From: an uncultured Planctomycetota bacterium
GTDB taxonomy: Bacteria > Planctomycetota > PLA2 > JAEUHO01
Assembly (NCBI GenBank): GCA_963752285.1
Contig: CAVVXN010000005.1
Coordinates: 1,248,001 to 1,312,000 of the forward strand
DNA: 64,000 nucleotides
Direction of reading: 5' to 3'
Below the pieces are notes generated by a model. That model was not told the origin of the DNA. It searched no databases and worked only from the letters and a program-made list of their open reading frames with translations. Every line of letters begins with the position of its first letter. Positions within the stretch are counted from its first letter, which is position 1. The position numbers and the translations under genes are program-made. Below, piece by piece: positions 1 to 64,000 of this stretch.

Positions 1-736
1 GACCCTCGAGGCCCGAGAGCACGCCCGCGTCGCCGAGCCGCGTGCGGTCGATCCAGGCGACGACGGTGTTCGCCTTGACGTCCAGGTCTTCCACGCGCTG
101 CCCGTCGGGCCGCCGGTGCGCGAACCCCCGGATCCGGGGGTTCCCCATCATCACGAGCGCGATCCGCCCGTCGCCGTCCGGGTACCACCGCATCGTTCCG
201 CCCTGGGAGTCCACGGTGAAGTCGAGGTCCTCGGGTCGGGGCGCGATCCTGGCCGGCGGTCGCGGCGGCGGAGCGCTCGGCCCCACCGGCGCGGCGCCGG
301 GTGAAGGCGGGCTCGGTGCGGCGCCCGACGGGCGGGCGACCGCGTTCCCGGGCGCGGCGACGGGCGCGCGCGCGACGCGCGGCTCCAACGCCGGCGGCGC
401 GGTCCGCCCCGGGACGACGACGCGCACCACGGGCGGCGGGAGCGGGGCCCCGGGCGCCCGCCGGGTCGGCGGGGCGGCGGCGGGCGGCGCGACCGGCGGC
501 GCGACCGGCGGCGCCCCCGCTCCGGGCGCCGGCACGGGCCGCCGTTCGGGAACGGCGGGCGCGACGACCGGCCCCGGGGGCCGCCGCGGGCGGACGGACG
601 CGGGCGGCGCGTGCCGGATCACCTTCGGCGGCGGCAGCTCGTCGCCCCCGCCCCGGGCGGTCCGCGCGGCGACGACCACCAGGCACAGCAGGACGACGAG
701 ACCGAGCGCGTCGGGGCGACGAGACCCTCCCTGCAT
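1..736 (-). CDS. Exported Pro-rich protein, N-terminal part only (runs off the window start); possibly LptD-like
   Basis: Not in the ORF track because it has no stop inside the window. ATG at 736 reads MQGGSRRPDALGLVVLLCLVVVAARTARG (signal-like), then a long Pro/Ala linker, then globular-looking LDFTVDSQGGTMRWYPDGDGRIALVMMGNPRI...LDVKANTVVAWIDR. The LptD guess is weak inference. Confidence 0.6.
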   Translation of the reverse strand, partial: MQGGSRRPDALGLVVLLCLVVVAARTARGGGDELPPPKVIRHAPPASVRPRRPPGPVVAPAVPERRPVPAPGAGAPPVAPPVAPPAAAPPTRRAPGAPLPPPVVRVVVPGRTAPPALEPRVARAPVAAPGNAVARPSGAAPSPPSPGAAPVGPSAPPPRPPARIAPRPEDLDFTVDSQGGTMRWYPDGDGRIALVMMGNPRIRGFAHRRPDGQRVEDLDVKANTVVAWIDRTRLGDAGVLSGLEG

Positions 737-759
737 GCCGCCCCCCACCGGGCCGGTCG

Positions 760-2403
760 TCAGGATACGGCTCCCGGGCTCGGTGGCGGGGTCCGACGCC
801 GGCGGAGGAGCCGCGTGACGCTCTGGACCTCCGCGACTCCAAGTGCCCGGAGGGACAGGAGATAGAGCGTTCCGAGCGCGAGCGTCACCCCGAGCGTCAG
901 GAGCGCGCCCATCGCGCCCCCCGCCACCGGACGGTCACCACGAAGCCAGGTGGTGGCCACCAGGTGACCGAGCCCCCCCATCAGGGCCGCAGCGGCGCCG
1001 ATCCGCAGGAGGAACCGCCACGGGACGGCGAGCGACCGACCCCCGAAGACCCGGCCGGCGAGCCGAAGGAGGAGGTAGTTCGTGGCGGAGCCCGCCGCGA
1101 CCGAGAGCGCGAGCCCACGGTGCCCGAGCGTACCCACCGTCGAGAGGGCGAGCGCGATCGTCACGAGGATTCCGCCGAGGGAACACAGCATCGGCGTCCT
1201 CGTGTCGCCGCGCGCGAGGAAGCGCGGCACCGTCGCCTTGACGCCCGCGTAGAAGACGATGCCCAGCGCGTACGCGCGGAGCGCGCCCGCCACCGCGGCG
1301 GTGTCGCTCGCGCTGAACCGCCCGCGCTGGTAGAGCATCCGCAGGATCGGCTCGGCGAGGACGAAGAGCCCCACCGCCGCGGGGAGGGCCAGGAGCCAGG
1401 AGATCCGGAGGCCCCGGCGCACGAGGTCGTCGAGACCCTGCGCGTCGCCGCGGGCCGCGTGACGCGAGCCCGCGGCCAAGACGACCGTGCCCAGCGCCAC
1501 GCCGATCAGCCCGATCGGCAGGTGAACGAGGCGGAAGGCGTAGCCGAGCCAGGCGGGCCACGCCGGCTCCCGCGAGGCGAGCGCCGTCACGATGACGAGC
1601 ATCACGTTCGTCCCCGCGAGGGAGACGACGACCGGGGCCATCCGCTTCGCCACCGAGCGGAGGGCCGGGTCGGAGAAACGGAGGTCCAGGCGCGGCGCCC
1701 CGCGCCAGCCCACGCGATAGAGGAGCGGCACCTGGACGAGGAGCTGCGCGAGGCCGCCCGCCACCGCCAGCACCGACCACGCCGTGACGGCCTGCTCCAC
1801 CCGCTCGGGCCGGTCCCAGTGGAGGGCGAGGAGCACCGCCCCCCCCGTGATCGCGACGAGGTTGAAGCACGCGGGCGCGAAGGCGGGCACGAAATAGCGG
1901 CGGTGGGTGTTCAAGACGCCCATCGACACGGCCGCCAGCGCGACGAGCGGCAGGAACGGGAACATGATCCGCGTGAGCGAGATCGTGAGCGAGCGCATGG
2001 CCGGCGCGACGTCCGGCGCCACGACGTCCACCACCGCGGGCGCGAAGACGATGCCCAGGAGCGCGATCGTGCCCGTCCAGAGCCCGAGCGTCCCCATCGT
2101 GCGCCGCGCGAGGAGGAACGCGCGCTCGTCGCCCTCCTCCGCGCGGACCTTCGCGAACGCCGGGACGAACGCGGACGAGAGCGCGCCCTCCGCGAAGAAG
2201 TCGCGGAGCAGGTTCGGGATCCGGAACGCGAGGACGAACGCGCTCGCTTCCCCGCTCGCGCCGACCAGCGCGGCGAAGACGGACTCGCGCGCGAGACCGG
2301 CGACGCGCGAGAGCGCCGTCGCCATCGAGACGCGCGACGCCGGCCGGCCGACGCTCTCCGACGCGCCGCGACGGTCGTTCACGGCCCCCCCGTCGTCGGA
2401 CAC
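760..2403 (-). CDS. murJ: Lipid II flippase MurJ (MviN)
   Basis: ATALSRVAGLARE, AFRIPNLLRDFFAEGALSSAFVP, RLVHLPIGLIG, DTRTP motifs; many TM segments; GGAGGG RBS before GTG 2403. Confidence 0.95.
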   Translation of the reverse strand: MSDDGGAVNDRRGASESVGRPASRVSMATALSRVAGLARESVFAALVGASGEASAFVLAFRIPNLLRDFFAEGALSSAFVPAFAKVRAEEGDERAFLLARRTMGTLGLWTGTIALLGIVFAPAVVDVVAPDVAPAMRSLTISLTRIMFPFLPLVALAAVSMGVLNTHRRYFVPAFAPACFNLVAITGGAVLLALHWDRPERVEQAVTAWSVLAVAGGLAQLLVQVPLLYRVGWRGAPRLDLRFSDPALRSVAKRMAPVVVSLAGTNVMLVIVTALASREPAWPAWLGYAFRLVHLPIGLIGVALGTVVLAAGSRHAARGDAQGLDDLVRRGLRISWLLALPAAVGLFVLAEPILRMLYQRGRFSASDTAAVAGALRAYALGIVFYAGVKATVPRFLARGDTRTPMLCSLGGILVTIALALSTVGTLGHRGLALSVAAGSATNYLLLRLAGRVFGGRSLAVPWRFLLRIGAAAALMGGLGHLVATTWLRGDRPVAGGAMGALLTLGVTLALGTLYLLSLRALGVAEVQSVTRLLRRRRTPPPSPGAVS

Positions 2404-2495
2404 GGTCCCTCCCGGTGGGGCCCGCCCGGCCCGGGGGGCGCCCGCCTCATGGATCGGTCCGTCCGGGGTCCGGGTCGAGGTCGGTCGCGTTCGAC

Positions 2496-2524
2496 GCGTG
2501 CGCCGGCGTGTCGCCGGCGCACGC
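2496..2524. terminator. Perfect 13-bp hairpin downstream of the M48 gene
   Basis: gcgtgcgccggcg-tgt-cgccggcgcacgc, about 20 nt past the minus-strand stop at 2545. No U-tract, so it may be a stabilising stem rather than a terminator. Confidence 0.5.
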
Positions 2525-2544
2525 CCGGATCCCGCGGCGGTCGG

Positions 2545-3516
2545 TCACTGCGGGGAGGACATCGTCGCCTGCGGGTCCTCGGGGGCGCCGCCCCGGCCCA
2601 TCCGCGCCTCGAACCGCCTCGTCCGGGCCTCGATCCCGACGCCGCCGTCGAAGGGGCCCCCGTACGTGCGGACCAGCGGCTCGAGCGCGGCGATGCGCGC
2701 ATCGGCCGGCGGGTGCGTGGCCCAGGTGTCCTCGACGCGCCCCGGCGCCGCCGACATGTAGTCCTTGATCGCGGAGGCGTCGTAGCCGGTGTCGTAGAGG
2801 ATCAGCGTCCCCTCGCGGTCGGCGTCGAGCTCGTAGGCCCGGCCGTAGCCGTCCCGGACGAGACGACCGGCGAGGTCGCCGACGGCGTCGCCGAAGAGCT
2901 TCGCCATGTTGCGCGCGAACGACGTCTGGTTCGCGCCCGCGCCCGCGGCGACGGTGCGGGCCACGACCGAGAACGACGCCTGCCACGTCGGCCCTTCGCG
3001 GAGGATCTTCTCGCCGTGGTGCAGGCTGACGTGCCCGAGCTCGTGGGCGAGGATCCCGGCCAGCTCCTCCTCGTTCCGGCAGCGGCGCACCGCGCCACGC
3101 GTGACGAAGACGAAGCCGCCCGGTCCCGAGATCCCGTTCTGGACGTCCGTGTCGAGGACGCCGAAGTGGTACCCCCCGTACGTCGCGGGGAGCCGCTCGC
3201 TCAGCGTGACGATGGCCGCGCCGACGAGGCGGACGTACGACTGGATCCCCTCGTCCGGGTCGAGGCCGTACGTGGCGATCGCGTTCGCCGCGACCGCGCG
3301 GCCGAGGTAGTACTCCTGCTCCGGGGAGAACTTCACGTTCATCTGGTCTACGGTCTCGGTCGCGTCCACGATCCCGCCCACCGCGGCGCGGGCGACGTCG
3401 CCGGTGCGACCCCCGACGAAGCCGCCCGCCACGTTCCCGGCGATGTCGCCGGTGCGGCACGCGCCGAGCGCGACGAGGGGTGCGAGCGCCGAGGCGATCA
3501 GGGCGAGGCGCCTCAT
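2545..3516 (-). CDS. M48-family zinc metallopeptidase, lipoprotein
   Basis: Signal MRRLALIASALAPLVALGA-C; PGGFVFVTRG, EEELAGILAHELGH (HExxH), ELDAD, THPP..RI. ATG overlaps the upstream TGA (ATGA 3513-3516). Confidence 0.9.
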   Translation of the reverse strand: MRRLALIASALAPLVALGACRTGDIAGNVAGGFVGGRTGDVARAAVGGIVDATETVDQMNVKFSPEQEYYLGRAVAANAIATYGLDPDEGIQSYVRLVGAAIVTLSERLPATYGGYHFGVLDTDVQNGISGPGGFVFVTRGAVRRCRNEEELAGILAHELGHVSLHHGEKILREGPTWQASFSVVARTVAAGAGANQTSFARNMAKLFGDAVGDLAGRLVRDGYGRAYELDADREGTLILYDTGYDASAIKDYMSAAPGRVEDTWATHPPADARIAALEPLVRTYGGPFDGGVGIEARTRRFEARMGRGGAPEDPQATMSSPQ

Positions 3517-4103
3517 CGCGTCCTCCCCGGGCGGCCGAGCCGTCCCTCGAGGACGAACGCGTCCACCTCGTCGGGGGAGGGCGCGGAGTGCTCCACCTCG
3601 TCCACGAGACCGAAGTAGGGCCGGAGGTCGGGGTGCGCCTCCCGGTAGGAGTTCTCGGTGGCCGGGTCGAACTGTCGGCCCGCGGCCTGGAGGTCGTTCT
3701 GCGTCGGCCCGCCCGACTGCTCGGCGATCGGACCCCGCTGGCCGCCTTCGGTCAGCGCGAAGGGCTCGACGGTCTGGGTGGCGCGGAGCCATCCCGTCTT
3801 CGCCATGGTGCCGGCGGTCGGGAGCGTCGCGACCTCGACCCACGCGCCGCGCCGCGACTGGATCCGCACCTTCGTGCCGTACGCGAGGACGTCCACGGGG
3901 TGGGAGAGCGGGGTCGGCCGCTCGCGGAGCGGGGTCCCGTCCTTCGCGAGGGTTGCCCGGATGTCGCCGACGGCGGCCTCCTCCGGTGCGGCCCCGAGAT
4001 CGCCCCACAGGACGAGGAGGGCGAGGAAGGCGAAGACCACGCCCATCCCCACCGCCGAGAGCGAGATACGACGCCTTCGGGACACGCGACGCTCCTCCGC
4101 CAT
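3513..4103 (-). CDS. Membrane-anchored SH3b-like domain protein
   Basis: N-terminal TM helix; LRERPTPLSHPVDVLAYGTKVRIQSRRGAWVEV...TGWLRA fits a bacterial SH3 pattern. Confidence 0.7.
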   Translation of the reverse strand: MAEERRVSRRRRISLSAVGMGVVFAFLALLVLWGDLGAAPEEAAVGDIRATLAKDGTPLRERPTPLSHPVDVLAYGTKVRIQSRRGAWVEVATLPTAGTMAKTGWLRATQTVEPFALTEGGQRGPIAEQSGGPTQNDLQAAGRQFDPATENSYREAHPDLRPYFGLVDEVEHSAPSPDEVDAFVLEGRLGRPGRTR

Positions 4104-4203
4104 CGGGCCTTTCGGCCCTTTGGACTCCCTCCGAAACCCGGAGGAAGGGTACCCCCGTCTCGGTCACCGTCCGGTCGCGCCCGCACCGGCCAAACGCCCG
4201 GGC

Positions 4204-6501
4204 TCACTTCCCGGTCAGGGTGACCCGCCCCGACCACGCGACGCCCTCCCCGGCCGCCATGACCCCCCGCACGATCCCGCGCAGCCAGTCCGTGGCGCCG
4301 TCGCCGGGCTTGAACCGCTCCGCCTCGTCGAGCGCGGTCATCGCGAGGGCGAGGTCGCCCGCCCGCGCGGCGTCGTGGGCGCGGGTGAAGGCCGCCACGT
4401 GCGCGGCCAGGTCCGCGGGGGCGACCGACTCCATCGCCACCAGCTCGTAGACCGGCTCGGCGCCTTTGCGCCCGAAGACCACCAGGTCGCCGATCGGCTT
4501 GGCGAGGATGGCCGCGCCGGCCTCCGCGCGGGTCCGGCTCCCGATCAGGATGCCGCTCCGAAAGGCCTTGTTCGCGCCCTCGAGACGGCTCGCCAGGTTC
4601 ACCGCGTCGCCCATGCACGTGTAGTCGAAGCGCTGTTCGCTCCCCATGTTGCCCACGACGGCCGTGCCTGTGTTGATGCCGATGCGGATCCCGAACTCCG
4701 TGAGCCCCATCGACTCCCAGATCGGCCGGAGCGACGGGAGGCGCTCGAACACCGCGAGCGCGGCCCGACAGGCTTGGAGCGCGTGGGTCGGCGTCGGCAC
4801 CGGGTCGCCGAAGAACGCCATCACCGCGTCGCCCTCGAATTTGTCCACGACCCCGCCCTCCTCCATCACGGCCGCGGAGTGGGCGGTCAGGTAGCGGTTC
4901 AGGAGTGAGACGGTCTGGTCCGGCGAGAGGGACTCCGAGAGGCGCGTGAAGTTCGCCACGTCCGAGAACAAGATGGTGATGTCGCGCCGCTGCCCGCCGA
5001 GCACGAGGAGCTCGGGGTCTTGCTTGAGCGCCTCGATGATCGAGGGCGCCAGGTAGCGACCGAACGTGCCCTCGAGCCAGCGGTTGCGCCGGCCCTCGGT
5101 CAACACGCGCACGATCGACGTCGCGACCCACGTGAGCACGATGCCCATGAGAGGCGTGAACACGTCGATCGAGGTCCCGCGGCGGAAGAGGCTCCACGCG
5201 AGGACGAGGAGCAGGAGCGCGGCGAGCAGCGGCACCAGGTGCGGGAGGAGGCGCGAGCGGAGGACGCCGGCGAGCGTGCCGAGGAGCACCGTCAGCGCGA
5301 AGAGGATCAGCGCGTTCGCCGGGGCGCCCGCGCGCACCCGCCCGTCGCCGTGGAGGAGGTCGTCGAGGATCGTCGCCTGGTACTCGGGCCCGTGATACTT
5401 GCCCGAGAGGGGGGTCGTCACGATGTCCTCGATGCCCGCGATGTTCACGCCCCAGACGACGATCTTCCCCGCGAGCTCCTTCTTCGCCTCGGCGGGCATC
5501 TCGCCCGTCTCCGCGTAGAGCTGTGCCCAGCGCAGGATGTTCGCGGGCGGAACGGTGGGGTACGTGTAGAAGGGGTCGCCCCGGAAGTTCACCAGGAACG
5601 AACCGTCGTCCATGAGTCGCTCGTACGCGTCTTCGACCTCGACGCCGCCGGGGACGAAGCGGACCTGGCCCCCCGTCGCGAGCATCGCCGCGGCGAGCGC
5701 GAGCGAGGGCACGGGCCGGGCGCCCCAGCGTCCCGTCGCGGAGGCGGTCCGTACCACGCCGTCCACGTTCTCCACGACGTTCGCGAACCCGAGGTACGCC
5801 GCGCCGGCCGCGATGCGGCTCGCCGGGAGGTTCGCCCCCTCCCGCGCGATGCCCGCCGGGGCGTCGTGGAGGACGGCCTCGGCCGACTTCCCCTCCGCCG
5901 CGCGGACCCGGCTCGGTTGCTCGTACTTCGGCGTGTCGGAGAGCATGTACGCGAGCGCCACGCCGTGGCGCTTCTCGTACGCCCGCCGCTGGGGGTCCTC
6001 GGCGTCCGGGCCCTTCGGAGGCTCCTCCCCGGCGAACCGGAACGCCGCGAAGGCCTGGCCGAGCTCCGCGCCCTGCTCCTCCTCGTTGTCGAACAGCCGG
6101 CGGCTGACCGCGTCGGGCTCGCGCTTCAAGTCGAGGTCGTCGATCCCGACCCCGTGGTCGAAGTGGAACACGTCCACCACGACGGCTTCGACGCCCGCCT
6201 CCTTCATGAGCTGGAAGGCCTGGGTGTTGAGCTCGAGGGGCCAGGGCCACCGCTGGAACCACGCCTCCCACACGGCGCGGACGTCCGCCTCGGTGATCTC
6301 CGCGAGGACGATCCGGGGGTCCGGCGGGCGGGTGGCGAGGAAGTGGCGCGTCCTGACGTCGATGAAGCGGAGCTCGACGGACTCGAAGAGGTCGGTCGGC
6401 CGCAGGAGGAGCAGGAGCCCGCCGATCGCCACGCCGATCAGGGCGCCGAGGACGATCCTCGCGCCGGTCGGCATGTCGTGCAGGCGGGGGATCCGCTTCA
6501 T
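4204..6501 (-). CDS. CHASE2-domain class III adenylate cyclase
   Basis: CHASE2 motifs (DPRIVLAEITE, RWPWP, DGVVR), three TM helices, cyclase motifs FSDVANFTRLSE, VDKFEGDAVMAFFG, DYTCMGDAVNLASRLEG. Start taken at ATG 6501. Confidence 0.93.
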   Translation of the reverse strand: MKRIPRLHDMPTGARIVLGALIGVAIGGLLLLLRPTDLFESVELRFIDVRTRHFLATRPPDPRIVLAEITEADVRAVWEAWFQRWPWPLELNTQAFQLMKEAGVEAVVVDVFHFDHGVGIDDLDLKREPDAVSRRLFDNEEEQGAELGQAFAAFRFAGEEPPKGPDAEDPQRRAYEKRHGVALAYMLSDTPKYEQPSRVRAAEGKSAEAVLHDAPAGIAREGANLPASRIAAGAAYLGFANVVENVDGVVRTASATGRWGARPVPSLALAAAMLATGGQVRFVPGGVEVEDAYERLMDDGSFLVNFRGDPFYTYPTVPPANILRWAQLYAETGEMPAEAKKELAGKIVVWGVNIAGIEDIVTTPLSGKYHGPEYQATILDDLLHGDGRVRAGAPANALILFALTVLLGTLAGVLRSRLLPHLVPLLAALLLLVLAWSLFRRGTSIDVFTPLMGIVLTWVATSIVRVLTEGRRNRWLEGTFGRYLAPSIIEALKQDPELLVLGGQRRDITILFSDVANFTRLSESLSPDQTVSLLNRYLTAHSAAVMEEGGVVDKFEGDAVMAFFGDPVPTPTHALQACRAALAVFERLPSLRPIWESMGLTEFGIRIGINTGTAVVGNMGSEQRFDYTCMGDAVNLASRLEGANKAFRSGILIGSRTRAEAGAAILAKPIGDLVVFGRKGAEPVYELVAMESVAPADLAAHVAAFTRAHDAARAGDLALAMTALDEAERFKPGDGATDWLRGIVRGVMAAGEGVAWSGRVTLTGK

Positions 6502-6561
6502 GAGGCTCCCTGGTAGAGTGGCCCGGCGCCGGCGGGGCTCCCGCGACGCGCGCCGCTCGGG

Positions 6562-7821
6562 ATGATACGCCTCGCCCTCCTCGTCCTCGCCAACGTGGCC
6601 GGCTCCGCATTCTGCTCGCTCACGGAGGCGGCGCTCCTGGCCTCCAGCGAGGCGCGGATCCTCGGCCGCGTCCAGCTCGGCCAGCGCGGGGCGGAGCGGC
6701 TGCTGCGCATACGCAGGGACCCCGGCCCGACGCTCTCTTCGATCGTCTTCCTGAACAACGTGTTCGCGGTGGCGGGCACGGCCTACATCACGAGCCTCGC
6801 GACCGAGATCGTCCCGACCGCGTGGGGCCTGGCGGCCTTCATCGGGCTCGAGACCGTCGTGATCATCGCGTTCGGGGAGATCGCGCCGAAGCTCCTCGGG
6901 GAGGCCCTGCCCGAGCCGATCGCCGGGTTCTGCGCGCCGGTCCTCGTGGTCGTCCGCCGCCTGATGGCGCCCTTGACGACGCTGGTCAAGCTGCTGACGT
7001 TCTGGGCCCGGCCGCGCTCCCGGGTCGAGTCCGGAGGCGAGAACGAGATCCGCCACCTCGCCAGGCTCGGCCAGGAGGGCGGCCACCTCGACCCCGGCGA
7101 GGCCGACCTGATCCACCGCGTCTTCCGGCTCGACGACATCACGGCCGAAGACGTGATGACCCCACGGAGGCTCGTCAACGGGTTCCCGGCGGACCGGACG
7201 CTCCTCGAGGCCCGTCCGCGGCTCCTCGAGTCGAACCACAGCCAGTTCCCGGTGTACGAGAACGACCTCGACGCCGTGGTCGGCGTGCTCTGGTTGAAGG
7301 AGGCGCTCGGCGCGCTCGTGCGCGGCGAGGGCGAACGCACGGTCCGCGAGGTGATGCGGCCGGCGAAGTTCGTCCCGCCCTCGCGCGCGGTGGACGACGT
7401 CTTCCAGGACCTCCAGAGCGGAGGGCGACGGATGCTCGTCGTGATCGACGAGTACGGCTCGACGATGGGCATCGTCACGATCGACGACCTCGTGGAGGAG
7501 CTCGTCGGCGAGGCGATCGACGAGACCGACGTCTCCGCGGGCCTCGTGAAGCGCGTCTCCCGCACGTCGGCGATCGTCCACGGCCTGACGCGCGTCCGCG
7601 ACGTGGCGCGGTTCCTCAAGTGCACCCCGCCGGACCCGGACTCGGAGGAGGAGACGAGCACCGTCGCCGGTCTCCTCCAGGAACGGCTCGAGCGGATCCC
7701 GGTGAAGGGCGACCTCGTGGAGCTCCCGGGGGGCCTGCTCCTCGAGGTCCGCGAGGCGGACGGCCGGATGGCGACGCGCGTGCTCGCCCGCAACACCGCG
7801 CGGGTCCCGTCCGAGGGTTGA
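6562..7821 (+). CDS. CNNM/DUF21-CBS-CorC hemolysin-family transporter-associated protein
   Basis: SAFCSLTEAALLAS, FGEIAPK, DVMTPR, HSQFPVY, VIDEYGSTMGIVTIDDLVEELVGE, TVAGLL. Confidence 0.92.
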   Translation: MIRLALLVLANVAGSAFCSLTEAALLASSEARILGRVQLGQRGAERLLRIRRDPGPTLSSIVFLNNVFAVAGTAYITSLATEIVPTAWGLAAFIGLETVVIIAFGEIAPKLLGEALPEPIAGFCAPVLVVVRRLMAPLTTLVKLLTFWARPRSRVESGGENEIRHLARLGQEGGHLDPGEADLIHRVFRLDDITAEDVMTPRRLVNGFPADRTLLEARPRLLESNHSQFPVYENDLDAVVGVLWLKEALGALVRGEGERTVREVMRPAKFVPPSRAVDDVFQDLQSGGRRMLVVIDEYGSTMGIVTIDDLVEELVGEAIDETDVSAGLVKRVSRTSAIVHGLTRVRDVARFLKCTPPDPDSEEETSTVAGLLQERLERIPVKGDLVELPGGLLLEVREADGRMATRVLARNTARVPSEG

Positions 7822-7834
7822 CCGCGGGGCCCGC

Positions 7835-9538
7835 TCAGCGCGGCACGGGCGCGCGCACGACCCCGCCGGTGCGGCTCTCGAGCACGACCCGCGTCGGGGT
7901 CCCGTCGGGTCTCAGGAGGAGCGTCCTCGACGAGGTACCCGCGACGCCGTCCGGCAGGAGCACCCGGCCCCCTTCGACCGACAAGGCCGCGGTCGGCTCA
8001 CCCGGCTGCACCTCCACCGCCGCGAGGACCCGGGCCCCGTCGAAGCGCACGCGGTCCGGGGGCAGCGTCGCGAAGCGGCGCGCCATCCCGTGGATCGTCG
8101 GGAGCACGCCGTCGTTCGCGACGACGACGCGGAGCCACCCGTCCGCCGTGCGCTCCCCCGCCCGGATCGAGAGGCGCGGCAGCATCGACGCGTGCTCGAG
8201 GGTGAAGAGCGTGTTCCGGACCGCCGTCTCGGGGAGGAAGTCCGGCGGGTCGGCGCGCAGCGTGAACCGGCGCCACCCGCCCACCTCCACGGTCCCGAGG
8301 TCGGGATGTGGGACCTCGTGCCAGCGGACGAAGCCCTCGCCGTGCAGCGCGACGTCGTTCCAGTGGAGCGCGGCGAGGTCCGGGTCCTCCTTCGCGCCGG
8401 GGCCCGCCCGCCCCACCTCGCCCCACAGCTCGTTCGTGAACGAGAACACGCCGAGGTCCACGTAGGTCCAGTCCACGAAGCCGCCGAACACGCGGTAGAG
8501 CCCCTCCCGGATCTGGAGGTACCGGTAGTCCGGCAGCACGAACAGGCCACGCCGCGCGATCTCGTCGTAGGCGCGCGCGTCCTCGCGCGGCATCCGGGCC
8601 TCCCGGTCCGTGAGCGCGGCGGGCGGCCGGAGCATCATCCGTCCCGCGTTGTGGTAGCTCTGCACGCCGGCCAGGTGAGGGACACGGAGGAGATACGTCG
8701 CCACGGCCCTCGTCTCGGGCTCCGAGAGCGGATACGGCCCCGCGCCGTACTGGACGCCCTCGGGGCGCCACGCCTCGGGCCAGTTGCGGTTCATGTCCAC
8801 GCCGCCCTCGGGGTCCTCGTCGATCTCGCCGTCCCCGTCGTCGTCCTTGCCCTCGAGGCCGAGCAGGCGGTACTGGCCCCGCTCGCCCGGCCTCCGAAGG
8901 CGCATCAGACGGTCGTCCCGCTCGTCCACGACGAACGGGCCGTTCTCGTCGCGGATGCGCATCTCGAGGATCTGGCCATCGCCGTCGAGGTCGTCCGGGC
9001 CGTCCTCGTCCACGAGGCCGTCGCGGTCGTCGTCTACCGGCCGGACGCCGCCGCGCGGCCCGTGCTCGGTGCCGGGGACGTGGAAGAAGCGCTGACGCGC
9101 GTCGGGGTTCACGGTGGGCGCCACCAGGAACGTCACGCGCCGCAGCAGGTCGCGCACGAACGGGTCGTCCTTCACGAGGAGGTAGCGGATCGTGAACAGG
9201 CAGACCTCCGCCGCCTGCACCTCGTTTCCGTGGACGTTCCCGTCGATCCACATCGTGGGGCGCTCGTCGGGATCGCCGCCCTGCGGGTCGAAGACGGACA
9301 TCACCCAGAGGTCGCGTCCCTCGCGGCTCTTCCCCATCGACTCGAGGCGCGTGCGCTCGGGCCAGGCCTCGTGCACCCGTTGGAGCGCGGCCGCGAGCTG
9401 GTCGGAGTCGTAGTAGTGGTCGAACGTCAGGAACGAGAGCGCCCGCGGGTCGTCGTCCGCGCGCCCGGCGCCGGCGGAGAGGCCGAGGGCGAGGACCCCG
9501 AGCGAGACGACCGCGAGGAACAGAAAGGCGCGCCTCAT
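7835..9538 (-). CDS. Secreted M14 zinc carboxypeptidase with catalytic motifs intact
   Basis: Signal peptide; GKSREGRDLW, IDGNVHGNE (HxxE), NPDAR, DMNRNW, SEPET, QSYHNAG, FTNELW; DxDxDG-rich insert. Confidence 0.9.
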   Translation of the reverse strand: MRRAFLFLAVVSLGVLALGLSAGAGRADDDPRALSFLTFDHYYDSDQLAAALQRVHEAWPERTRLESMGKSREGRDLWVMSVFDPQGGDPDERPTMWIDGNVHGNEVQAAEVCLFTIRYLLVKDDPFVRDLLRRVTFLVAPTVNPDARQRFFHVPGTEHGPRGGVRPVDDDRDGLVDEDGPDDLDGDGQILEMRIRDENGPFVVDERDDRLMRLRRPGERGQYRLLGLEGKDDDGDGEIDEDPEGGVDMNRNWPEAWRPEGVQYGAGPYPLSEPETRAVATYLLRVPHLAGVQSYHNAGRMMLRPPAALTDREARMPREDARAYDEIARRGLFVLPDYRYLQIREGLYRVFGGFVDWTYVDLGVFSFTNELWGEVGRAGPGAKEDPDLAALHWNDVALHGEGFVRWHEVPHPDLGTVEVGGWRRFTLRADPPDFLPETAVRNTLFTLEHASMLPRLSIRAGERTADGWLRVVVANDGVLPTIHGMARRFATLPPDRVRFDGARVLAAVEVQPGEPTAALSVEGGRVLLPDGVAGTSSRTLLLRPDGTPTRVVLESRTGGVVRAPVPR

Positions 9539-11187
9539 GGTGCGAGGACCTCGGCCCGCGCCTCGCGGGCGCGGGGGTGGATCACACGAACGCGCGCGAG
9601 CGGGCCGTCGGCGTGGCCCTCGAGCAGCCAGCGTGCGGAGGACGACACCGCGCCGGCCTCGATCCGGCCGACGCGGGCGGCGGGCCCGCCCGCGACCACG
9701 AGCACGCCCGACGCGGGCTCCAGGAGGACGCGGACCGGGTGGTGGACGCGACGCGCCTCCGCCTGCTCGGTGTCGGTCGGCGCCTCGCCGCGATTGGCGA
9801 CGCGGACCGTCACGGAGTAGAGGCCCGCCCCCACCGACTCGACCTCGACGAGGGGCTCGAGCCGGGGGACGAACCGCGCGAGCGCGGCGAGTGCCTCGAC
9901 GACGGGTGGGACCAGGTCGGCCAGCCGGTCCCGCGGGGGCTCGTAGCGCGTGAAGCGCCGCCAACCGCCGATCTCGACCGCGCCGAGGGTCGGGTGCCGG
10001 AACGCGTGCCACGGCACGAAGCCGCGACCGGAGAGGACGCGCTCGTCCCAGAGCGCCCAGTCCACGTCGTCGGCGACCTCGCGCGGCTCCGTGCGGCCCG
10101 GGTCCTTCTCGACCCACCAGAGCGGCAGGCGCGCCGCGGCCAGGCCGAGGTGGCAGACGGCCCAGTCGAGGTCGCTCCCCGGGCTCTTCTGCGGGAGGCC
10201 CGACGCGGGGGCGAGCGGCCGCCGGACCGCCTCGGCGAGTGCGCGGCCCACGCGCTCCTCGAAGCCCCGGTCCCCGCCCGGGAGCGGACCCGCCTCCGGA
10301 CCGTAGAGGACGCGCGGCCCCGCGCTCTCGAGCCCGACGAACAGGACGAGGCCGGCCTCGTTCCACGTGAGGTCCATCAGCGCGCGCGCCTCGGGGGCGG
10401 ATCCCGGGAACGGCCCGTCTCCGTCCCAGGGGCCCTGCCCCTCGAACCATCCCTCGATACCTCGCGTGAGGTCGAGTCCGGGGGGGTCCTCGTTCACGCG
10501 GCCGTCGCCGTCGTCGTCCCGGCCCTCGTCGAAGAGGTCGTACGAGCGGGCGCGCCGCGCGTCGGTGCCGGCGGGGACGACGTCCCTCCGCTCGGCGGCC
10601 AGGCCCGGAGGCGCCGCGGCGTCCGCGAACGCGCCCGCGACCGAGAGGCGGCGCATCTTCACGATCTCGCCGTCCTGGTCCAGGTCGCGCGGTCCGTCCT
10701 CGCCGCGACGCCCATCCCGGTCCCGGTCCACGTCGCCGCCGCCGGGGGGGTAGGCGCCGAGGAAGAAGCCGTCGAGCGCGTCCGGGTTCGGGGCGGGGAC
10801 GAGGAGGAACGCCACGTCGTGCTCGGCCGGCCGCTCGACGAGCCGCTCCGCGAGAGCGAGAACCGCGACCGGCCCCGCGGCGTCCCGCCGTCCCAGGCCG
10901 CCGTGGACGAAGACGGTGGACGGCCCGCGTCCCAACGCGAGGCACACGAGCGGACGTCCGCCGGCGCTCGTGCCGTAGCGTCTCACCTCGGCGGCGAGCC
11001 CGCGCGCCGCGGCCCGGCGCTGGAGGCGGTCGAGGCGCGCGGCGACCTCGGACGACGAGAGGTAGCGCGGCGGAGCGCGGTCCACGGCGCTTGCCGCGGG
11101 CTCGTCTCCGCGCGCGCCGAACGCGCCCGCGACTCCGAGGAGCACGACGAGTGAGGCGAGCGAGACGGACGTACGCCGGACGATCAC
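9535..11187 (-). CDS. Secreted M14 carboxypeptidase paralogue lacking zinc ligands
   Basis: Colinear with its neighbour (GTSAGGRPL, NPDAL, DxDxDG insert, GFVPWH..HPTLG.VEIGGW), but HxxE reads GRRD, NRN reads TRG and YH reads LE. Confidence 0.8.
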   Translation of the reverse strand: MIVRRTSVSLASLVVLLGVAGAFGARGDEPAASAVDRAPPRYLSSSEVAARLDRLQRRAAARGLAAEVRRYGTSAGGRPLVCLALGRGPSTVFVHGGLGRRDAAGPVAVLALAERLVERPAEHDVAFLLVPAPNPDALDGFFLGAYPPGGGDVDRDRDGRRGEDGPRDLDQDGEIVKMRRLSVAGAFADAAAPPGLAAERRDVVPAGTDARRARSYDLFDEGRDDDGDGRVNEDPPGLDLTRGIEGWFEGQGPWDGDGPFPGSAPEARALMDLTWNEAGLVLFVGLESAGPRVLYGPEAGPLPGGDRGFEERVGRALAEAVRRPLAPASGLPQKSPGSDLDWAVCHLGLAAARLPLWWVEKDPGRTEPREVADDVDWALWDERVLSGRGFVPWHAFRHPTLGAVEIGGWRRFTRYEPPRDRLADLVPPVVEALAALARFVPRLEPLVEVESVGAGLYSVTVRVANRGEAPTDTEQAEARRVHHPVRVLLEPASGVLVVAGGPAARVGRIEAGAVSSSARWLLEGHADGPLARVRVIHPRAREARAEVLAP

Positions 11188-11252
11188 GGCGCGAGCCTAC
11201 ACGCCCGCCCGGCACGCCCGCCGGGCCGGCGCGACCGTCCGCGCGCGGTGGC

Positions 11253-11333
11253 TCAGATGAGCAGGGCGAGAGCGAGGCCGAGGGCCACCAGGCCCATCGT
11301 GCCCCACTCCGAGAGCAGTCGTTCTCGCGTCAT
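11253..11333 (-). CDS. Putative 26-aa small membrane protein
   Basis: MTRERLLSEWGTMGLVALGLALALLI*, GGAAGG 7 nt upstream of ATG 11333; fills an intergenic gap. Confidence 0.4.
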   Translation of the reverse strand: MTRERLLSEWGTMGLVALGLALALLI

Positions 11334-11410
11334 CTCGGTGCCTTCCGGACGTCTCCCGGCCGCGGGCCGCGGGGGCGAGGAGGGCGCTGCCCTCACCGCC
11401 GCCCCCGAGC

Positions 11411-12208
11411 CTAGGCGAGGGGGGGGACAGTCCCCCGGGCCCCGGACGGCGCCCCCGCTTCCGGGACGGCGACCGACTCCCCCCGCCCCGCCGGCCCGAC
11501 CCCCCGCCCCCGCCCCCGGCCTCGGGCGCGGGGGGCCCCCACGAGCGCGTCCGCCCGGACCGCCAGGCGCTCGAGCCGGGCCTCCACGTCCCGCCGGATC
11601 CGCTCGAGGCCCGCGCGGTCCACGTCCCGGGGCACGAAGATCGGTCCGTCCGCGAGAGAGACGGCCCGGGACCAGGGGCGCGGGACGAGGAAGCGGGCCC
11701 ACGACCGCTCGAGCACGGCGACCGGGAGGTACGACGTGCGGACGAGCCAGAGCGGCCGGCCGCTCTCCCGGGCGAGGTGGAGCACCCCGGGCTTCAGGAC
11801 GCGGGCCGGGGGCCGGGGGCCGTCCGAAACGACCGCGACCGAGGCCTGCTCGGAGGCGAGGAGGCGGTGCAGCGAGAGGAGGGCCGCCGCGCCCCGCCGG
11901 GCGGACGACCCCCGGATCGCGCGGCGGAAGCCGACGCCCTCGGCCGCCGCCGCCGCGAGGCCGCCGTCCCGGCTGGCGCTCGCGAGGACGTACGTCCGGC
12001 GCCGGACGTTCCAGCGCGACAGGTAGCCCATCGTGTAGAGGAAGTCCTGGTGCCAGCACGCGAAGATCGCCGGCTCGCGCGTCCGGAGCAGGGCGAGGAG
12101 CCGGGGGTCGTGCCGGAAGAGGAACCCCGAGAACATGAACGCCCGGTAGATCCGGAGGAGCAAGCCGGCGAGCGTCCGCGCCGTCGGGGTGTCGAGCATG
12201 CGCTTCAC
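11411..12208 (-). CDS. DUF374 / lysophospholipid acyltransferase-family protein
   Basis: IFACWHQ, LASASRDG, IRGSS, DGPRPP, PGVLHLA, SWARFLVPRPWS motifs. Confidence 0.85.
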   Translation of the reverse strand: MKRMLDTPTARTLAGLLLRIYRAFMFSGFLFRHDPRLLALLRTREPAIFACWHQDFLYTMGYLSRWNVRRRTYVLASASRDGGLAAAAAEGVGFRRAIRGSSARRGAAALLSLHRLLASEQASVAVVSDGPRPPARVLKPGVLHLARESGRPLWLVRTSYLPVAVLERSWARFLVPRPWSRAVSLADGPIFVPRDVDRAGLERIRRDVEARLERLAVRADALVGAPRARGRGRGRGVGPAGRGESVAVPEAGAPSGARGTVPPLA

Positions 12209-12293
12209 CGGCGCCGCCTCCTCCCCGCCGAACGCGAGGTCGCCCCGCGCCGCCCCCCGGGCCGGCCCGCCGGCCGGGACCGTCCCCCGGGCG

Positions 12294-12857
12294 TCAACGG
12301 TTCACGCGCTCCTGGAACTCGCCCGTCACGGTGCTCACGCGGATCGTGTCTCCCGTGTTGATGTGCGCGGGCACCTTGACCACGAAACCCGTCTCGAGCG
12401 TCGCGGGCTTCAGCACGTTGCTCACCGTGTTCCCCTTCGCCGCGGGCTCCGTGTCGGTGATCACGAGGTCCACGTTCGCGGGCAGCTCCAGGCCGATCGG
12501 AATCCCCTCGTGGAAGGTGACCTCGACCTCCGCGTTGGGCTTCACGAAGCTCATGGCGTCGCCGAGCACGTCCCTCGGCAGCGAGAACTGCTCGAACGTC
12601 TGCTGGTCCATGAAGACCGGGCCGGTGCTGGGGTCGTCGTAGAGGTACTCCACCTTCTTCTTGTCGAGCCAGGCCCGCTCGACGTTCGCGGTGGACTGGA
12701 ACCGATCCGACATGTGGACCCCGGACTTCACGTTCCGGAGCTTCACCTGGACGAAGGCGCGCCAGTTCCCGGGCGTGCGGTGATCGACCTCGACGGCTTG
12801 CCACAGCTCGCCCTTGATGATCAGGATGCTCCCCTTGCGGATGTCGTTGGCCTGCAT
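12294..12857 (-). CDS. efp: Elongation factor P
   Basis: MQANDIRKG, HRTPGNWRAFVQVKLRN, EYLY, FMDQQTFEQ, GNTVSNVLKPATLETG, VPAHINTGDTIRV; GGAG RBS. Confidence 0.95.
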   Translation of the reverse strand: MQANDIRKGSILIIKGELWQAVEVDHRTPGNWRAFVQVKLRNVKSGVHMSDRFQSTANVERAWLDKKKVEYLYDDPSTGPVFMDQQTFEQFSLPRDVLGDAMSFVKPNAEVEVTFHEGIPIGLELPANVDLVITDTEPAAKGNTVSNVLKPATLETGFVVKVPAHINTGDTIRVSTVTGEFQERVNR

Positions 12858-12998
12858 GTGCGGCTCCGGCGGCGATCGGGTCCGAACCGACAAGCGTACC
12901 GCGGGCCCGTCCGGGTGGCCCGGTTCCCCGAGCGCCGCGGGCGGGATCCGCGGCGGCGGCCAGGTGGGTGCCGACGGACCCGGCTCGAGCCGGCGGCG

Positions 12999-15900
12999 TC
13001 AGCGGCGCGGGGCCCGGGAGAGGTCGCTCGACCGGCTCGTGTACTCCACGGTGATCTCGCGGAGCCGCGGTGTCCGCTTCCAGGCGTTCTCGAAGATCAG
13101 GTCGCTCGGGTCCTCGCGCCCGGTCAGGAGGTCCTGCGGCCGGAAGGCCCCCGGTCGGTAGATGAAGTACACGCGAAGCTCCAGCGTGTCCGACTCCCGG
13201 GCCAACGGGTTCGCGGACTCCGGGTCGTCGAACACGTAGAGCGCGTTCGGGACCCCGGTCGAGCCGAGGCCCCCGACCGGCGCGGTGCGGACGCCCGAGC
13301 CCCGCAGGTCGATCAGCTGGTCGGAGTCCCAGGGGACCTGTGGGCTCAGGCGCGCCATCACGAGGAGGTCGAGCAGGCTGGCGGTGTCGCCGCCGCCACC
13401 GCGATGGCGCGAGGCCGGATCGTCGCCGGTCGCGGTGCTGGCCAGGTCCTCCTTCCACGTGACCCGGTGCCAGAAACACGATCGCACGCGCTCGCCGATC
13501 TCCAGGCGCGACCCCTCCGGATGATCGTGCACCCCCGAGAACGACTCCGCGTCCTGGGTCCGGCGACCCAGATACCGGTCCCAGTACCGGAACGGCTGGA
13601 AGAAGACGGGGTCGCCGTCGTCGTGGTCGATCACGTCGGTTCCGAACCGACCGCGCAGGAGGCCGCGGCCCCGGACCGCCTCGTCCTTGTCGAGCGCCTG
13701 CGGCAGGATCAGCGACTCGTCGCTGCGTCGCGTGTAGTGGATCAGCTCCTCGCTGCCACCGGACACGATCCGTACGAGCCCTTCGCGAGGCCACGACTCG
13801 TCGAGCTTCGCCGTGCCGATCGAGTTCGAGTCCCTCGTCACGTTCCCCTGCAGGTACGTCACGGGGACGTCGGTCACGAAGACCCCGTACCCGCCGTACG
13901 CGTGGGGACGAGGGAACGTGCCCATGACGCCGCGCTCGCAGTTCTCCAGCACCACGGTGTCGGGGTCTTCCTGTCGGACGCTCCGGTAGAGGATCTGCTC
14001 GCCGTCCAGGCTCACGAGGCCGCCCTCGGCGTGGTAGCCGGGGACCCCGTCGAGGCTCGCAGGCCTCGGGTAGACCCGGAGCTCGATGTCGCGCTCCGTC
14101 TCGTTCACGCCGTCCTTCTTCGCGACGAAGAGCCGCGGGGTCGCAAGGAGGCCGTGCCGGAACACGTGGAGCTCGTCGAGGAAGGCCGTCGCTACGCTGC
14201 TGTTCGCCACGGTGCTCTCGGCGAACTCCATCTGGGGCGCGAACTCGTCGGGCAGCTCGCCGCAGGGAAACCGGAGCAGGCGCGGGTGCCCGCGCGTCTC
14301 GAGCGCGAGCTGGTTCAGATCGAGGTCGGGTTGCGCCGCGACGCGGAACGGCGGGAAGTCGTCGAGGGCGACCCACCGCGACAGCGGGTCCGCCCAGCGG
14401 ATGCGGCCGCGGTACAGGCGCGGCTCCTTCGCGGCCCCGTCGGTGAGCGTCACGTAGTCGTTGCGGCCGGGCGGATGGCCGCCCCGGTCGATCTGCGTCC
14501 GTCCGGGGAGCTGGTCCTCCGTGGGCTGCCCCACGTAGGCGGGCCCCTCGTCCACGCGGAAGCACGGCAGGATGCGGGCCTCCGGCTGCCCGACCGAGGG
14601 GCTCTCGTGGCGCCGGTCGTCGGTGCCGCGAACGCCGCGGAACAGCTGGTGGACCGCGCCGTGGACCGCGCCCCACGCGGGCCACGGGTAGTCGGAGTCG
14701 CTCGCGGCGCGCGCGCCGCTCTCGGCGGGCTCGTACGTCCCCGGGTGGTTGACGGGCAGGAGCGGCTCGAGCGGGTAGCCGCCGCCGTCTGGCGTCTCCG
14801 AGTCCCCGCCGCCGGAGCCGTCCGGCGCCGGGTCGTCGTCGGGAACGTCCGACTTCTCGCCCGGCGGGGGCACGTCCGAGTCGCCGCCCTTCGTGGTGGC
14901 GCTCTCCGAACCCGACTGGGCGTCCTGCTGCACGACGACCTGGACGACGCCGCTCGTCGTGCCCGTGAAGGCGCGCGGGAAGAAGATGCTGCCGATGGCG
15001 TACACGAGGTAGTCGGGGGCCACGAAGTAGATCTGGCCGACGGTGCTCGACTTGCGGTCCACCTCTCCGTAGCGGACCACCTCGACCGGGTCCGTGTCCG
15101 TCGGCAGACCGACCGCCACCAGCGCCTCGTCGCCGCCCTCGTCGGTCCCGAGCTCGAACTGTCCGTTCTCGTTCCAGTCCCGTCCGTAGCGGCCGAGGAT
15201 GCCCAGCGCCGTGGCATCGGTGGGATCGAGATAGTCGTCCCCGCCCCCGCCGCCCTGGGCGGGCACGGAGATGGGAACGATGTACGCGTTCAGGTACAGC
15301 TCCGCCGCGGAGGGCGGTCCCCCGCCGTTTCCCTGCGTCGTGGCGCGCGCCCACGTGGTCAAGAAGTAGTTCTGCGTGGGCGCCCACGAGCCGCGCTCGA
15401 GGCTTCGGCGGGCGATGTGGATCGTGTCCGAGCTGCTCGCGTCGCGCGTGTAGTACACGAACTCCCAGCCGCCGATCGTGAAGCCGTCCGCGGACGTGAT
15501 GTTCGGCCCCAGGATCGCCTCGCTGCCCATCAGGGCGATGCCGCTGGTCCCGAACGCGTCGCCCGCCTGCGTCGCGTCCTCGCCCCAGAGGGGCAGGACC
15601 TTGGCGTCGAAGGTGGTCTGGTTCGGGCTGACTCCCTCGAACTGGTAGCTCGTCTTCCCGGCGACGTAGGTGGTCGTGTCGTCCTGGTTCGAGACGCGGA
15701 GGGCGCTCCACCGCCCCAGCGTCACGGGCAGGCTCGCGCCGCCCTGCATGACGTCCGTCAGGAGCGCGGCGGAGTAGCCGAGCTGCCGCACCGCCGTCCC
15801 GGTCGGCCAGGCCCGCCCCGTCCCGCGCGCCTTCCCGACGTCGTTCGTGCCGCGCGCCCCGCGGTAGCAGTCGCGGAAGGCGTCGGAGGTGAGCGTGTTG

Positions 15901-18461
15901 TACTCGACGACCTCGTCGCCGATGACGATCGCGCCGTACGGCGCGAACCCGTCCGTGCTCTCGACCTGGATCTCGTCCTGGTCCTCCGTGACGCTGGCCG
16001 TCAGGTACGAGAAGGTCCGCCGCTGACCGACGGACACCCCGTCCACCCACATCTCCATCTGGGACGGGTCCTCGCCCCGCGCCTCGACCTGGATGTGGTA
16101 CCAGTTGCCCGCCCGGTAGCCGAGACGCTCCAGCGGGACGAAGACCTCCGCGCCCCGGCCCTCCTGGGTGTCGGCGCATACGCGGAAGACGAGCTCCCGG
16201 CCCTTCTCGCCGTCCGTCACGAAGATCGCGTACCGGTCGCGGAACTTGTCCACCGCGCAGTCGAACGCCGTCCAGTCGGCGTCCGACCAGCACTGCCACC
16301 AGAAGGAAAGGCTGAACGGCTGGACGAAGCGATCCTCCTTGCCCGCGAAGATGCCGTTCGTGCCCTTCACGTACGCGCCGTAGTAGTCGGTGCGCCAGCC
16401 CTCGGTGAACAGGCTCGAGTCGAAGTTGTTGTCGTACGCTCGGATCGTGTTCCCCGGCATGCGGATCCGCGCGGGCTCGAGCCGCACGTCCCCGTACTCC
16501 TTTCCCTCGTCGCTCCGCTTGGACGACGGATACGCGCCGTACAGGATCGCCTGGTAGTCGCGCAGCGCGGGCTGGACGTTCGCCGTGGCCTCGTTGCGGA
16601 AGTTCACCCCCCGGGGGTACGACGCGACCCACTTCGCGCCGGATCCCTGCGTGAGCCGGCGCTCGAAGTCGTCCTGCGAATCGAGCGTCCAGGCGCTCTT
16701 GCCGTCCGAGCCGATCTCGACGACCTCGCGGATGGTCGCGCTCGCCTCGTGCTCGCCGCCCCGGTTGTTGACCGTCACGCGCGCCTCGAGGTGGTAGACG
16801 TCGAGGGTCTTGAAGCAGAACGGCGCGGTGCCGAAGGCGAGCCGGCTGCTGTGCGGGTTCACCGCGTTCGTGTAGATGGCCGCCCGGTGCGCCCGCTTGA
16901 TCACCTCCTGGTCCTCGAGCCGCGAGAGCCAGGTCCCCAAGTCCTCCACGCCCCGGAAGGGGCCGCGGGTGCGTTCGTGCGTCGTCTCGTCGAGGACGAC
17001 CTGGCCCTTGCGCTCCTCGACGATCCGTCCCGCGAGGTCCCACGCCAGCGGCGGCGTCACGATGTTGTCGGGCGTGTCGGCGTTCAAGTAGTGCAGGTTC
17101 GCCATGCACGCGTACAGGACCTCGCGCGACGCCGTGTTGATGTCGATCGGGTACGGCGCCCACGCCGAGATGACGGTCTCGCCGCCCGCGAGCTTCACGG
17201 GCGCCGCGCCGCCCGAGAGGGACGAGCCCCCCTCCTCGGTCCCGCGCGCCGACTCGACGCTGTTCGCGAGCATCAACGAGCGGTCGAGCTGGGCGCCCTC
17301 CGCGTCTCCCACCCGCTCGACGACCGAGTAGAGCGTGGTGAGCCCGTCCGAGAGCCGGACGATCGTGCCCGGGTTCAGGTAGGAGGTCGTGCCCGTCGGG
17401 TTCTGCTGGTCCTTCAGGTCCACCTGGTCGGGCTCGGTCGCCTGCGCGCCCGACGGGAGCTCGTTCGCCACGACCTGCGGCGCGAGCCAGCCCTCGCCCG
17501 TCTCCCGCCGGCTCCAGACGGTCAGGAAGCGCGAGACCTGGTCGAGCCGCGCGCGGTCCAGGGCGCCGCCCGCGCCCCAGCCGGCGATGGACCGCAGGTC
17601 CTCGAGGTTCTGGAACCACGTCAGATCCCCGGGCCGAGCGGCGATCAGGTGCGTCGCGAGCTTCCACGCCGAGTAGTCGATCACCGGCGTGTTCTGCTTG
17701 TGCGAGTCCGCCGACCCGTTGTCGCCGATGGGCGTCTGCTGCAGCGCCCCCCGTTCGCATCCCTTGAAGCTCGAGCCGTCGAACGAGGTGTAGCGGATGA
17801 CCTCGCCGTCGATGCGGATCCAGCCGCCGTCGCGCGGGAACCCCACGAGCGAGGGCGCGACGTCGCTGACCACGTCCGTCACGGTGATGTCGGACGCCGA
17901 GCCGTCGATGTCCTCGGCGAGGAGCGCGCCGCCGAGCAGGTTGCCGAGGAGGTACGGCGACGCGCCGGTCACGTTCACGCGGGCGTTCGCGTCCTCGACC
18001 AGGCCCGTCCAGATGCTGCCGGTGTCGTCGTTCGTGGGCCCGAGCCCGCGCGCGTCGAGCGCCTGCACGTGCGAGAGCTCCTGCGTGTCGTACGAGAGCC
18101 CGCGTCGCCACAGCTCGTCGAAGCGGTGCCGGAAGTCCGGCCCGAGGGTGATCTCGTCCAGGGCGTCCACGGACGGGTCCGACTCCACGCCCCGTTCGCC
18201 GGCGTCCCACCGGATCTGCTCCTGGGAGGGATGCGTGGTCCCGAGCGCCTGCTTCATGGCCTCGAGGAGCACGTTCGCCTCGAAGTACGCGCGGTCCCGG
18301 GCGCCCTCGCTCGTCGTGCGCTTGTGCCCCTGGAGCATCGAGAGCGCGAAGGGGACCGCGACGAGGACCAGCGTCACGAGCACCGTGATCACCATGAGCA
18401 TCGCGATGCCGCGCTCGTGCGCGCGAGAAGGGGTGCGGTGGCCGGCTCGCCGATCGATCAT
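12999..18461 (-). CDS. Giant (~1820 aa) GspK/PilX-like minor pseudopilin with a LamG-like domain and repeated beta modules
   Basis: Class III signal AHERG|IAMLMVITVLVTLVLVAVPF without Glu5; GspK-like motifs VEDANARVNV, FQNLEDLRSIAG, FLTVWS, IDINTASREVL, GPFRGVEDL; LamG-like SLSFWW...NWYHIQV...MWVDG. Start ATG 18461 after GGAGGAG. Confidence 0.75.
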   Translation of the reverse strand: MIDRRAGHRTPSRAHERGIAMLMVITVLVTLVLVAVPFALSMLQGHKRTTSEGARDRAYFEANVLLEAMKQALGTTHPSQEQIRWDAGERGVESDPSVDALDEITLGPDFRHRFDELWRRGLSYDTQELSHVQALDARGLGPTNDDTGSIWTGLVEDANARVNVTGASPYLLGNLLGGALLAEDIDGSASDITVTDVVSDVAPSLVGFPRDGGWIRIDGEVIRYTSFDGSSFKGCERGALQQTPIGDNGSADSHKQNTPVIDYSAWKLATHLIAARPGDLTWFQNLEDLRSIAGWGAGGALDRARLDQVSRFLTVWSRRETGEGWLAPQVVANELPSGAQATEPDQVDLKDQQNPTGTTSYLNPGTIVRLSDGLTTLYSVVERVGDAEGAQLDRSLMLANSVESARGTEEGGSSLSGGAAPVKLAGGETVISAWAPYPIDINTASREVLYACMANLHYLNADTPDNIVTPPLAWDLAGRIVEERKGQVVLDETTHERTRGPFRGVEDLGTWLSRLEDQEVIKRAHRAAIYTNAVNPHSSRLAFGTAPFCFKTLDVYHLEARVTVNNRGGEHEASATIREVVEIGSDGKSAWTLDSQDDFERRLTQGSGAKWVASYPRGVNFRNEATANVQPALRDYQAILYGAYPSSKRSDEGKEYGDVRLEPARIRMPGNTIRAYDNNFDSSLFTEGWRTDYYGAYVKGTNGIFAGKEDRFVQPFSLSFWWQCWSDADWTAFDCAVDKFRDRYAIFVTDGEKGRELVFRVCADTQEGRGAEVFVPLERLGYRAGNWYHIQVEARGEDPSQMEMWVDGVSVGQRRTFSYLTASVTEDQDEIQVESTDGFAPYGAIVIGDEVVEYNTLTSDAFRDCYRGARGTNDVGKARGTGRAWPTGTAVRQLGYSAALLTDVMQGGASLPVTLGRWSALRVSNQDDTTTYVAGKTSYQFEGVSPNQTTFDAKVLPLWGEDATQAGDAFGTSGIALMGSEAILGPNITSADGFTIGGWEFVYYTRDASSSDTIHIARRSLERGSWAPTQNYFLTTWARATTQGNGGGPPSAAELYLNAYIVPISVPAQGGGGGDDYLDPTDATALGILGRYGRDWNENGQFELGTDEGGDEALVAVGLPTDTDPVEVVRYGEVDRKSSTVGQIYFVAPDYLVYAIGSIFFPRAFTGTTSGVVQVVVQQDAQSGSESATTKGGDSDVPPPGEKSDVPDDDPAPDGSGGGDSETPDGGGYPLEPLLPVNHPGTYEPAESGARAASDSDYPWPAWGAVHGAVHQLFRGVRGTDDRRHESPSVGQPEARILPCFRVDEGPAYVGQPTEDQLPGRTQIDRGGHPPGRNDYVTLTDGAAKEPRLYRGRIRWADPLSRWVALDDFPPFRVAAQPDLDLNQLALETRGHPRLLRFPCGELPDEFAPQMEFAESTVANSSVATAFLDELHVFRHGLLATPRLFVAKKDGVNETERDIELRVYPRPASLDGVPGYHAEGGLVSLDGEQILYRSVRQEDPDTVVLENCERGVMGTFPRPHAYGGYGVFVTDVPVTYLQGNVTRDSNSIGTAKLDESWPREGLVRIVSGGSEELIHYTRRSDESLILPQALDKDEAVRGRGLLRGRFGTDVIDHDDGDPVFFQPFRYWDRYLGRRTQDAESFSGVHDHPEGSRLEIGERVRSCFWHRVTWKEDLASTATGDDPASRHRGGGGDTASLLDLLVMARLSPQVPWDSDQLIDLRGSGVRTAPVGGLGSTGVPNALYVFDDPESANPLARESDTLELRVYFIYRPGAFRPQDLLTGREDPSDLIFENAWKRTPRLREITVEYTSRSSDLSRAPRR

Positions 18462-18462
18462 C

Positions 18463-19809
18463 TCACTTCTCCTCCCGCGGCCCGAAGGTCGCGATCGAGA
18501 ACCCGACGCCACGGAGCGTCGCCGCCCCCCAAACGTCCTCCGGCCAGCGGAGCTCGAGCTCGAGTTCTGCACGGGGCCCGGACCCCGGCTCCGCGAGGTC
18601 CACGACGACCTCCCGTCCGCTCCCGTCTTCCACGCGCGCGCGACCCCGCACGCGTCCGTCCTGGCAAATCGCGAGCTCAAGACCGGGGGGACCCACGACC
18701 CCCACGCTCACGGCCGACGCGTCCACGACGAGACCCGCGGGACGCCATGCCACCCGCGCGGTCCGGGACGGCCCGGGCCCCGGCTCGAGACGCAGCGACG
18801 CGCCGTGGCGGTGCGCGCGTCCCTCGGTCACGCGCCAGCGACGCGCCGAGACCCAGGCGAGCTCGCCCGGGGGACCGCCGCCGAGCGTGACCCGCGAGAG
18901 CGGGGCGAGGCCCGGCGGCTCGGGGGTCTCCCCGCCCGCCGGCACGTCGCCGCCGATCGCGCGGTCGCCCGCGCCGGCCCACCGGACCTCCGGCCCGACG
19001 TCCGGCAGGAACGTCGCCTCGGCCCGCGCGGAGAGCCGGACCGCCGCCCGCCGCCCGTCCGGACCCGCGATCCCGACCCCCGCCTCGCCCCGCTCGAGGA
19101 GGAGGTCCCCCGCGCCGGCGACGCGAACCTCCAAGGGCACCGACCCCGCGGAGAGCCAGGCGTGCGGCCCCTCGAGCACGAGCCGGAGCGAGGAACCGCC
19201 GCGCTCGACCCGAAGGCCGTCGGACGGACCGAGGAGCACGGTCCCGCCTCCCTCGAGGCGGAGCACCGTCTCGGTACCCGCCGCGCTCCGGACGCGCGTC
19301 CCGGCGGCGAGGCGCGCGTCGCGCGTGCTCTCGACCCGGCCTGCGCCCGCGTCGATCCGCTCGAGCGCGTCGAGGCGGAGCCCCGCGCGCGCCTCGGAGC
19401 CCGAGAGGAAGATCCACCCCGCCCCCAGCAGCAGGACGACGCTCGCGGCGAGCGCGAGCCGGCGCCGGGCCGGCGTGGACCGGACCGCGGCGGCCACCGG
19501 AGCCTCGCGCCGGTCGATTCGCGGAGCCGGGGGCTCGGGAACCGCCCGCGGCGGTGACCCGAGCGCCTCGTGCGCGCGCCACGCCGCGAGGGCGGCGGCG
19601 TGCACGGCGGGCGGGAGCGGGACCGGCTCGGCGTGCGCCTCGGCGTCGAGGACCTCGGCGAGCGCCCGGCGGAGCTCCGGGTCGTCGAGCGCCGTCGGAT
19701 CGAGCAGCCGCTCCGGGCCACCCGAGACCGGGTCCGGGAGCGCCGGATCGGGCGACCGGGGATCCGGGTGGTGCCGAGGCTCGGGGGGGCGGCCGGGGAA
19801 GGGGGACAT
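18463..19809 (-). CDS. Putative FecR-like anti-sigma factor
   Basis: Follows an ECF sigma; cytoplasmic N-terminus, TM RRRLALAASVVLLLGAGWIFL, then FecR-like LAAGTRVRSAAGTETVLRLEGGGTVLLGP; GGAG RBS. Confidence 0.65.
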   Translation of the reverse strand: MSPFPGRPPEPRHHPDPRSPDPALPDPVSGGPERLLDPTALDDPELRRALAEVLDAEAHAEPVPLPPAVHAAALAAWRAHEALGSPPRAVPEPPAPRIDRREAPVAAAVRSTPARRRLALAASVVLLLGAGWIFLSGSEARAGLRLDALERIDAGAGRVESTRDARLAAGTRVRSAAGTETVLRLEGGGTVLLGPSDGLRVERGGSSLRLVLEGPHAWLSAGSVPLEVRVAGAGDLLLERGEAGVGIAGPDGRRAAVRLSARAEATFLPDVGPEVRWAGAGDRAIGGDVPAGGETPEPPGLAPLSRVTLGGGPPGELAWVSARRWRVTEGRAHRHGASLRLEPGPGPSRTARVAWRPAGLVVDASAVSVGVVGPPGLELAICQDGRVRGRARVEDGSGREVVVDLAEPGSGPRAELELELRWPEDVWGAATLRGVGFSIATFGPREEK

Positions 19810-19901
19810 GGCTCCGTCTCCGTGTAGCCCGCGGGCGGCCCGTTTCTGGCAGGACGAAGGGCCCGGGAGGACGGGGGGGCCCGCGGCGCGTCCGCGACCC
19901 T

Positions 19902-20483
19902 TCAGGAGCCCTCGAGCAGCTCGGCCAGGTCCGGAGCCACCTCGGCGAGCCGCCGACGCGCCCGGGAGAGGAGCGAGGGGACGCTCTCGGGCGCCACGTC
20001 GAACGCCACCGCGAGCGACGCCGTGTCGAGGCCCTCGAGGTAGCGGAGCGAGAGCACGTGGCGGTCCCGGGGCTCGAGCCGGAGGAGCGCCGCCTCGATC
20101 GACGACCGGACCTCGGGGTCCGGCCCGGCACGCGTCGCGGGATCGTCCGGGTCGCCCGAAAGCCTCCGCTCGGGCCTCGCGCGGCGCAGCCGGCGCCCCA
20201 CGGCGGTCCGGCAGATCACCCCGATCCAGGTGCCGAACCGCCACGCGGGGTCGTAGCGACGGAGCAGCCGGCGGTCGTCCCGGAGGAGCGAGAGGAAGAC
20301 CTCGGCGACGACCTCGTCCACGTCGGCGGCGTCGCCGCGTCCGGTCCTCCGCTCGAGCATGCGGCGGACGAGTCCGTGGATCCACGGCCCGTGGCGATCG
20401 ACGAAGCACGCCCACGCCTCGGCGTCGCCCGCCACGAGCCGCCGGACGAGGTCCGCGTCGGACGGTGTCCCTTCGTCAGTCAC
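19902..20483 (-). CDS. ECF-type sigma-70 factor
   Basis: SDADLVRRLVAGDAEAW, DVDEVVAEVFL, FGTWI, ALLRLEPRDRHVLSLRYLEGL, SLLSRARRRL. Confidence 0.9.
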   Translation of the reverse strand: MTDEGTPSDADLVRRLVAGDAEAWACFVDRHGPWIHGLVRRMLERRTGRGDAADVDEVVAEVFLSLLRDDRRLLRRYDPAWRFGTWIGVICRTAVGRRLRRARPERRLSGDPDDPATRAGPDPEVRSSIEAALLRLEPRDRHVLSLRYLEGLDTASLAVAFDVAPESVPSLLSRARRRLAEVAPDLAELLEGS

Positions 20484-21771
20484 CTTCCGTCACGACGGGC
20501 GCCGGGAGCGGCGGCGCCGGCCGGGTGGCGCGCGCGAGGAAGAGCAGGGCCCAGGCCGTGTCCACGAGGTCGCTCGCCTCGTAGTCGGACTGTCCGAGCA
20601 TGCCCGTGGACCAGTGCCCGTCGGCGGCCTGCTTCCCCACGAGGTGCGTCGCGCCCTCGACGTACCAGTCGTGCCGCCCGATCAGGTCGCGGCCGCCGAG
20701 CACGGCGGCGCGTTCGAGCCCGTAGAGGAAGTAGTAGTGCCAGTTCGCCGCGGACGCGCCGGGGTTGCGCTCGACCGTCCAGTTCTTGTCGAGCCACGCG
20801 AACCCGTCCTGGGCCGCGCGCTGCACGGCGTGCTCGATCTGCGTGGTGTAGCCGTCCCAGCGCTTGGGCCGGAGCAGCGCGTCGTTCGCGATCGCGAGGA
20901 GCCCGATCCCGGAGGTCGTCATGCTGCCCGACGGCACGTACGGCTCCATCAGGTAGGACCAGCCTCGTGCGCGGTCGCCCGAGTCGATCGCGTAGGGGCT
21001 CGCGCCCGGATCGGGGCTCGGGAGGATGCGCATCACCTTCGGGCCTTCCTTCTCCTGGCGTTCGAGCGCGGTCTGGATGCCTCGCAGGAAGACGGCAGCG
21101 GGCACGTGCGCCCCGCAGTCGCGCGCGGCGCGGAGACCGAGGTACGCGTACTGCGAGTTCGACATGTCGTCGCGGTACGCCGGGTATCCCCACGTGGACG
21201 TCTCGGGCTTCCGCAGCCGAACGAGCCAGTCCGCGAGCTCCTGCACCCAGGTCTGGACCTCGGGCGGCAGGTTGCACGGGTTGTGCGCCTTGTGACCGGG
21301 CCGCGTCGTGCCCGGCCCCGCGTGCTTGTCGTCCTCCTCCCCCTGCCAGTACCGGGTGATGAACATCAGGAGGACGCCGGTGTCGTACGTGGCGCGGCTC
21401 CCCGCCGGGCCGAGCAACGCGTCCCGCGTCTTCACGTACTCGTAGACCTTGTCCACGGACGCGTCGCCGCGCCGGTCGCCCGAGGCGAGCAGGGCGAGGC
21501 CCATCAGCGCCGTCACGCCCACCTCGTGCGTCATCTCGCCGCGCGCGTGGAGCCCGCCGAAGGCCCCGTTGTCCTTCTCGACCGACCGCAGCCACGCCGC
21601 CCCGCGCGAGATCGCCTCGTTGATCCGCTTCTGGAGCTCGGCGTCCGGCACGCCGGGACGGGCGACGGCGGGCTTCGCCTTCCCCTTCGGCTTCTCGTCC
21701 CCGGAGGCGCCCCCCGTGGCCACACCGACGACCACGAGACAGAGGACCCAGAACGGGAGGAGTCGGCGCAT
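20476..21771 (-). CDS. Secreted prenyltransferase/squalene-oxidase-repeat (alpha-alpha barrel) protein
   Basis: Signal peptide; AISRGAAWL, TALMGLALLASG, WGY...DMSNSQYAYLGL, GWSY...SMTTSG, YYFLYGLER, HDWYVEGA..LVGKQAADGHW, DTAWALLFL. Confidence 0.8.
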   Translation of the reverse strand: MRRLLPFWVLCLVVVGVATGGASGDEKPKGKAKPAVARPGVPDAELQKRINEAISRGAAWLRSVEKDNGAFGGLHARGEMTHEVGVTALMGLALLASGDRRGDASVDKVYEYVKTRDALLGPAGSRATYDTGVLLMFITRYWQGEEDDKHAGPGTTRPGHKAHNPCNLPPEVQTWVQELADWLVRLRKPETSTWGYPAYRDDMSNSQYAYLGLRAARDCGAHVPAAVFLRGIQTALERQEKEGPKVMRILPSPDPGASPYAIDSGDRARGWSYLMEPYVPSGSMTTSGIGLLAIANDALLRPKRWDGYTTQIEHAVQRAAQDGFAWLDKNWTVERNPGASAANWHYYFLYGLERAAVLGGRDLIGRHDWYVEGATHLVGKQAADGHWSTGMLGQSDYEASDLVDTAWALLFLARATRPAPPLPAPVVTEGD

Positions 21772-21983
21772 GGGGCTCCCGGACGAGACGGGACCGTGAC
21801 GCCCGGGCGCGGGCCGCTCGGCCCCCGGGCTCGGACCGCCGGCGATCATACCCCGCTCGACTCGCGCCCCGGCCAACACCCGTCGCCCGGCGGGCGTACG
21901 CATCCAGGAGCCCGATCCTCTCCGCCGGCGGCTACAGTGGCCCCGGCATGACCGGTTCGCCCCCCACGTCTCCGAGGGACCGC

Positions 21984-22637
21984 ATGGCGACGTCCGTCAC
22001 GACCGGTGCGATGGTCACGCCCTGGAACGCCGCGGCCGTCCGTCGCGCCCGGCAGGCCCAGGACGACGCGCGCGCTCGCCGCCGCGCCGAGGACGCCGGC
22101 CTCGCCGAACGCGCGCGGGGCGGCGACCCCGAGGCCTTCCGCGAGCTCGTGGAGCGCTACCAGCGCAAGGTGTACTGGGTCGCGTACGACATCCTCCTCG
22201 ACACCGAGGAGGCGCGGGACGTGACCCAGGAGACGTTCATCCGCGTGCACGCGGCGCTCGACTCGTTCGACACCCGGCGCGACTTCCTCAACTGGGTGTA
22301 CCGCATCGCGAGGAACCTCGCGATCGACGCGTTCCGGCGCCGGCACCGCCGCGCGGCCCCCGTCGAAGACCTCGAGGCCGTGGCCGACGTGCGGGCGACG
22401 TCGGGCGTGGAGGACGCGGAGCTCCGCAAACGCGTCGCCGAGGCGCTCGAGGACCTTCCCGTCGAGTACCGCCTCGCCCTCACCCTGCGCGAGTTCCACG
22501 GGATGTCGCCCCGCGAGATCGCCGCCCTGACGGACTGCACCTACCCCACCGCGCGCTGGCGGCTCCATCGGGCTCGCGCCCTCTTCCGCAAGGCCTGGGA
22601 ACGACGATTCGGCCCCATGGCCGGACAGGACTCCTGA
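21984..22637 (+). CDS. ECF sigma factor (RpoE/SigW-like)
   Basis: GDPEAFRELVERYQ, EARDVTQETFIR, FLNWVYRIARNLAID, LPVEYRLALTLREFHGMSPREIA, RLHRAR. Alternative start at 21948. Confidence 0.92.
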   Translation: MATSVTTGAMVTPWNAAAVRRARQAQDDARARRRAEDAGLAERARGGDPEAFRELVERYQRKVYWVAYDILLDTEEARDVTQETFIRVHAALDSFDTRRDFLNWVYRIARNLAIDAFRRRHRRAAPVEDLEAVADVRATSGVEDAELRKRVAEALEDLPVEYRLALTLREFHGMSPREIAALTDCTYPTARWRLHRARALFRKAWERRFGPMAGQDS

Positions 22638-23263
22638 TGGAACCGAATCTGCCGATGCCCCTCGAATGCCGCGACGTGGACGCCCTCTTCACCCGTGCGC
22701 GGCGCGCCGGAGACGACGAAGCGCCGCGCGACCTCGTGCGGTCGCTCCACGACCACCTCGCCGCCTGCGCCCGTTGCGCCGCCGAGCACGGCGGCCGGCT
22801 CGCCGGCTTGGAGAGCACGCAGGCACTCCGCGAGCGATCCCTCCCGAACGGGGTCCTCGACGACCTCTGGGAGAACGTGAGCCGTCGGCTCCCCGAGGCG
22901 CCGGTCGGCGGCGCGATGTCCCTCGCCTTCCTGGACGCGCCGCGCGCGCTGGGCGTGTGGCGCGCGGTGGCCGTGGCCGCGACCACGTTGCTCGTCGTCG
23001 GGACCGGGCTGCTGGTGTCGGGCGTCCGGCCCGGCGAGGGCACGCCGACGGCCGAGCGCCTGCACGCGGTCCCCGAGAACCTGCTCCACGTCTGGGACGC
23101 GAGCCTGGGCGGCGGGCCCCGCGGTGAGGACCTCCGGATCTGGCCCGGCGCGTCCACCCGCGGCTACGGCCCGTTCTACCGAGTCCTGGGCCCCGACGGG
23201 GAGGTGCCGATCGGCGACCGTGCCCAGCCCGCGAGCGCGGACGTCATCGCCCCCTGGGAGTGA
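22637..23263 (+). CDS. Zinc-binding (ZAS) transmembrane anti-sigma factor
   Basis: HLAACARC (HxxxCxxC) plus an upstream Cys; one TM helix; TGATG overlap with the sigma gene. Confidence 0.85.
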   Translation: MEPNLPMPLECRDVDALFTRARRAGDDEAPRDLVRSLHDHLAACARCAAEHGGRLAGLESTQALRERSLPNGVLDDLWENVSRRLPEAPVGGAMSLAFLDAPRALGVWRAVAVAATTLLVVGTGLLVSGVRPGEGTPTAERLHAVPENLLHVWDASLGGGPRGEDLRIWPGASTRGYGPFYRVLGPDGEVPIGDRAQPASADVIAPWE

Positions 23264-23267
23264 CGCC

Positions 23268-24332
23268 GTGCGGCGGGGGTCCCGTGCAACGGCCGCGCTC
23301 GCGCTCGGCCTGCTCCTCGTTCCGTGGGGGTTCGTCGCCGGCGGCGAGCACACCGACGTGGACGCGCTGCTCACGATGGCGCGACGCGCGGCGCCCGGAA
23401 TCGTGCGCGTGCAGTGGCGACCCTACCGGGGCGCCGACGCCCCCATCGAGCGCCACGCGGTGGTCGTGGACACGGACGGCTGGCTGCTCATGGCCGGGCC
23501 GCCGGTGTCCGAGCACGGGACGCTCGCGGCCTCGTTCTCCGACGGGCGCGCCGCGCGGGCGCGCGTGTGGGCGACCGACGCGGGCAGCGCGCTGACGCTC
23601 CTCCACGTCCCGCTCTCCGGGCTCGTGCCGATCCCGTTTCGCGGCGTCACCCAGGACGACGGCGAGGAGGTTCCCGACCGCTTCCCTCCGGGCGAGACGG
23701 TGTTCATGGTGACGGCGGAGGGCGCGCTCGCACGCGGCGCGCGCCGCGCGAACCACCGCGCCTTCCGCCTGCTCGACCCGCTCGACGGCGAGGGCCATGA
23801 GGTCACGGGCCTCGACGAGGCATCCCTCTCCGTCGTGACGACGGACCTCGGCGCGCCGTGGCTCGACGAGGAGGGCCGCCTGGTCGGGCTGCTCCTCGGC
23901 GCGGACGTCGAGGTTCCGGATGCGGCGCACCCGCCGGACGAGAACATCCGGCTGCGCCCCTCCGTCGTGGCGGCGTATGCCGTGCCGAGCGCGGTGGCGG
24001 CCATCGAATGGCCCCTCCTCCGCGACCAACGCGCGGTGGACCGCGCGGCGCTCGGCGTGCACACCCGCCCGCTCGACCTCGCGCTGACGCACCACGTCTG
24101 CCCGGACTGTCGCGGCTGGATCGTCGCGGAGGTGCTGCCGGACGGGCCGGCGGCGCGCGCCGGCATCGAGGCGAACGACATCCTCCGCGGGCTCGCCGGC
24201 CGGCCGCTCGCGCCCGGAGCCCGACTCGCCGACGCGCTCCTCCCCTACCGACCCGGCACGGAGATCCGCGTGGACGTCCTCCGGGGCGGCGAGACGAAGG
24301 TCGTCGAGGTCGTGCTCGGCTCGGTCCGCTGA
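23268..24332 (+). CDS. HtrA/DegP-like trypsin-fold plus PDZ protein with degenerate catalytic triad
   Basis: Signal-like N-terminus; PGIVRV, VVVDTDGWLL, GAPWLDEEGRLVGL, AYAVPS, LGV, PDZ VLPDGPAARAGIEANDIL. No TNxHV or GNSGG. Confidence 0.75.
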   Translation: MRRGSRATAALALGLLLVPWGFVAGGEHTDVDALLTMARRAAPGIVRVQWRPYRGADAPIERHAVVVDTDGWLLMAGPPVSEHGTLAASFSDGRAARARVWATDAGSALTLLHVPLSGLVPIPFRGVTQDDGEEVPDRFPPGETVFMVTAEGALARGARRANHRAFRLLDPLDGEGHEVTGLDEASLSVVTTDLGAPWLDEEGRLVGLLLGADVEVPDAAHPPDENIRLRPSVVAAYAVPSAVAAIEWPLLRDQRAVDRAALGVHTRPLDLALTHHVCPDCRGWIVAEVLPDGPAARAGIEANDILRGLAGRPLAPGARLADALLPYRPGTEIRVDVLRGGETKVVEVVLGSVR

Positions 24333-24344
24333 CGCGGCGCGCCA

Positions 24345-24429
24345 CGCGCGCTCAGCGCGAGGCCACAGCCTGCGGGAAGCGCGCGCTCAGCGCGACGCCA
24401 CAGCCTGCGGGAAGCGCGCGCTCAGCGCG
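24345..24429. repeat. 35-bp tandem direct repeat, about 2.4 copies, between convergent genes
   Basis: cgcgcgctcagcgcga(g/c)gccacagcctgcgggaag at 24345-24379 and 24380-24414 (one mismatch), partial third copy 24415-24429. Confidence 0.9.
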
Positions 24430-26261
24430 CGACCGCGGTCTCGAGGCGCGCTTCGAGCGTCGCGCCGTCGATGCGCTGGAACTTCAGCAGGAGGGGCTTG
24501 CGGTCCGCGGCGAGCACCACCGTCGTGGGCACGGTGGCCATGTAGTACGTCTTCACGAGCCCACGCTCGGCGTCCGTCCACTGGTTCGACGCGGCGACGT
24601 CCACGGGCACGACGTCCACACGACCCTGGAACCGTTCGAGGACGGGGAGGAGCTCTGCGGCCTCGAGCGCCGAAGCGCGCGAGCCGTCGTCGTAGAAGAG
24701 GATCACGACGGGCTTCAGACCCGGCTCGAGCGCGACGTCGGCGCGGGCGGGGGGCACGAGCGAGGCGGGGTACTGGCGGACCGCCGCGTCGCCCGGTGAG
24801 GCGAGGAGCCGCCGGACGTGCGCCCCGATCGTCTTGTCCTCGGGGGTCCGGTCGAACGTCATCGGCGCATCGGAGGTCGCGGGCGCGAGGGGATCGCCGC
24901 CCACGGACGCGCCCGGCTCGCCGGCGTCGAAGGGCTCCGCCGAGGGCGGCGGGCCGACCAGAGGGGCCGGCGCGGGAGGCGCGGCAGCCACGGGAGGCGG
25001 GGGCTCCACGGCGGGCCCGGACGACGTCGGGAGCGCCGGCGGGCCCGCCGGCGGCAGCGCGGGGGCGGCTGCTGGCGGGAGCGCCGCGGCAGGCCCGGGC
25101 GCGGGCGCGACCGGCGGGACGGCCGCCGCGGGAGGCGGCGGCGCGACCACGACGGGCGGGGCGCCGTCGATCCAGCCCGAGGCGTCGTCGGGCCCCGACG
25201 CGCCGAGCGGGCGCACGGGCGCTTGGGCGGGCGGGCTGGCGGGCGGGCTCGCGGGCGGGCTGGCGGGCGGGCTCGCGGGCGGAAGCGGGCCCGGCGGCAT
25301 CGCTGGCGGCCGGCGACGGCGCGCGCGGCGCCGGGACCGGCGCGGCGGCGACCTCGCGCGGGGGCGCGCCGGCAGTCCAGGGGTCCGCGGGCTCGCCGGC
25401 GATCGCCGGGGCGGCCGCAGGGCTCGGAACGGGCCCGGTCGCCACGGCGGGTGCCGTCGGCAGGGCCGGGGAAGCGGGCGTCACCCTGGCGGGCGTCGGC
25501 GAGGCAGGCTGCGCCGCCGTCGGCGAGGTCGGTCCGGGCGAAGCCGACGCGGTCGCGGGAGGACCCGCCGGGGGCAGCGGCTCGGGGCCAGTCCCCGCCG
25601 GCGCCATGGGAGCCCCCGGCGCGGACTCGGGCGGGGCGCCGGCGAGCCAGGGGTCGAGCGGCGTCGGCGCGGCGCCCGCCGGCGGCAGCACGCCCGAGCC
25701 CGCGAGCGGGGACGGCGCCGGCGCCGTCTCTTGGGCCGACGGAGGTGCGGGTACGGGCCGCGGCTCGCTCACCGGGGCCAGCGTCGGCCCCGAGGGCGGT
25801 TCCTCCGTCACGGGCGGCAGGGCGGCGAGCTCCGAGGGCTTGGGCTCGGGCGGGCCGGCCGGCGGCATGCCCTCCGGCATCTGCCCGACGTCCTCCCCGC
25901 CCTGGCGGACCACCCGGTCGTTCCGGGGGTCCCACGCGGGCGGCGGGGGTGGCGGCGGAGCCGAACCCACCGGGCCGGACGCGACGGCCGCTGGCTCCCC
26001 CACCTCCGCGTCCCCAGCCCACGGGCGTGCCGCCGCCGGCTCGTCGCCGAGGAGCGGGCCCTCCCGGGGCTCGAGAGGCGGGGCGGTTCGGTCGGCGAGC
26101 GGGTCGGTCACGGGCGCCGACCGGGACCCGTCGAGGCCGCCGGTGCGGCACGCGGAGATCGCGGCGGCCAGCGCGAAGAGGAGGGCGAGGGTCCGGCCCG
26201 GGCCCCGGGCGTACGGCGCGCGCCCGGCCGAGGTCTCGCTGGAGCGGATGGTGGGTTCCAC
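24422..26261 (-). pseudogene. Pro/Ala-rich lipoprotein with C-terminal thioredoxin-like fold, apparently split by a frameshift near 25310 (real or sequence error)
   Basis: GTG 26261 after GGAGG; lipobox LFALAAAISA-C then Pro-rich sequence in one frame. The Pro-rich sequence continues in a second frame (ORF 24422-25300) ending in KPVVILFYDDGSRAS...VPTTVVL. Confidence 0.65.
25227..25282. repeat. 12-bp coding tandem repeat, (PPAS)n
   Basis: gcgggcgggct(g/c) four times plus a partial copy. Confidence 0.85.
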
Positions 26262-26494
26262 GACGCCTCCTGGTTCCACGGTACGTCCGACGGCCGCGCT
26301 CGGGGATCGTCCCTCCACGCCGAGGGGCTTCGAGCCGTCCTCGGGACCGTACAGGGTGACCGCAGCGGATCACTCCCTCGTCACGAGGCCCGGTGCCTGC
26401 GCCCCCTCCTCGATACGAACGAGAGGGCCTCCTGTGGGCGTCGTCCTCCGCGGCGCGCCGGCGCGGCCGGCCGGCACCCCGGGCCCGGGCGCCG

Positions 26495-27721
26495 TCACTC
26501 GGGCGGGATCGTGGCCGAGCAGGGCACGCGGACCTCCGCGGCGCCGGGGTAGGTGGTCTTCACGACCATGGTGGCGCGGAGCTGTTCGTCGGGCGCGCGG
26601 TTCAACCCGTCGTACGACACGGTCACGGTCCACGTGCCGTGCTCGTCCTGGACCTTCTTCGCCTCGAATCCGAGGCCGCCCCGGGGCGTCTCCGTCCCGG
26701 AGGCCGCCTCGAACGTGACGTCCGTCACCGCGAAGGGGACGTTCTTGTTCGCCGGCACGAGACGGATCGGGAAGGGCCGCTTCAGGTCGTAGCCCAGCAC
26801 CACGTTCTGCGGGTACGCGACGAGAGGCGGGACGACGACGAAGTGCGCGATCACCGTCACCTCCGGTCGGTCGGGGTGCGTGGTCCGGATCTTCACGTTG
26901 TCCTGGAAGGGCCCTTCCTGGTCCCGGCCGGGGTGGGTGATCACGACGTCGAGCGCGTGGTGGCCGGGCACCTCGATCGGGTCGATGCGCCACGTGTAGG
27001 GCACCGGCTTGTCGTTCACGAGCACGCTGCCCTCGACCCCGGTGATCTTCCAGTCGGCGTCGTCCGCCGCGCTCCGGAAGCGCACGCGGAACTGCATCGG
27101 CTCGCCCTTCGTGCCGCTCGGCACCGTCACGTGCGAGGGGGTGACGACGAGCCCCTGCGAGATCGACGCGTGCACGAGGAAGGTCTGCACGGGCGGGTCG
27201 AGGGCGTTGGTGTAGACGGAGATCCGCTTCGACTGCTCCCCGTCCTTGCCCTCGGTGGCGAGACGGATCGCGATCTTTCCGGACTCGTTCGGCTGGAGCT
27301 TCTTCACGTCGCCGACGAGCTTCGCGTGGATGCAGCCGCACGGGCTCTGGACGTCGCGGATGCAGAGCGGACCGCTCCCCTCGTTGTGGAAGACGACGTC
27401 CCGCTGGAGCTCCACGCCCTGCTTCACGGCGCCGAACTCGAGGCCCTCGGGCGGCAGATCGAACACGAGCTTGGGCGGATGCGCGGGATCGGGCTTGCAG
27501 TCCTCGTCCTCCCAGGGGACCTGACGGTAGGGGTCGCCCCACCGCGCCGTGCTCGTGTCGGCGGGCTCGTCCCCGCCCCGGGCGATCAGGCCGAGCGTGA
27601 CGACGCCCCCCATCACCAGGACGGTCAGGAACGTGGTGAGGATGATCACGTTCCGCGAGCGCTTGTGCTCGCGCGCGCTCTCGCTGTCGCGGGCCGGGTC
27701 GGGGGGGGCCGTGTCGCTCAT
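26495..27721 (-). CDS. Membrane-anchored DUF1573 (Ig-like) domain protein
   Basis: TM near the N-terminus; FGAVKQG, FHNEGSGPLCIRDVQSPCGC, LQPNESGKI, KRISVYTN; further Ig-like repeats. Confidence 0.85.
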   Translation of the reverse strand: MSDTAPPDPARDSESAREHKRSRNVIILTTFLTVLVMGGVVTLGLIARGGDEPADTSTARWGDPYRQVPWEDEDCKPDPAHPPKLVFDLPPEGLEFGAVKQGVELQRDVVFHNEGSGPLCIRDVQSPCGCIHAKLVGDVKKLQPNESGKIAIRLATEGKDGEQSKRISVYTNALDPPVQTFLVHASISQGLVVTPSHVTVPSGTKGEPMQFRVRFRSAADDADWKITGVEGSVLVNDKPVPYTWRIDPIEVPGHHALDVVITHPGRDQEGPFQDNVKIRTTHPDRPEVTVIAHFVVVPPLVAYPQNVVLGYDLKRPFPIRLVPANKNVPFAVTDVTFEAASGTETPRGGLGFEAKKVQDEHGTWTVTVSYDGLNRAPDEQLRATMVVKTTYPGAAEVRVPCSATIPPE

Positions 27722-27830
27722 GCCGCAATCGTAGCGCCCGGAGGGGGACCTGGCCCCACGCCCGGGCCCCGGCGCCGCGGCCCGCGCGCTCCGGCGGGAG
27801 GCGCCCCCCGGCGCGTCTTGACAAGGCCGG

Positions 27831-29351
27831 TCACCGCGCGGGCGTCGTCCGGCGGTCGCTCGGCACCCGGTGGTGGTCCACCGCCGGTCGGTACTCGTCC
27901 TCGTAGTGCTCGGGGAACCGGTGACTGTTCTGGACGTCGTGACACGTCTCGCAACGGCGACGCCCGGGGTCGCGGCGCATCGGCCCCCCGCCCTGGAACA
28001 CCGCCGGGTCCGTCGGGCGCGAGACGTGCCGGCGGCCCGGACCGTGGCACGACTCGCACCCGACGCCGCCGAGGTACGGCGTCCGCTCCGGGTCGAGGAA
28101 TCCACTCGCCGCGCGGGCGAATCGTCCTCCCGGAAGGCGCTCGAACCCGACCACGTGGCAGCGCGCGCACTCGGGGTCCCACGCGTAGCCCTTCGCCTCG
28201 AGGTCCGCGAGCGCCCCGTGGTGGGCCGTGCCGGCCCACGAGTCGTAGATCGCGCGGTGGCACGCCGCGCAGCGCGCCGACCCGACGTATCCGTCTCCGG
28301 GCGCGTCGGGAACCGTGGGGAAGCGGTCGAGGAGGCCGCGCCGGCGGACCTCCTCGCGATACACGTCGAAGAGGCGGGAGATCTCCTCGCGCGCGGGACT
28401 CGGCACGTGCTCCCACCGCTCGGCCAGGGGCACGGTGTGCCACGAGACGAGCCAGCCCCCGCCGTCGGCGCGGTCGAGGTCGAGAAGGCCGACCTCGGGG
28501 CCGTACTCGGCGAGACGCACGACACACGGCGTCTCGTCGAGCGAGACGCGGTCGAGCCGCTCCGCTCCGGTGCCGCTCGCGAGGTCCACGACGACCGAGG
28601 GCCCGAGTCGTTCCATCGCCGCGCGGACGGAGTCCACGGCCTCGCCGGTCGCGTCGGTCCCGACGAGCCACAGCGTGTCGCGCCGTGGCGGCAGGCGGCC
28701 CAGCGCGCCGTCCGGCGGGTAGACGTTGATCGCGATCCCGCCGAGCGCCGAGAGGTGGGCGGGGTCGAGGAGGCTCATCGCGCGCACGGGGAGGTCGCCG
28801 AGCGCGAGGTCCACGAGCGGCGAGACCTCCGACGCCGCGGCGAGCGGGCCGTCGGGCGCGAGCGGCGCGTTGCCCGGCGGCGCGGGGCGGAGCAGAGGCC
28901 GTCCGCCCCGGAACGGACGGGCCATGGCGGGCTCGACGAGGTCCGGGGTCCCGAGCAGGGCCGCGTCGAAGCCCATCACCTCGAGCGCGCGACGGTACAG
29001 CGCCGTCTTGACGACGTCCTCCTCCTCGCCCCGCCCCGAGAGCGTCCACCCCACGGAGACGCCCAGGAACGCGTCCCTCGCGCGGCGCCGGGCGCTCTCG
29101 ACCACGGCGGCCAGGCGCTCGAGCCCGCCGAGCTGCGGCTCGGTGCACCCGCACGGCCGAAGCGTGCCGCGCTGGTTCCCCACGACCAGGATCGTGGCGC
29201 TCGCCGGCCGCGCGAACCAGGCCGCGCCGGCGTCGCCGGCGGCGGCCCCGTCGTCGCCCGCGCGGGCCACGCCCCCGAGAACGAGCGCCGCGGCGCCGAG
29301 GAGCAGGAGGGTCGCCAGGACGGCCGGGCCCAGGGAGCGCGGACGCACCAT
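27831..29351 (-). CDS. Exported tetraheme cytochrome c (c554-like) fused to a degenerate 5'-nucleotidase-like N-domain
   Basis: Four CxxCH (CAACH, CARCH, CESCH, CETCH) with YVGS..C and GVGCESCHGPG..H; N-terminal GTLRPCGCTEPQLGGLER. Confidence 0.88.
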   Translation of the reverse strand: MVRPRSLGPAVLATLLLLGAAALVLGGVARAGDDGAAAGDAGAAWFARPASATILVVGNQRGTLRPCGCTEPQLGGLERLAAVVESARRRARDAFLGVSVGWTLSGRGEEEDVVKTALYRRALEVMGFDAALLGTPDLVEPAMARPFRGGRPLLRPAPPGNAPLAPDGPLAAASEVSPLVDLALGDLPVRAMSLLDPAHLSALGGIAINVYPPDGALGRLPPRRDTLWLVGTDATGEAVDSVRAAMERLGPSVVVDLASGTGAERLDRVSLDETPCVVRLAEYGPEVGLLDLDRADGGGWLVSWHTVPLAERWEHVPSPAREEISRLFDVYREEVRRRGLLDRFPTVPDAPGDGYVGSARCAACHRAIYDSWAGTAHHGALADLEAKGYAWDPECARCHVVGFERLPGGRFARAASGFLDPERTPYLGGVGCESCHGPGRRHVSRPTDPAVFQGGGPMRRDPGRRRCETCHDVQNSHRFPEHYEDEYRPAVDHHRVPSDRRTTPAR

Positions 29352-29372
29352 GCCGGGAGGATACCGCGTGCC

Positions 29373-30662
29373 TCAGGTCGCCCGGACGACGAGGCAGGTG
29401 ATGTCGTCCTCGAGCGTCCCGCCCTCGCCCCGGAAGCCGTCGAGGTCGGCGAGGAGGCCGTCCAGCACCTGCTTCGCGCCCGTCGCGCGCGCCGCGTGGC
29501 GCGCGAGTGAGTCGCGGAGCCGTTCCTCGCCGTACAGCTCGTCCTCCGCGTCGCGCGCCTCGAACAGGCCGTCGGTGTAGAGCACGAGCACGTCGCCCGC
29601 CGAGAGGGAGATCGGGTCGGAGACCCGGTACTCGCTCCCCTCCATCGCGGCGAGGAGGGGCCCCGTCCGCACGAGCTCCTCGACCCCGCCGCCGCCCGCG
29701 CGGCACAGGAGCGGCGGGTTGTGGCCCGCGCTCGCGTAGACGAGCGTTCGCGAGGGGGCGTCGAGGATCCCGACGAACATCGACATGAACTCACCGAGGA
29801 CCATGTCGCGCTCCAGGAGCTCGTTCACGTCGCGGAGCGCGGTCGCGGGGTCGGGGTCTCGCCGGAGGAGGTGGTGGAGGAGCGCGCGCGTCTCGGCCGT
29901 GTAGAGCGCCTGCGCGACGCCGTGCCCGGCGACGTCCCCCACCACGAGCGCGATCTTCTCGTCCGCCAAGGGGATCGCGTCGTAGTAGTCGCCCGAGAGC
30001 GCCTCGCACACGCGTCCCTCTCCGGCGATGTCGAAGCCCGCGGGCGGGCGGATGTCCCTCGGCAGCAGGCGCTTCTGCACGTCGTTGGCGAGCGTGATCT
30101 GTCGCTCGAGCCGGTCGCGTTCGGCGCGGGCGTGCTCCAGGCGCGCGTTCTCGAGCGAGGCGGCCACGAGGCCTCCCAGGCCGAGGAACACCTCGAACTC
30201 CTGCTCGGTGAACTCCTTCGTGCGGTACGTCGCGTCCACGTAGAGGAGACCGAGGAGGCGGTCCTCGTACGAGAGGGGCGTCACCATGATCGAGTAGAGC
30301 CGGAGGTCCACGAACGACTGCCCGAGGTCCGCCTTCTCCTCGTCCGCCGGGCCGATCGTCTTGAACGGCGCGCGCGAGCTCGTGGCCCGCTCCACCGCGC
30401 TGCGGCTGTACTGGAGGTCGAGCGGCAGGTCCACGCCGTCCGTGTCGCGCGCCACGTGGGGCTGGTACCCGGTCGGACCCGGGAGCAGCAGGACGCCCCG
30501 TTCCGCGCCCATGACCTGGATCGCGCGGTCCACCGCGCGTCGCATGCGCTCGTCGCCGTCGAGCAGGGTGTACAGCTCCTCGACCGTCTCGAGGAGCAGC
30601 CGCAAGTTGCCCGACTCGCGCGCGAGCGGACTCTCGAGGAACGCCCACCGGTCGTCGCTCAT
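29373..30662 (-). CDS. GAF-PP2C (SpoIIE/RsbU-like) phosphatase
   Basis: GAF (AERGVLLL, LGLLYVD); VQKRLLP, SGDYYD, VGDVAGHG, SAGHNPP, LYTDGLFE, DDITCL. Confidence 0.92.
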   Translation of the reverse strand: MSDDRWAFLESPLARESGNLRLLLETVEELYTLLDGDERMRRAVDRAIQVMGAERGVLLLPGPTGYQPHVARDTDGVDLPLDLQYSRSAVERATSSRAPFKTIGPADEEKADLGQSFVDLRLYSIMVTPLSYEDRLLGLLYVDATYRTKEFTEQEFEVFLGLGGLVAASLENARLEHARAERDRLERQITLANDVQKRLLPRDIRPPAGFDIAGEGRVCEALSGDYYDAIPLADEKIALVVGDVAGHGVAQALYTAETRALLHHLLRRDPDPATALRDVNELLERDMVLGEFMSMFVGILDAPSRTLVYASAGHNPPLLCRAGGGGVEELVRTGPLLAAMEGSEYRVSDPISLSAGDVLVLYTDGLFEARDAEDELYGEERLRDSLARHAARATGAKQVLDGLLADLDGFRGEGGTLEDDITCLVVRAT

Positions 30663-31096
30663 CCCGCCTCCGCTCCGAGCCGCACCCGGACCCGGCACCC
30701 GCCTCCGACGTCCCGCGAGCGCTCGAACGTGGCGGAGAGCCTGTTCACGAGGAACAGCCCCCGGCCTCGCGACGCGTCGAGCGGGACCGGCGTGGTCACG
30801 TCGCGCTCCAGAAGGCCGAGCGGGTCCTTTCCGGTGCCGGGATCGCTCACCTCCAGCACGACGGCGTCCGACTCGAGGAGCAGCACCAGCTCGGCCGTCT
30901 CCGAGCCGTCGCCGCGGGACCCGTGCTCGATCGCGTTCTGGATCAGCTCCGTCGCGACGAGCGCCACCTCCTCGGTCGCGTCCTCGTCCCAGCCCTGGGC
31001 GAGCAGCAACCCCTCGATCATCTTGCGACCCGAGCGTACGAAGACGAGGTGGGTCGGCAGGAGGAGTCGGAGAGGAAGGGGCAGTCCTTCGGGCAT
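30659..31096 (-). CDS. RsbW-like anti-sigma/serine kinase (HATPase_c)
   Basis: LVATELIQNAIEHG, EVSDPGTG, RGRGLFLV; ATGA overlap with the phosphatase gene. Confidence 0.9.
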   Translation of the reverse strand: MPEGLPLPLRLLLPTHLVFVRSGRKMIEGLLLAQGWDEDATEEVALVATELIQNAIEHGSRGDGSETAELVLLLESDAVVLEVSDPGTGKDPLGLLERDVTTPVPLDASRGRGLFLVNRLSATFERSRDVGGGCRVRVRLGAEAG

Positions 31097-31342
31097 CCGC
31101 GCTCGGGGGCCGGGAGCGTGCGTCTCGCCTCCCGCGCCGCGGCGAGTACGATACCGTCCCCTCGACCCGTGGGAAGGGCGGGCTTTTCGAACGAGAACGC
31201 CTTCGATGCCCGCCTTCGCCGTCAACACAGAGGGGCGCCCCCTCGGCCTTCGGTCCGGAACGGTGGCCGCCGTCCGTCCGCCGGGCGCGCGGTCCCTCGG
31301 CGCGTCGTCGCGCTCGGTGGCGCCCCGCACGCGGGACGTGGC

Positions 31343-33025
31343 GTGATCGTCCTCGGGCTCAACGCGTTCGGCCACGACGCGGCCGCGGTGCTCCTCGTGG
31401 ACGGCGAGGTCCGCTTCGCCGCGTCGGAGGAACGCTACGATCGGCGCCGGCACAGCGCGGCGTTCCCGTCCCGGGCGGTGGCCGCCGCCCTCCGAAGCGC
31501 CGGCGTGGACCTCGGCGACGTCGACGTCGTCGCGTTCCCCTGGACGCGCGGCATGGCGCGCGCGCGGAAAGCGCTGTGGGTGCTCCGCGGCCTGCCGCGG
31601 TCCCTCACGTTCCTCTCCGAGCGGCCCGAGGAGGGCGTCCCGGGGCGTCGCGCGTACCTCGCCGCGATGCGAGGGCTCGCCGCGCGTCTCTCGGCGGAGG
31701 GGCTCCGGGCGCCGCTCGTCCGCGTCCCCCACCACCTCGCGCACGCGGTCTCGGCGACCCTGGACCTCGGGGGCCGTCGCGGCGCGGTCCTGACGGCGGA
31801 CGGCATGGGCGAGTGGACGACCGCCGCGGCCTTCGGCGTGGACGGCGGGACGCCGCGCGCGCTCCGGCGCGCGACCTACCCGCACAGCGCGGGCAAGGCC
31901 TACGCCGCGGTCACGTCCTGGCTCGGCTTCCGACCCGAGGCGGACGAGGGAAAGACGATGGGCCTCGCCGCGTACGGCGACCCCGACCATCCGGCCGCGC
32001 GGTTCACCCGCGCGCTGCTCGCCCACGACCCGCGGACCCTCGTTCGCGTGGACACCGCCCGGTTCGACTACCCCCGGGGACGCGCCCGCCTCTACGGCGA
32101 GGCGTTCCTCCGTCGGCTCGGGCCGCCCCGCCCGCGCGACGAGGAGCCCACGGAGACGCATCGCGCGGCGGCGCGCGGCATCCAGGACGCGATCGAGGCC
32201 GCGTTCCTCGACGCCGCCCGGGACCTCGTTCTCGAGACGCGGGCCGAGGTGCTCGGCCTCGCGGGGGGCCTGTTCTTGAACTGCGCCCTGAACGGGCATC
32301 TCGCGCGCGCACTCGACGTCGAGGTCCGCCCCTTCCCCGTCGCGGGGGACGCCGGCGCGGCCTGGGGCGCGGCGGCCTTCGCGCACCGCGCGCGGACGGG
32401 CCGCGAGGCGGCGCCGCTCCGCACCCTCCGCCTCGGCGACGCGATCGACGACCAGCGCGCGCGGGATGCGCTCGGCGTCGCCGCCCCGCGACCCGCGGAC
32501 CTCGCGCTCGAGGTGGCGCGACTCGTGGCCGCGGGCCGGCTCGTGGGCGTCGCACGGGGGCGGGCGGAGCTCGGGCCCCGCGCGCTCGGGGGCCGCAGCG
32601 TGCTCGCGTCCCCGACGACCACGGCGTCGCGCGACCGACTGAACGCGCACAAGGGCCGCGAGGCCTGGCGCCCGCTGGCGCCCGTCGTGGCGGCGACCGA
32701 CCGCGCGCACTTCCGCGGCCTCACGGCGAGCCCGTGGATGATCCTGACGTTCCCGGCGACGGACGAGGGCCGCCGCGCCCTCCCGGGCGCCGTCCACGCG
32801 GACGGGACCGCGCGCGTGCAGACGGTGGACGACGCCACGGAACCGTTCCTGGCGGCGGTGCTCCGCCACCTCGCGACGCTCGGCCAGCCGCCCGTGGTGC
32901 TCAACACGAGCCTCAACCGCCGCGGCGAGCCGATCGTGAACGACGCGGCGGAGGCGCTCGCGGCGGCGCGCGCGATGCGGCTCGACGCGCTCGCGCTCGG
33001 CGACTACCTCGTCTCGGACCCCTGA
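31343..33025 (+). CDS. NodU/CmcH/TobZ-family O-carbamoyltransferase
   Basis: HDAAA, EERYDR, HHLAHA, DGMGE, GKTMGLAAYG, ELGPRALGGRS, KGRE.WRP, HADGTAR.QTV, LNTSLN..GEPIV. Confidence 0.93.
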   Translation: MIVLGLNAFGHDAAAVLLVDGEVRFAASEERYDRRRHSAAFPSRAVAAALRSAGVDLGDVDVVAFPWTRGMARARKALWVLRGLPRSLTFLSERPEEGVPGRRAYLAAMRGLAARLSAEGLRAPLVRVPHHLAHAVSATLDLGGRRGAVLTADGMGEWTTAAAFGVDGGTPRALRRATYPHSAGKAYAAVTSWLGFRPEADEGKTMGLAAYGDPDHPAARFTRALLAHDPRTLVRVDTARFDYPRGRARLYGEAFLRRLGPPRPRDEEPTETHRAAARGIQDAIEAAFLDAARDLVLETRAEVLGLAGGLFLNCALNGHLARALDVEVRPFPVAGDAGAAWGAAAFAHRARTGREAAPLRTLRLGDAIDDQRARDALGVAAPRPADLALEVARLVAAGRLVGVARGRAELGPRALGGRSVLASPTTTASRDRLNAHKGREAWRPLAPVVAATDRAHFRGLTASPWMILTFPATDEGRRALPGAVHADGTARVQTVDDATEPFLAAVLRHLATLGQPPVVLNTSLNRRGEPIVNDAAEALAAARAMRLDALALGDYLVSDP

Positions 33026-34107
33026 CGGCGGCGCCGGACGTCGCCCCGCCCGCGCACGAGGCTCCCGGGCGCGGAGGCGACGATCGTCGGGTACGCCTCG
33101 CACGGGCTCCAGCAGCCCGGGCAGCGGTCCCGCGCGACGTCGGCGCGCGTCGCCGCGGCCTCGGCGCTTTGCAGGATCTCGTCGAGCGGCCGCTCCAACG
33201 CGTTCCCGAGCCGTCGTCCCCACACCGTGCACGGGTACACGTCGCCGCCTGCCGCCACGAACACGCTGGCGCTGAGGCTCCGACACGGGATCGGGCTCCG
33301 GCCGCTCGCGAGGTACGCAGGTACGAGCCGGAGGTACGTGGCCTCGATCCGGTCCTCGGGGGAGGCGCCCGACGCGCGCGCACGGAGCGCACGCGCGAGC
33401 GCGCGCGACGCGCGCCGCGGAGGCCGTGCGTCGCTGTCGAGGTTCGCGTAGTAGTGCGGGCTCCGAACCCAGACGTTGAGGTGGAGGTCCTTCCATCCCA
33501 ACGCGCGGGCGCCGGCGGGGAGTCGTTCCCCCACGGCCCGGAGGGTCGTCTCGGCGAGGTCTTCGTTCTCCTCCGTGAGCGTCATGCCGAGGTACGCCTC
33601 GACGCCGGGAACCTCGCGCACGGCGGCGAACGTGCGGACGGCACGATCGAACGCGCCCGCGCGACCGCGCACCCGGTCGTGGTGGTCGGGCGGCCCCTCG
33701 ACGCTCACCGTGACGAGGACGCGCGGGATGCCGAGACGGGCCACGCGCCGGACGTCCTCGACGATGCGGTCCGTGCGCTGTCCCGTCGTGGGGAAGTCGA
33801 GGACCGCGAGCCGGGGCAGCGCGCGCGTCGCCGCCTCGGCAATCTCGGGCACGTCGTCGCGGAGGAAGAGCTCGCCGCCGGTCAGGTTGACCCAACGAAG
33901 GGACGGCACGCGCCCGAGCATCCCCTCCACCTCGTCCGGCGTCATCTCGCGCCCCTTCGGCTTCTCCCAGATGCGGCACCCGACGCAGCGGCAGTCGCAA
34001 CGGTCCGTGAGCGCGAGCGTGATCTTGAAGGGCCACGGCGAGCCGAGGCGCGCGGCGAGGATGCGGCCGGCGAGCCCGGCGTAGGCGCGGGCCGAACGGG
34101 CGTTCAC
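33004..34107 (-). CDS. Radical SAM protein with SPASM/Twitch domain
   Basis: TDRCDCRCVGC (CxxxCxxC), NLTGGE, C-terminal C...GDVYPC...CPGCWSPC. Confidence 0.9.
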   Translation of the reverse strand: MNARSARAYAGLAGRILAARLGSPWPFKITLALTDRCDCRCVGCRIWEKPKGREMTPDEVEGMLGRVPSLRWVNLTGGELFLRDDVPEIAEAATRALPRLAVLDFPTTGQRTDRIVEDVRRVARLGIPRVLVTVSVEGPPDHHDRVRGRAGAFDRAVRTFAAVREVPGVEAYLGMTLTEENEDLAETTLRAVGERLPAGARALGWKDLHLNVWVRSPHYYANLDSDARPPRRASRALARALRARASGASPEDRIEATYLRLVPAYLASGRSPIPCRSLSASVFVAAGGDVYPCTVWGRRLGNALERPLDEILQSAEAAATRADVARDRCPGCWSPCEAYPTIVASAPGSLVRGRGDVRRRRQGSETR

Positions 34108-36104
34108 GGCGTCCGCCGGCCGTCCGCGCGCCGCCTCGCGTCCGCGCGCACGGACGCGGCCTCGGCGGTCCGACCGAGCGCGTCGAGGAGGAGCGCGAGG
34201 TTGCCGGCCTCGTTCGCGCCGGCCTCCGGCTCGGACGCGAGCGGGTGGTAGCGCTCGAGCAGGTTCTCCAGCGCTGGACGGTCGGCGCGACGAGGGTCGA
34301 TCCCCACGGCGTCGAGCACGCGCGCGCGTTCAGTGACGCGCGCATCGTAGAGCGCCGGCGCGAGCGTCTTGGGGCTCGGCGCCGTGAGCGCCTGGAGCGC
34401 GAGGTTCAGCCGGACGACGCGGCGACGGAAGGGCGCGCGCGCGAGCACGTCCCGGGCGTCGGCGGGGTCGAACCCGTCGAGCCGTAGGAGCGCGTCGTTC
34501 GCGTCCTCCGCCTCGCCGAGGTCGCCGAGATCCACGGCGGCCTCGATGCGCCGCGCCTGCACCTTCCGGAGCAGCTCCGGCGAGCCGCGTCCGCGGACGA
34601 GGCCGACCCGGGCCCAGGTCGAGAGCGCGGCGCGGTACATCGAGAGCTCGGCCACCCGGGCCTGTCGTCGTCCCTCGCCTCCGATCGCCTCGGTCGCGCT
34701 GGGGTGTGCCATGCGGAGCGCCCGCGCGGACTCGCGGTAGACCTCCGCGAGGGCCACCATCGACTTCCCGTCGATCGGGTTGTCCTCGAGGTACGACCGG
34801 TACGCGATCTCCGCGTCGTGGACCCGGCCCCGCCTCAGGTACTCGTACCCGAGGCCCTCGTACGCGTGCATGTGACTCGGCCGCTCTCGGAGAACGGTCT
34901 CCCAGAGCGTCTGGTCGTTCGACCACGCCTCCGTGCGCGCCCACGTGACGGGCGCCAGGACCGCCACGAGCACGGCGACCGCGGCGACCGCGACGGGACG
35001 GACCCGATCCTTCGCGAAGCGCGCCGCGAGGGCACGGACCGCGGCCGCGACGCCGACCGCGAAGAACACGAGGACGGGGTAGAGGAAGCGCTCCGCCACG
35101 AGGGCCTTCAGCGGCACGATCACGTTGCTGACGGGCACGAGGCAGGCCAGCGAGCCGAGGCACACGAAGCCGAGGACGGACCGCCGTCGGAGTCCGAGGA
35201 GGCCGGCGAGGAGGAGCGTCACGAGGAACCCGCCGCCGAGCACCACGCTCGGGTCGGTCCACCGGCCGGGGACCGGCAGGTGGAGGTCGAACGGGAAGCC
35301 CACGGGCCGGACCAGGTCGTTCGCGTACCACGCGAGGCCCGAGAGCATGCCGCGGGCCGCCGCCGCGCGGCTGCCGCCGGGGAAGTCCGCGACCTGGGCG
35401 AGGCCCGGGATCAACGCGAGGCGCACCGCCAGGTACGCGCCGACGACGACGGCGAGGACGCCGACCCGGATCGCGGTCGTGCGCCCCGGGAGGCGCCGGT
35501 CCGGCGGCAGCGTGACGTCGCGCAGCAGCAGCAGCGCGGGGAGCACGAGCGCCGACTCCTTCGCGAGGAGCGCGAGCCCGCCGAGCAGGGCGCCCCCTAC
35601 GGTCGCGCCGGGCCCCGGCCGTTCGAGGACGAGCAGCGCGCCGAGCATCAGCCCCACCGCCAGGAGGTCGCCGGAGCTGGTGATCCACGCGACGCACTCG
35701 ACGGCCGCCGGGTGGACGGCGAAGACGGCGCCGGCCAGGCCCGCAAAGAGGACGTTCCCGTCGAAGAGGGCCCACGCGAGCCGCACGACGAGCCCGACCA
35801 CGAGGAGGTGGATCAGGAGGTCCACCAGGTGGAACGGCCACGGACGGGAACGCCCGAAGGCGGCGGAGAGCAGCGCGTGGTCGAGCGTGCCGAGCGGGCG
35901 GTAGACGTCCGCTTGGATCCCCTCCCGCGCGGAGAACGTGCCCGGGTCGGTGAGGTACGCGATCGGCGTCACCGGGTCGAGAGACGGGTTCTGCTCGACG
36001 ACGCGGTGGTCGTCGTACACGAAGCCGCCGAAGAGCCCCGGCGCGTGGGCGGCGGCCGCGACCAGCAGGGCGAGCCCCACGGCCCATCGGAACGGACGCT
36101 TCAC
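34104..36104 (-). CDS. TMTC-like GT-C membrane glycosyltransferase with TPR tail
   Basis: GGFVYDD, YRPL, FHLVDLLIH, FAVHP..VE.VAWI, LLAKESA, VAERFLY, W....TLW, then TPR-like helices; GTGA overlaps at both ends. Confidence 0.85.
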   Translation of the reverse strand: MKRPFRWAVGLALLVAAAAHAPGLFGGFVYDDHRVVEQNPSLDPVTPIAYLTDPGTFSAREGIQADVYRPLGTLDHALLSAAFGRSRPWPFHLVDLLIHLLVVGLVVRLAWALFDGNVLFAGLAGAVFAVHPAAVECVAWITSSGDLLAVGLMLGALLVLERPGPGATVGGALLGGLALLAKESALVLPALLLLRDVTLPPDRRLPGRTTAIRVGVLAVVVGAYLAVRLALIPGLAQVADFPGGSRAAAARGMLSGLAWYANDLVRPVGFPFDLHLPVPGRWTDPSVVLGGGFLVTLLLAGLLGLRRRSVLGFVCLGSLACLVPVSNVIVPLKALVAERFLYPVLVFFAVGVAAAVRALAARFAKDRVRPVAVAAVAVLVAVLAPVTWARTEAWSNDQTLWETVLRERPSHMHAYEGLGYEYLRRGRVHDAEIAYRSYLEDNPIDGKSMVALAEVYRESARALRMAHPSATEAIGGEGRRQARVAELSMYRAALSTWARVGLVRGRGSPELLRKVQARRIEAAVDLGDLGEAEDANDALLRLDGFDPADARDVLARAPFRRRVVRLNLALQALTAPSPKTLAPALYDARVTERARVLDAVGIDPRRADRPALENLLERYHPLASEPEAGANEAGNLALLLDALGRTAEAASVRADARRRADGRRTP

Positions 36105-37255
36105 GGGCGGGCCTCGGACCGGGCCGCGGGCTGGAGCAGCGCCCGGAGCGCCGCACACACCTCTCCCGTCGGGATGGAGGCCATGCAGGTGTGGATCCGG
36201 CACCGGCTCGAGCGGTAGTTGACCGCCGTGAGACACGGGCTGCACGGTAGCGCGCGGTAGAAGGACCGGGATCCCGGCGCGAGGGGGCCGTAGAGCGCCG
36301 GCGTGTTCGGGCCGTAGATCGCGAGCGTCGGGGTGCCCGCGGCCGACGCGAGGTGGACCGGCCCGGTGTCGTTCGAGACGAGGGCGCGGGCGCCCGCGAC
36401 GACGGCGACGAGCTCGTCGAGCGAGAGGAGACCGGCGAGCGAGGCCGCGCCGCCGCCGACCGCCCGCGCGACGCGCTCCGCGAGGTCGCGCTCCGGCGCG
36501 CCGCCCGTCACGACCACGCCGAGGCCGAGCTCCAAGGCCGTCCGCCCCACCGCGGCGAACCCTGCCTCCGACCAGCGCCGCCCCGGGAAGTTGTCGCCGC
36601 TCCCCGGGTGGAGGACCACGTACGGGACCTCGGGGAGCCGGGTCCGCGCGCGCTCCCGCGCGCCGGCGTCCGGCCACAACGCGCCGGGGACGTACGGACC
36701 CGGCGGCACGCCGGCCGCCTCCGCCAGGTCGCGGAACGAGCGCGCGGCGTGCACACCGGGTCGGATGGGGACGAGGACGGTGTAGAGGCCGTCGCGTCCC
36801 GCGGCGCCCGACGCGAACCCGATGCGCTGTCGGGCGCCGCCGAGCCGCGCGAGGAGGGCCCCCGCGCGCGAGAACTGCTCGAAGTCGAGCGCGAGGTCGG
36901 GCGGACGGCGCCGGAGCGCGCGCACGGCCGCGAGCAGGTCCTCGGCGAGGACGACGAGACCCCGCGGCCGCACGAGGAGCACGTGGTCGGCGAGGTCCTC
37001 GACGAGCGGTCGGTTGGGCGCGAGCGTGGCCACCGTGAACGAGGCCCGGGGCCACCGTTCGCGAAGGTCGCGGAGCACCGGGCGGAGGAGCGACCAGTTG
37101 CCGAGCCCCCAGAACTTCACCACCAGCACCCGGCGTACCGCGGTCACGGGCTCCGGCGGCCGGAGCGCCTCTCCGAGGCGGTCGGCCGCGCCCACCACGC
37201 CGCCGACGAGGCTGCCCAAGCGGCGGTCCACGAGCTTGGCCAGCGAGAGGTTCAC
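36101..37255 (-). CDS. Glycosyltransferase family 9 (heptosyltransferase-like)
   Basis: VLVVKFWGLGN, DLALDFE, RIGF, VVLHPGS...RRW, LVSNDTGPVHLA.A.GTPT.AIYGP, CSPC...C..CM. Confidence 0.92.
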   Translation of the reverse strand: MNLSLAKLVDRRLGSLVGGVVGAADRLGEALRPPEPVTAVRRVLVVKFWGLGNWSLLRPVLRDLRERWPRASFTVATLAPNRPLVEDLADHVLLVRPRGLVVLAEDLLAAVRALRRRPPDLALDFEQFSRAGALLARLGGARQRIGFASGAAGRDGLYTVLVPIRPGVHAARSFRDLAEAAGVPPGPYVPGALWPDAGARERARTRLPEVPYVVLHPGSGDNFPGRRWSEAGFAAVGRTALELGLGVVVTGGAPERDLAERVARAVGGGAASLAGLLSLDELVAVVAGARALVSNDTGPVHLASAAGTPTLAIYGPNTPALYGPLAPGSRSFYRALPCSPCLTAVNYRSSRCRIHTCMASIPTGEVCAALRALLQPAARSEARP

Positions 37256-38343
37256 GCGGTCCGCGTCGCGCGGTGCGCGCCCTGGGGCAGGATGAGGTTC
37301 ATCTCGGTGTGGCAGTTCCAGAGGCACGCGCGGCAGTCGTGGAGAGCGTCGCGCGCCCGCGCGTAGGCGGCGCTCCTCCAGAGCCGGGCGAGCGGGACCC
37401 GCCCGACGGGCTGGCGCGTCTCCATGCGCGGGAAACACGCGAAGACGTCGCCGTAGCAGTCCACGACCACGCTGGTGTAGGGCGCGTAGCAGTCGAGCGG
37501 GCTGGGTGTCCCCCGGAGCGCCGCCGGCACGAGGTCGAGGTACGACGGGCTGTTGTCGAGCGCGCCCGCCTCCCGGAGCCGGGCGAGGGTCGCGGAGAGC
37601 CGGGCGAGGTCCGCGGGCGCGACCGGCGCCTCGCCCTGGCCGAAGTCGTGCACGGGGATCACGCCCACCCGGTCGGCCCCGGCCGCGAGGGCCACCCGGG
37701 CGACGTCCTCGAGCGACGTGAGGTTCTTCGAGGTGAGGACCGTCACCGCGGTCAACCGAGGCCGCCGCGCCGCGCCGCGCGCGCGCGCGAGCACAGAGAG
37801 CGCGCGACACGCGTCGTCGAACGCTCCGGCGCGACCGCGCGCGGCGTCGTGCGTCGCGGCCGTCGCGCCGTCGAGGGAGACGTTCACCGACCGGACGCCC
37901 GTGCCGAGCAGCCCGCGCGCGCGGCGCTCCACGTCGAAGCCGTCCGTGTTCAGGTGCGCGTGCAGGCCGAGGCTCGTCGCGTAGGCGAGCAGGTCCTCGA
38001 GGTCGCGACGGAGCATCGGCTCGCCGCCCGTCACGCCGACCCCGGCGGTCCCGATCGCCTTCATGTCGCGCAGCACGGCACGAAGCGCTCGGGTGTCGAG
38101 CTCGCGGATCCCCCGCCGGCGGTTCTCGAGCGCGCGATAGGGCAGGTCACAGACCCGGCACCTCAGGTTGCACCGGTACGTCACGAGGAGCGTACCGAGC
38201 GTGGGCCCCACCAGGGGCCGGCGCGCGCGGCGCGCCAGCGCGGAGCCCACCCAGCGCACGCCGAGGTCGAGGAGCCCCGCCCAGTCGCCGCCGCGAACGC
38301 GGTCGAGGACCACGTCCTCGTACTGGCGCCGGGGGCGCATCAC
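37252..38343 (-). CDS. Radical SAM protein with SPASM/Twitch domain
   Basis: TYRCNLRCRVC, TGGEPMLR, NVSLDG, C-terminal CYAP...GDVFAC...CRACLWNC. Confidence 0.9.
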   Translation of the reverse strand: MMRPRRQYEDVVLDRVRGGDWAGLLDLGVRWVGSALARRARRPLVGPTLGTLLVTYRCNLRCRVCDLPYRALENRRRGIRELDTRALRAVLRDMKAIGTAGVGVTGGEPMLRRDLEDLLAYATSLGLHAHLNTDGFDVERRARGLLGTGVRSVNVSLDGATAATHDAARGRAGAFDDACRALSVLARARGAARRPRLTAVTVLTSKNLTSLEDVARVALAAGADRVGVIPVHDFGQGEAPVAPADLARLSATLARLREAGALDNSPSYLDLVPAALRGTPSPLDCYAPYTSVVVDCYGDVFACFPRMETRQPVGRVPLARLWRSAAYARARDALHDCRACLWNCHTEMNLILPQGAHRATRTA

Positions 38344-39431
38344 GCCGTGGCCCGCCGGCTGCGACCCGAGGGCACGTCCGGCGACGCCTCGGCGGGCGAC
38401 GAGAATCGCGGGGCGGCGGCGTCGGTGGGGTACTCGGTGCAGCGCGCGCAGATCGGCGGGAGGTCGCCGGACACGTGCCTCTGCCGCAGCCGCCGCATCG
38501 CGGGGCCGTTCCAGATCTCACGGAGCGACGCCCGGCGGGCGTCCCCCACCGCCAGCTCGCCGTCGTGGTCCACGCAGCACGCGGTGACGCGTCCGTCCTG
38601 CAGCACGACGGGGCCGCCGCGCCACGGCTCACGGCACCGCGTCCGGCGCGTGCCGTGCGTGAGCACCGGGATGCGCTGTACGCGATCGACGACCCCGGTG
38701 AAGCGCGCCGCGAACCGGGAGGCCGCCGCTTCCGTCTCGGGCGCCACGACCATCGACACGTCCACGGCCGTCCGCGCGCCGCGGGCGTCTCGAGCGGCGA
38801 GCAAGCGTTCGATCCCCCGCTCGACGCGTTCGAGCGAGACGCCGCGGACGGCTTCGTGCGTGCGCGCGTCTCCGTCCACGGAGACCGTGACCCGGTCCAC
38901 CCCCGCGTCCAACAGCTCCTTCACGCGACGGTCGTCGAGGAGCGTGCCGTTCGTCGTCACGAACGTCCGCGCGCCCGCGCGGCGCGCGCGGAGGGCGAGC
39001 TCGCCGAAGCGCGGATGGAGGAGGGGCTCGCCCCACTGGAAGAGCAGGACGAAGTCGAGCGGCCGAGCGAGGCGCAACACGCGGTCGAAGAGGCTCGGGT
39101 CCATGAGCCCCCGGGGGCGCGTCATCCGGCCGTTTCCCGTGGGACAGAACGTGCACTTCAGGTTGCAGCGGTTCGTCACCTCGAGGTTCGCCGACACGAG
39201 GAACGGCGCACGGGTCCGACCGAGCCGGTACGCGACCTCGTTGGCGACGCCCGCGACGACCGTCCGGAGGCTTCGGTAGCGGATCGCGATCACCACGGCG
39301 AGCTCGGGGCGCCTCAGATAGAGGCGCGCGACGATCTCGCCGAGCCAGCGCGAGGGCCCGCGCACGTCGGCCGCCCGGGACCTCGGCCCGCTCGGGCCCG
39401 CGCGTCTGCGGGGGTGGCCTCGATCGCTCAC
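38340..39431 (-). CDS. Radical SAM protein with Twitch-like domain
   Basis: EVTNRCNLKCTFC, WGEPLLHP, TTNGTLL, C-terminal CREPW...GRVTACC.D...IWNG...CARC. Start uncertain; GTG 39431 with GAGG chosen. Confidence 0.88.
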   Translation of the reverse strand: MSDRGHPRRRAGPSGPRSRAADVRGPSRWLGEIVARLYLRRPELAVVIAIRYRSLRTVVAGVANEVAYRLGRTRAPFLVSANLEVTNRCNLKCTFCPTGNGRMTRPRGLMDPSLFDRVLRLARPLDFVLLFQWGEPLLHPRFGELALRARRAGARTFVTTNGTLLDDRRVKELLDAGVDRVTVSVDGDARTHEAVRGVSLERVERGIERLLAARDARGARTAVDVSMVVAPETEAAASRFAARFTGVVDRVQRIPVLTHGTRRTRCREPWRGGPVVLQDGRVTACCVDHDGELAVGDARRASLREIWNGPAMRRLRQRHVSGDLPPICARCTEYPTDAAAPRFSSPAEASPDVPSGRSRRATA

Positions 39432-39476
39432 GGTGTGCCTCGGCGTCCCGCCCGCCCGGGATGGCGCCCGACGAGA

Positions 39477-39514
39477 CGACGGGCGCCCCCCGGCCTTCCG
39501 CGGGGCGCCCGTCG
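39477..39514. terminator. Strong hairpin downstream of the 995-aa lipoprotein gene
   Basis: cgacgggcgcccc (39477-39489) pairs with ggggcgcccgtcg (39502-39514); no clear U-tract. Confidence 0.55.
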
Positions 39515-39576
39515 GGGATCGGACGTCGCGCGCCGAGGCGGGCACGGCCCGGCTCCGGCGCGCGCGCGGTCCAGGC

Positions 39577-42564
39577 TCAGCGCACGAACTGGATCGTGAA
39601 GTCGGTGATCGCCGGGAGCGGCTCGGTGGCCTGGGGGTACCCCGACTTCACCTGCATGCGCCAGCGGTACCGGATGTACCTCGACCCGTCGACGTCGGAG
39701 ATGTTCGAGCTCCACTGCGTCAGGCCGACGCCCGTCGCAGGGATCCCGCCCGATCCCGGGACCGGCGAGAGGGACGCCGCGCCCTGGAACTCCACCACCA
39801 CCAGGTAGTCGGTCCCCAAGGTGACGCCGTCCGCCGTCAGATTGTCGAAGTCCGAGCTCCAGAACGGCGTGTCGAACACCGCGGTGTTCGTGAACATGTC
39901 GTACCACTGGCTGACGCCGGCCGAGTTCTCGTTGATGGTCGGCTTGTACTCGAGCTGCGACTCGGGCGGGCTGATGGACGCTCCCGCGTCCACGTTCACG
40001 TTGTTCGCCGCGCCCAGGTACGCCAGGACGACCTTCCCGGTCGAGCCGTTCCCGCCTACGAGGTCCGCGTCGCCTGCGTGGCCGCCGAGCCCGCCCTCTG
40101 CGGAGATCACGGCGGTGCTCATCACGGTCACGCCCTGGGCGCCGAACACGAATACGCCGCCGCCGGCGCCGCCGCCACCCGGTCCGCCCCGTCCCGAGGG
40201 AAGGGCGCCCGGAGTGACGCCGGTGATGCGGTCCGCGTTCTCGTCGGTCCCGCCGGGCGCCCCGTCGGCGCCGAGGTCCACGACCTGGTCCGCGACCGCG
40301 AACGTGCTGCCACCGTTACCGCCGTCGGCGACGATCGAGCCGCCGATCGACACCTGGCCCGCGGCCAGGATCCAGAGGCCGCCGCCGCCGCCGCCGCCAC
40401 CGCCGCCGCCCGCGTCGCCGTTGTTGATGCTGGAGTCGGAATTGGTGTCCTCGCAGCCGCCGCCGCCGCCGCCCGGCCCGCCGGACACGTCGGTGTTCGG
40501 CGAGTACGTGCGGTCGGGCGCGAAACGAGACAGGTCACGGGAGAACGTCGCGTCCCCGATCAGGCTGCCGCCGTTCCCGACGCCGTTCCCGTTCGCGTCG
40601 GTACCCGCCGCCCCGGCCGCGGCGAAACCACCGCCGCCGCCGCCCGCCTGCCCGGGCGCCATCCCCTGGTCGCCGCCGGCGCCGCCGTTCACGCTGTCCG
40701 CGCCGAAGACCAGCTCGCGGGGCGCACCGGGGTTCCCGATGCCCTGCGAGTTCTGGACGCGAAGCGGGTCCCCGCCCGCGCCTCCGGCGCCGCCGCCCGC
40801 GCCCGGCATCCCACCCGTGCCAGCCGGGCTCGCGGCGCCCGGGACCGTGTAGCGCGTCGAGCCGTCGGTGTCGAGGCCGGGGGCGCCGTCGTGCCCGATC
40901 AGGTCGATCGTGCCGTCGAGGTGCACGTCGCCGCGACAGAGGATCAGGAGCGGGCGGCTGCCCGCCACGCCCAAGGAGTCGCCCGCGCGCAGGTTGAAGG
41001 ACGTGAACTCGTAGATCCCGTCCCCGTTCACGGAGTTCCCCGGCACGGGGTCGGTCCCGAGGCTCAGGTTCGCGCCGCCGCCGCCGCTGTCGAACGCGCC
41101 GTCCGCGCCCGTTCCGGCCCACGGCTTGTAGACCGCCTTCAGACGCCCGGTCCCCGTGTCGACGTCGGTGTTGACGGAGAGGCTCGAGAGACCGAGGAAC
41201 CGGAATCCGCCGTTCCAGTTCATCGTGGTGGACTGGCCCACGCCCGTCGCGTTGTAGAGGAGGGTGAACTCGGGCGCGGAGACGTTCGTGCCGGGGATCG
41301 GCTCGCGGAGGTCGCCGGTCCCGGGGTTCGTCTCCTCGAACACGCCGGGCTCGTTCGTCGAGCTCAGCGCGTCGCCCCACTCGTTCAGGTTCGTGTTGAA
41401 CCCCTCGTTGAACGACTGCGCGGTGCCCGGCACCTTCAGCGTGACGAAGTAGTAGCGGTAGCCGGGCGGGACCGCGCCGGACTGGTTCACGTTCGCTTCG
41501 ATCGCCTCGTACCCGCCGATCGAAGGGCTCGGCCGGTCGTCGATCCGGAGCGGGAAGCCGGGCAGGTCGGTGACGTCCGGGGTGATGTTCAGCATGTAGG
41601 TGCCCTGCGGCACGCCGCCGACCGGGATCCCGAACTCGTCCTCGTTCGCCGCCGACAGGATGATCGCCGCGTCGGTGAGCGACTGATTGACGACCGGCTT
41701 GTTCGTCCGAATCGGCTCCGGCGGGATCGGCACCCTCTCGGTGTCGCCGACGCGCCAGAGCTGGACGTTCAGGCCGAGCTTCGTCGTGGGCACCCAGGGC
41801 TCGACCGTGAGCGGGTCCAGCGGCTCGTTGAAGGCGAAGATGATCGCCGGGAGGTTGATCGCGCCGGGGGTCACGGCGGAGGGTACGCCCACGGCCTGCT
41901 GGTTGTGGGTGGGCGTGCACTGGTCGAGGATCACCTGCGGCGAACCCTGGTTCCTCAGGCAGAGGAGCTTCGCCCCGATGCCCGACCCGAATTGCACACT
42001 CCCGTCGAAGAGGGTGTTGTCGGGGTTCTGCAGGCAGCCCTCGTCGTCGCTACGCCCGCCCTGGCTCGGCGCCAGGCCGTGGTGGATCGGCCGGCGGGGC
42101 TCGACGAACGTCGGGAACGGCGTGGTGGTGAACTGGTAGCCCTGCGCGTCCGTCAGGGGCGACCCCGAGATCGACACGATGGTCGAGGGCGCGGGGAAGA
42201 CGGCGAAGTCGATGCTGTACGTGACCCCCGGCCCGTACCCGGCGTCGCTGTAGCTCGAGACCGTCGGGTTGCGCGGGATCAGGCCGACGAGGTTCCCGTC
42301 CACGACCGGCGCCTCGAAGTAGGGCCCGACGGCGCCCGTGACGCGCAGCGTGTCGGGCGTGATGCTCGACTGGGAGACGAAGGACGAGAACGTGAACACG
42401 CACGGGTCGTCGAGGGCGATGCCGGCGACGTTCGGCTTGTTGAAGCCGAGGAGCACCAGGTTCCCGCCCGAGCCCCCGCTGCCGCTCCCGCCCCCACCGC
42501 AGGAGGTGGCGCCGAGGGAGACCGCGAGGACGGCGGCGACCAGAAAGACACAAGAACGTCGCAT
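39577..42564 (-). CDS. 995-aa surface lipoprotein with Ig-like (Big_5-like) domains and a Gly-rich region
   Basis: Lipobox LGATS-C-GGGG; FAFNEPLDP...VTDLPGFPL Ig-like motif; long Gly-rich segment; AAGGAG RBS. Confidence 0.8.
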   Translation of the reverse strand: MRRSCVFLVAAVLAVSLGATSCGGGGSGSGGSGGNLVLLGFNKPNVAGIALDDPCVFTFSSFVSQSSITPDTLRVTGAVGPYFEAPVVDGNLVGLIPRNPTVSSYSDAGYGPGVTYSIDFAVFPAPSTIVSISGSPLTDAQGYQFTTTPFPTFVEPRRPIHHGLAPSQGGRSDDEGCLQNPDNTLFDGSVQFGSGIGAKLLCLRNQGSPQVILDQCTPTHNQQAVGVPSAVTPGAINLPAIIFAFNEPLDPLTVEPWVPTTKLGLNVQLWRVGDTERVPIPPEPIRTNKPVVNQSLTDAAIILSAANEDEFGIPVGGVPQGTYMLNITPDVTDLPGFPLRIDDRPSPSIGGYEAIEANVNQSGAVPPGYRYYFVTLKVPGTAQSFNEGFNTNLNEWGDALSSTNEPGVFEETNPGTGDLREPIPGTNVSAPEFTLLYNATGVGQSTTMNWNGGFRFLGLSSLSVNTDVDTGTGRLKAVYKPWAGTGADGAFDSGGGGANLSLGTDPVPGNSVNGDGIYEFTSFNLRAGDSLGVAGSRPLLILCRGDVHLDGTIDLIGHDGAPGLDTDGSTRYTVPGAASPAGTGGMPGAGGGAGGAGGDPLRVQNSQGIGNPGAPRELVFGADSVNGGAGGDQGMAPGQAGGGGGGFAAAGAAGTDANGNGVGNGGSLIGDATFSRDLSRFAPDRTYSPNTDVSGGPGGGGGGCEDTNSDSSINNGDAGGGGGGGGGGGLWILAAGQVSIGGSIVADGGNGGSTFAVADQVVDLGADGAPGGTDENADRITGVTPGALPSGRGGPGGGGAGGGVFVFGAQGVTVMSTAVISAEGGLGGHAGDADLVGGNGSTGKVVLAYLGAANNVNVDAGASISPPESQLEYKPTINENSAGVSQWYDMFTNTAVFDTPFWSSDFDNLTADGVTLGTDYLVVVEFQGAASLSPVPGSGGIPATGVGLTQWSSNISDVDGSRYIRYRWRMQVKSGYPQATEPLPAITDFTIQFVR

Positions 42565-42651
42565 GGAGGCTCCTTCGCTACCTGACGGCCCCGTCCTCCG
42601 GGCCCGTCGTGGCGTCCCGGAGTGCGTGGAGGAGGTCGTCCTGCCGCATCG

Positions 42652-44844
42652 TCAGTCCGCGTTCACCACCGGCAGCGTCACGTCGTACAGGCGCGCCTTC
42701 GTCTGCGTGAGGAGGTTCGAGACCATCCGAATGCGCCAGCGGATGCACTTGTACCCGTCACAGTCGTTCACGTTCTGCGTCCAGCCCGTGTAGGCCTGCG
42801 AGGTGTTGATCGTGCGGCGGTCGGGCCCCACGGCCTGCGCTCCCTGGTACTCGACGACCACCTGTGCGCCGCCCGACTGCACGGAGGGCGTCAGCTGGAT
42901 CGGCCGGTAGTCGGAGCTCGCCCCGAAGGTCGTCTGGACGGAGGGCGAGGTCGCGCCCGTGTCCGTGTAGAAGAGCGTCTGCGCGTTGCTGACCCGCTTC
43001 GTGATCGTGAAGACCGTGTCCGTTACGCTCGGCTCCGGGTTCTGGATGCTGAACCCGTTCGACGCCGGGTCGGGCGAGTCGGCTTCGTACGTGCTGTACA
43101 TGCGCCGGTACGGGAACCCGGGGATCAGGAAGCCCGAGCACGGGTACGTCGCGCCGTACCAGCCGCGGATCTGCTGCCAGGTGTCCCCCTCCTTCGAGCT
43201 GACGTCGAAGATGAACACCTTGTCGCCCTGGATGATCGCGTCGCCGTCGTCCCACTCGAAGAACGAGTTGAAGGACGGCCAGTTCACGAAGCCCGTGTAG
43301 GCGAAGAGGGGGTCGTTCCAGTTGTTGGAGCAGACGAAGGGCCGGCCCGCGTAGGGGTTCGGGTACGGCGTGGGGTTCGTGACGGTGTTGCCCACGTTCG
43401 CCTTCTGGTTCACGCGGTACTCGCCCGTGTACAGGATGGTCGGGTTCCCCTCGTAGTTCCCGGAGAACTGTGGCGAGAGGCTGAGCGAGGCGTTCTTCTG
43501 GTACCCGCAGCGGATCGTGACCCCCGGGTAGATCGCCGCGAACGTCGCGTTGCTGTCGGGCCCCCACCCGGCCGAGGTGATCGCGCCGTCGGGCCCCATC
43601 TCGGTGTCGGTGAACGCCCACATCACGCGCCGCCCGTCGGAGGTCGGCGGGGTGATGCCCGAGACGTACTGGTTGAGGGCCGCGCCGATGAGCGGGGACG
43701 TGAACGCGGCGTACTGACCGAAGTCGTCCGAGGTCGCGCCGTCGCCCTGGAACGAGAACCCGAAGATCCGGGCGTCGCGGCTCGAGATCGGCTGGCCCTG
43801 CAGCACGCCGTCCTCGGTCGTCCCCCAGTCGGCCTCGTTGTTCACGAAGTCGATGTTCCCGGAGGAGGTGAAGTCCTCCTCGAGGACCACGCCCGTCTCG
43901 ATGCCTGCGCCGTCGCAGGTGTACGGGCCGAACGTGCGCGGGTTGACCAGCAGGTTCCCGGCGAGGTCCTTCAAGCCCTGGAACACCTGGGACGCGAAGA
44001 CGTACTTCTTGTCGCCGAACGAGAACGTGGGCGTGAAGAAGTACGTGACGTCCGCGGCGTCGTGCGTGAAGTACCCCGCCACCTTCTGCCCGACACCCGA
44101 ACCGTTCACCAGGCCGTTGTCGATGTTGATCTGCTCGGACGAGAGGTAGCGCACGTCGATCGTGGTCAGCGAGTCGGGTCCGTTGGCCCCGCCGAGGATG
44201 AAGGACGACGGGTCCATCGGCTCGTTGAACTCGAACGCCATCACCGCGTTGCCCGGGAACTGGCCGGTCAGCGGGTTCACTGCGAAGCGGTCCGGGATCG
44301 AGTAGACACGGACCACCTGCGGGGGCACGAGTTCGCGGAGGTACCCGTCCGAGGTCACGAACGTGGTGAAGAAGCTGCTCTGGCACGGGTCGTCGTCGAG
44401 GTTCTTGATCACGTCCAGCGACTCGTCGATGCTCGGGATGTACACGCTGTACTGCGTGGCCGGCTCGAAGCCGAACGGGTTCGGCTGGCCCTGTGCGGTC
44501 ACCGTCGGGTCGAAGAGGATGACGTTCCCGTCCACGGCGAACGAGCCCTTCGGGACCGACTGCCCACCCGAGCCGTAGCGGACCTGGAACGACTGCGTGT
44601 TCACCGAGGCGGCGTAGACCTTCTCCGCCATCACGGCCTTCAGCTCGATGTTCCGCGGCGCGTTCGTGGTCCCCGTGGGCGCGGTCGGGTTGAGTGCGCG
44701 GTCCACGAAGAGGAACTGCAGCAGGACCATGGGCTTCGCGGCGTATCCGCCGCCCCCGCCGCAGGACGTGGTGAGTGTGGCCAGCGAAAGCACGGCCGCG
44801 AACAGGATGAGAGCCCCCAGACGGGAGATCGCGTGGCGCAGCAT
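42652..44844 (-). CDS. 730-aa surface lipoprotein with Ig-like domains, paralogue of its neighbour
   Basis: Lipobox LTTS-C-GGGG; PPQVVRV, FEFNEPMDPSS, LKDLAGNLL; shared C-terminal QGA..W..DG..IRWR module; start ATG 44844. Confidence 0.8.
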   Translation of the reverse strand: MLRHAISRLGALILFAAVLSLATLTTSCGGGGGYAAKPMVLLQFLFVDRALNPTAPTGTTNAPRNIELKAVMAEKVYAASVNTQSFQVRYGSGGQSVPKGSFAVDGNVILFDPTVTAQGQPNPFGFEPATQYSVYIPSIDESLDVIKNLDDDPCQSSFFTTFVTSDGYLRELVPPQVVRVYSIPDRFAVNPLTGQFPGNAVMAFEFNEPMDPSSFILGGANGPDSLTTIDVRYLSSEQINIDNGLVNGSGVGQKVAGYFTHDAADVTYFFTPTFSFGDKKYVFASQVFQGLKDLAGNLLVNPRTFGPYTCDGAGIETGVVLEEDFTSSGNIDFVNNEADWGTTEDGVLQGQPISSRDARIFGFSFQGDGATSDDFGQYAAFTSPLIGAALNQYVSGITPPTSDGRRVMWAFTDTEMGPDGAITSAGWGPDSNATFAAIYPGVTIRCGYQKNASLSLSPQFSGNYEGNPTILYTGEYRVNQKANVGNTVTNPTPYPNPYAGRPFVCSNNWNDPLFAYTGFVNWPSFNSFFEWDDGDAIIQGDKVFIFDVSSKEGDTWQQIRGWYGATYPCSGFLIPGFPYRRMYSTYEADSPDPASNGFSIQNPEPSVTDTVFTITKRVSNAQTLFYTDTGATSPSVQTTFGASSDYRPIQLTPSVQSGGAQVVVEYQGAQAVGPDRRTINTSQAYTGWTQNVNDCDGYKCIRWRIRMVSNLLTQTKARLYDVTLPVVNAD

Positions 44845-45271
44845 GGGCTTCCTCTCGTTCCCCTGTCGGTCTCCAGGAGGCCGTGCTGGGGTCTGGGTCC
44901 AACCGGTTCCGACGTACGCGGGAGTCACATGCGGAGAGGACGCACCTCGCCCTTCCGTTCGCGGCTCGGCGCCGACCGTAAGGTGGCCGTACTCTACGGA
45001 TGCCCACTCGACCGGTAAAGGCTTTTGGGGGACCGTCCGACGGGTACGGAGGTTCTTCCGGCGCACGGCAGACGGGGGCAAACGGCATTCCACAGCCTGA
45101 CCGTCCGCCCGCGACACGTAACCGGATGGCAGGAGCCTTCTTACGTTCGTCGTTGATCGCGTCGGACACCCCGGTGGCACGTGCGCAGCCCCGCCCCGAG
45201 CGAATCCGCACGCGGACCCGGACGTAGGGCTGGCGGGCGCTGCACGGGAGCGGCGGACGCGTGCCGGGAGG

Positions 45272-46030
45272 TCAGAGGACGTCCCGCCCGTCCACCACGG
45301 CCTGGGCCGCCGCGGCGCCGAGGAGGCCGAGCCCGGGGTGGCGCCGGCTGGGGAGCGTGAGCCGGGGCGCCAGGTGGCCCGCGTCGCTCCCGGTCAGGAA
45401 GATCTGGGCGCCCGCGGGGGCGCCGGCTCCCACCAGCCGCTCCACGGCGCCGACCGCGCCCTCGAGGACCCCGGCGCGGATCGCGTCCTCGGTGTTCCGG
45501 GCCGGGAAGCCCGCCTCGCCGTCCAGGCTCACGACGGGAAGGCGCGCCGTCCCCGCGGCCAGGGCCCGGACCGAGAGCGAGAGGCCGGGGAGGATCGCGC
45601 CCCCGAGGAGCCGGCCCTCCGCGTCGGCGACGTCCACGGTGAGGGCGGTGCCGCACGATACGACCACCACGGGCGACCGGGCGAGCACCGCGGCGCCGAA
45701 CACCTGCGTCCGCCGGTCGATCCCCACGCGCTCGGGACGCTCCACGAGGGCCGCAGGGAGGCCGGGGTGGTCGGGCCCGACGGTCGCGACGGACCCGAGC
45801 CGCAGCTTCTCGACCTCCCAGGCGAGGTCCTTCGCCTTCCCGGGGTCGCTGCCATAGACGACGAACGAGCCCGCGCCACCGGCGAGCAGCGCCGTGGCCT
45901 CGCCCCGCACGCCGCGGCCGCTCACGTCGGCGAGGCGCCGGGGCCCCGCGACGTCCTCGCCGCGGACGGCTCCGATCTTGGCGCCGGAGTTCCCGACGTC
46001 GATCACGACGTAGAGGTGGCCCTCCGCCAT
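45272..46030 (-). CDS. coaX: Type III pantothenate kinase
   Basis: IDVGNSGAK, RVGIDR, VVSCGTALTVD, GGAILPG, LAAGTARLP, NTEDAIRAG, LTG; GGAGG RBS before ATG 46030. Confidence 0.9.
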   Translation of the reverse strand: MAEGHLYVVIDVGNSGAKIGAVRGEDVAGPRRLADVSGRGVRGEATALLAGGAGSFVVYGSDPGKAKDLAWEVEKLRLGSVATVGPDHPGLPAALVERPERVGIDRRTQVFGAAVLARSPVVVVSCGTALTVDVADAEGRLLGGAILPGLSLSVRALAAGTARLPVVSLDGEAGFPARNTEDAIRAGVLEGAVGAVERLVGAGAPAGAQIFLTGSDAGHLAPRLTLPSRRHPGLGLLGAAAAQAVVDGRDVL

Positions 46031-46154
46031 GGTCCTCCCTCGGCACACCCTGCGGACCGCCTCGGCGGCCGCGAGCGTCCGGGGGTCCATGCTACTCGGC
46101 GTCCCCCTGGAGGGGAGCCGTGCGTCGCGGGCCCGAGGCGCGGCGCCGACGCGG

Positions 46155-47378
46155 CTAGCCGCCGCCCCCCGTGTTCAGGTACCGCGCGTTCCGCCGGATC
46201 TTGGGATCCCGCGGGTCCACCACGTACGTGATGCGGGTGCCGTGACGGTCGATCACGACCGTCACGCTGGCGACGTCCGGCTTGGACTTGACCATGCCCT
46301 GGACGATGTTCACCGCGTCGCTCCGCGTGGCCACCGGCTGGCCGTCGATCGAGACGAGGACGTCGCCCCGGCGGATGTCGAACTTGGAGGCGGGGCTGTC
46401 GGGCGTCATGCCCGTGATCTGCAGCCCAACGACCCGGCCCTGCGGGTCCCGGTACGTCTGCGTGGTCACCGTGTTCGCGATCGAGTCGGCGTCGTGCTGC
46501 CGGAAGTAGTCGTACGAGCTGTCGTCGTCGAAGCTGACCCGCCTCTCGGTGCGGCTCGGCTCCTCGATCTTGAGCTTCACGTCCTCGAACTTCACCGGCG
46601 CGGACGGGTCGGCCGACGAGGGGGCCGGCTCGCCCACCGTGGACGCGACCGCCCCGCCGCCGTTCCCGGCCCCGGGGGTCGGCGCCGCGGCGGCCACCCG
46701 GACCTTGCCCTGGAGCTCGTCGGGGAGCGCGAGCGCCGGCTTGTGGTCGTAGGCGTATACGGCCTGCTTCTCGGGCGGCTTGTCCGGGTCGGGGTAGACG
46801 TCGTAGACGATCTCGTAGACGTCGTCTCCACGCGCCCGGATGTCCACGAGCTTGAGCGACCCCGGCTCGGTCTTCTTGGCCCGGATCCAGTCGCCCGGAT
46901 GGAACTCGGCGATCGTCTCCTGGCCGCCGCCGGTGAACTTCCACTGCAGCACCGAGAGGCGGGCCACCTCGCCCTCCTTCTCGGGCGGGATGTACGCGAT
47001 GCTGTTCACGGCGCCCAGCTTCTCGAGCGCGCTCACGACCGGCGCTTTCGTGGCCTCCGGCTTCGGCGCCTCGGGCGGCGCCGGGGGGAGGCCCCCGGAG
47101 TAGAGCCACCACCACCGCTCGTTCCCCCGGCGGAACTGCGGCTGGTCGATCTCGTCGAGCTCCTTCTGGGAGACCGGCGGCTTCAGGGCGTTCTGGTTGG
47201 CCGCGGGCTTCTGGGTGAACTGTTCGATCGCCTTCTGGGGGAAGGCCGGGGCCAGGAAGGAGGGGTCGCCGATCGCCTTCCGCACGTCCAGGAAGTACCA
47301 GGCGCCCACACCGAGCAGTCCGACGCCGAGCAGGAAGTCCAGAAACCAGAGCAGGCGTCGCTGGCCGTGCGCCCTCAT
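46155..47378 (-). CDS. Bitopic membrane protein with C-terminal PDZ, GspC-like
   Basis: N-terminal TM, periplasmic region, then YRDPQGRVVGLQITGMTPDSPASKFDIRRGDVLVSIDG (GspC-type PDZ context); lies next to pilT. Confidence 0.65.
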   Translation of the reverse strand: MRAHGQRRLLWFLDFLLGVGLLGVGAWYFLDVRKAIGDPSFLAPAFPQKAIEQFTQKPAANQNALKPPVSQKELDEIDQPQFRRGNERWWWLYSGGLPPAPPEAPKPEATKAPVVSALEKLGAVNSIAYIPPEKEGEVARLSVLQWKFTGGGQETIAEFHPGDWIRAKKTEPGSLKLVDIRARGDDVYEIVYDVYPDPDKPPEKQAVYAYDHKPALALPDELQGKVRVAAAAPTPGAGNGGGAVASTVGEPAPSSADPSAPVKFEDVKLKIEEPSRTERRVSFDDDSSYDYFRQHDADSIANTVTTQTYRDPQGRVVGLQITGMTPDSPASKFDIRRGDVLVSIDGQPVATRSDAVNIVQGMVKSKPDVASVTVVIDRHGTRITYVVDPRDPKIRRNARYLNTGGGG

Positions 47379-47413
47379 GGGAGCTCCTCGCGGTGCGGAT
47401 CGCTCCCCTTAGA

Positions 47414-48580
47414 CTAGCGGCCGAAGCGGGTGATTCCCGGAATCTCGCGGCCGGAAGACGGCCTCGGCGCGGCCTCGGCGTACGTCGCCTCGATCGTGCT
47501 CACGCCCTTCGTGATGCCCCTCAGGGCGAGCTTCAGCTCGTCCGGGCTGTCGGCGGCCGCCATCGCGTCCTCGACATCGATGAGCCCGTCCCGGACCAAT
47601 CCGACCAGCGACTGGTTGAAGGTCTGGGTCCCGTAGTACTCGTACCCCTCCTCGAGCGCCTCGGGCAGCTCGCGGGTCCGACCCTCGACGATCATCTCCT
47701 TCACCGTCGGCGTGCCGATCAGGACCTCGACGGCCGGTACGCGACCCGCGGTCGTGCGGCGCGTGATCAAGCGCTGGCTCACGACACCCTCGAGTACGAG
47801 GCCGAGCTGGAGGCGGACGGTCGCGTGCTGGTACGGGGGGAAGAAGGAGATGATCCGCTCCACGGTCTGGACGGCGTTCACCGTGTGCAGGGTGGCCAGC
47901 ACCAGGTGTCCCGTCTCGGCGGCCATGAGTGCCGCGGAGACGGTCTCGAGGTCCCGCATCTCCCCCACCAGGATGACGTCGGGCGTCTGCCGGACCACGG
48001 CCTTCAGCGCCGTGTGGTAGTCCTCGGTGTCGATCCCGATCTCGCGCTGCGTGATCACGCTGCGCTCGTCCTTGAAGACGAACTCGATCGGGTCCTCGAT
48101 GGTGACGACGTGCCGCTGCGTGCAGCGGTTCACGTGGGCGATCATGGCGGCGAGGCTCGTGCTCTTGCCCGAACCCGCGACGCCGGTCACCAAGACCAGC
48201 CCGCGCTGGAGCAGCGCGAGCCGTTGGAGCGGACCCGCGGGGAGGTGGAGGTCCTCCATGCTCGGCACGCTCTCTTTGACGTACCGGAACACGAAGGCCA
48301 TCCGCCGGCGTTGCTGGAGCACGTTCGTGCGGAACCGGCCCACGCCCGGCACGACGATCGCCGTGTCCTTCTCGTGCACGTTCCTGAACGACTGGATGTC
48401 CTCGGGCTCGAGGATCGACTCGAGCAGGTTCTGGGCCTGCTCCTCGGTGAAGAGGTCGTCCGAGAGGAACCGCACCTTGCCCTCCACGCGGACCGCGGGG
48501 CGGTGCCCCGTGCGGAGGATCAGGTCGGAGGCCTGCTCCTTCACCATCTCGCGGAAGTAGGCGAGGACTTCGTCGTTCAT
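47414..48580 (-). CDS. pilT: PilT/PilU-family type IV pilus retraction ATPase
   Basis: ASDLIL, GRFRTN, GVAGSGKST, TIEDPIE, QREIG.DT, PDVILVGEMRD, AETGHLVLATLHT, QTFNQSL. Confidence 0.92.
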   Translation of the reverse strand: MNDEVLAYFREMVKEQASDLILRTGHRPAVRVEGKVRFLSDDLFTEEQAQNLLESILEPEDIQSFRNVHEKDTAIVVPGVGRFRTNVLQQRRRMAFVFRYVKESVPSMEDLHLPAGPLQRLALLQRGLVLVTGVAGSGKSTSLAAMIAHVNRCTQRHVVTIEDPIEFVFKDERSVITQREIGIDTEDYHTALKAVVRQTPDVILVGEMRDLETVSAALMAAETGHLVLATLHTVNAVQTVERIISFFPPYQHATVRLQLGLVLEGVVSQRLITRRTTAGRVPAVEVLIGTPTVKEMIVEGRTRELPEALEEGYEYYGTQTFNQSLVGLVRDGLIDVEDAMAAADSPDELKLALRGITKGVSTIEATYAEAAPRPSSGREIPGITRFGR

Positions 48581-49665
48581 GCTCCCGTCCGTTCCGCCCC
48601 CCTTTCCTCCTCCGGCGAGGCGGGCCCCAGCCGGCGCGGGGGCTCGGGCGGCGCGGGGGCGGACCCGAGCGTCCGCCCGATCGCCGCGAGGAGGGCCGGG
48701 AGGCCCTCCCCCGTGACGGCGGAGATGGGGTGCACCTCCCTATCGGCCGAGCGGGAGAGGCGGCTCAAGGCCGCCGCCCGGTCGCCCGGGGCGAGCGCGT
48801 CCACCTTCGTGCCGACCACGATCTCGGGCCGCTCGGCGAGCCCGTGCCCGTGGGCCCCGAGCTCGGCCCGGACCTGCCGCCACGCCCGCCCCGGGTCGTC
48901 CTCGCTCGGCGTGGCGAGGTCCACGAGATGCACCAGGACGCGGGTCCGCTCGACGTGCCGGAGGAACCGATGGCCGAGGCCGTGGCCCTCGTGGGCGCCC
49001 TCGATCAGGCCCGGCAGGTCGGCGAGCACCACGCGGCGGCCGTCGCCCAGGTCGAGGATCCCGAGGTGAGGCGAGAGCGTCGTGAAGGGCCACGCGCCGA
49101 TCCTCGGCCGCGCGCGCGTGAGGCGCGAGAGCAGGGTGCTCTTGCCGGCGTTCGGGAGCCCGACGAGGCCGACGTCCGCGAGGAGCCGGAGCTCCAGGCG
49201 CAGGCGCCGCTCGCGCCCCTTCTCGCCGAGCTCCCGGCGCATCGGACGCTGCTCCGTCGCGGAGGCGAACCGGGCGTTGCCCCGCCCCCCGTTCCCGCCC
49301 CGGGCGGCGCGCCAGCGCCGGCCGGGCGTGGCGAGGTCCACCAGCCGGCGCCGGGTCGCGAGGTCGTAGACGGAGGTGCCCACGGGAACGCGGACCACCT
49401 TGTCGCGACCGCTCCGTCCCTGGCACTTGTCGGGCCCGCCCCGCTCGCCGTCCTCGGCGGCGGCGAGGTGGATCTCTTCCATGTCGCCGAACGTCGAGAG
49501 CTCGGGGTCCGCGACCAGGTACACGTCGCCGCCCCGGCCGCCGTCCCCGCCGGCGGGGCCACCCCGGGGGACACGGGCCTCGCGCCTCCAGGCGACGATG
49601 CCGTCGCCTCCCGCGCCCGACCGGACGAGCAGGTCGCGCTCGTCTGCGTATCGTTCGTCCGCCAT
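48577..49665 (-). CDS. obgE: GTPase ObgE/CgtA
   Basis: GGPAGGDGGRGG, LELRLLADVGLVGLPNAGKST, PFTTL.P.LG, ADLPGLIEGAH.G.GLG..FL.HVER, TKVD. Confidence 0.95.
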   Translation of the reverse strand: MADERYADERDLLVRSGAGGDGIVAWRREARVPRGGPAGGDGGRGGDVYLVADPELSTFGDMEEIHLAAAEDGERGGPDKCQGRSGRDKVVRVPVGTSVYDLATRRRLVDLATPGRRWRAARGGNGGRGNARFASATEQRPMRRELGEKGRERRLRLELRLLADVGLVGLPNAGKSTLLSRLTRARPRIGAWPFTTLSPHLGILDLGDGRRVVLADLPGLIEGAHEGHGLGHRFLRHVERTRVLVHLVDLATPSEDDPGRAWRQVRAELGAHGHGLAERPEIVVGTKVDALAPGDRAAALSRLSRSADREVHPISAVTGEGLPALLAAIGRTLGSAPAPPEPPRRLGPASPEEERGAERTGA

Positions 49666-49708
49666 GGCGGGGCGCGACGGGCGGGGTGGCCCGGCGCGTC
49701 CTTCGCCG

Positions 49709-49960
49709 TCACGCCCGGACGGCGGGACGGACGTGGACGGTGCGGTTCGGACGGTACTCCACCACGCCCTCGGTGAGCGCGAAGAGGGTGAAGTCCCGAC
49801 CCATGCCGACGTTGTGTCCGGGACGAAGACGCGACCCCACCTGACGCACCAGGATGTTTCCCGCAGCGACCCGTTCACCGGCGAAGCGCTTCACGCCGCG
49901 GTACTGCGGGTTGCTGTCGCGGCCGTTGCGCGTCGAGCCCTGGCCCTTCTTGTGTGCCAT
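49709..49960 (-). CDS. rpmA: 50S ribosomal protein L27
   Basis: [24 protein letters not shown]. Confidence 0.98.
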
Positions 49961-49973
49961 GTCGCGCTCCCCT

Positions 49974-50285
49974 CTACCCGGCGATGCCGACGACGCGCAC
50001 GTCCGTGTAGCGCTGGCGGTGACCCTGCTTCTTCCGATAGCCCTTGCGGCGCTTCTTCTTGAAGACGATCACCTTCTTGTCCTTGACCTCGCCGAGGACG
50101 GTGGCCTCGACCTTCACGCCCTCGACGACGGGCGCGCCGGCGCGAATCCCGTCGTCGCCCGACACGAGGAGGACGCGGTCGAACACGACGGTCTCCCCGG
50201 GGCGCTCGGGCCGGAGGTCGAGGCGGACCCGCACCCCCGGCGCTACGAAGTACTGCCTTCCGCGATCGCTGATGACGGCGTACAT
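49974..50285 (-). CDS. rplU: 50S ribosomal protein L21
   Basis: [12 protein letters not shown]...[21 protein letters not shown]. Confidence 0.97.
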
Positions 50286-50406
50286 GGTTCGGTTCCCTGG
50301 GCGCCGGGCTCGTTTCGCGCCCACGCGGTCGAGCGAAGCAGGGTAGCGCCCCCCGCGGGGGCTCCCAAGCCCATTCCCGGCCCCGCGGGGCCCCGCGGGC
50401 CTCCCC

Positions 50407-52716
50407 TCAGTGCGTCTCCTCGCGCCCGGCGGGCGGGAGGCCCTTCATCGCCCAGCCGTCCGCCGCGAGGCGGTCGTCGATCTCCACCCGGACGGAGCCG
50501 GACGCGCTCGCCTCGATCTCCCTCAGGAGCGCCGCCCGGTGGCGGAGGATCCACTCGCGGACGGCCCTCGGCAGGCGCACCTCGAGCCCGCCGCGTCCCC
50601 GGGACCGCGCGATGCGCGCCTGCATCTCGCGCAGCACGCGCAGGCCGAGGCCGGCCGGGTGGCGGCGACGTCCCGTGCCCCCGCACTCCGGGCACTCCGC
50701 GTGGGTCACGCGCGAGAGCGCCTGACGGACGCGCTGGCGCGAGAGCATGATGCAGCCGAACGGCCCGATCCGGCCGAGGCGGATCCGCGCGCGGTCCCGG
50801 GCGAGCGCCTGCTGGAAGGCCTTCTCGACGCTCTTGACCGCCCGGTGGCTCCGCATGTCGATCAGGTCCACGACGACCAGGCCGCCGAGGTCCCGGAGCC
50901 GGAGCTGCCGCGCGACCTCGTCCACGGCCTCCAGGTTCGTGTGGAGCGCGGTCGCCTCCGGGTCGGTCTCCTCGGTGAACCGGCCCGAGTTCACGTCGAT
51001 CGACACGAGCGCCTCGGTCGGGTCGATCACGATCGACCCGCCGCTCGGGAGCCGGAGCGAGCGGCGGAACGCCTCCTCGAGCTGCGACTCCACGTCGTAC
51101 GCGTGGAAGAGGGGCATCGGGTCGTCGGGGACGGCGACCTCGGGCATCGCGCGGACGACGGACGCCGGCGGCTCGACGGGCTCCGCCGCCGCCGCCTCCG
51201 CGGGCTCCGCGGACTCCGCGGGGAGCGAGGTCTCCTCGCCGTAGAGACGCGGCCGGGGAATCGGCCCGTACCACGCGCCGAGCAGGCTCCGGATGCGCGC
51301 CGCGAGGTCCTCGCGGTCCACGACGATCCGCACCGCGTCGGTCGGCATGATGTCGCGGATGGCGCGTTCGGCGACGTCGCTCTCCGAGCGCAGCAACGAC
51401 GGCGGCCCGCCCTGCGCCGCGAGCACCTCGAGGCGCCGCCACTCCTGCACGAGGTGGTCGAGGTCGCGCTTCAGGTCCTCGTACGTGCCCTCCTCGCCGG
51501 CCGTCCGGACGATGAGGCCCATGCCCTCGGGGACCTCGAGCTTCGCGAGGTTCTGTCGCACGCGGTCCCGCACCTCGCCGCGGCCGATCCGGCGCGACAC
51601 GCCCGACCGCGGGCTCAACGGCATCAGGACCAGGTACCGGCCGGGCAGCGCGATCCGCGCCGTGAGCGCAGGCCCCTTCTTGCCGATGCTGTCCCGCGTG
51701 ACTTGGACCAGCACCTCCTGCCCCGGCGAGAGGAGGTCGGTGATCGAGGAGCCGGGCTCTCGGTTCGGGAGGTCGGAGACGTGGAGGAACCCCGTGAGGC
51801 TCCGGCCGAGGTCCACGAACGCCGCGCCGATGCCCTGCTCGACGTTCTGGACGTGCCCCCGATACACGTTGCCGGTCGCGGAACGCTCGTCCGCGCCCTC
51901 GACGTAGAGCTCCTCGACCTTCCCGTTCTCGAGGAGCGCGATGCGGACCTCCTCGGGGTCCTTCGCGTTCACGAGCAGGACCTTCTCGACCGGCGTCTCC
52001 GGCTTCGGCGCCTTCGCCGCGCTCGACGCGGTGACCTCGACCGTCTCCTGGTCGCGCGACTCCCGGGTGCGGCGCCCGCGCCGGGCCGGCCGCTCCTCGC
52101 GGTCGCGCCGGGCCGGTCGCTCCTCGCGCTCGCGCCGGGCGCGGCGACGGCGCGGGCCGCCCTCCTTCTCCTCCTCGGCGCCCTTCGCCCGCCCCCCGTC
52201 TCCCCGCCCGACCTCGTCCGAACCCGCCTCGAGGGCGCCGCCCTCGGCGTCCGGCGACGCCGCGCTCTCTTCCGTCGCCGAACCGGCGCCCTTGCGCTTG
52301 CGGCGTCCGCGGCGCGAGGTGCGTCCGCGCTTCGTACGCCGGCGTGAGCGGCCCTCGCGCCCCGCGCCCGCGTCCTCCGCCGCGTTCACTGCGTCCGGCG
52401 CGTCCACCGCGTCCGCCGTGGCGGGGGCCCCGGCCGCGCCCGTCGCCTCGGCCGACGACGGCGACACCTCCTGCGCTTCGTCCGCCGCGCCCCCGCGCGC
52501 GGCGCGGCGCCGTCGGCGCGGGCGACGGCGGCGCTTCGAGGTCTCGTCGGCGGCCTCGTCCGGGGCGGCGTTCGCGCGCTCCCCGCCGCCGCCGGCCGTT
52601 CCCTCGTCGCCGCCTTCGCGCGACCGGCGGCGCGTGCGCCGCCGTCGCTTCGTGGATCCCTCCGCCCCGGCCGGCGCCTCGGCGGCGTCCGGCTCCGTGC
52701 CCTCGTCCGGCTGCAT
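50407..52716 (-). CDS. rne: Rne/Rng-family ribonuclease with long Arg/Glu-rich N-terminal extension
   Basis: [73 protein letters not shown]. Confidence 0.92.
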
Positions 52717-52752
52717 GGCGGCGGAGGCTACCACCCGCCCGCGGGAACGAAA

Positions 52753-52783
52753 GTCGCCCCGCGGGCAGATCCCGCGGGGCGAC
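52753..52783 (-). terminator. Intrinsic terminator after the secretin gene
   Basis: gtcgccccgcggg-cagat-cccgcggggcgac (13-bp stem) followed on the minus strand by TTTCGTT. Confidence 0.75.
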
Positions 52784-52810
52784 GGCACATCGGGGTTCGC
52801 CGGTCTCGGA

Positions 52811-54808
52811 TCAGCGCGAGGGCGCCATCGGCATCGGCGGCGTCGGCGCAGGCGCCGGCGTCGGTGCCGCGGCCGGCCGGGGACCGCTCGGCGGAGCGCA
52901 GGGCGTGTAGCGCGGCTGACACGGCCCGAGGGGGAAGTCCCCGGCCGCGTGCCCGTACAGGTCGCTCCACTCGGTCGCGACCGTCGAGGCGCGCCCGGCG
53001 AGCTCGTCCGAGATCGTGCAGTTCGCCGCGTCGGAGCCCTTGAGGATCCTCGGCGTGATCGTGATCAGGAGGTGCTGCCGGTTCTTCGTGTGCGACTTGC
53101 CCTGGAAGAGCATCCCGAGCACCGGGATGTCGCCGAGGAGCGGCAGGTGGTCCACGGAGTCCCGCACCTGGTCCTCCAAGAGGCCGCCGATCACGGCCGT
53201 CTCGCCGTCCCTCAGGATCATCGCGGTCTTCATGGTGGACGTCTGGATGCGCGGAAGGTCGATCGTCTGACCGGAGACCGTGATGCGCTCGAACCCGATG
53301 ATCGGGCTCGTGGTCCCGTTCAGCGCGCTGCGCTGCGGGATCACCGTCATCAGGATCTTGCCCTCGCCGCGGATCACGTTCGGGATGATCAGGAGCTGGA
53401 AGCCGACGTTCACGGGGCTGTTCGGGTCCTCCTCGACGGAGAACGCGAGGCCGCCGTTCTGGTTCGTCGCCGCCGTGGACCGCGCGTACGGCACGGAGTC
53501 GCCGATGAAGATCGTCGCCTCCTGGTTGTCGAGCGCGAGGAGCTTCGGCGCCTGGACGATCCGGGTGCTCGTGTCCCGCTGCAGGGCCTGGAAGAACACG
53601 TCGGTCTGGCTCGTCGTCAGCGCGCCGTAGTTGAACGCGCTGCCCGCCGGCGAGGGGAACGCCGTCCCCGTGATCGCCTCGGCGAGGTCGCCCGTGCCGC
53701 CGCCCGCGTTGAACGGGAGCATGTGGATGATGTCCGAGCCCTGGAAGCCGACGCGCACGCCGTTCTCGCCGGCGTTGAGCCCGAGGTTCAACGCGTCGTC
53801 GCACGACGTGATGATGAAGTTCATGTCGATGAAGATCTGCGGCGGCTCGACGTCGAGCTCGCGCAGCATGTCGCGCACGTGGTTCAGCTTCGGCCGCGTG
53901 CCGATGCAGACGAGCGCGTTCTGCGACGCGATGTAGCGGACGTCGCCGTTCTCCTCCGCGACCACCTGGCGGAGCGCCTGGATGATCGGGAAGTTCTGCT
54001 CGAGCTCCGTGGGGTTGTCCGAGGGGACGTACACGTTGCTCTGGATGATGTTCGCGCCGGAGCTGCCGCCGCCGCCGCCGCCGGAGGAGCCGCCCGACGA
54101 GCTGGAGCTGCTGCTCGACGAGCTCCCGCCGGAGTTCCCGGACGCCACCACGCCCTTGTACGGAGGCGGCGGCCGCATGTAGCGGAAGCGGTAGTAGGTG
54201 GTCTCGAGCTCGAGCGAGGTCTTCGCGACGACCCGGAGGATGCCATAGTCCTCCTCGACCAGGGCGTAGCCGGCGGTCCGGACCACCTGCTCGAGCGCGG
54301 CGCGCCACGGCACCTCGTTGAGGCTCAGGGTGATCGTGCCCGTCACGTCCTGCGCGACCATGACGCTGGCGGACGAGTAGTCCGCGATCGCCACGATGAC
54401 CTTGCGGACGTCCTCGTCCGTGAACGAGAACGTGACCGGCTGCGGACGCTCGATGCGGAGCAGGTTCGTCGCCTGCCGGACCATCACGCCGCCGATCTTC
54501 TCGACCATCGCGTCGAGGGCCTGGACCCAGTGCAGGTCCACCACCCGCAGCGTGACGCGCTGCTCCGCCGCCTCGGGCGCCACGAAGATGTTGACCGTCG
54601 TGCGCGGCTGGATGCGCTCCGCGACGACCTGGCCGAACACCGCGTCCTGGACGTCGAGGGTGACCCGGCCGTCGCCCACGTCGTACGCCCGGTAGCTGTC
54701 CGGGTCGGCCGCGTCGCCCGCGTGGGCCACGGCTCCGGCGCCGAGGATCCACGCCAGGGCCAGCACTCCGGCGAGCCGCGCGCCCGCCCGACGAACATCA
54801 CGTCCCAT
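52811..54808 (-). CDS. pilQ: Secretin (PilQ/GspD family)
   Basis: Signal peptide; N0-like ITLSLNEVPWRAALE; N3 QNALV...LRELDVEPPQIFID; APKLLALDNQEATIFIG, LRDGETAVIGGL, PLLGDIPVLGMLF, LLITITPRI. Last gene of the pilMNO operon. Confidence 0.9.
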   Translation of the reverse strand: MGRDVRRAGARLAGVLALAWILGAGAVAHAGDAADPDSYRAYDVGDGRVTLDVQDAVFGQVVAERIQPRTTVNIFVAPEAAEQRVTLRVVDLHWVQALDAMVEKIGGVMVRQATNLLRIERPQPVTFSFTDEDVRKVIVAIADYSSASVMVAQDVTGTITLSLNEVPWRAALEQVVRTAGYALVEEDYGILRVVAKTSLELETTYYRFRYMRPPPPYKGVVASGNSGGSSSSSSSSSSGGSSGGGGGGSSGANIIQSNVYVPSDNPTELEQNFPIIQALRQVVAEENGDVRYIASQNALVCIGTRPKLNHVRDMLRELDVEPPQIFIDMNFIITSCDDALNLGLNAGENGVRVGFQGSDIIHMLPFNAGGGTGDLAEAITGTAFPSPAGSAFNYGALTTSQTDVFFQALQRDTSTRIVQAPKLLALDNQEATIFIGDSVPYARSTAATNQNGGLAFSVEEDPNSPVNVGFQLLIIPNVIRGEGKILMTVIPQRSALNGTTSPIIGFERITVSGQTIDLPRIQTSTMKTAMILRDGETAVIGGLLEDQVRDSVDHLPLLGDIPVLGMLFQGKSHTKNRQHLLITITPRILKGSDAANCTISDELAGRASTVATEWSDLYGHAAGDFPLGPCQPRYTPCAPPSGPRPAAAPTPAPAPTPPMPMAPSR

Positions 54809-54861
54809 CGGTCTCCTCCCGTGCGAGGGGACGTCGGACCTGGGGGTCCGGTCTCCTCCCG
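54809..54861 (-). promoter_or_regulatory. Duplicated 13-nt RBS-containing motif in the secretin leader
   Basis: CGGGAGGAGACCG occurs at 54809-54821 (directly before the ATG) and again at 54849-54861. Confidence 0.5.
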
Positions 54862-55118
54862 CTTCTGTGTCGGTCGTCCTCCGCCGCAAGTAAAGCCCAC
54901 GCCGGGGACGCGTCCAAGAGGCGAGACCGGGCCCTGAACGTCGGGCTCACCCAAAACGTCCCGCCGGCGGCCACCCGATGACCGGACGGAGACATTTGCC
55001 CCACCTCGGGCGACGCAACGGTGACATGGCGCGTCGGACGGCGTCTCGCGAAATGCACGGGGCCCGGACGCCTCGTGGCGCCCGGGCCCCGTCGCGACCC
55101 CCGACGTGTCGGGGGCCG

Positions 55119-56639
55119 TCAGTGGCTGGTGCTTCGCGCCGGCGCGCTCGCGCGGACCGGCTGCACGCGGCCCTTCGTGCCGTGCGGCTTCTCTTCCGCG
55201 CCCCCCTGCTTGCGCTTCACGGGGATCGACTCGCCCTGGTAGGCGAACACCACGTTCTCCGCGCCGATCTCCGAGAGGAGCACGTCTCCGTGCTCGTCGA
55301 GACGGTCGCCGATGTGCATGGGGCGCCCGTTCACGAGCGCGACGCTGCGCGACGGGTTCAAGGGGTTCACGATCGTGCCCGTCACGCGGAGCGGGATGCT
55401 GTGGAACTCGGAGAGGATCTTCGCGCGGGGCCGGAGCGCGGAGATCTGCTCCACGAGGTCGAGGGCGTCGGCCGAGACCTTGCGCCCCTCGAGGAACTGC
55501 TCCCACTGCCCCACCAGGTTCGCGACCTCCTGGTACTCGCCCTTCTCGAAGTGCTTCTGGACCTCGGACAGGGTGCTGGCCACGACGTCGCGGGGGATCG
55601 TCATCTCGCGCGGCGGACGGCGCCCGCGCAGCTCCTCGAGACGGTCCTTGACGGTCTGGACGCGCTGGGCGAGCTCCGGAATCGTGATGGCGCGGCGCTG
55701 GTCGAGCTGCGCGATCCGAGCCCTCAGCTCGTTGATCTGGTCGTCCACGTCACGCTGCAGGCGGTCGAGCCGGAACATGTCGCCCGTCTTGTCGAGGGCC
55801 TTCTCCTGCTCGACCTTCTCGTTGATGTCGTCGAGGAGGTGCTCGAGGTCGAGCACGATCGTCTCCTGGGCCCGCATCGCCTCCTGCAGGTCGCCCTCGT
55901 CGGCGGTCGGCCGGTGCCGGCGCGGGTCGATGAGCGGGTCCCGACGGCTCGCCGCCGGGCGGAGGACGTACGTCTCCGGACGCTCGGGCTGGAAGGCCGC
56001 GATCGCCTCCCGGATCTTCGGCTCCTGGAGCCGCGCCTCGGCGTTCGGGATGTGCACGCGGTCCGAGCCGTCGGACGACGGGTCGTAGAAGTACGTCTCG
56101 AGGGTCAGCTCGACGTCGTGCTGGATCGGCGCCGTGCTGTCGTTGTGCGCCTTCTCGCCCGCGTCGATCTTGAGCCCCTTCACGGAGATCAGGCGCGGGT
56201 CGTTCTCCATCATGTTGATGAACTTCAGGGTGGAGGACGCGTCCCCCTGGAACGAGATGGCGCTCCGGGTGACGTAGATGCCCTGCGCGAGACCGCTCTC
56301 CTGCGCCTGGCTCTCCGGCAGCTCCTGGAAGTGGAGGCCGGCCGTCGCCAGGAACGTGGAGAGGTTGCGGTGGAATCCCGCGATCTTCTGCCGGGTGGGC
56401 AGCACCGCGAGCTCCCGGTTCTCGACCGCGCGGTCCACGAGGACCACCTCCTCGCGCTCCCGGGTCCGGCGGATCTCGATGTCGGCCGCGCGGATGCGCT
56501 GGTCCAGGGAGGAGATCTCCTCCCGGACGCCGTCGATCTCCGTCCGGTCCTTCAGGATGAGCCCGAGGAGGCCCCCCGTGAGGAGGACGCTCGCACCGAT
56601 CGTGACGAACAGTCGCTGACGTTCGCTGAGCCTGGACAC
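55119..56639 (-). CDS. pilO: PilO-like protein fused to a coiled coil and a PilP/HR-like domain
   Basis: N-terminus: TM, coiled coil, LAVLPT, FQGD....KFINMMENDPRLISV (PilO). Then RRDPLIDP, a helical stretch, and LRVTGTIV...SVALVNG...IGDRL...LLSEIGAENVVF (PilP/GspC-HR-like). Confidence 0.75.
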   Translation of the reverse strand: MSRLSERQRLFVTIGASVLLTGGLLGLILKDRTEIDGVREEISSLDQRIRAADIEIRRTREREEVVLVDRAVENRELAVLPTRQKIAGFHRNLSTFLATAGLHFQELPESQAQESGLAQGIYVTRSAISFQGDASSTLKFINMMENDPRLISVKGLKIDAGEKAHNDSTAPIQHDVELTLETYFYDPSSDGSDRVHIPNAEARLQEPKIREAIAAFQPERPETYVLRPAASRRDPLIDPRRHRPTADEGDLQEAMRAQETIVLDLEHLLDDINEKVEQEKALDKTGDMFRLDRLQRDVDDQINELRARIAQLDQRRAITIPELAQRVQTVKDRLEELRGRRPPREMTIPRDVVASTLSEVQKHFEKGEYQEVANLVGQWEQFLEGRKVSADALDLVEQISALRPRAKILSEFHSIPLRVTGTIVNPLNPSRSVALVNGRPMHIGDRLDEHGDVLLSEIGAENVVFAYQGESIPVKRKQGGAEEKPHGTKGRVQPVRASAPARSTSH

Positions 56640-56652
56640 GGCGTCCTCCTTG

Positions 56653-57414
56653 CTACCGGCGGGCGCGCCCCGGCGCGTGCTTCGCCGCGCTCGGAGCGGA
56701 TGCGTTCTTGGGCTTCTCGGGCGGCTTCAACAGGAGCTCGTAGTGGAAGGCGCCGACCACCGGCGGGAGGAGGTCCTCGTCGCCACGCCCCCGATTCTCC
56801 ACCACCGCGATGTTGGGATTGTTGATCTGCAGGAAGTCGTCGTAGAAGTCGGTCCGCTCCCCGGTCGCGTCCGGGTCGCCGGTCAGCGCGCGGAAGAAGG
56901 CGCTGCTCAGGGCCAGGGCGTCGGACGAGTTGTCCATCGCGAGGAAGCCCTTGAAGCGGAACATCCCGCCGTTGGCGACCTCGCCGCGACGGACCGTCTT
57001 GTGGCCCTTCGCCGTGGGCGCCACCTGGGGCGGGACCTCGATCGAGTCGAGCCAGATCTGGAAGGCGTCCTCGGAGTTCTGGCTCGTGACGATGTCGAAG
57101 AACTGGTCGAGCTTGCGGGACCAGAGCGTGCGGGAGCGGTTGATCGTCTGGATCGCCGACCGGCGCTTCTCGTAGCCGTCGATCTCCTTCTGGAGCGCCA
57201 GGGACCGGTCACGCTGCGACTCCTTGCCGCGCGCCTCCTCGGTCTTGACGTTCTTGAGCTCCTTGACGTTGGAGAGCTCGATGAAGTGGGTGTAGGCGTA
57301 GGCACCGGAGGCGCTGGCGACCATGGCCACGCCGACGAGGATCGCCACCAGGCGCGCGACGGGCGTTCCCGTACGCGGGCGGTACTCCGGGGGGAGCAGG
57401 TTGATCTGGATCAT
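56653..57414 (-). CDS. pilN: Type IV pilus alignment protein PilN
   Basis: MIQINLLPPE hallmark, TM, coiled coil, WS..LD, IWLDSI. Confidence 0.88.
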   Translation of the reverse strand: MIQINLLPPEYRPRTGTPVARLVAILVGVAMVASASGAYAYTHFIELSNVKELKNVKTEEARGKESQRDRSLALQKEIDGYEKRRSAIQTINRSRTLWSRKLDQFFDIVTSQNSEDAFQIWLDSIEVPPQVAPTAKGHKTVRRGEVANGGMFRFKGFLAMDNSSDALALSSAFFRALTGDPDATGERTDFYDDFLQINNPNIAVVENRGRGDEDLLPPVVGAFHYELLLKPPEKPKNASAPSAAKHAPGRARR

Positions 57415-57417
57415 GGC

Positions 57418-58449
57418 TCAGACGTTCCTCCGCACGCGCGACGCGAGGCCGACGGCCACCGCGAGCTCGCTCACGTGCTCCTTCAGCGCGTCCACCTCGA
57501 CGGTGCCGGCCGCGATGGGGAGGTCCCCCGTGGGGTCCCAGGTCATCGTCGGGCGGTCGAACGTCCGCGCGAGGTCGTCCTCGAGGCCGACGAGGCGCGC
57601 TCCGCCCCCGGAGAGCAGGACCTCGTCGATGCCGAGGTCGAACTGGTTCTCGAAGTACTCGAACGAGAGACGGATCTCGGCGGCGAGGTCGTCGACCGCG
57701 GGCGTGACCGCGGCGCGCACGCGCTCCACCTCCTGGCCGGGACGGAGCTTCAGGGCCTCGGCCTCGGCCTGCTTCAGGCCGAGACGGTTGCCGATCGCCG
57801 TCGTGAACGCGTCGCCGCCGGCGTGGATCTCGCGGGTGAAGAGCGAGGTCCCCGTGCGGACGAGGTTCACGCAGGTCTTCGAGGCGCCGACGTCCACCAG
57901 CGCCGAGACCCGGCTCCCTCCTTCCGGGCCCCGGCGCACGGAGGTCTCGAAGGCGTTGCCGAGCGCGAAGACGTCCACGTCCACGATCTCGGGGTGCAGA
58001 CCCGCGGCGGCCAGGATGCGGAGCTGCTCGTCGATGATGGCCCGTTTGCAGGCCACGAGGAGCACGCGCATCTCGTTCGGCGCGAGGTCGCCGACGCCCT
58101 CGGACTCGAAGGGCTGGCAGTCGAGCACGACCTCGTCCACGTCGAACGGGATGTACTTGTCCGCCTCGAAGCGGATGGCGTTGCGGAGGTCGTCCGCCCC
58201 CATCCGGTACATCGTGAGGTACCGGACGATGACCGCCTTGCCCGACACCGACGTCACGACGCGGCGCGAGTGGAAGTCGTTCTCTCTCAGGACCCGCTGG
58301 ATCGTCTCCGGTACGGCGTCGGGGCTGGGGAGCTCCGCGGTGCCGAAACCGGTGATGACCGGGCCGCCGTTCCAGGTGAGCTCGACGGCCTTGACGGCAC
58401 GGGTGCCGACGTCCAGACCGATGAGACTCCGGATCTTCCGGAAGAGCAT
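57418..58449 (-). CDS. pilM: Type IV pilus alignment protein PilM
   Basis: IGLDVGTRAVKAVEL, EADKYIPF, VLLVA, VDVDVFAL.N, LVDVGA, GGDAFT, EIRLSFEYF, LSGGGA, AVAVGLA.R. Confidence 0.95.
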   Translation of the reverse strand: MLFRKIRSLIGLDVGTRAVKAVELTWNGGPVITGFGTAELPSPDAVPETIQRVLRENDFHSRRVVTSVSGKAVIVRYLTMYRMGADDLRNAIRFEADKYIPFDVDEVVLDCQPFESEGVGDLAPNEMRVLLVACKRAIIDEQLRILAAAGLHPEIVDVDVFALGNAFETSVRRGPEGGSRVSALVDVGASKTCVNLVRTGTSLFTREIHAGGDAFTTAIGNRLGLKQAEAEALKLRPGQEVERVRAAVTPAVDDLAAEIRLSFEYFENQFDLGIDEVLLSGGGARLVGLEDDLARTFDRPTMTWDPTGDLPIAAGTVEVDALKEHVSELAVAVGLASRVRRNV

Positions 58450-58710
58450 GGTCGCCTCCCAGGGGAAGCCCTCGATCGGGCCTCGCGCCGGGACCTCTTT
58501 CGACCCGCGCCGCCGCCGCTCTTGAGCCCGTTCGTCTCCCGTGTCGGCCTTTCTCGACGCCGCGCGGTGCTCCCGGTCCACGCGACCGCCCGGACCGGCC
58601 ACGGGGCGGCCCCGACGGCCCCCGGGTGCGGTCCCCCTCGGACGGTCGGGCCCCCCGACCGGAGCCCCCGCCTCCGCCGGCGGCGGGCCGGGTCGCCGCC
58701 CCCCCGGTCC

Positions 58711-60438
<1,728 letters not shown>

Positions 60439-60537
60439 CGTCGCAAGATCGTACGGGCGGACGGCCTGCCGGTGGCGATCGGACCACCCGGGCCCCGTGG
60501 CCCCGGTCGGCCGGATGGACGGGCGGCCCGGCCCGAG

Positions 60538-60852
60538 CTACCGGATCCCGAACCGGTCCTGGAAGAGCAGTCGGATCGCCTCGACGGCGGCCTCGGCGTC
60601 CGGTCCCGACGCCTCGACGTCGAGCTTCGTCCCGCAGGGGGCGGCGAGGAACATCAGGTCCATGATGTTCTTCGCGTCGGCGCGGGTGCCGGGGGGGGTC
60701 GAGATCGTCACGGGGCTCTCCACGAGCACGAGGGCGATCTCGGACTGGTACTCGCGCGCCTTCTGGGCGACGAGAGAGGCGGGGCGGGCGTGGAGGCCCT
60801 TCTCGTGGATGACCTCGATCCGCGCGCGGACCACGTGGTTCGAGCCGGTCAT
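60538..60852 (-). CDS. ptsH: Phosphocarrier HPr/NPr
   Basis: GLHARPAS, ADAKNIMDLMFLAAPCG, ASGPDAEAAVEAI. Confidence 0.9.
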   Translation of the reverse strand: MTGSNHVVRARIEVIHEKGLHARPASLVAQKAREYQSEIALVLVESPVTISTPPGTRADAKNIMDLMFLAAPCGTKLDVEASGPDAEAAVEAIRLLFQDRFGIR

Positions 60853-60931
60853 CCCCGCGCCTCCCCGTCCCGACGGGGAGCCGACCCGGGCCGCCGGGGG
60901 GCGCCGCGCCACGCCGGGGGCCGTCGCGGCC

Positions 60932-61432
60932 TCACGGGGCCAGCTCCTCCCAGGCGTCCTGGAGCGCCTCGCGGATCGCGCCGGGGGTCCGGCTCTGGCG
61001 AAGCACGCGCCGCCACTTCTCCTCGCGGTTGCCCGCCTTGGCCAGCGCCGCGATGCGCTTCGCGACCTCCAGGTACTCGACGTTGTCCGGCGAAGCGACG
61101 AGGAACACCGTGTACACGGGCCCGTTGTCGAGCGCCCGGAAGTCCACGCCGGAGGGCGACAGCCCGACGGCGATGACGGCGTGGTCGAGGAAGGCCACGT
61201 CCGCCACGCTCTTCGGGTGCGGGAGGGCGATGCCGTTGCCGACGCCCGTCGTGGCCGCGGCCTCGCGCTCGAGAACGGTCTCGAGGAGCAGGTCGCGCTC
61301 CGCCTTCGTGATCGACCCCGAAGCCACGAGGAGCCCCGCCAGCTCGGCGATCGCCTCTTCCCGGACGTCCTGTTTCAGGACCGGGCGGCAGTGTTCCTCG
61401 CGCACGTAGTCGATGATCTTGGTGACGGGCAT
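60932..61432 (-). CDS. ptsN: PTS EIIA (Ntr/Fru-type)
   Basis: VLEREAAATTGVGNGIALPH, GVDFRALDNGPV. Confidence 0.88.
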   Translation of the reverse strand: MPVTKIIDYVREEHCRPVLKQDVREEAIAELAGLLVASGSITKAERDLLLETVLEREAAATTGVGNGIALPHPKSVADVAFLDHAVIAVGLSPSGVDFRALDNGPVYTVFLVASPDNVEYLEVAKRIAALAKAGNREEKWRRVLRQSRTPGAIREALQDAWEELAP

Positions 61433-61470
61433 CGCGCTCCCTCGCGGCCGGTGGGTGGAATCCGGCGGGG

Positions 61471-61866
61471 TCACTCGCCCCGTCTCATTCGGTCGATCAC
61501 GTCCTCGTACGTCTCGGCGTTGTCGGGGGCGCCGGCCGCCTCGCCCGGGCTCGCCGCCGGGGGCCGCTCGCCCCGGTGGTGGTCCGTCAGGCGCTGCTTG
61601 AACCGCCTCAGCTGGCCCGCCAGCTTCTGCTCTGCCAGGTCGCACGCGGCGAACATGTCCGGCGCCTCCGCCTTTCCGACCAGTCGGACGCCCCGAGGGA
61701 CGTCGAACACGATCTCGACGCGGTGCGAGTCGTGCTCGACGTCCATCGTGACGCTCGCGGACGTGGCGCGATCGTAGTACCGGGAGAGCTTTTCGACCTT
61801 CTCTCGCGCGTAGGCCTTCATGGCCTCGGTCACGACGGAATCACGACCGGTGATGACGATCTTCAA
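61471..61866 (-). CDS. hpf: Ribosome hibernation promoting factor (HPF/RaiA)
   Basis: TTG start after GGAGG; KIVITGR, VTEAMKAYAREKVEKLSRY, DMFAACD....KL..QLRRFK. Confidence 0.92.
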   Translation of the reverse strand: MKIVITGRDSVVTEAMKAYAREKVEKLSRYYDRATSASVTMDVEHDSHRVEIVFDVPRGVRLVGKAEAPDMFAACDLAEQKLAGQLRRFKQRLTDHHRGERPPAASPGEAAGAPDNAETYEDVIDRMRRGE

Positions 61867-62747
61867 GGGGGACCTCCGGACGGACCGCTGAGGGCCGATT
61901 CTACGGCCGCTCCGAAACGAGGGGGTAGTCGGCCCACGGCGTCCTCGCCGGCGACGCCCACCGCCATCAGCGTGAGCCCGCGCGCGGGCGCGGTCGGGCC
62001 CGCCGCGGCCCGGTCCCGCGCGGCGAGGATCCCGGCCATCGCCGCGCGCGCCGCGGCGGGGCCGCCACCGCCGCGCGCCGCCGCGACCATCGTGCCGACG
62101 AGCGTGCGGATCATCTTGTAGAGGAAGCCGTCCCCCACGACGTCGAGCCGCAGGTGTTCCTCGTCGCGCGTCCAGGACACGACCCAGAGGGTACGCACGG
62201 TCGAGCGCCGGGGGGATCCCGCGCTCGCGAAGGACCGGTAGTCGTGCGTCCCTACGAGGGCGGACGCCGCCGCGTCGAGCGTGTCCGGGTCGAGGGGGAC
62301 GGGGACCCGCCAGGTCACACGGCGCTCGAGCGGGCGCCGACCCCGGGTGGTGAGGAGGACGTACCGGTACCACTTCCAGCGCGCGTCGCGCCGCGCGTGG
62401 AAGGACGGGGACGCGTCCGAGACGGACCGCACGCCGACGTCCGGCGGCAGCACGGCGTCGAGCGCACGCGCGATCCGGGCCGCCGGCAGGGCCGACGGGG
62501 TGCGGCACGAGGCCACCATGTGCCGCGCGTGGACGCCCGCGTCCGTCCGGCCCGCGCCGACCACGCGGTGCGGCGCGCCGAGGACGCGTTCGAGCGCGGC
62601 CTCGACCACCGCCTGGACCGTCCGCCCGCCCGCCTGCCGCTGCCACCCGAGGAGATCGGTCCCGTCGTACTCCAGGTCGATCCGGAGCCCCCGCGGGGCG
62701 TCCCCGGTCCCGACGTGCTCCCGCCGCGGGAGGGGATCCGAGCCCAC
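61863..62747 (-). CDS. truA: tRNA pseudouridine(38-40) synthase
   Basis: EYDGT...GWQRQ, GAGRTDAGVHA, FHAR, GTHDYRSF, GFLYKMIR.LVG, TAPARGL.L. Confidence 0.95.
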   Translation of the reverse strand: MGSDPLPRREHVGTGDAPRGLRIDLEYDGTDLLGWQRQAGGRTVQAVVEAALERVLGAPHRVVGAGRTDAGVHARHMVASCRTPSALPAARIARALDAVLPPDVGVRSVSDASPSFHARRDARWKWYRYVLLTTRGRRPLERRVTWRVPVPLDPDTLDAAASALVGTHDYRSFASAGSPRRSTVRTLWVVSWTRDEEHLRLDVVGDGFLYKMIRTLVGTMVAAARGGGGPAAARAAMAGILAARDRAAAGPTAPARGLTLMAVGVAGEDAVGRLPPRFGAAVESALSGPSGGPP

Positions 62748-62762
62748 CTCGGGGCGCCCGCG

Positions 62763-64000
62763 TCACGACCACACGCGGCGCTGGCGCGACGAGGGGATGC
62801 CGAGGGCCTTCCGGTACTTCGTCACCGTGCGGCGCGCGATGCTCAGGCCGAACCCCTTGTTCAACCGGTCCGCGACCTCGTCGTCCGACATCGGCGACGA
62901 CTTGTCCTCGCCCTCGATGATCGTGCGGACGCGTTCCTTCACGCTCTGGCGCGACTCGACGCCGCCGTCCTCGCTCTCCGTCCCGCCCGTGAAGAAGAAC
63001 TTGAGCGGTACGATGCCCTGCGGGGTCTGCGCGTACTTGTCGCTGATCGCGCGGCTCACGGTCGAGACGTGGATCCCGAGGGCGTCCGCGACCTCCTGCA
63101 TCTTGAGCGGCCTGAGATGGCTCACGCCGAAGTCGAGGTAGTCGCGCTGGCGGGCGACGATCTCGCGCGCGACGCGGTCGAGAGTGCTCTTCCGCTGTGC
63201 GATCGCCTCGATCAGCCACTTCGCGGAGTCGATCTTCTTCTTCAGGTACTCGCGGACCTTCGGGTCGCCGCGGGACTCGCGGAGCATGGAGCGCACGCGC
63301 GGGCTGATCCCGACGCGCGGGAGGTGGTCGTTCACGAGGTCCACCACGTACACGCCGTCGTCCCAGTCGACGATCACGTCGGGCGTGATGTACCGGACCG
63401 GCACCGAGGTGTAGGCCAGGCCGGGCCGCGTGCTGAGGGTGGCCATGCTCCGCAGGAGGTCGTACACGTCGGGGACCTCGAGATCGAGCGCCTTCGCCAC
63501 CTTCGGCAGCTTGTTCCGCGTGACGTCGTCCAGGTGGTCCCTCACGAGCGCGCGCTTGAGGTCGGCGTCGGGGTCGGTGGGCGAGATCTGGAGCAGGAGG
63601 CACTCCGCGACGTCGCGGGCCCCGACGCCGGCGGGGTCGAGCGTGTGGACGACCGCGAGCGCCTGCTCGGCCACCGCGAGGTCCACGGGCGCGTCCATGC
63701 CCTCGACGACCTCCGCCAGGGGGCACGGGAGGTACCCCGCCTCGTCCAGGTTGTAGACGACGGCCTCCGCGGCGCGCCGGACCTCGGGATCGAGGTCCAG
63801 CTCCTCGAGCTGGACGATCAGGTGCTCGGCGAGGCCCCCGCCGGCCGCGGGCGTGTTCTGCATCGCCTCGAGCTTGCGGTCGGCGGCCTCCTCCGCGGCC
63901 TGGCGGCTGCCGTAGCTCGAGGGCGCCCGCTGCGCGTCCGCCAACGCGTCGAGCCGGTCGAGGACCTTCTCCGCGTCGTCCTCGAACGACTCGTGCTCGC
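62763..64000 (-). CDS. rpoN: RNA polymerase sigma-54 factor (N-terminus lies beyond the window end)
   Basis: LDPAGVGAR...ECLLLQ, PDVIV, LRPLKMQEVA, HVSTVSRA, ARRTVTKYR (RpoN box); the frame stays open to the window edge. Confidence 0.97.
   Translation of the reverse strand, partial: EHESFEDDAEKVLDRLDALADAQRAPSSYGSRQAAEEAADRKLEAMQNTPAAGGGLAEHLIVQLEELDLDPEVRRAAEAVVYNLDEAGYLPCPLAEVVEGMDAPVDLAVAEQALAVVHTLDPAGVGARDVAECLLLQISPTDPDADLKRALVRDHLDDVTRNKLPKVAKALDLEVPDVYDLLRSMATLSTRPGLAYTSVPVRYITPDVIVDWDDGVYVVDLVNDHLPRVGISPRVRSMLRESRGDPKVREYLKKKIDSAKWLIEAIAQRKSTLDRVAREIVARQRDYLDFGVSHLRPLKMQEVADALGIHVSTVSRAISDKYAQTPQGIVPLKFFFTGGTESEDGGVESRQSVKERVRTIIEGEDKSSPMSDDEVADRLNKGFGLSIARRTVTKYRKALGIPSSRQRRVWS

Follow-up and report, generated by a model that had tools for sequence, protein, structure and literature searches.

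A predicted giant GspK-type minor pilin apparently displaced from its filament operon to a site behind an ECF sigma gene in Planctomycetota

K-type minor pilins are needed for filaments to start. In the window, the 64,000-nucleotide stretch of planctomycete DNA analyzed here, one gene encodes a giant protein whose closest described relatives are GspK and XcpX of type II secretion (3CI0 chain K, 5VTM chain X). These share with it a class III leader without Glu5, a long N-terminal helix, and a pilin sheet into which alpha-domains are inserted. The superposition covers 216-233 residues, and H, I, and J partners are found in the ancestral operon. However, the giant protein is six times longer, holds two barrels in its core, and has ~1,230 residues added behind. 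Likewise, the parent operon departs from type II secretion in its gene order (H-K-J-I), its PilM/N fusion and TPR protein, its lack of an ATPase and secretin, and the displacement of K in this taxonomic order. Since Verru_Chthon cassette protein A (TIGR02600, a 1,296-position model) is also very large, has a K/PilX-like start, and comes from the same superphylum, giant K-type pilins have a catalogued precedent. The model matches only the N-terminal helix in three of eight relatives (E 0.002-0.017, 13-16 bits against a cut-off of 332) and has no match in the window’s giant protein.

Modular pilins such as S. sanguinis PilB/PilC, ETEC CofB, and T. thermophilus ComZ carry grafted modules, including concanavalin-A-like lectin domains, and have a proposed tip position; the portion of the survey used here also names GspK as modular (Raynaud et al., bioRxiv 10.1101/2021.01.27.428410). 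That portion states that the N-terminal IPR012902 motif was required and gives 860 residues as the most extreme case, whereas the giant protein has 1,820 residues, phage-tail-like barrels, and no N_methyl hit in Pfam. The Akkermansia MUL2 locus (Amuc_1098-1102) encodes a long PilM-like protein (608-position model) whose family is the best match for the PilM/N fusion of the parent operon over ~430 residues, with a score far below cut-off; its pilin is archaeal-type and its description includes no G-H-K-J-I set (PMC13174399).

There are also precedents for the regulation. According to the part of the study drawn on here, the P. aeruginosa fimU-pilVWXY1Y2E operon is transcribed separately under AlgZ/R, and pilus assembly depends on it (PMC4064291). 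The common element is that a regulator responding to signals controls the tip parts separately from the rest of the machinery, though P. aeruginosa uses a two-component system for a whole tip set and the window likely an ECF sigma for one subunit. In FecI-FecR signalling, as outlined in the consulted sections of PMC7826278, an ECF gene is followed by one for a single-TM anti-sigma/FecR-like protein and then by an envelope gene. The window has a similar arrangement, with a TM protein that is probably anti-sigma-like, but the downstream gene encodes a pilin rather than a TonB-dependent receptor and the anti-sigma domain is eroded in the window’s family. A literature search covering few subscription papers found no description of this protein family, operon, or arrangement.

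The giant gene belongs to a run of four co-oriented genes, all on the minus strand. An earlier note on this DNA had described the run, and its coordinates were confirmed, including the ~1820-aa ORF, the 8-nt overlap between the alpha-barrel and ECF genes (20476-20483), and the single base (18462) between the TM gene and the giant ORF. The ECF gene is separated from the TM gene by 92 nt. Third-position GC is 0.89-0.99 along the giant ORF, which is single-copy in the window’s genome. The features are as follows:

12999..18461, minus strand: giant GspK-type minor pilin gene, 1,820 aa, ATG at 18461
18408..18461, minus strand: class III leader peptide, residues 1-18, last residue Gly; predicted PilD cut between G18 and I19
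16701..18407, minus strand: predicted GspK core, residues 19-587; long helix, pilin sheet, two alpha-domains, and two interrupting barrels
17670..17930, minus strand: beta-barrel repeat 1, residues 178-264, within the first alpha-domain; family-built repeat HMM E 5e-23, PHROGs tail fibre E 0.0035
17151..17504, minus strand: second inserted beta-barrel, residues ~320-437; weak EF-Tu-type barrel matches (Z 6.2-6.5), missed by the repeat HMM
16020..16472, minus strand: predicted LamG/concanavalin-A-like domain, residues ~664-814; agrin G2 Z 9.5, rmsd 2.9, 108 aligned
15771..16019, minus strand: beta-barrel repeat, residues 815-897; 9IN6_M Z 10.1, 8VJH_A Z 9.8, 8RK3_o Z 9.5
14712..14963, minus strand: acidic Pro/Gly-rich linker, residues ~1167-1250; poorly conserved, pLDDT under 50
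13587..14108, minus strand: two more beta-barrel repeats, residues 1452-1625; repeat HMM E 5e-11 and 7e-21
13002..13586, minus strand: C-terminal long-stranded beta domain, residues 1626-1820, conserved; no assigned fold
18463..19809, minus strand: anti-sigma-like single-TM protein gene, 448 aa
19821..19853, minus strand: promoter-like site; -10-like half kept (GGCTACAC), -35-like half degenerate in the window’s genome; score 2.9
19902..20483, minus strand: ECF sigma gene (ECF-B), 193 aa; Sigma70_r2 and r4_2 above cut-off
20476..21771, minus strand: gene for a secreted alpha-barrel protein of 431 aa, resembling squalene-cyclase repeats; matches to NCBIfam cyclase families (E 2.8e-4) fall well short of cut-off
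21948..24332, plus strand: divergent second module comprising ECF-A, its anti-sigma, and a PDZ protease

Structure prediction gives the 1,820-residue protein the fold of a GspK-type minor pilin with phage-tail-like barrels and a LamG domain. The model of its core (pLDDT 89, pTM 0.83) best matches XcpX (5VTM_X; Z 12.9, rmsd 3.1, 216 of 259 residues aligned) and then GspK (3CI0_K; Z 12.5, rmsd 3.3, 233 of 280), which rank top two among 48,161 chains searched with an order-independent aligner. In the model this core is interrupted by the two inserted barrels, as the earlier note had anticipated. In addition, a profile-profile comparison matches the giant family to ordinary planctomycete GspKs (probability 96.5). 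The GspK-type motifs previously noted are clear in the model but sub-threshold in the sequence: Pfam T2SSK (PF03934) reaches E 0.062 (14.1 bits against a cut-off of 24.2), NCBIfam GspK (NF037980) E 0.2 (11.2 bits against 130), and the best relative 42.6 bits. As these scores fall below cut-off and the length is far from ~300 residues, the protein is not filed as a T2SS GspK equivalog and is GspK-like by fold. Foldseek against the PDB returned nothing at E 0.001 for either half, missing GspK. When solved structures were searched by sequence, XcpX came up at no better than E 0.29, and the C-terminal half had no useful match. The suggested alternative of a PilX of type IVa pili was dropped; PilX is a small pilin that lacks alpha-domains and is encoded next to pilY1, whereas alpha-domains are present in the model and a PilX Pfam hit is absent.

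The leader also agrees with the earlier description. It reads RAHERG before the predicted cut and IAMLMVI after it, with Met rather than Glu at +5; the protein has a single hydrophobic stretch. A credible leader match was found in 56 of 60 relatives, with Gly at -1 in 55, Ala in one, and Glu5 in none; the other four comprise two pattern mis-hits and two sequences without a match. A PilD gene is present in the genome (C5:2117432-2118559). The lectin-like and repeated modules were likewise recovered, through LamG matches and the repeat HMM. Many further LG/pentraxin chains match the LamG domain in the structural search, and Pfam Laminin_G_3 matches relatives of the protein (E 5.5e-6 and 1.2e-7). 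The barrel at residues 815-897 resembles phage tail-tip and capsid barrels (PHROGs virion/baseplate, E 2.5e-13 and 6.4e-13), and those at 1452-1625 match 8VJH_A (Z 10.5), 8GTC_M (Z 8.4), and Pfam Rcc01698_C (E 0.009). Structure comparison assigned no fold to residues ~915-1165 and 1626-1820; for the C-terminal domain, Atlas offers a lead to unnamed phage clusters (0.90). Databases label the giant family hypothetical, with 558 sequence clusters at E below 1e-30 and matches, some weak or partial, in 256 of 401 sampled Planctomycetota genomes.

In other planctomycete families, the giant K gene lies between GspH-like and GspJ-like pilin genes in a phylum-wide H-K-J-I operon. H is upstream and J or I downstream of K in 36 of 40 such loci, with J alone in two, a contig end in one, and neither in one. 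J directly follows K in 61 of 63 further loci, the other two ending before it; the two sets may have genomes in common. The window’s genome retains the operon complete except for K (C5:1186804-1206414), with H and J overlapping by 4 nt. This K-less operon is ~55 kb from the giant gene and ~42-61 kb ahead of the window start. The earlier note’s observation that pilin neighbours are missing therefore holds locally but not beyond, and a separate pilM-N-O-Q cluster with pilT lies inside the window itself (~47400-58450). Throughout the order, H adjoins J and the K slot is empty (30/30 loci examined), and the relocated K genes group together on a single branch (support 99), next to families with K still in the operon. 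Judged by gene order and phylogeny, the K gene is a relocated one, having moved once, from the H-K-J-I operon to the site behind the ECF/anti-sigma-like pair. The claim of a new four-gene system is consequently not supported: K is a displaced subunit of the phylum-wide operon, and the alpha-barrel and ECF genes are detachable. Between two families of the order, the K proteins are ~33% identical.

The parent operon further contains a GspG-like pilin, the PilM/N fusion, a PilO-like gene, and the TPR protein. It has L-like and M-like genes, as judged by position and PilM similarity, and no D, E, or F, which are found elsewhere in the genome. The barrel repeat is carried in the window’s genome by K and the parent-operon J only, and occurs in 33 of 37 J-like relatives.

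ECF-B consists of sigma regions 2 and 4 only. An orthologue is present in 38 of 40 genomes of the order and no clear one in 24 genomes of other families, which speaks against an ECF-B module older than the K move; four related ECFs in two other-family genomes lack both the recognition helix and the motif described below. The linkage is not unique to this genome, being found across the order. The anti-sigma-like gene is directly upstream of the giant gene in all 35 genomes, whereas ECF-B precedes the pair in only 24 of 36; one inversion moved it off in the other 12 and placed the ECF-A module before the anti-sigma-like and giant genes in these relatives. The 1-nt spacing is not kept, with 20-281 nt between the anti-sigma stop and the Gly codon in 31 genomes. 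The earlier FecR-like label for the TM protein is drawn from orthologues, as the window’s own protein has no FecR or anti-sigma hit in Pfam. Sister-family orthologues have an N-terminal anti-sigma domain, one TM helix, and a periplasmic FecR domain (zf-HC2 above cut-off at E 1.6e-5; RseA_N; FecR at E 6.6e-5, narrowly short of cut-off), and a profile match links the two families (probability 94; Atlas FecR lead 0.88). The anti-sigma domain is eroded in the window’s family, and its last two helices alone are recognisable in the window’s protein. We therefore label this protein, from its orthologues, as probably anti-sigma-like, with a degenerate anti-sigma domain inside and a FecR-like domain outside.

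A conserved promoter-like motif, GTCCG-N18/19-TATAC, lies upstream of the anti-sigma gene and scores at least 12 in 32 of the 35 genomes from the order. The motif was trained on 30 of 33 extracted regions; leave-one-out scores were 9.2-25.0, compared with a 95th percentile of 5.8 and a maximum of 12.5 for 330 shuffles. Three genomes outside the training set scored 16-18.5 at the same position. After the inversion, the motif still precedes the anti-sigma and K genes, with at least 12 in 10 of 11 inverted genomes with the region and 11.4 in one. The window’s own site is degenerate. GTCC is present in 26 of 26 genomes with a Gln in the sigma-4 recognition helix of ECF-B, while four of six without Gln deviate, including the window’s genome, and two keep GTCCG; ECF-A is invariant at that helix within the family. 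On this covariation, which is based on two related groups, the motif appears to track the DNA-reading helix of ECF-B loosely. Among the ECF groups in the consulted part of the PMC7826278 supplement, ECF250 alone has a loosely similar promoter motif.

Taken together with the models, these sequence comparisons make it somewhat probable that the giant protein is the displaced tip-capping pilin of a filament encoded ~55 kb away, and that the neighbouring ECF sigma likely reads its promoter-like motif. PilD would cut the protein between G18 and I19. The K protein would then very probably assemble with the parent operon’s GspH-, GspI-, and GspJ-like pilins and initiate a filament built from the GspG-like pilin, on a platform of the PilM/N-fusion and PilO-like proteins, with the ATPase, platform protein, and secretin supplied from elsewhere. 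The LamG domain and barrels would together serve as a binding head, whose most likely target is glycans or a surface; a glycan ligand has a nearly even chance. The LamG fold itself shows no ligand. The FecR-like protein would hold ECF-B until an envelope signal arrives, and there is a slightly better than even prospect that freed ECF-B transcribes the anti-sigma and tip genes from GTCCG/TATAC. Since K-type pilins start filaments, ECF control of K would gate filament building through one subunit. It is improbable that this extends to a surface signalling loop with a type IV filament in place of the TonB receptor. In such a loop, the tip would bind ligand through its barrels and lectin domain, and the FecR-like anti-sigma would sense the tip state from the periplasm. 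More tip would then be made by a new ECF group acting at a GTCCG/TATAC promoter of its own, so that filament assembly becomes self-inducing.

Almost nothing has been described of type IV filaments in Planctomycetota, and in this family the GspK scaffold is extended to 1,800 residues and has a barrel in common with phage tail tips. The locus is also a natural experiment: in one lineage, only the initiating subunit left the operon, and it is now behind a dedicated, predictable promoter-like sequence. The relocation is a direct test case for filament gating by one tip subunit, would likely allow filament building to be switched in response to envelope signals, and offers a candidate new ECF sigma-promoter pair that is accessible without culturing the organism.

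A possible alternative, compatible with both regulatory readings, is that K caps a short periplasmic endopilus resembling type II secretion, which pushes or pulls large substrates through a secretin, a mechanism that has been proposed for MUL2; the head would then be a substrate-handling platform and not a surface adhesin. The GspK fold with its alpha-domains and the G-H-K-J-I set with a GspG-like pilin are in line with this, and a 1,800-residue head may exceed the size of a secretin. Likewise, the PilM/N fusion best matches the Amuc_1101 family in four of four cases tested (E 1e-27 to 3.5e-40), unlike the window’s ordinary PilM, which best matches pilM, and a secretin ~13 kb from the parent operon best matches the Amuc_1098 family. 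MUL2 is linked to glycan attachment and uptake, but as described has no GspK (PMC13174399), and the Amuc-family scores of 97-138 bits are far under the cut-offs of 650 and 750. The genome moreover encodes several type IV systems, three PilT-type ATPases by score, and, separately, a canonical T2SS that has a GspK of its own.

It is rather unlikely that the protein is the same tip pilin with a merely positional ECF link. In this case the gene would have landed once behind the anti-sigma gene and be transcribed by the housekeeping sigma, ECF-B and the anti-sigma would have another role, and GTCCG would either bind some activator or be no more than inherited sequence. The genome’s ordinary GspK (396 aa) is an orphan too, distant from its D-E-F-G-H-I-J cluster, so K genes stray in this genome. 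The inversion has separated ECF-B from the pair in 12 of 36 genomes, but a sigma acts in trans and the inversion need not break its control. ECFs usually autoregulate, according to the sections of PMC7826278 used here, and the motif is mostly missing before ECF-B’s own operon (at least 12 at two of 26 barrel genes and 0 of 34 ECF-B entries); where the barrel gene is lost, four more sites upstream of ECF-B score 9-11. Nor is the motif enriched in the window’s genome (nine hits at 14 or more, compared with 17-204 for column-permuted matrices), which rules out a large regulon there, and the genome’s own pilus loci have 0 hits. As a regulator common to the parent operon it was rejected, with 5 hits in 772 kb, 11 in 1.19 Mb, and 3 in 118 kb at no common position. 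In five relatives, the exact pattern has 11 matches against two for a reversed control, comprising four at the anti-sigma gene, two inside genes, and five intergenic; four of the intergenic matches precede probable secreted proteins, and none is common to different genomes. The -10 half resembles the housekeeping TAnnAT element and can be read as TAnnnT in some genomes. Against a positional link, GTCC is not enriched at the motif distance before housekeeping -10 elements in the window’s genome, both halves and the 18-19 nt spacing are kept across the two families despite the divergence of their K proteins, and deviations cluster where the ECF-B helix changed. A sigma-70 consensus scan found 0 sites in 12000-23000.

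FecR proteins pass on signals from outer receptors. That would suit a self-contained four-gene device with the giant protein as its sensor, signalling to the FecR-like anti-sigma in place of PilY1, and the anti-sigma-like gene is indeed the sole neighbour never lost, but this is quite unlikely, since the same giant architecture in families without ECF-B did not arise for ECF-B, and the absence of PilY1 (PF05567) hits from the genome (89% complete) extends to all 14 control genomes. The alpha-barrel gene is missing at the locus in five genomes (L032, L033, L038, L044, L213) and travels with ECF-B, not with the giant gene.

The earlier note had described four co-oriented genes here, and their placement was borne out, with all four on the minus strand:

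20476-21771, minus strand: alpha-barrel protein
19902-20483, minus strand: ECF sigma factor (hereafter ECF-B), overlapping the alpha-barrel gene by 8 nt
18463-19809, minus strand: single-TM protein, ending one base before the giant ORF
18461-12999, minus strand: giant ORF of 1,820 codons, third-position GC 0.89-0.99

An EF-P gene lies 3' of the giant ORF (12294-12857). Of the 13 window-family loci long enough to show it (drawn from the window and L031-L043), 12 have EF-P immediately 3' of the giant gene, with its orientation reversed in one; none of the sister-family loci has it there.

The giant protein carries a class III signal peptide without Glu5, as the earlier note had read it. Its leader ends RG|IAMLM; a credible leader match was found in 56 of 60 relatives (two mis-hits, two unmatched), none of them with Glu5. 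Family libraries gave hints at most (T2SSK, E 0.062; GspK, E 0.2; Rcc01698_C, E 0.009). Residues 19-920, modelled confidently from 60 sequences (pLDDT 89, pTM 0.83), were compared with 48,161 solved chains. The best matches were XcpX (Z 12.9, rmsd 3.1, 216 of 259) and GspK (Z 12.5, rmsd 3.3, 233 of 280), with the similarity spanning model residues 29-569. The expected T2SSK core with inserts appears in the model as a predicted GspK-type core interrupted by two barrels, which is probably why a Foldseek search of the model did not detect GspK similarity. A LamG domain follows the core (agrin G2, Z 9.5). With a repeat HMM, four barrels are recognised in the protein (E 5e-11 to 5e-23), and these resemble phage tail-tip, baseplate and capsid barrels both structurally (Z 8-10.5) and in sequence (PHROGs, E to 2.5e-13). 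A fifth, more distant barrel lies at about residues 320-437. The model of the C-half is less confident (pLDDT 78, pTM 0.62), and residues 915-1165 and 1626-1820 have no fold assignment.

The gene is present in one copy in the window's genome (G000) and is widespread in the phylum. In our sample, 256 of 401 genomes match the protein at E 0.001 or better, part of them weakly, and several families have few or no matches (for example, 0/20 and 1/23 genomes). In addition, 558 clusters at 50% identity score below 1e-30 against it. Median length is 1,714 residues among 56 called genes, none cut by a locus end.

Genes were called around 60 relatives picked from the phylum match list. In other families, the giant gene sits within a conserved pilus operon, ordered FHA protein, PilM/N fusion, PilO-like, TPR protein, GspG-like, GspH-like with LamG, giant gene, GspJ-like, GspI-like, secreted protein, PPIase and ScpB; naming of the PilO-, H-, J- and I-like members rests partly on position. 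H lies 5' and J or I 3' of the giant gene in 36 of 40 loci from these families, with J only in two of the others, a contig end in one and neither in one. A second search returned 80 loci, 63 of them outside the order and possibly sharing genomes with the first set; J is directly 3' in 61 of these and two end first, and the other 17 loci show the window's context. The operon has also been broken independently in other families (L057, L061, L088): two genomes have K-J-I minus the upstream half and one has K alone behind a TPR/peptidase gene.

G000 itself retains the entire parent operon minus the giant gene, about 55 kb from it and outside the window (contig C5:1186804-1206414; L091, L092), and H and J overlap by 4 nt across the empty slot. 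Two FHA-domain genes, recognised on inspecting the sequence, stand at the head of this copy, and scpB is on the opposite strand. Across the order, a J orthologue was detected in 37 of 40 genomes and H abuts J in all 30 loci returned. The barrel repeat occurs in G000 only in the giant protein and the parent-operon J. The 20 relocated giant genes group together on one branch (support 99) of a fast 60-sequence tree, and under midpoint rooting the sister families of this branch retain the gene within the operon. Because the slot is empty in all 30 order loci examined and the relocated genes form a single branch, the absence of pilin neighbours marks one ancient move. The earlier note's proposal of a new stand-alone system is therefore not upheld, and its statement that pilin neighbours are lacking is true of the locus but not of the genome.

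The suggested link to an ECF sigma factor and its anti-sigma is kept in part. In all 35 genomes with sequence there, the TM gene is the immediate 5' neighbour of the giant gene, and an ECF-B orthologue is present in 38 of 40 order genomes, with no clear one in 24 genomes of other families. Among the 36 of these 40 genomes that could be assessed, ECF-B lies 5' of the TM gene in 24 (two inferred across contig ends) and has been inverted away in 12. All 10 inverted genomes that the tree includes fall in a single nested branch (99/97), which makes the window's layout the ancestral one. The TM protein is predicted to be anti-sigma-like: its sister-family orthologues show FecR similarity as well as a clear N-terminal domain, and a profile comparison links the proteins of the two families (94), but the window-family protein retains only part of the N-terminal domain. 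A single in-frame TGA interrupts the ECF-B orthologue of one relative (G401, L210:7123-7696), from either a broken gene or an assembly error, though the promoter-like site there scores highest.

This promoter-like motif, GTCCG, 18-19 nt, TATAC, was noticed 5' of the TM gene on reading the intergenic gaps. Of the 33 regions extracted, 30 went into the training of a matrix; the window and two regions cut too short were left out. Leave-one-out scores ranged from 9.2 to 25.0, and the 95th percentile for shuffles was 5.8. In a whole-locus rescan, scores of 12 or more fell at the same place in 32 of 35 genomes, three outside the training set; L044 (11.4), the congener L031 (GTCCG kept, -10 half altered) and the window (2.9) scored lower. 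The inversion did not part the motif from the TM and giant genes, which argues that this pair has a promoter of its own regardless of the gene lying 5' of it.

ECF-B may read this motif. GTCC is present in all 26 genomes with a Gln in the ECF-B sigma-4 helix, at a position that faces the -35 element in E. coli sigma-E. The six genomes without this Gln have GTACG in three, GTCCG in two and a lost element in the window. This covariation is only suggestive because the six fall in two related groups. Some results weigh against control by ECF-B: its own operon mostly lacks the motif upstream, no enrichment was found in G000, and the -10 half resembles the housekeeping element. Housekeeping -10-like elements in G000 read TAnnAT after a GC-rich triplet, without clear -35 consensus (368 sites). 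In two relatives, the exact motif precedes unrelated probable secreted proteins or lipoproteins (L230, L233, L238, L239), possibly a small ECF-B regulon.

Most likely, the giant protein would be cut by PilD, join the H, I and J pilins encoded about 55 kb away, start and cap the filament, and display its LamG-plus-barrel head; its supply would likely be set by ECF-B and its anti-sigma. The filament may be external or periplasmic. Bearing on this, the parent-operon PilM/N fusion scores best against the Akkermansia Amuc_1101 family and a nearby secretin against the Amuc_1098 family, both far below cut-off. The corresponding Akkermansia locus is linked to glycan capture (PMC13174399; PMC12418764). 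Modular tip pilins with lectin domains are already known (bioRxiv 10.1101/2021.01.27.428410), and TIGR02600, of Verrucomicrobia-type cassettes, is a catalogued K-like family of 1,296 positions. Tip pilins under separate control have a precedent in P. aeruginosa (PMC4064291). A literature search of partial coverage found no paper on the giant-pilin family or its arrangement. What makes the case specific and unusual is that one gene moved alone and lies behind a conserved promoter-like site that lends itself to testing.

G000 holds other type IV and type II machinery. Within the window, 47414-58449 carries a pilT gene that passes the TIGR01420 cut-off and a pilM-N-O-(gap)-Q cluster; rne, rplU, rpmA and obg-like genes lie between the two. 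The genome as a whole has a single PilD, several PilB/PilT/PilC genes and six secretins that pass the cut-off. Region L204 (C5:1219036-1235776), located between the parent operon and the window's giant gene, encodes two secretins, of which the first is the one scoring best against the Amuc_1098 family, along with a large TPR protein, ExbB/TolQ and three ExbD/TolR. A minor-pilin cluster with no machinery beside it (L209, C2:337886-345832) has two PilX/K-like genes, a 1,376-aa prepilin and a W/J-like gene. The T2SS cluster D-E-F-G-H-I-J (C5:1125222-1133468) ends at J. An ordinary GspK of 396 aa is an orphan beside topoisomerase VI-like genes on contig C1 (L203:7713-8903), a second displaced K gene within this genome.
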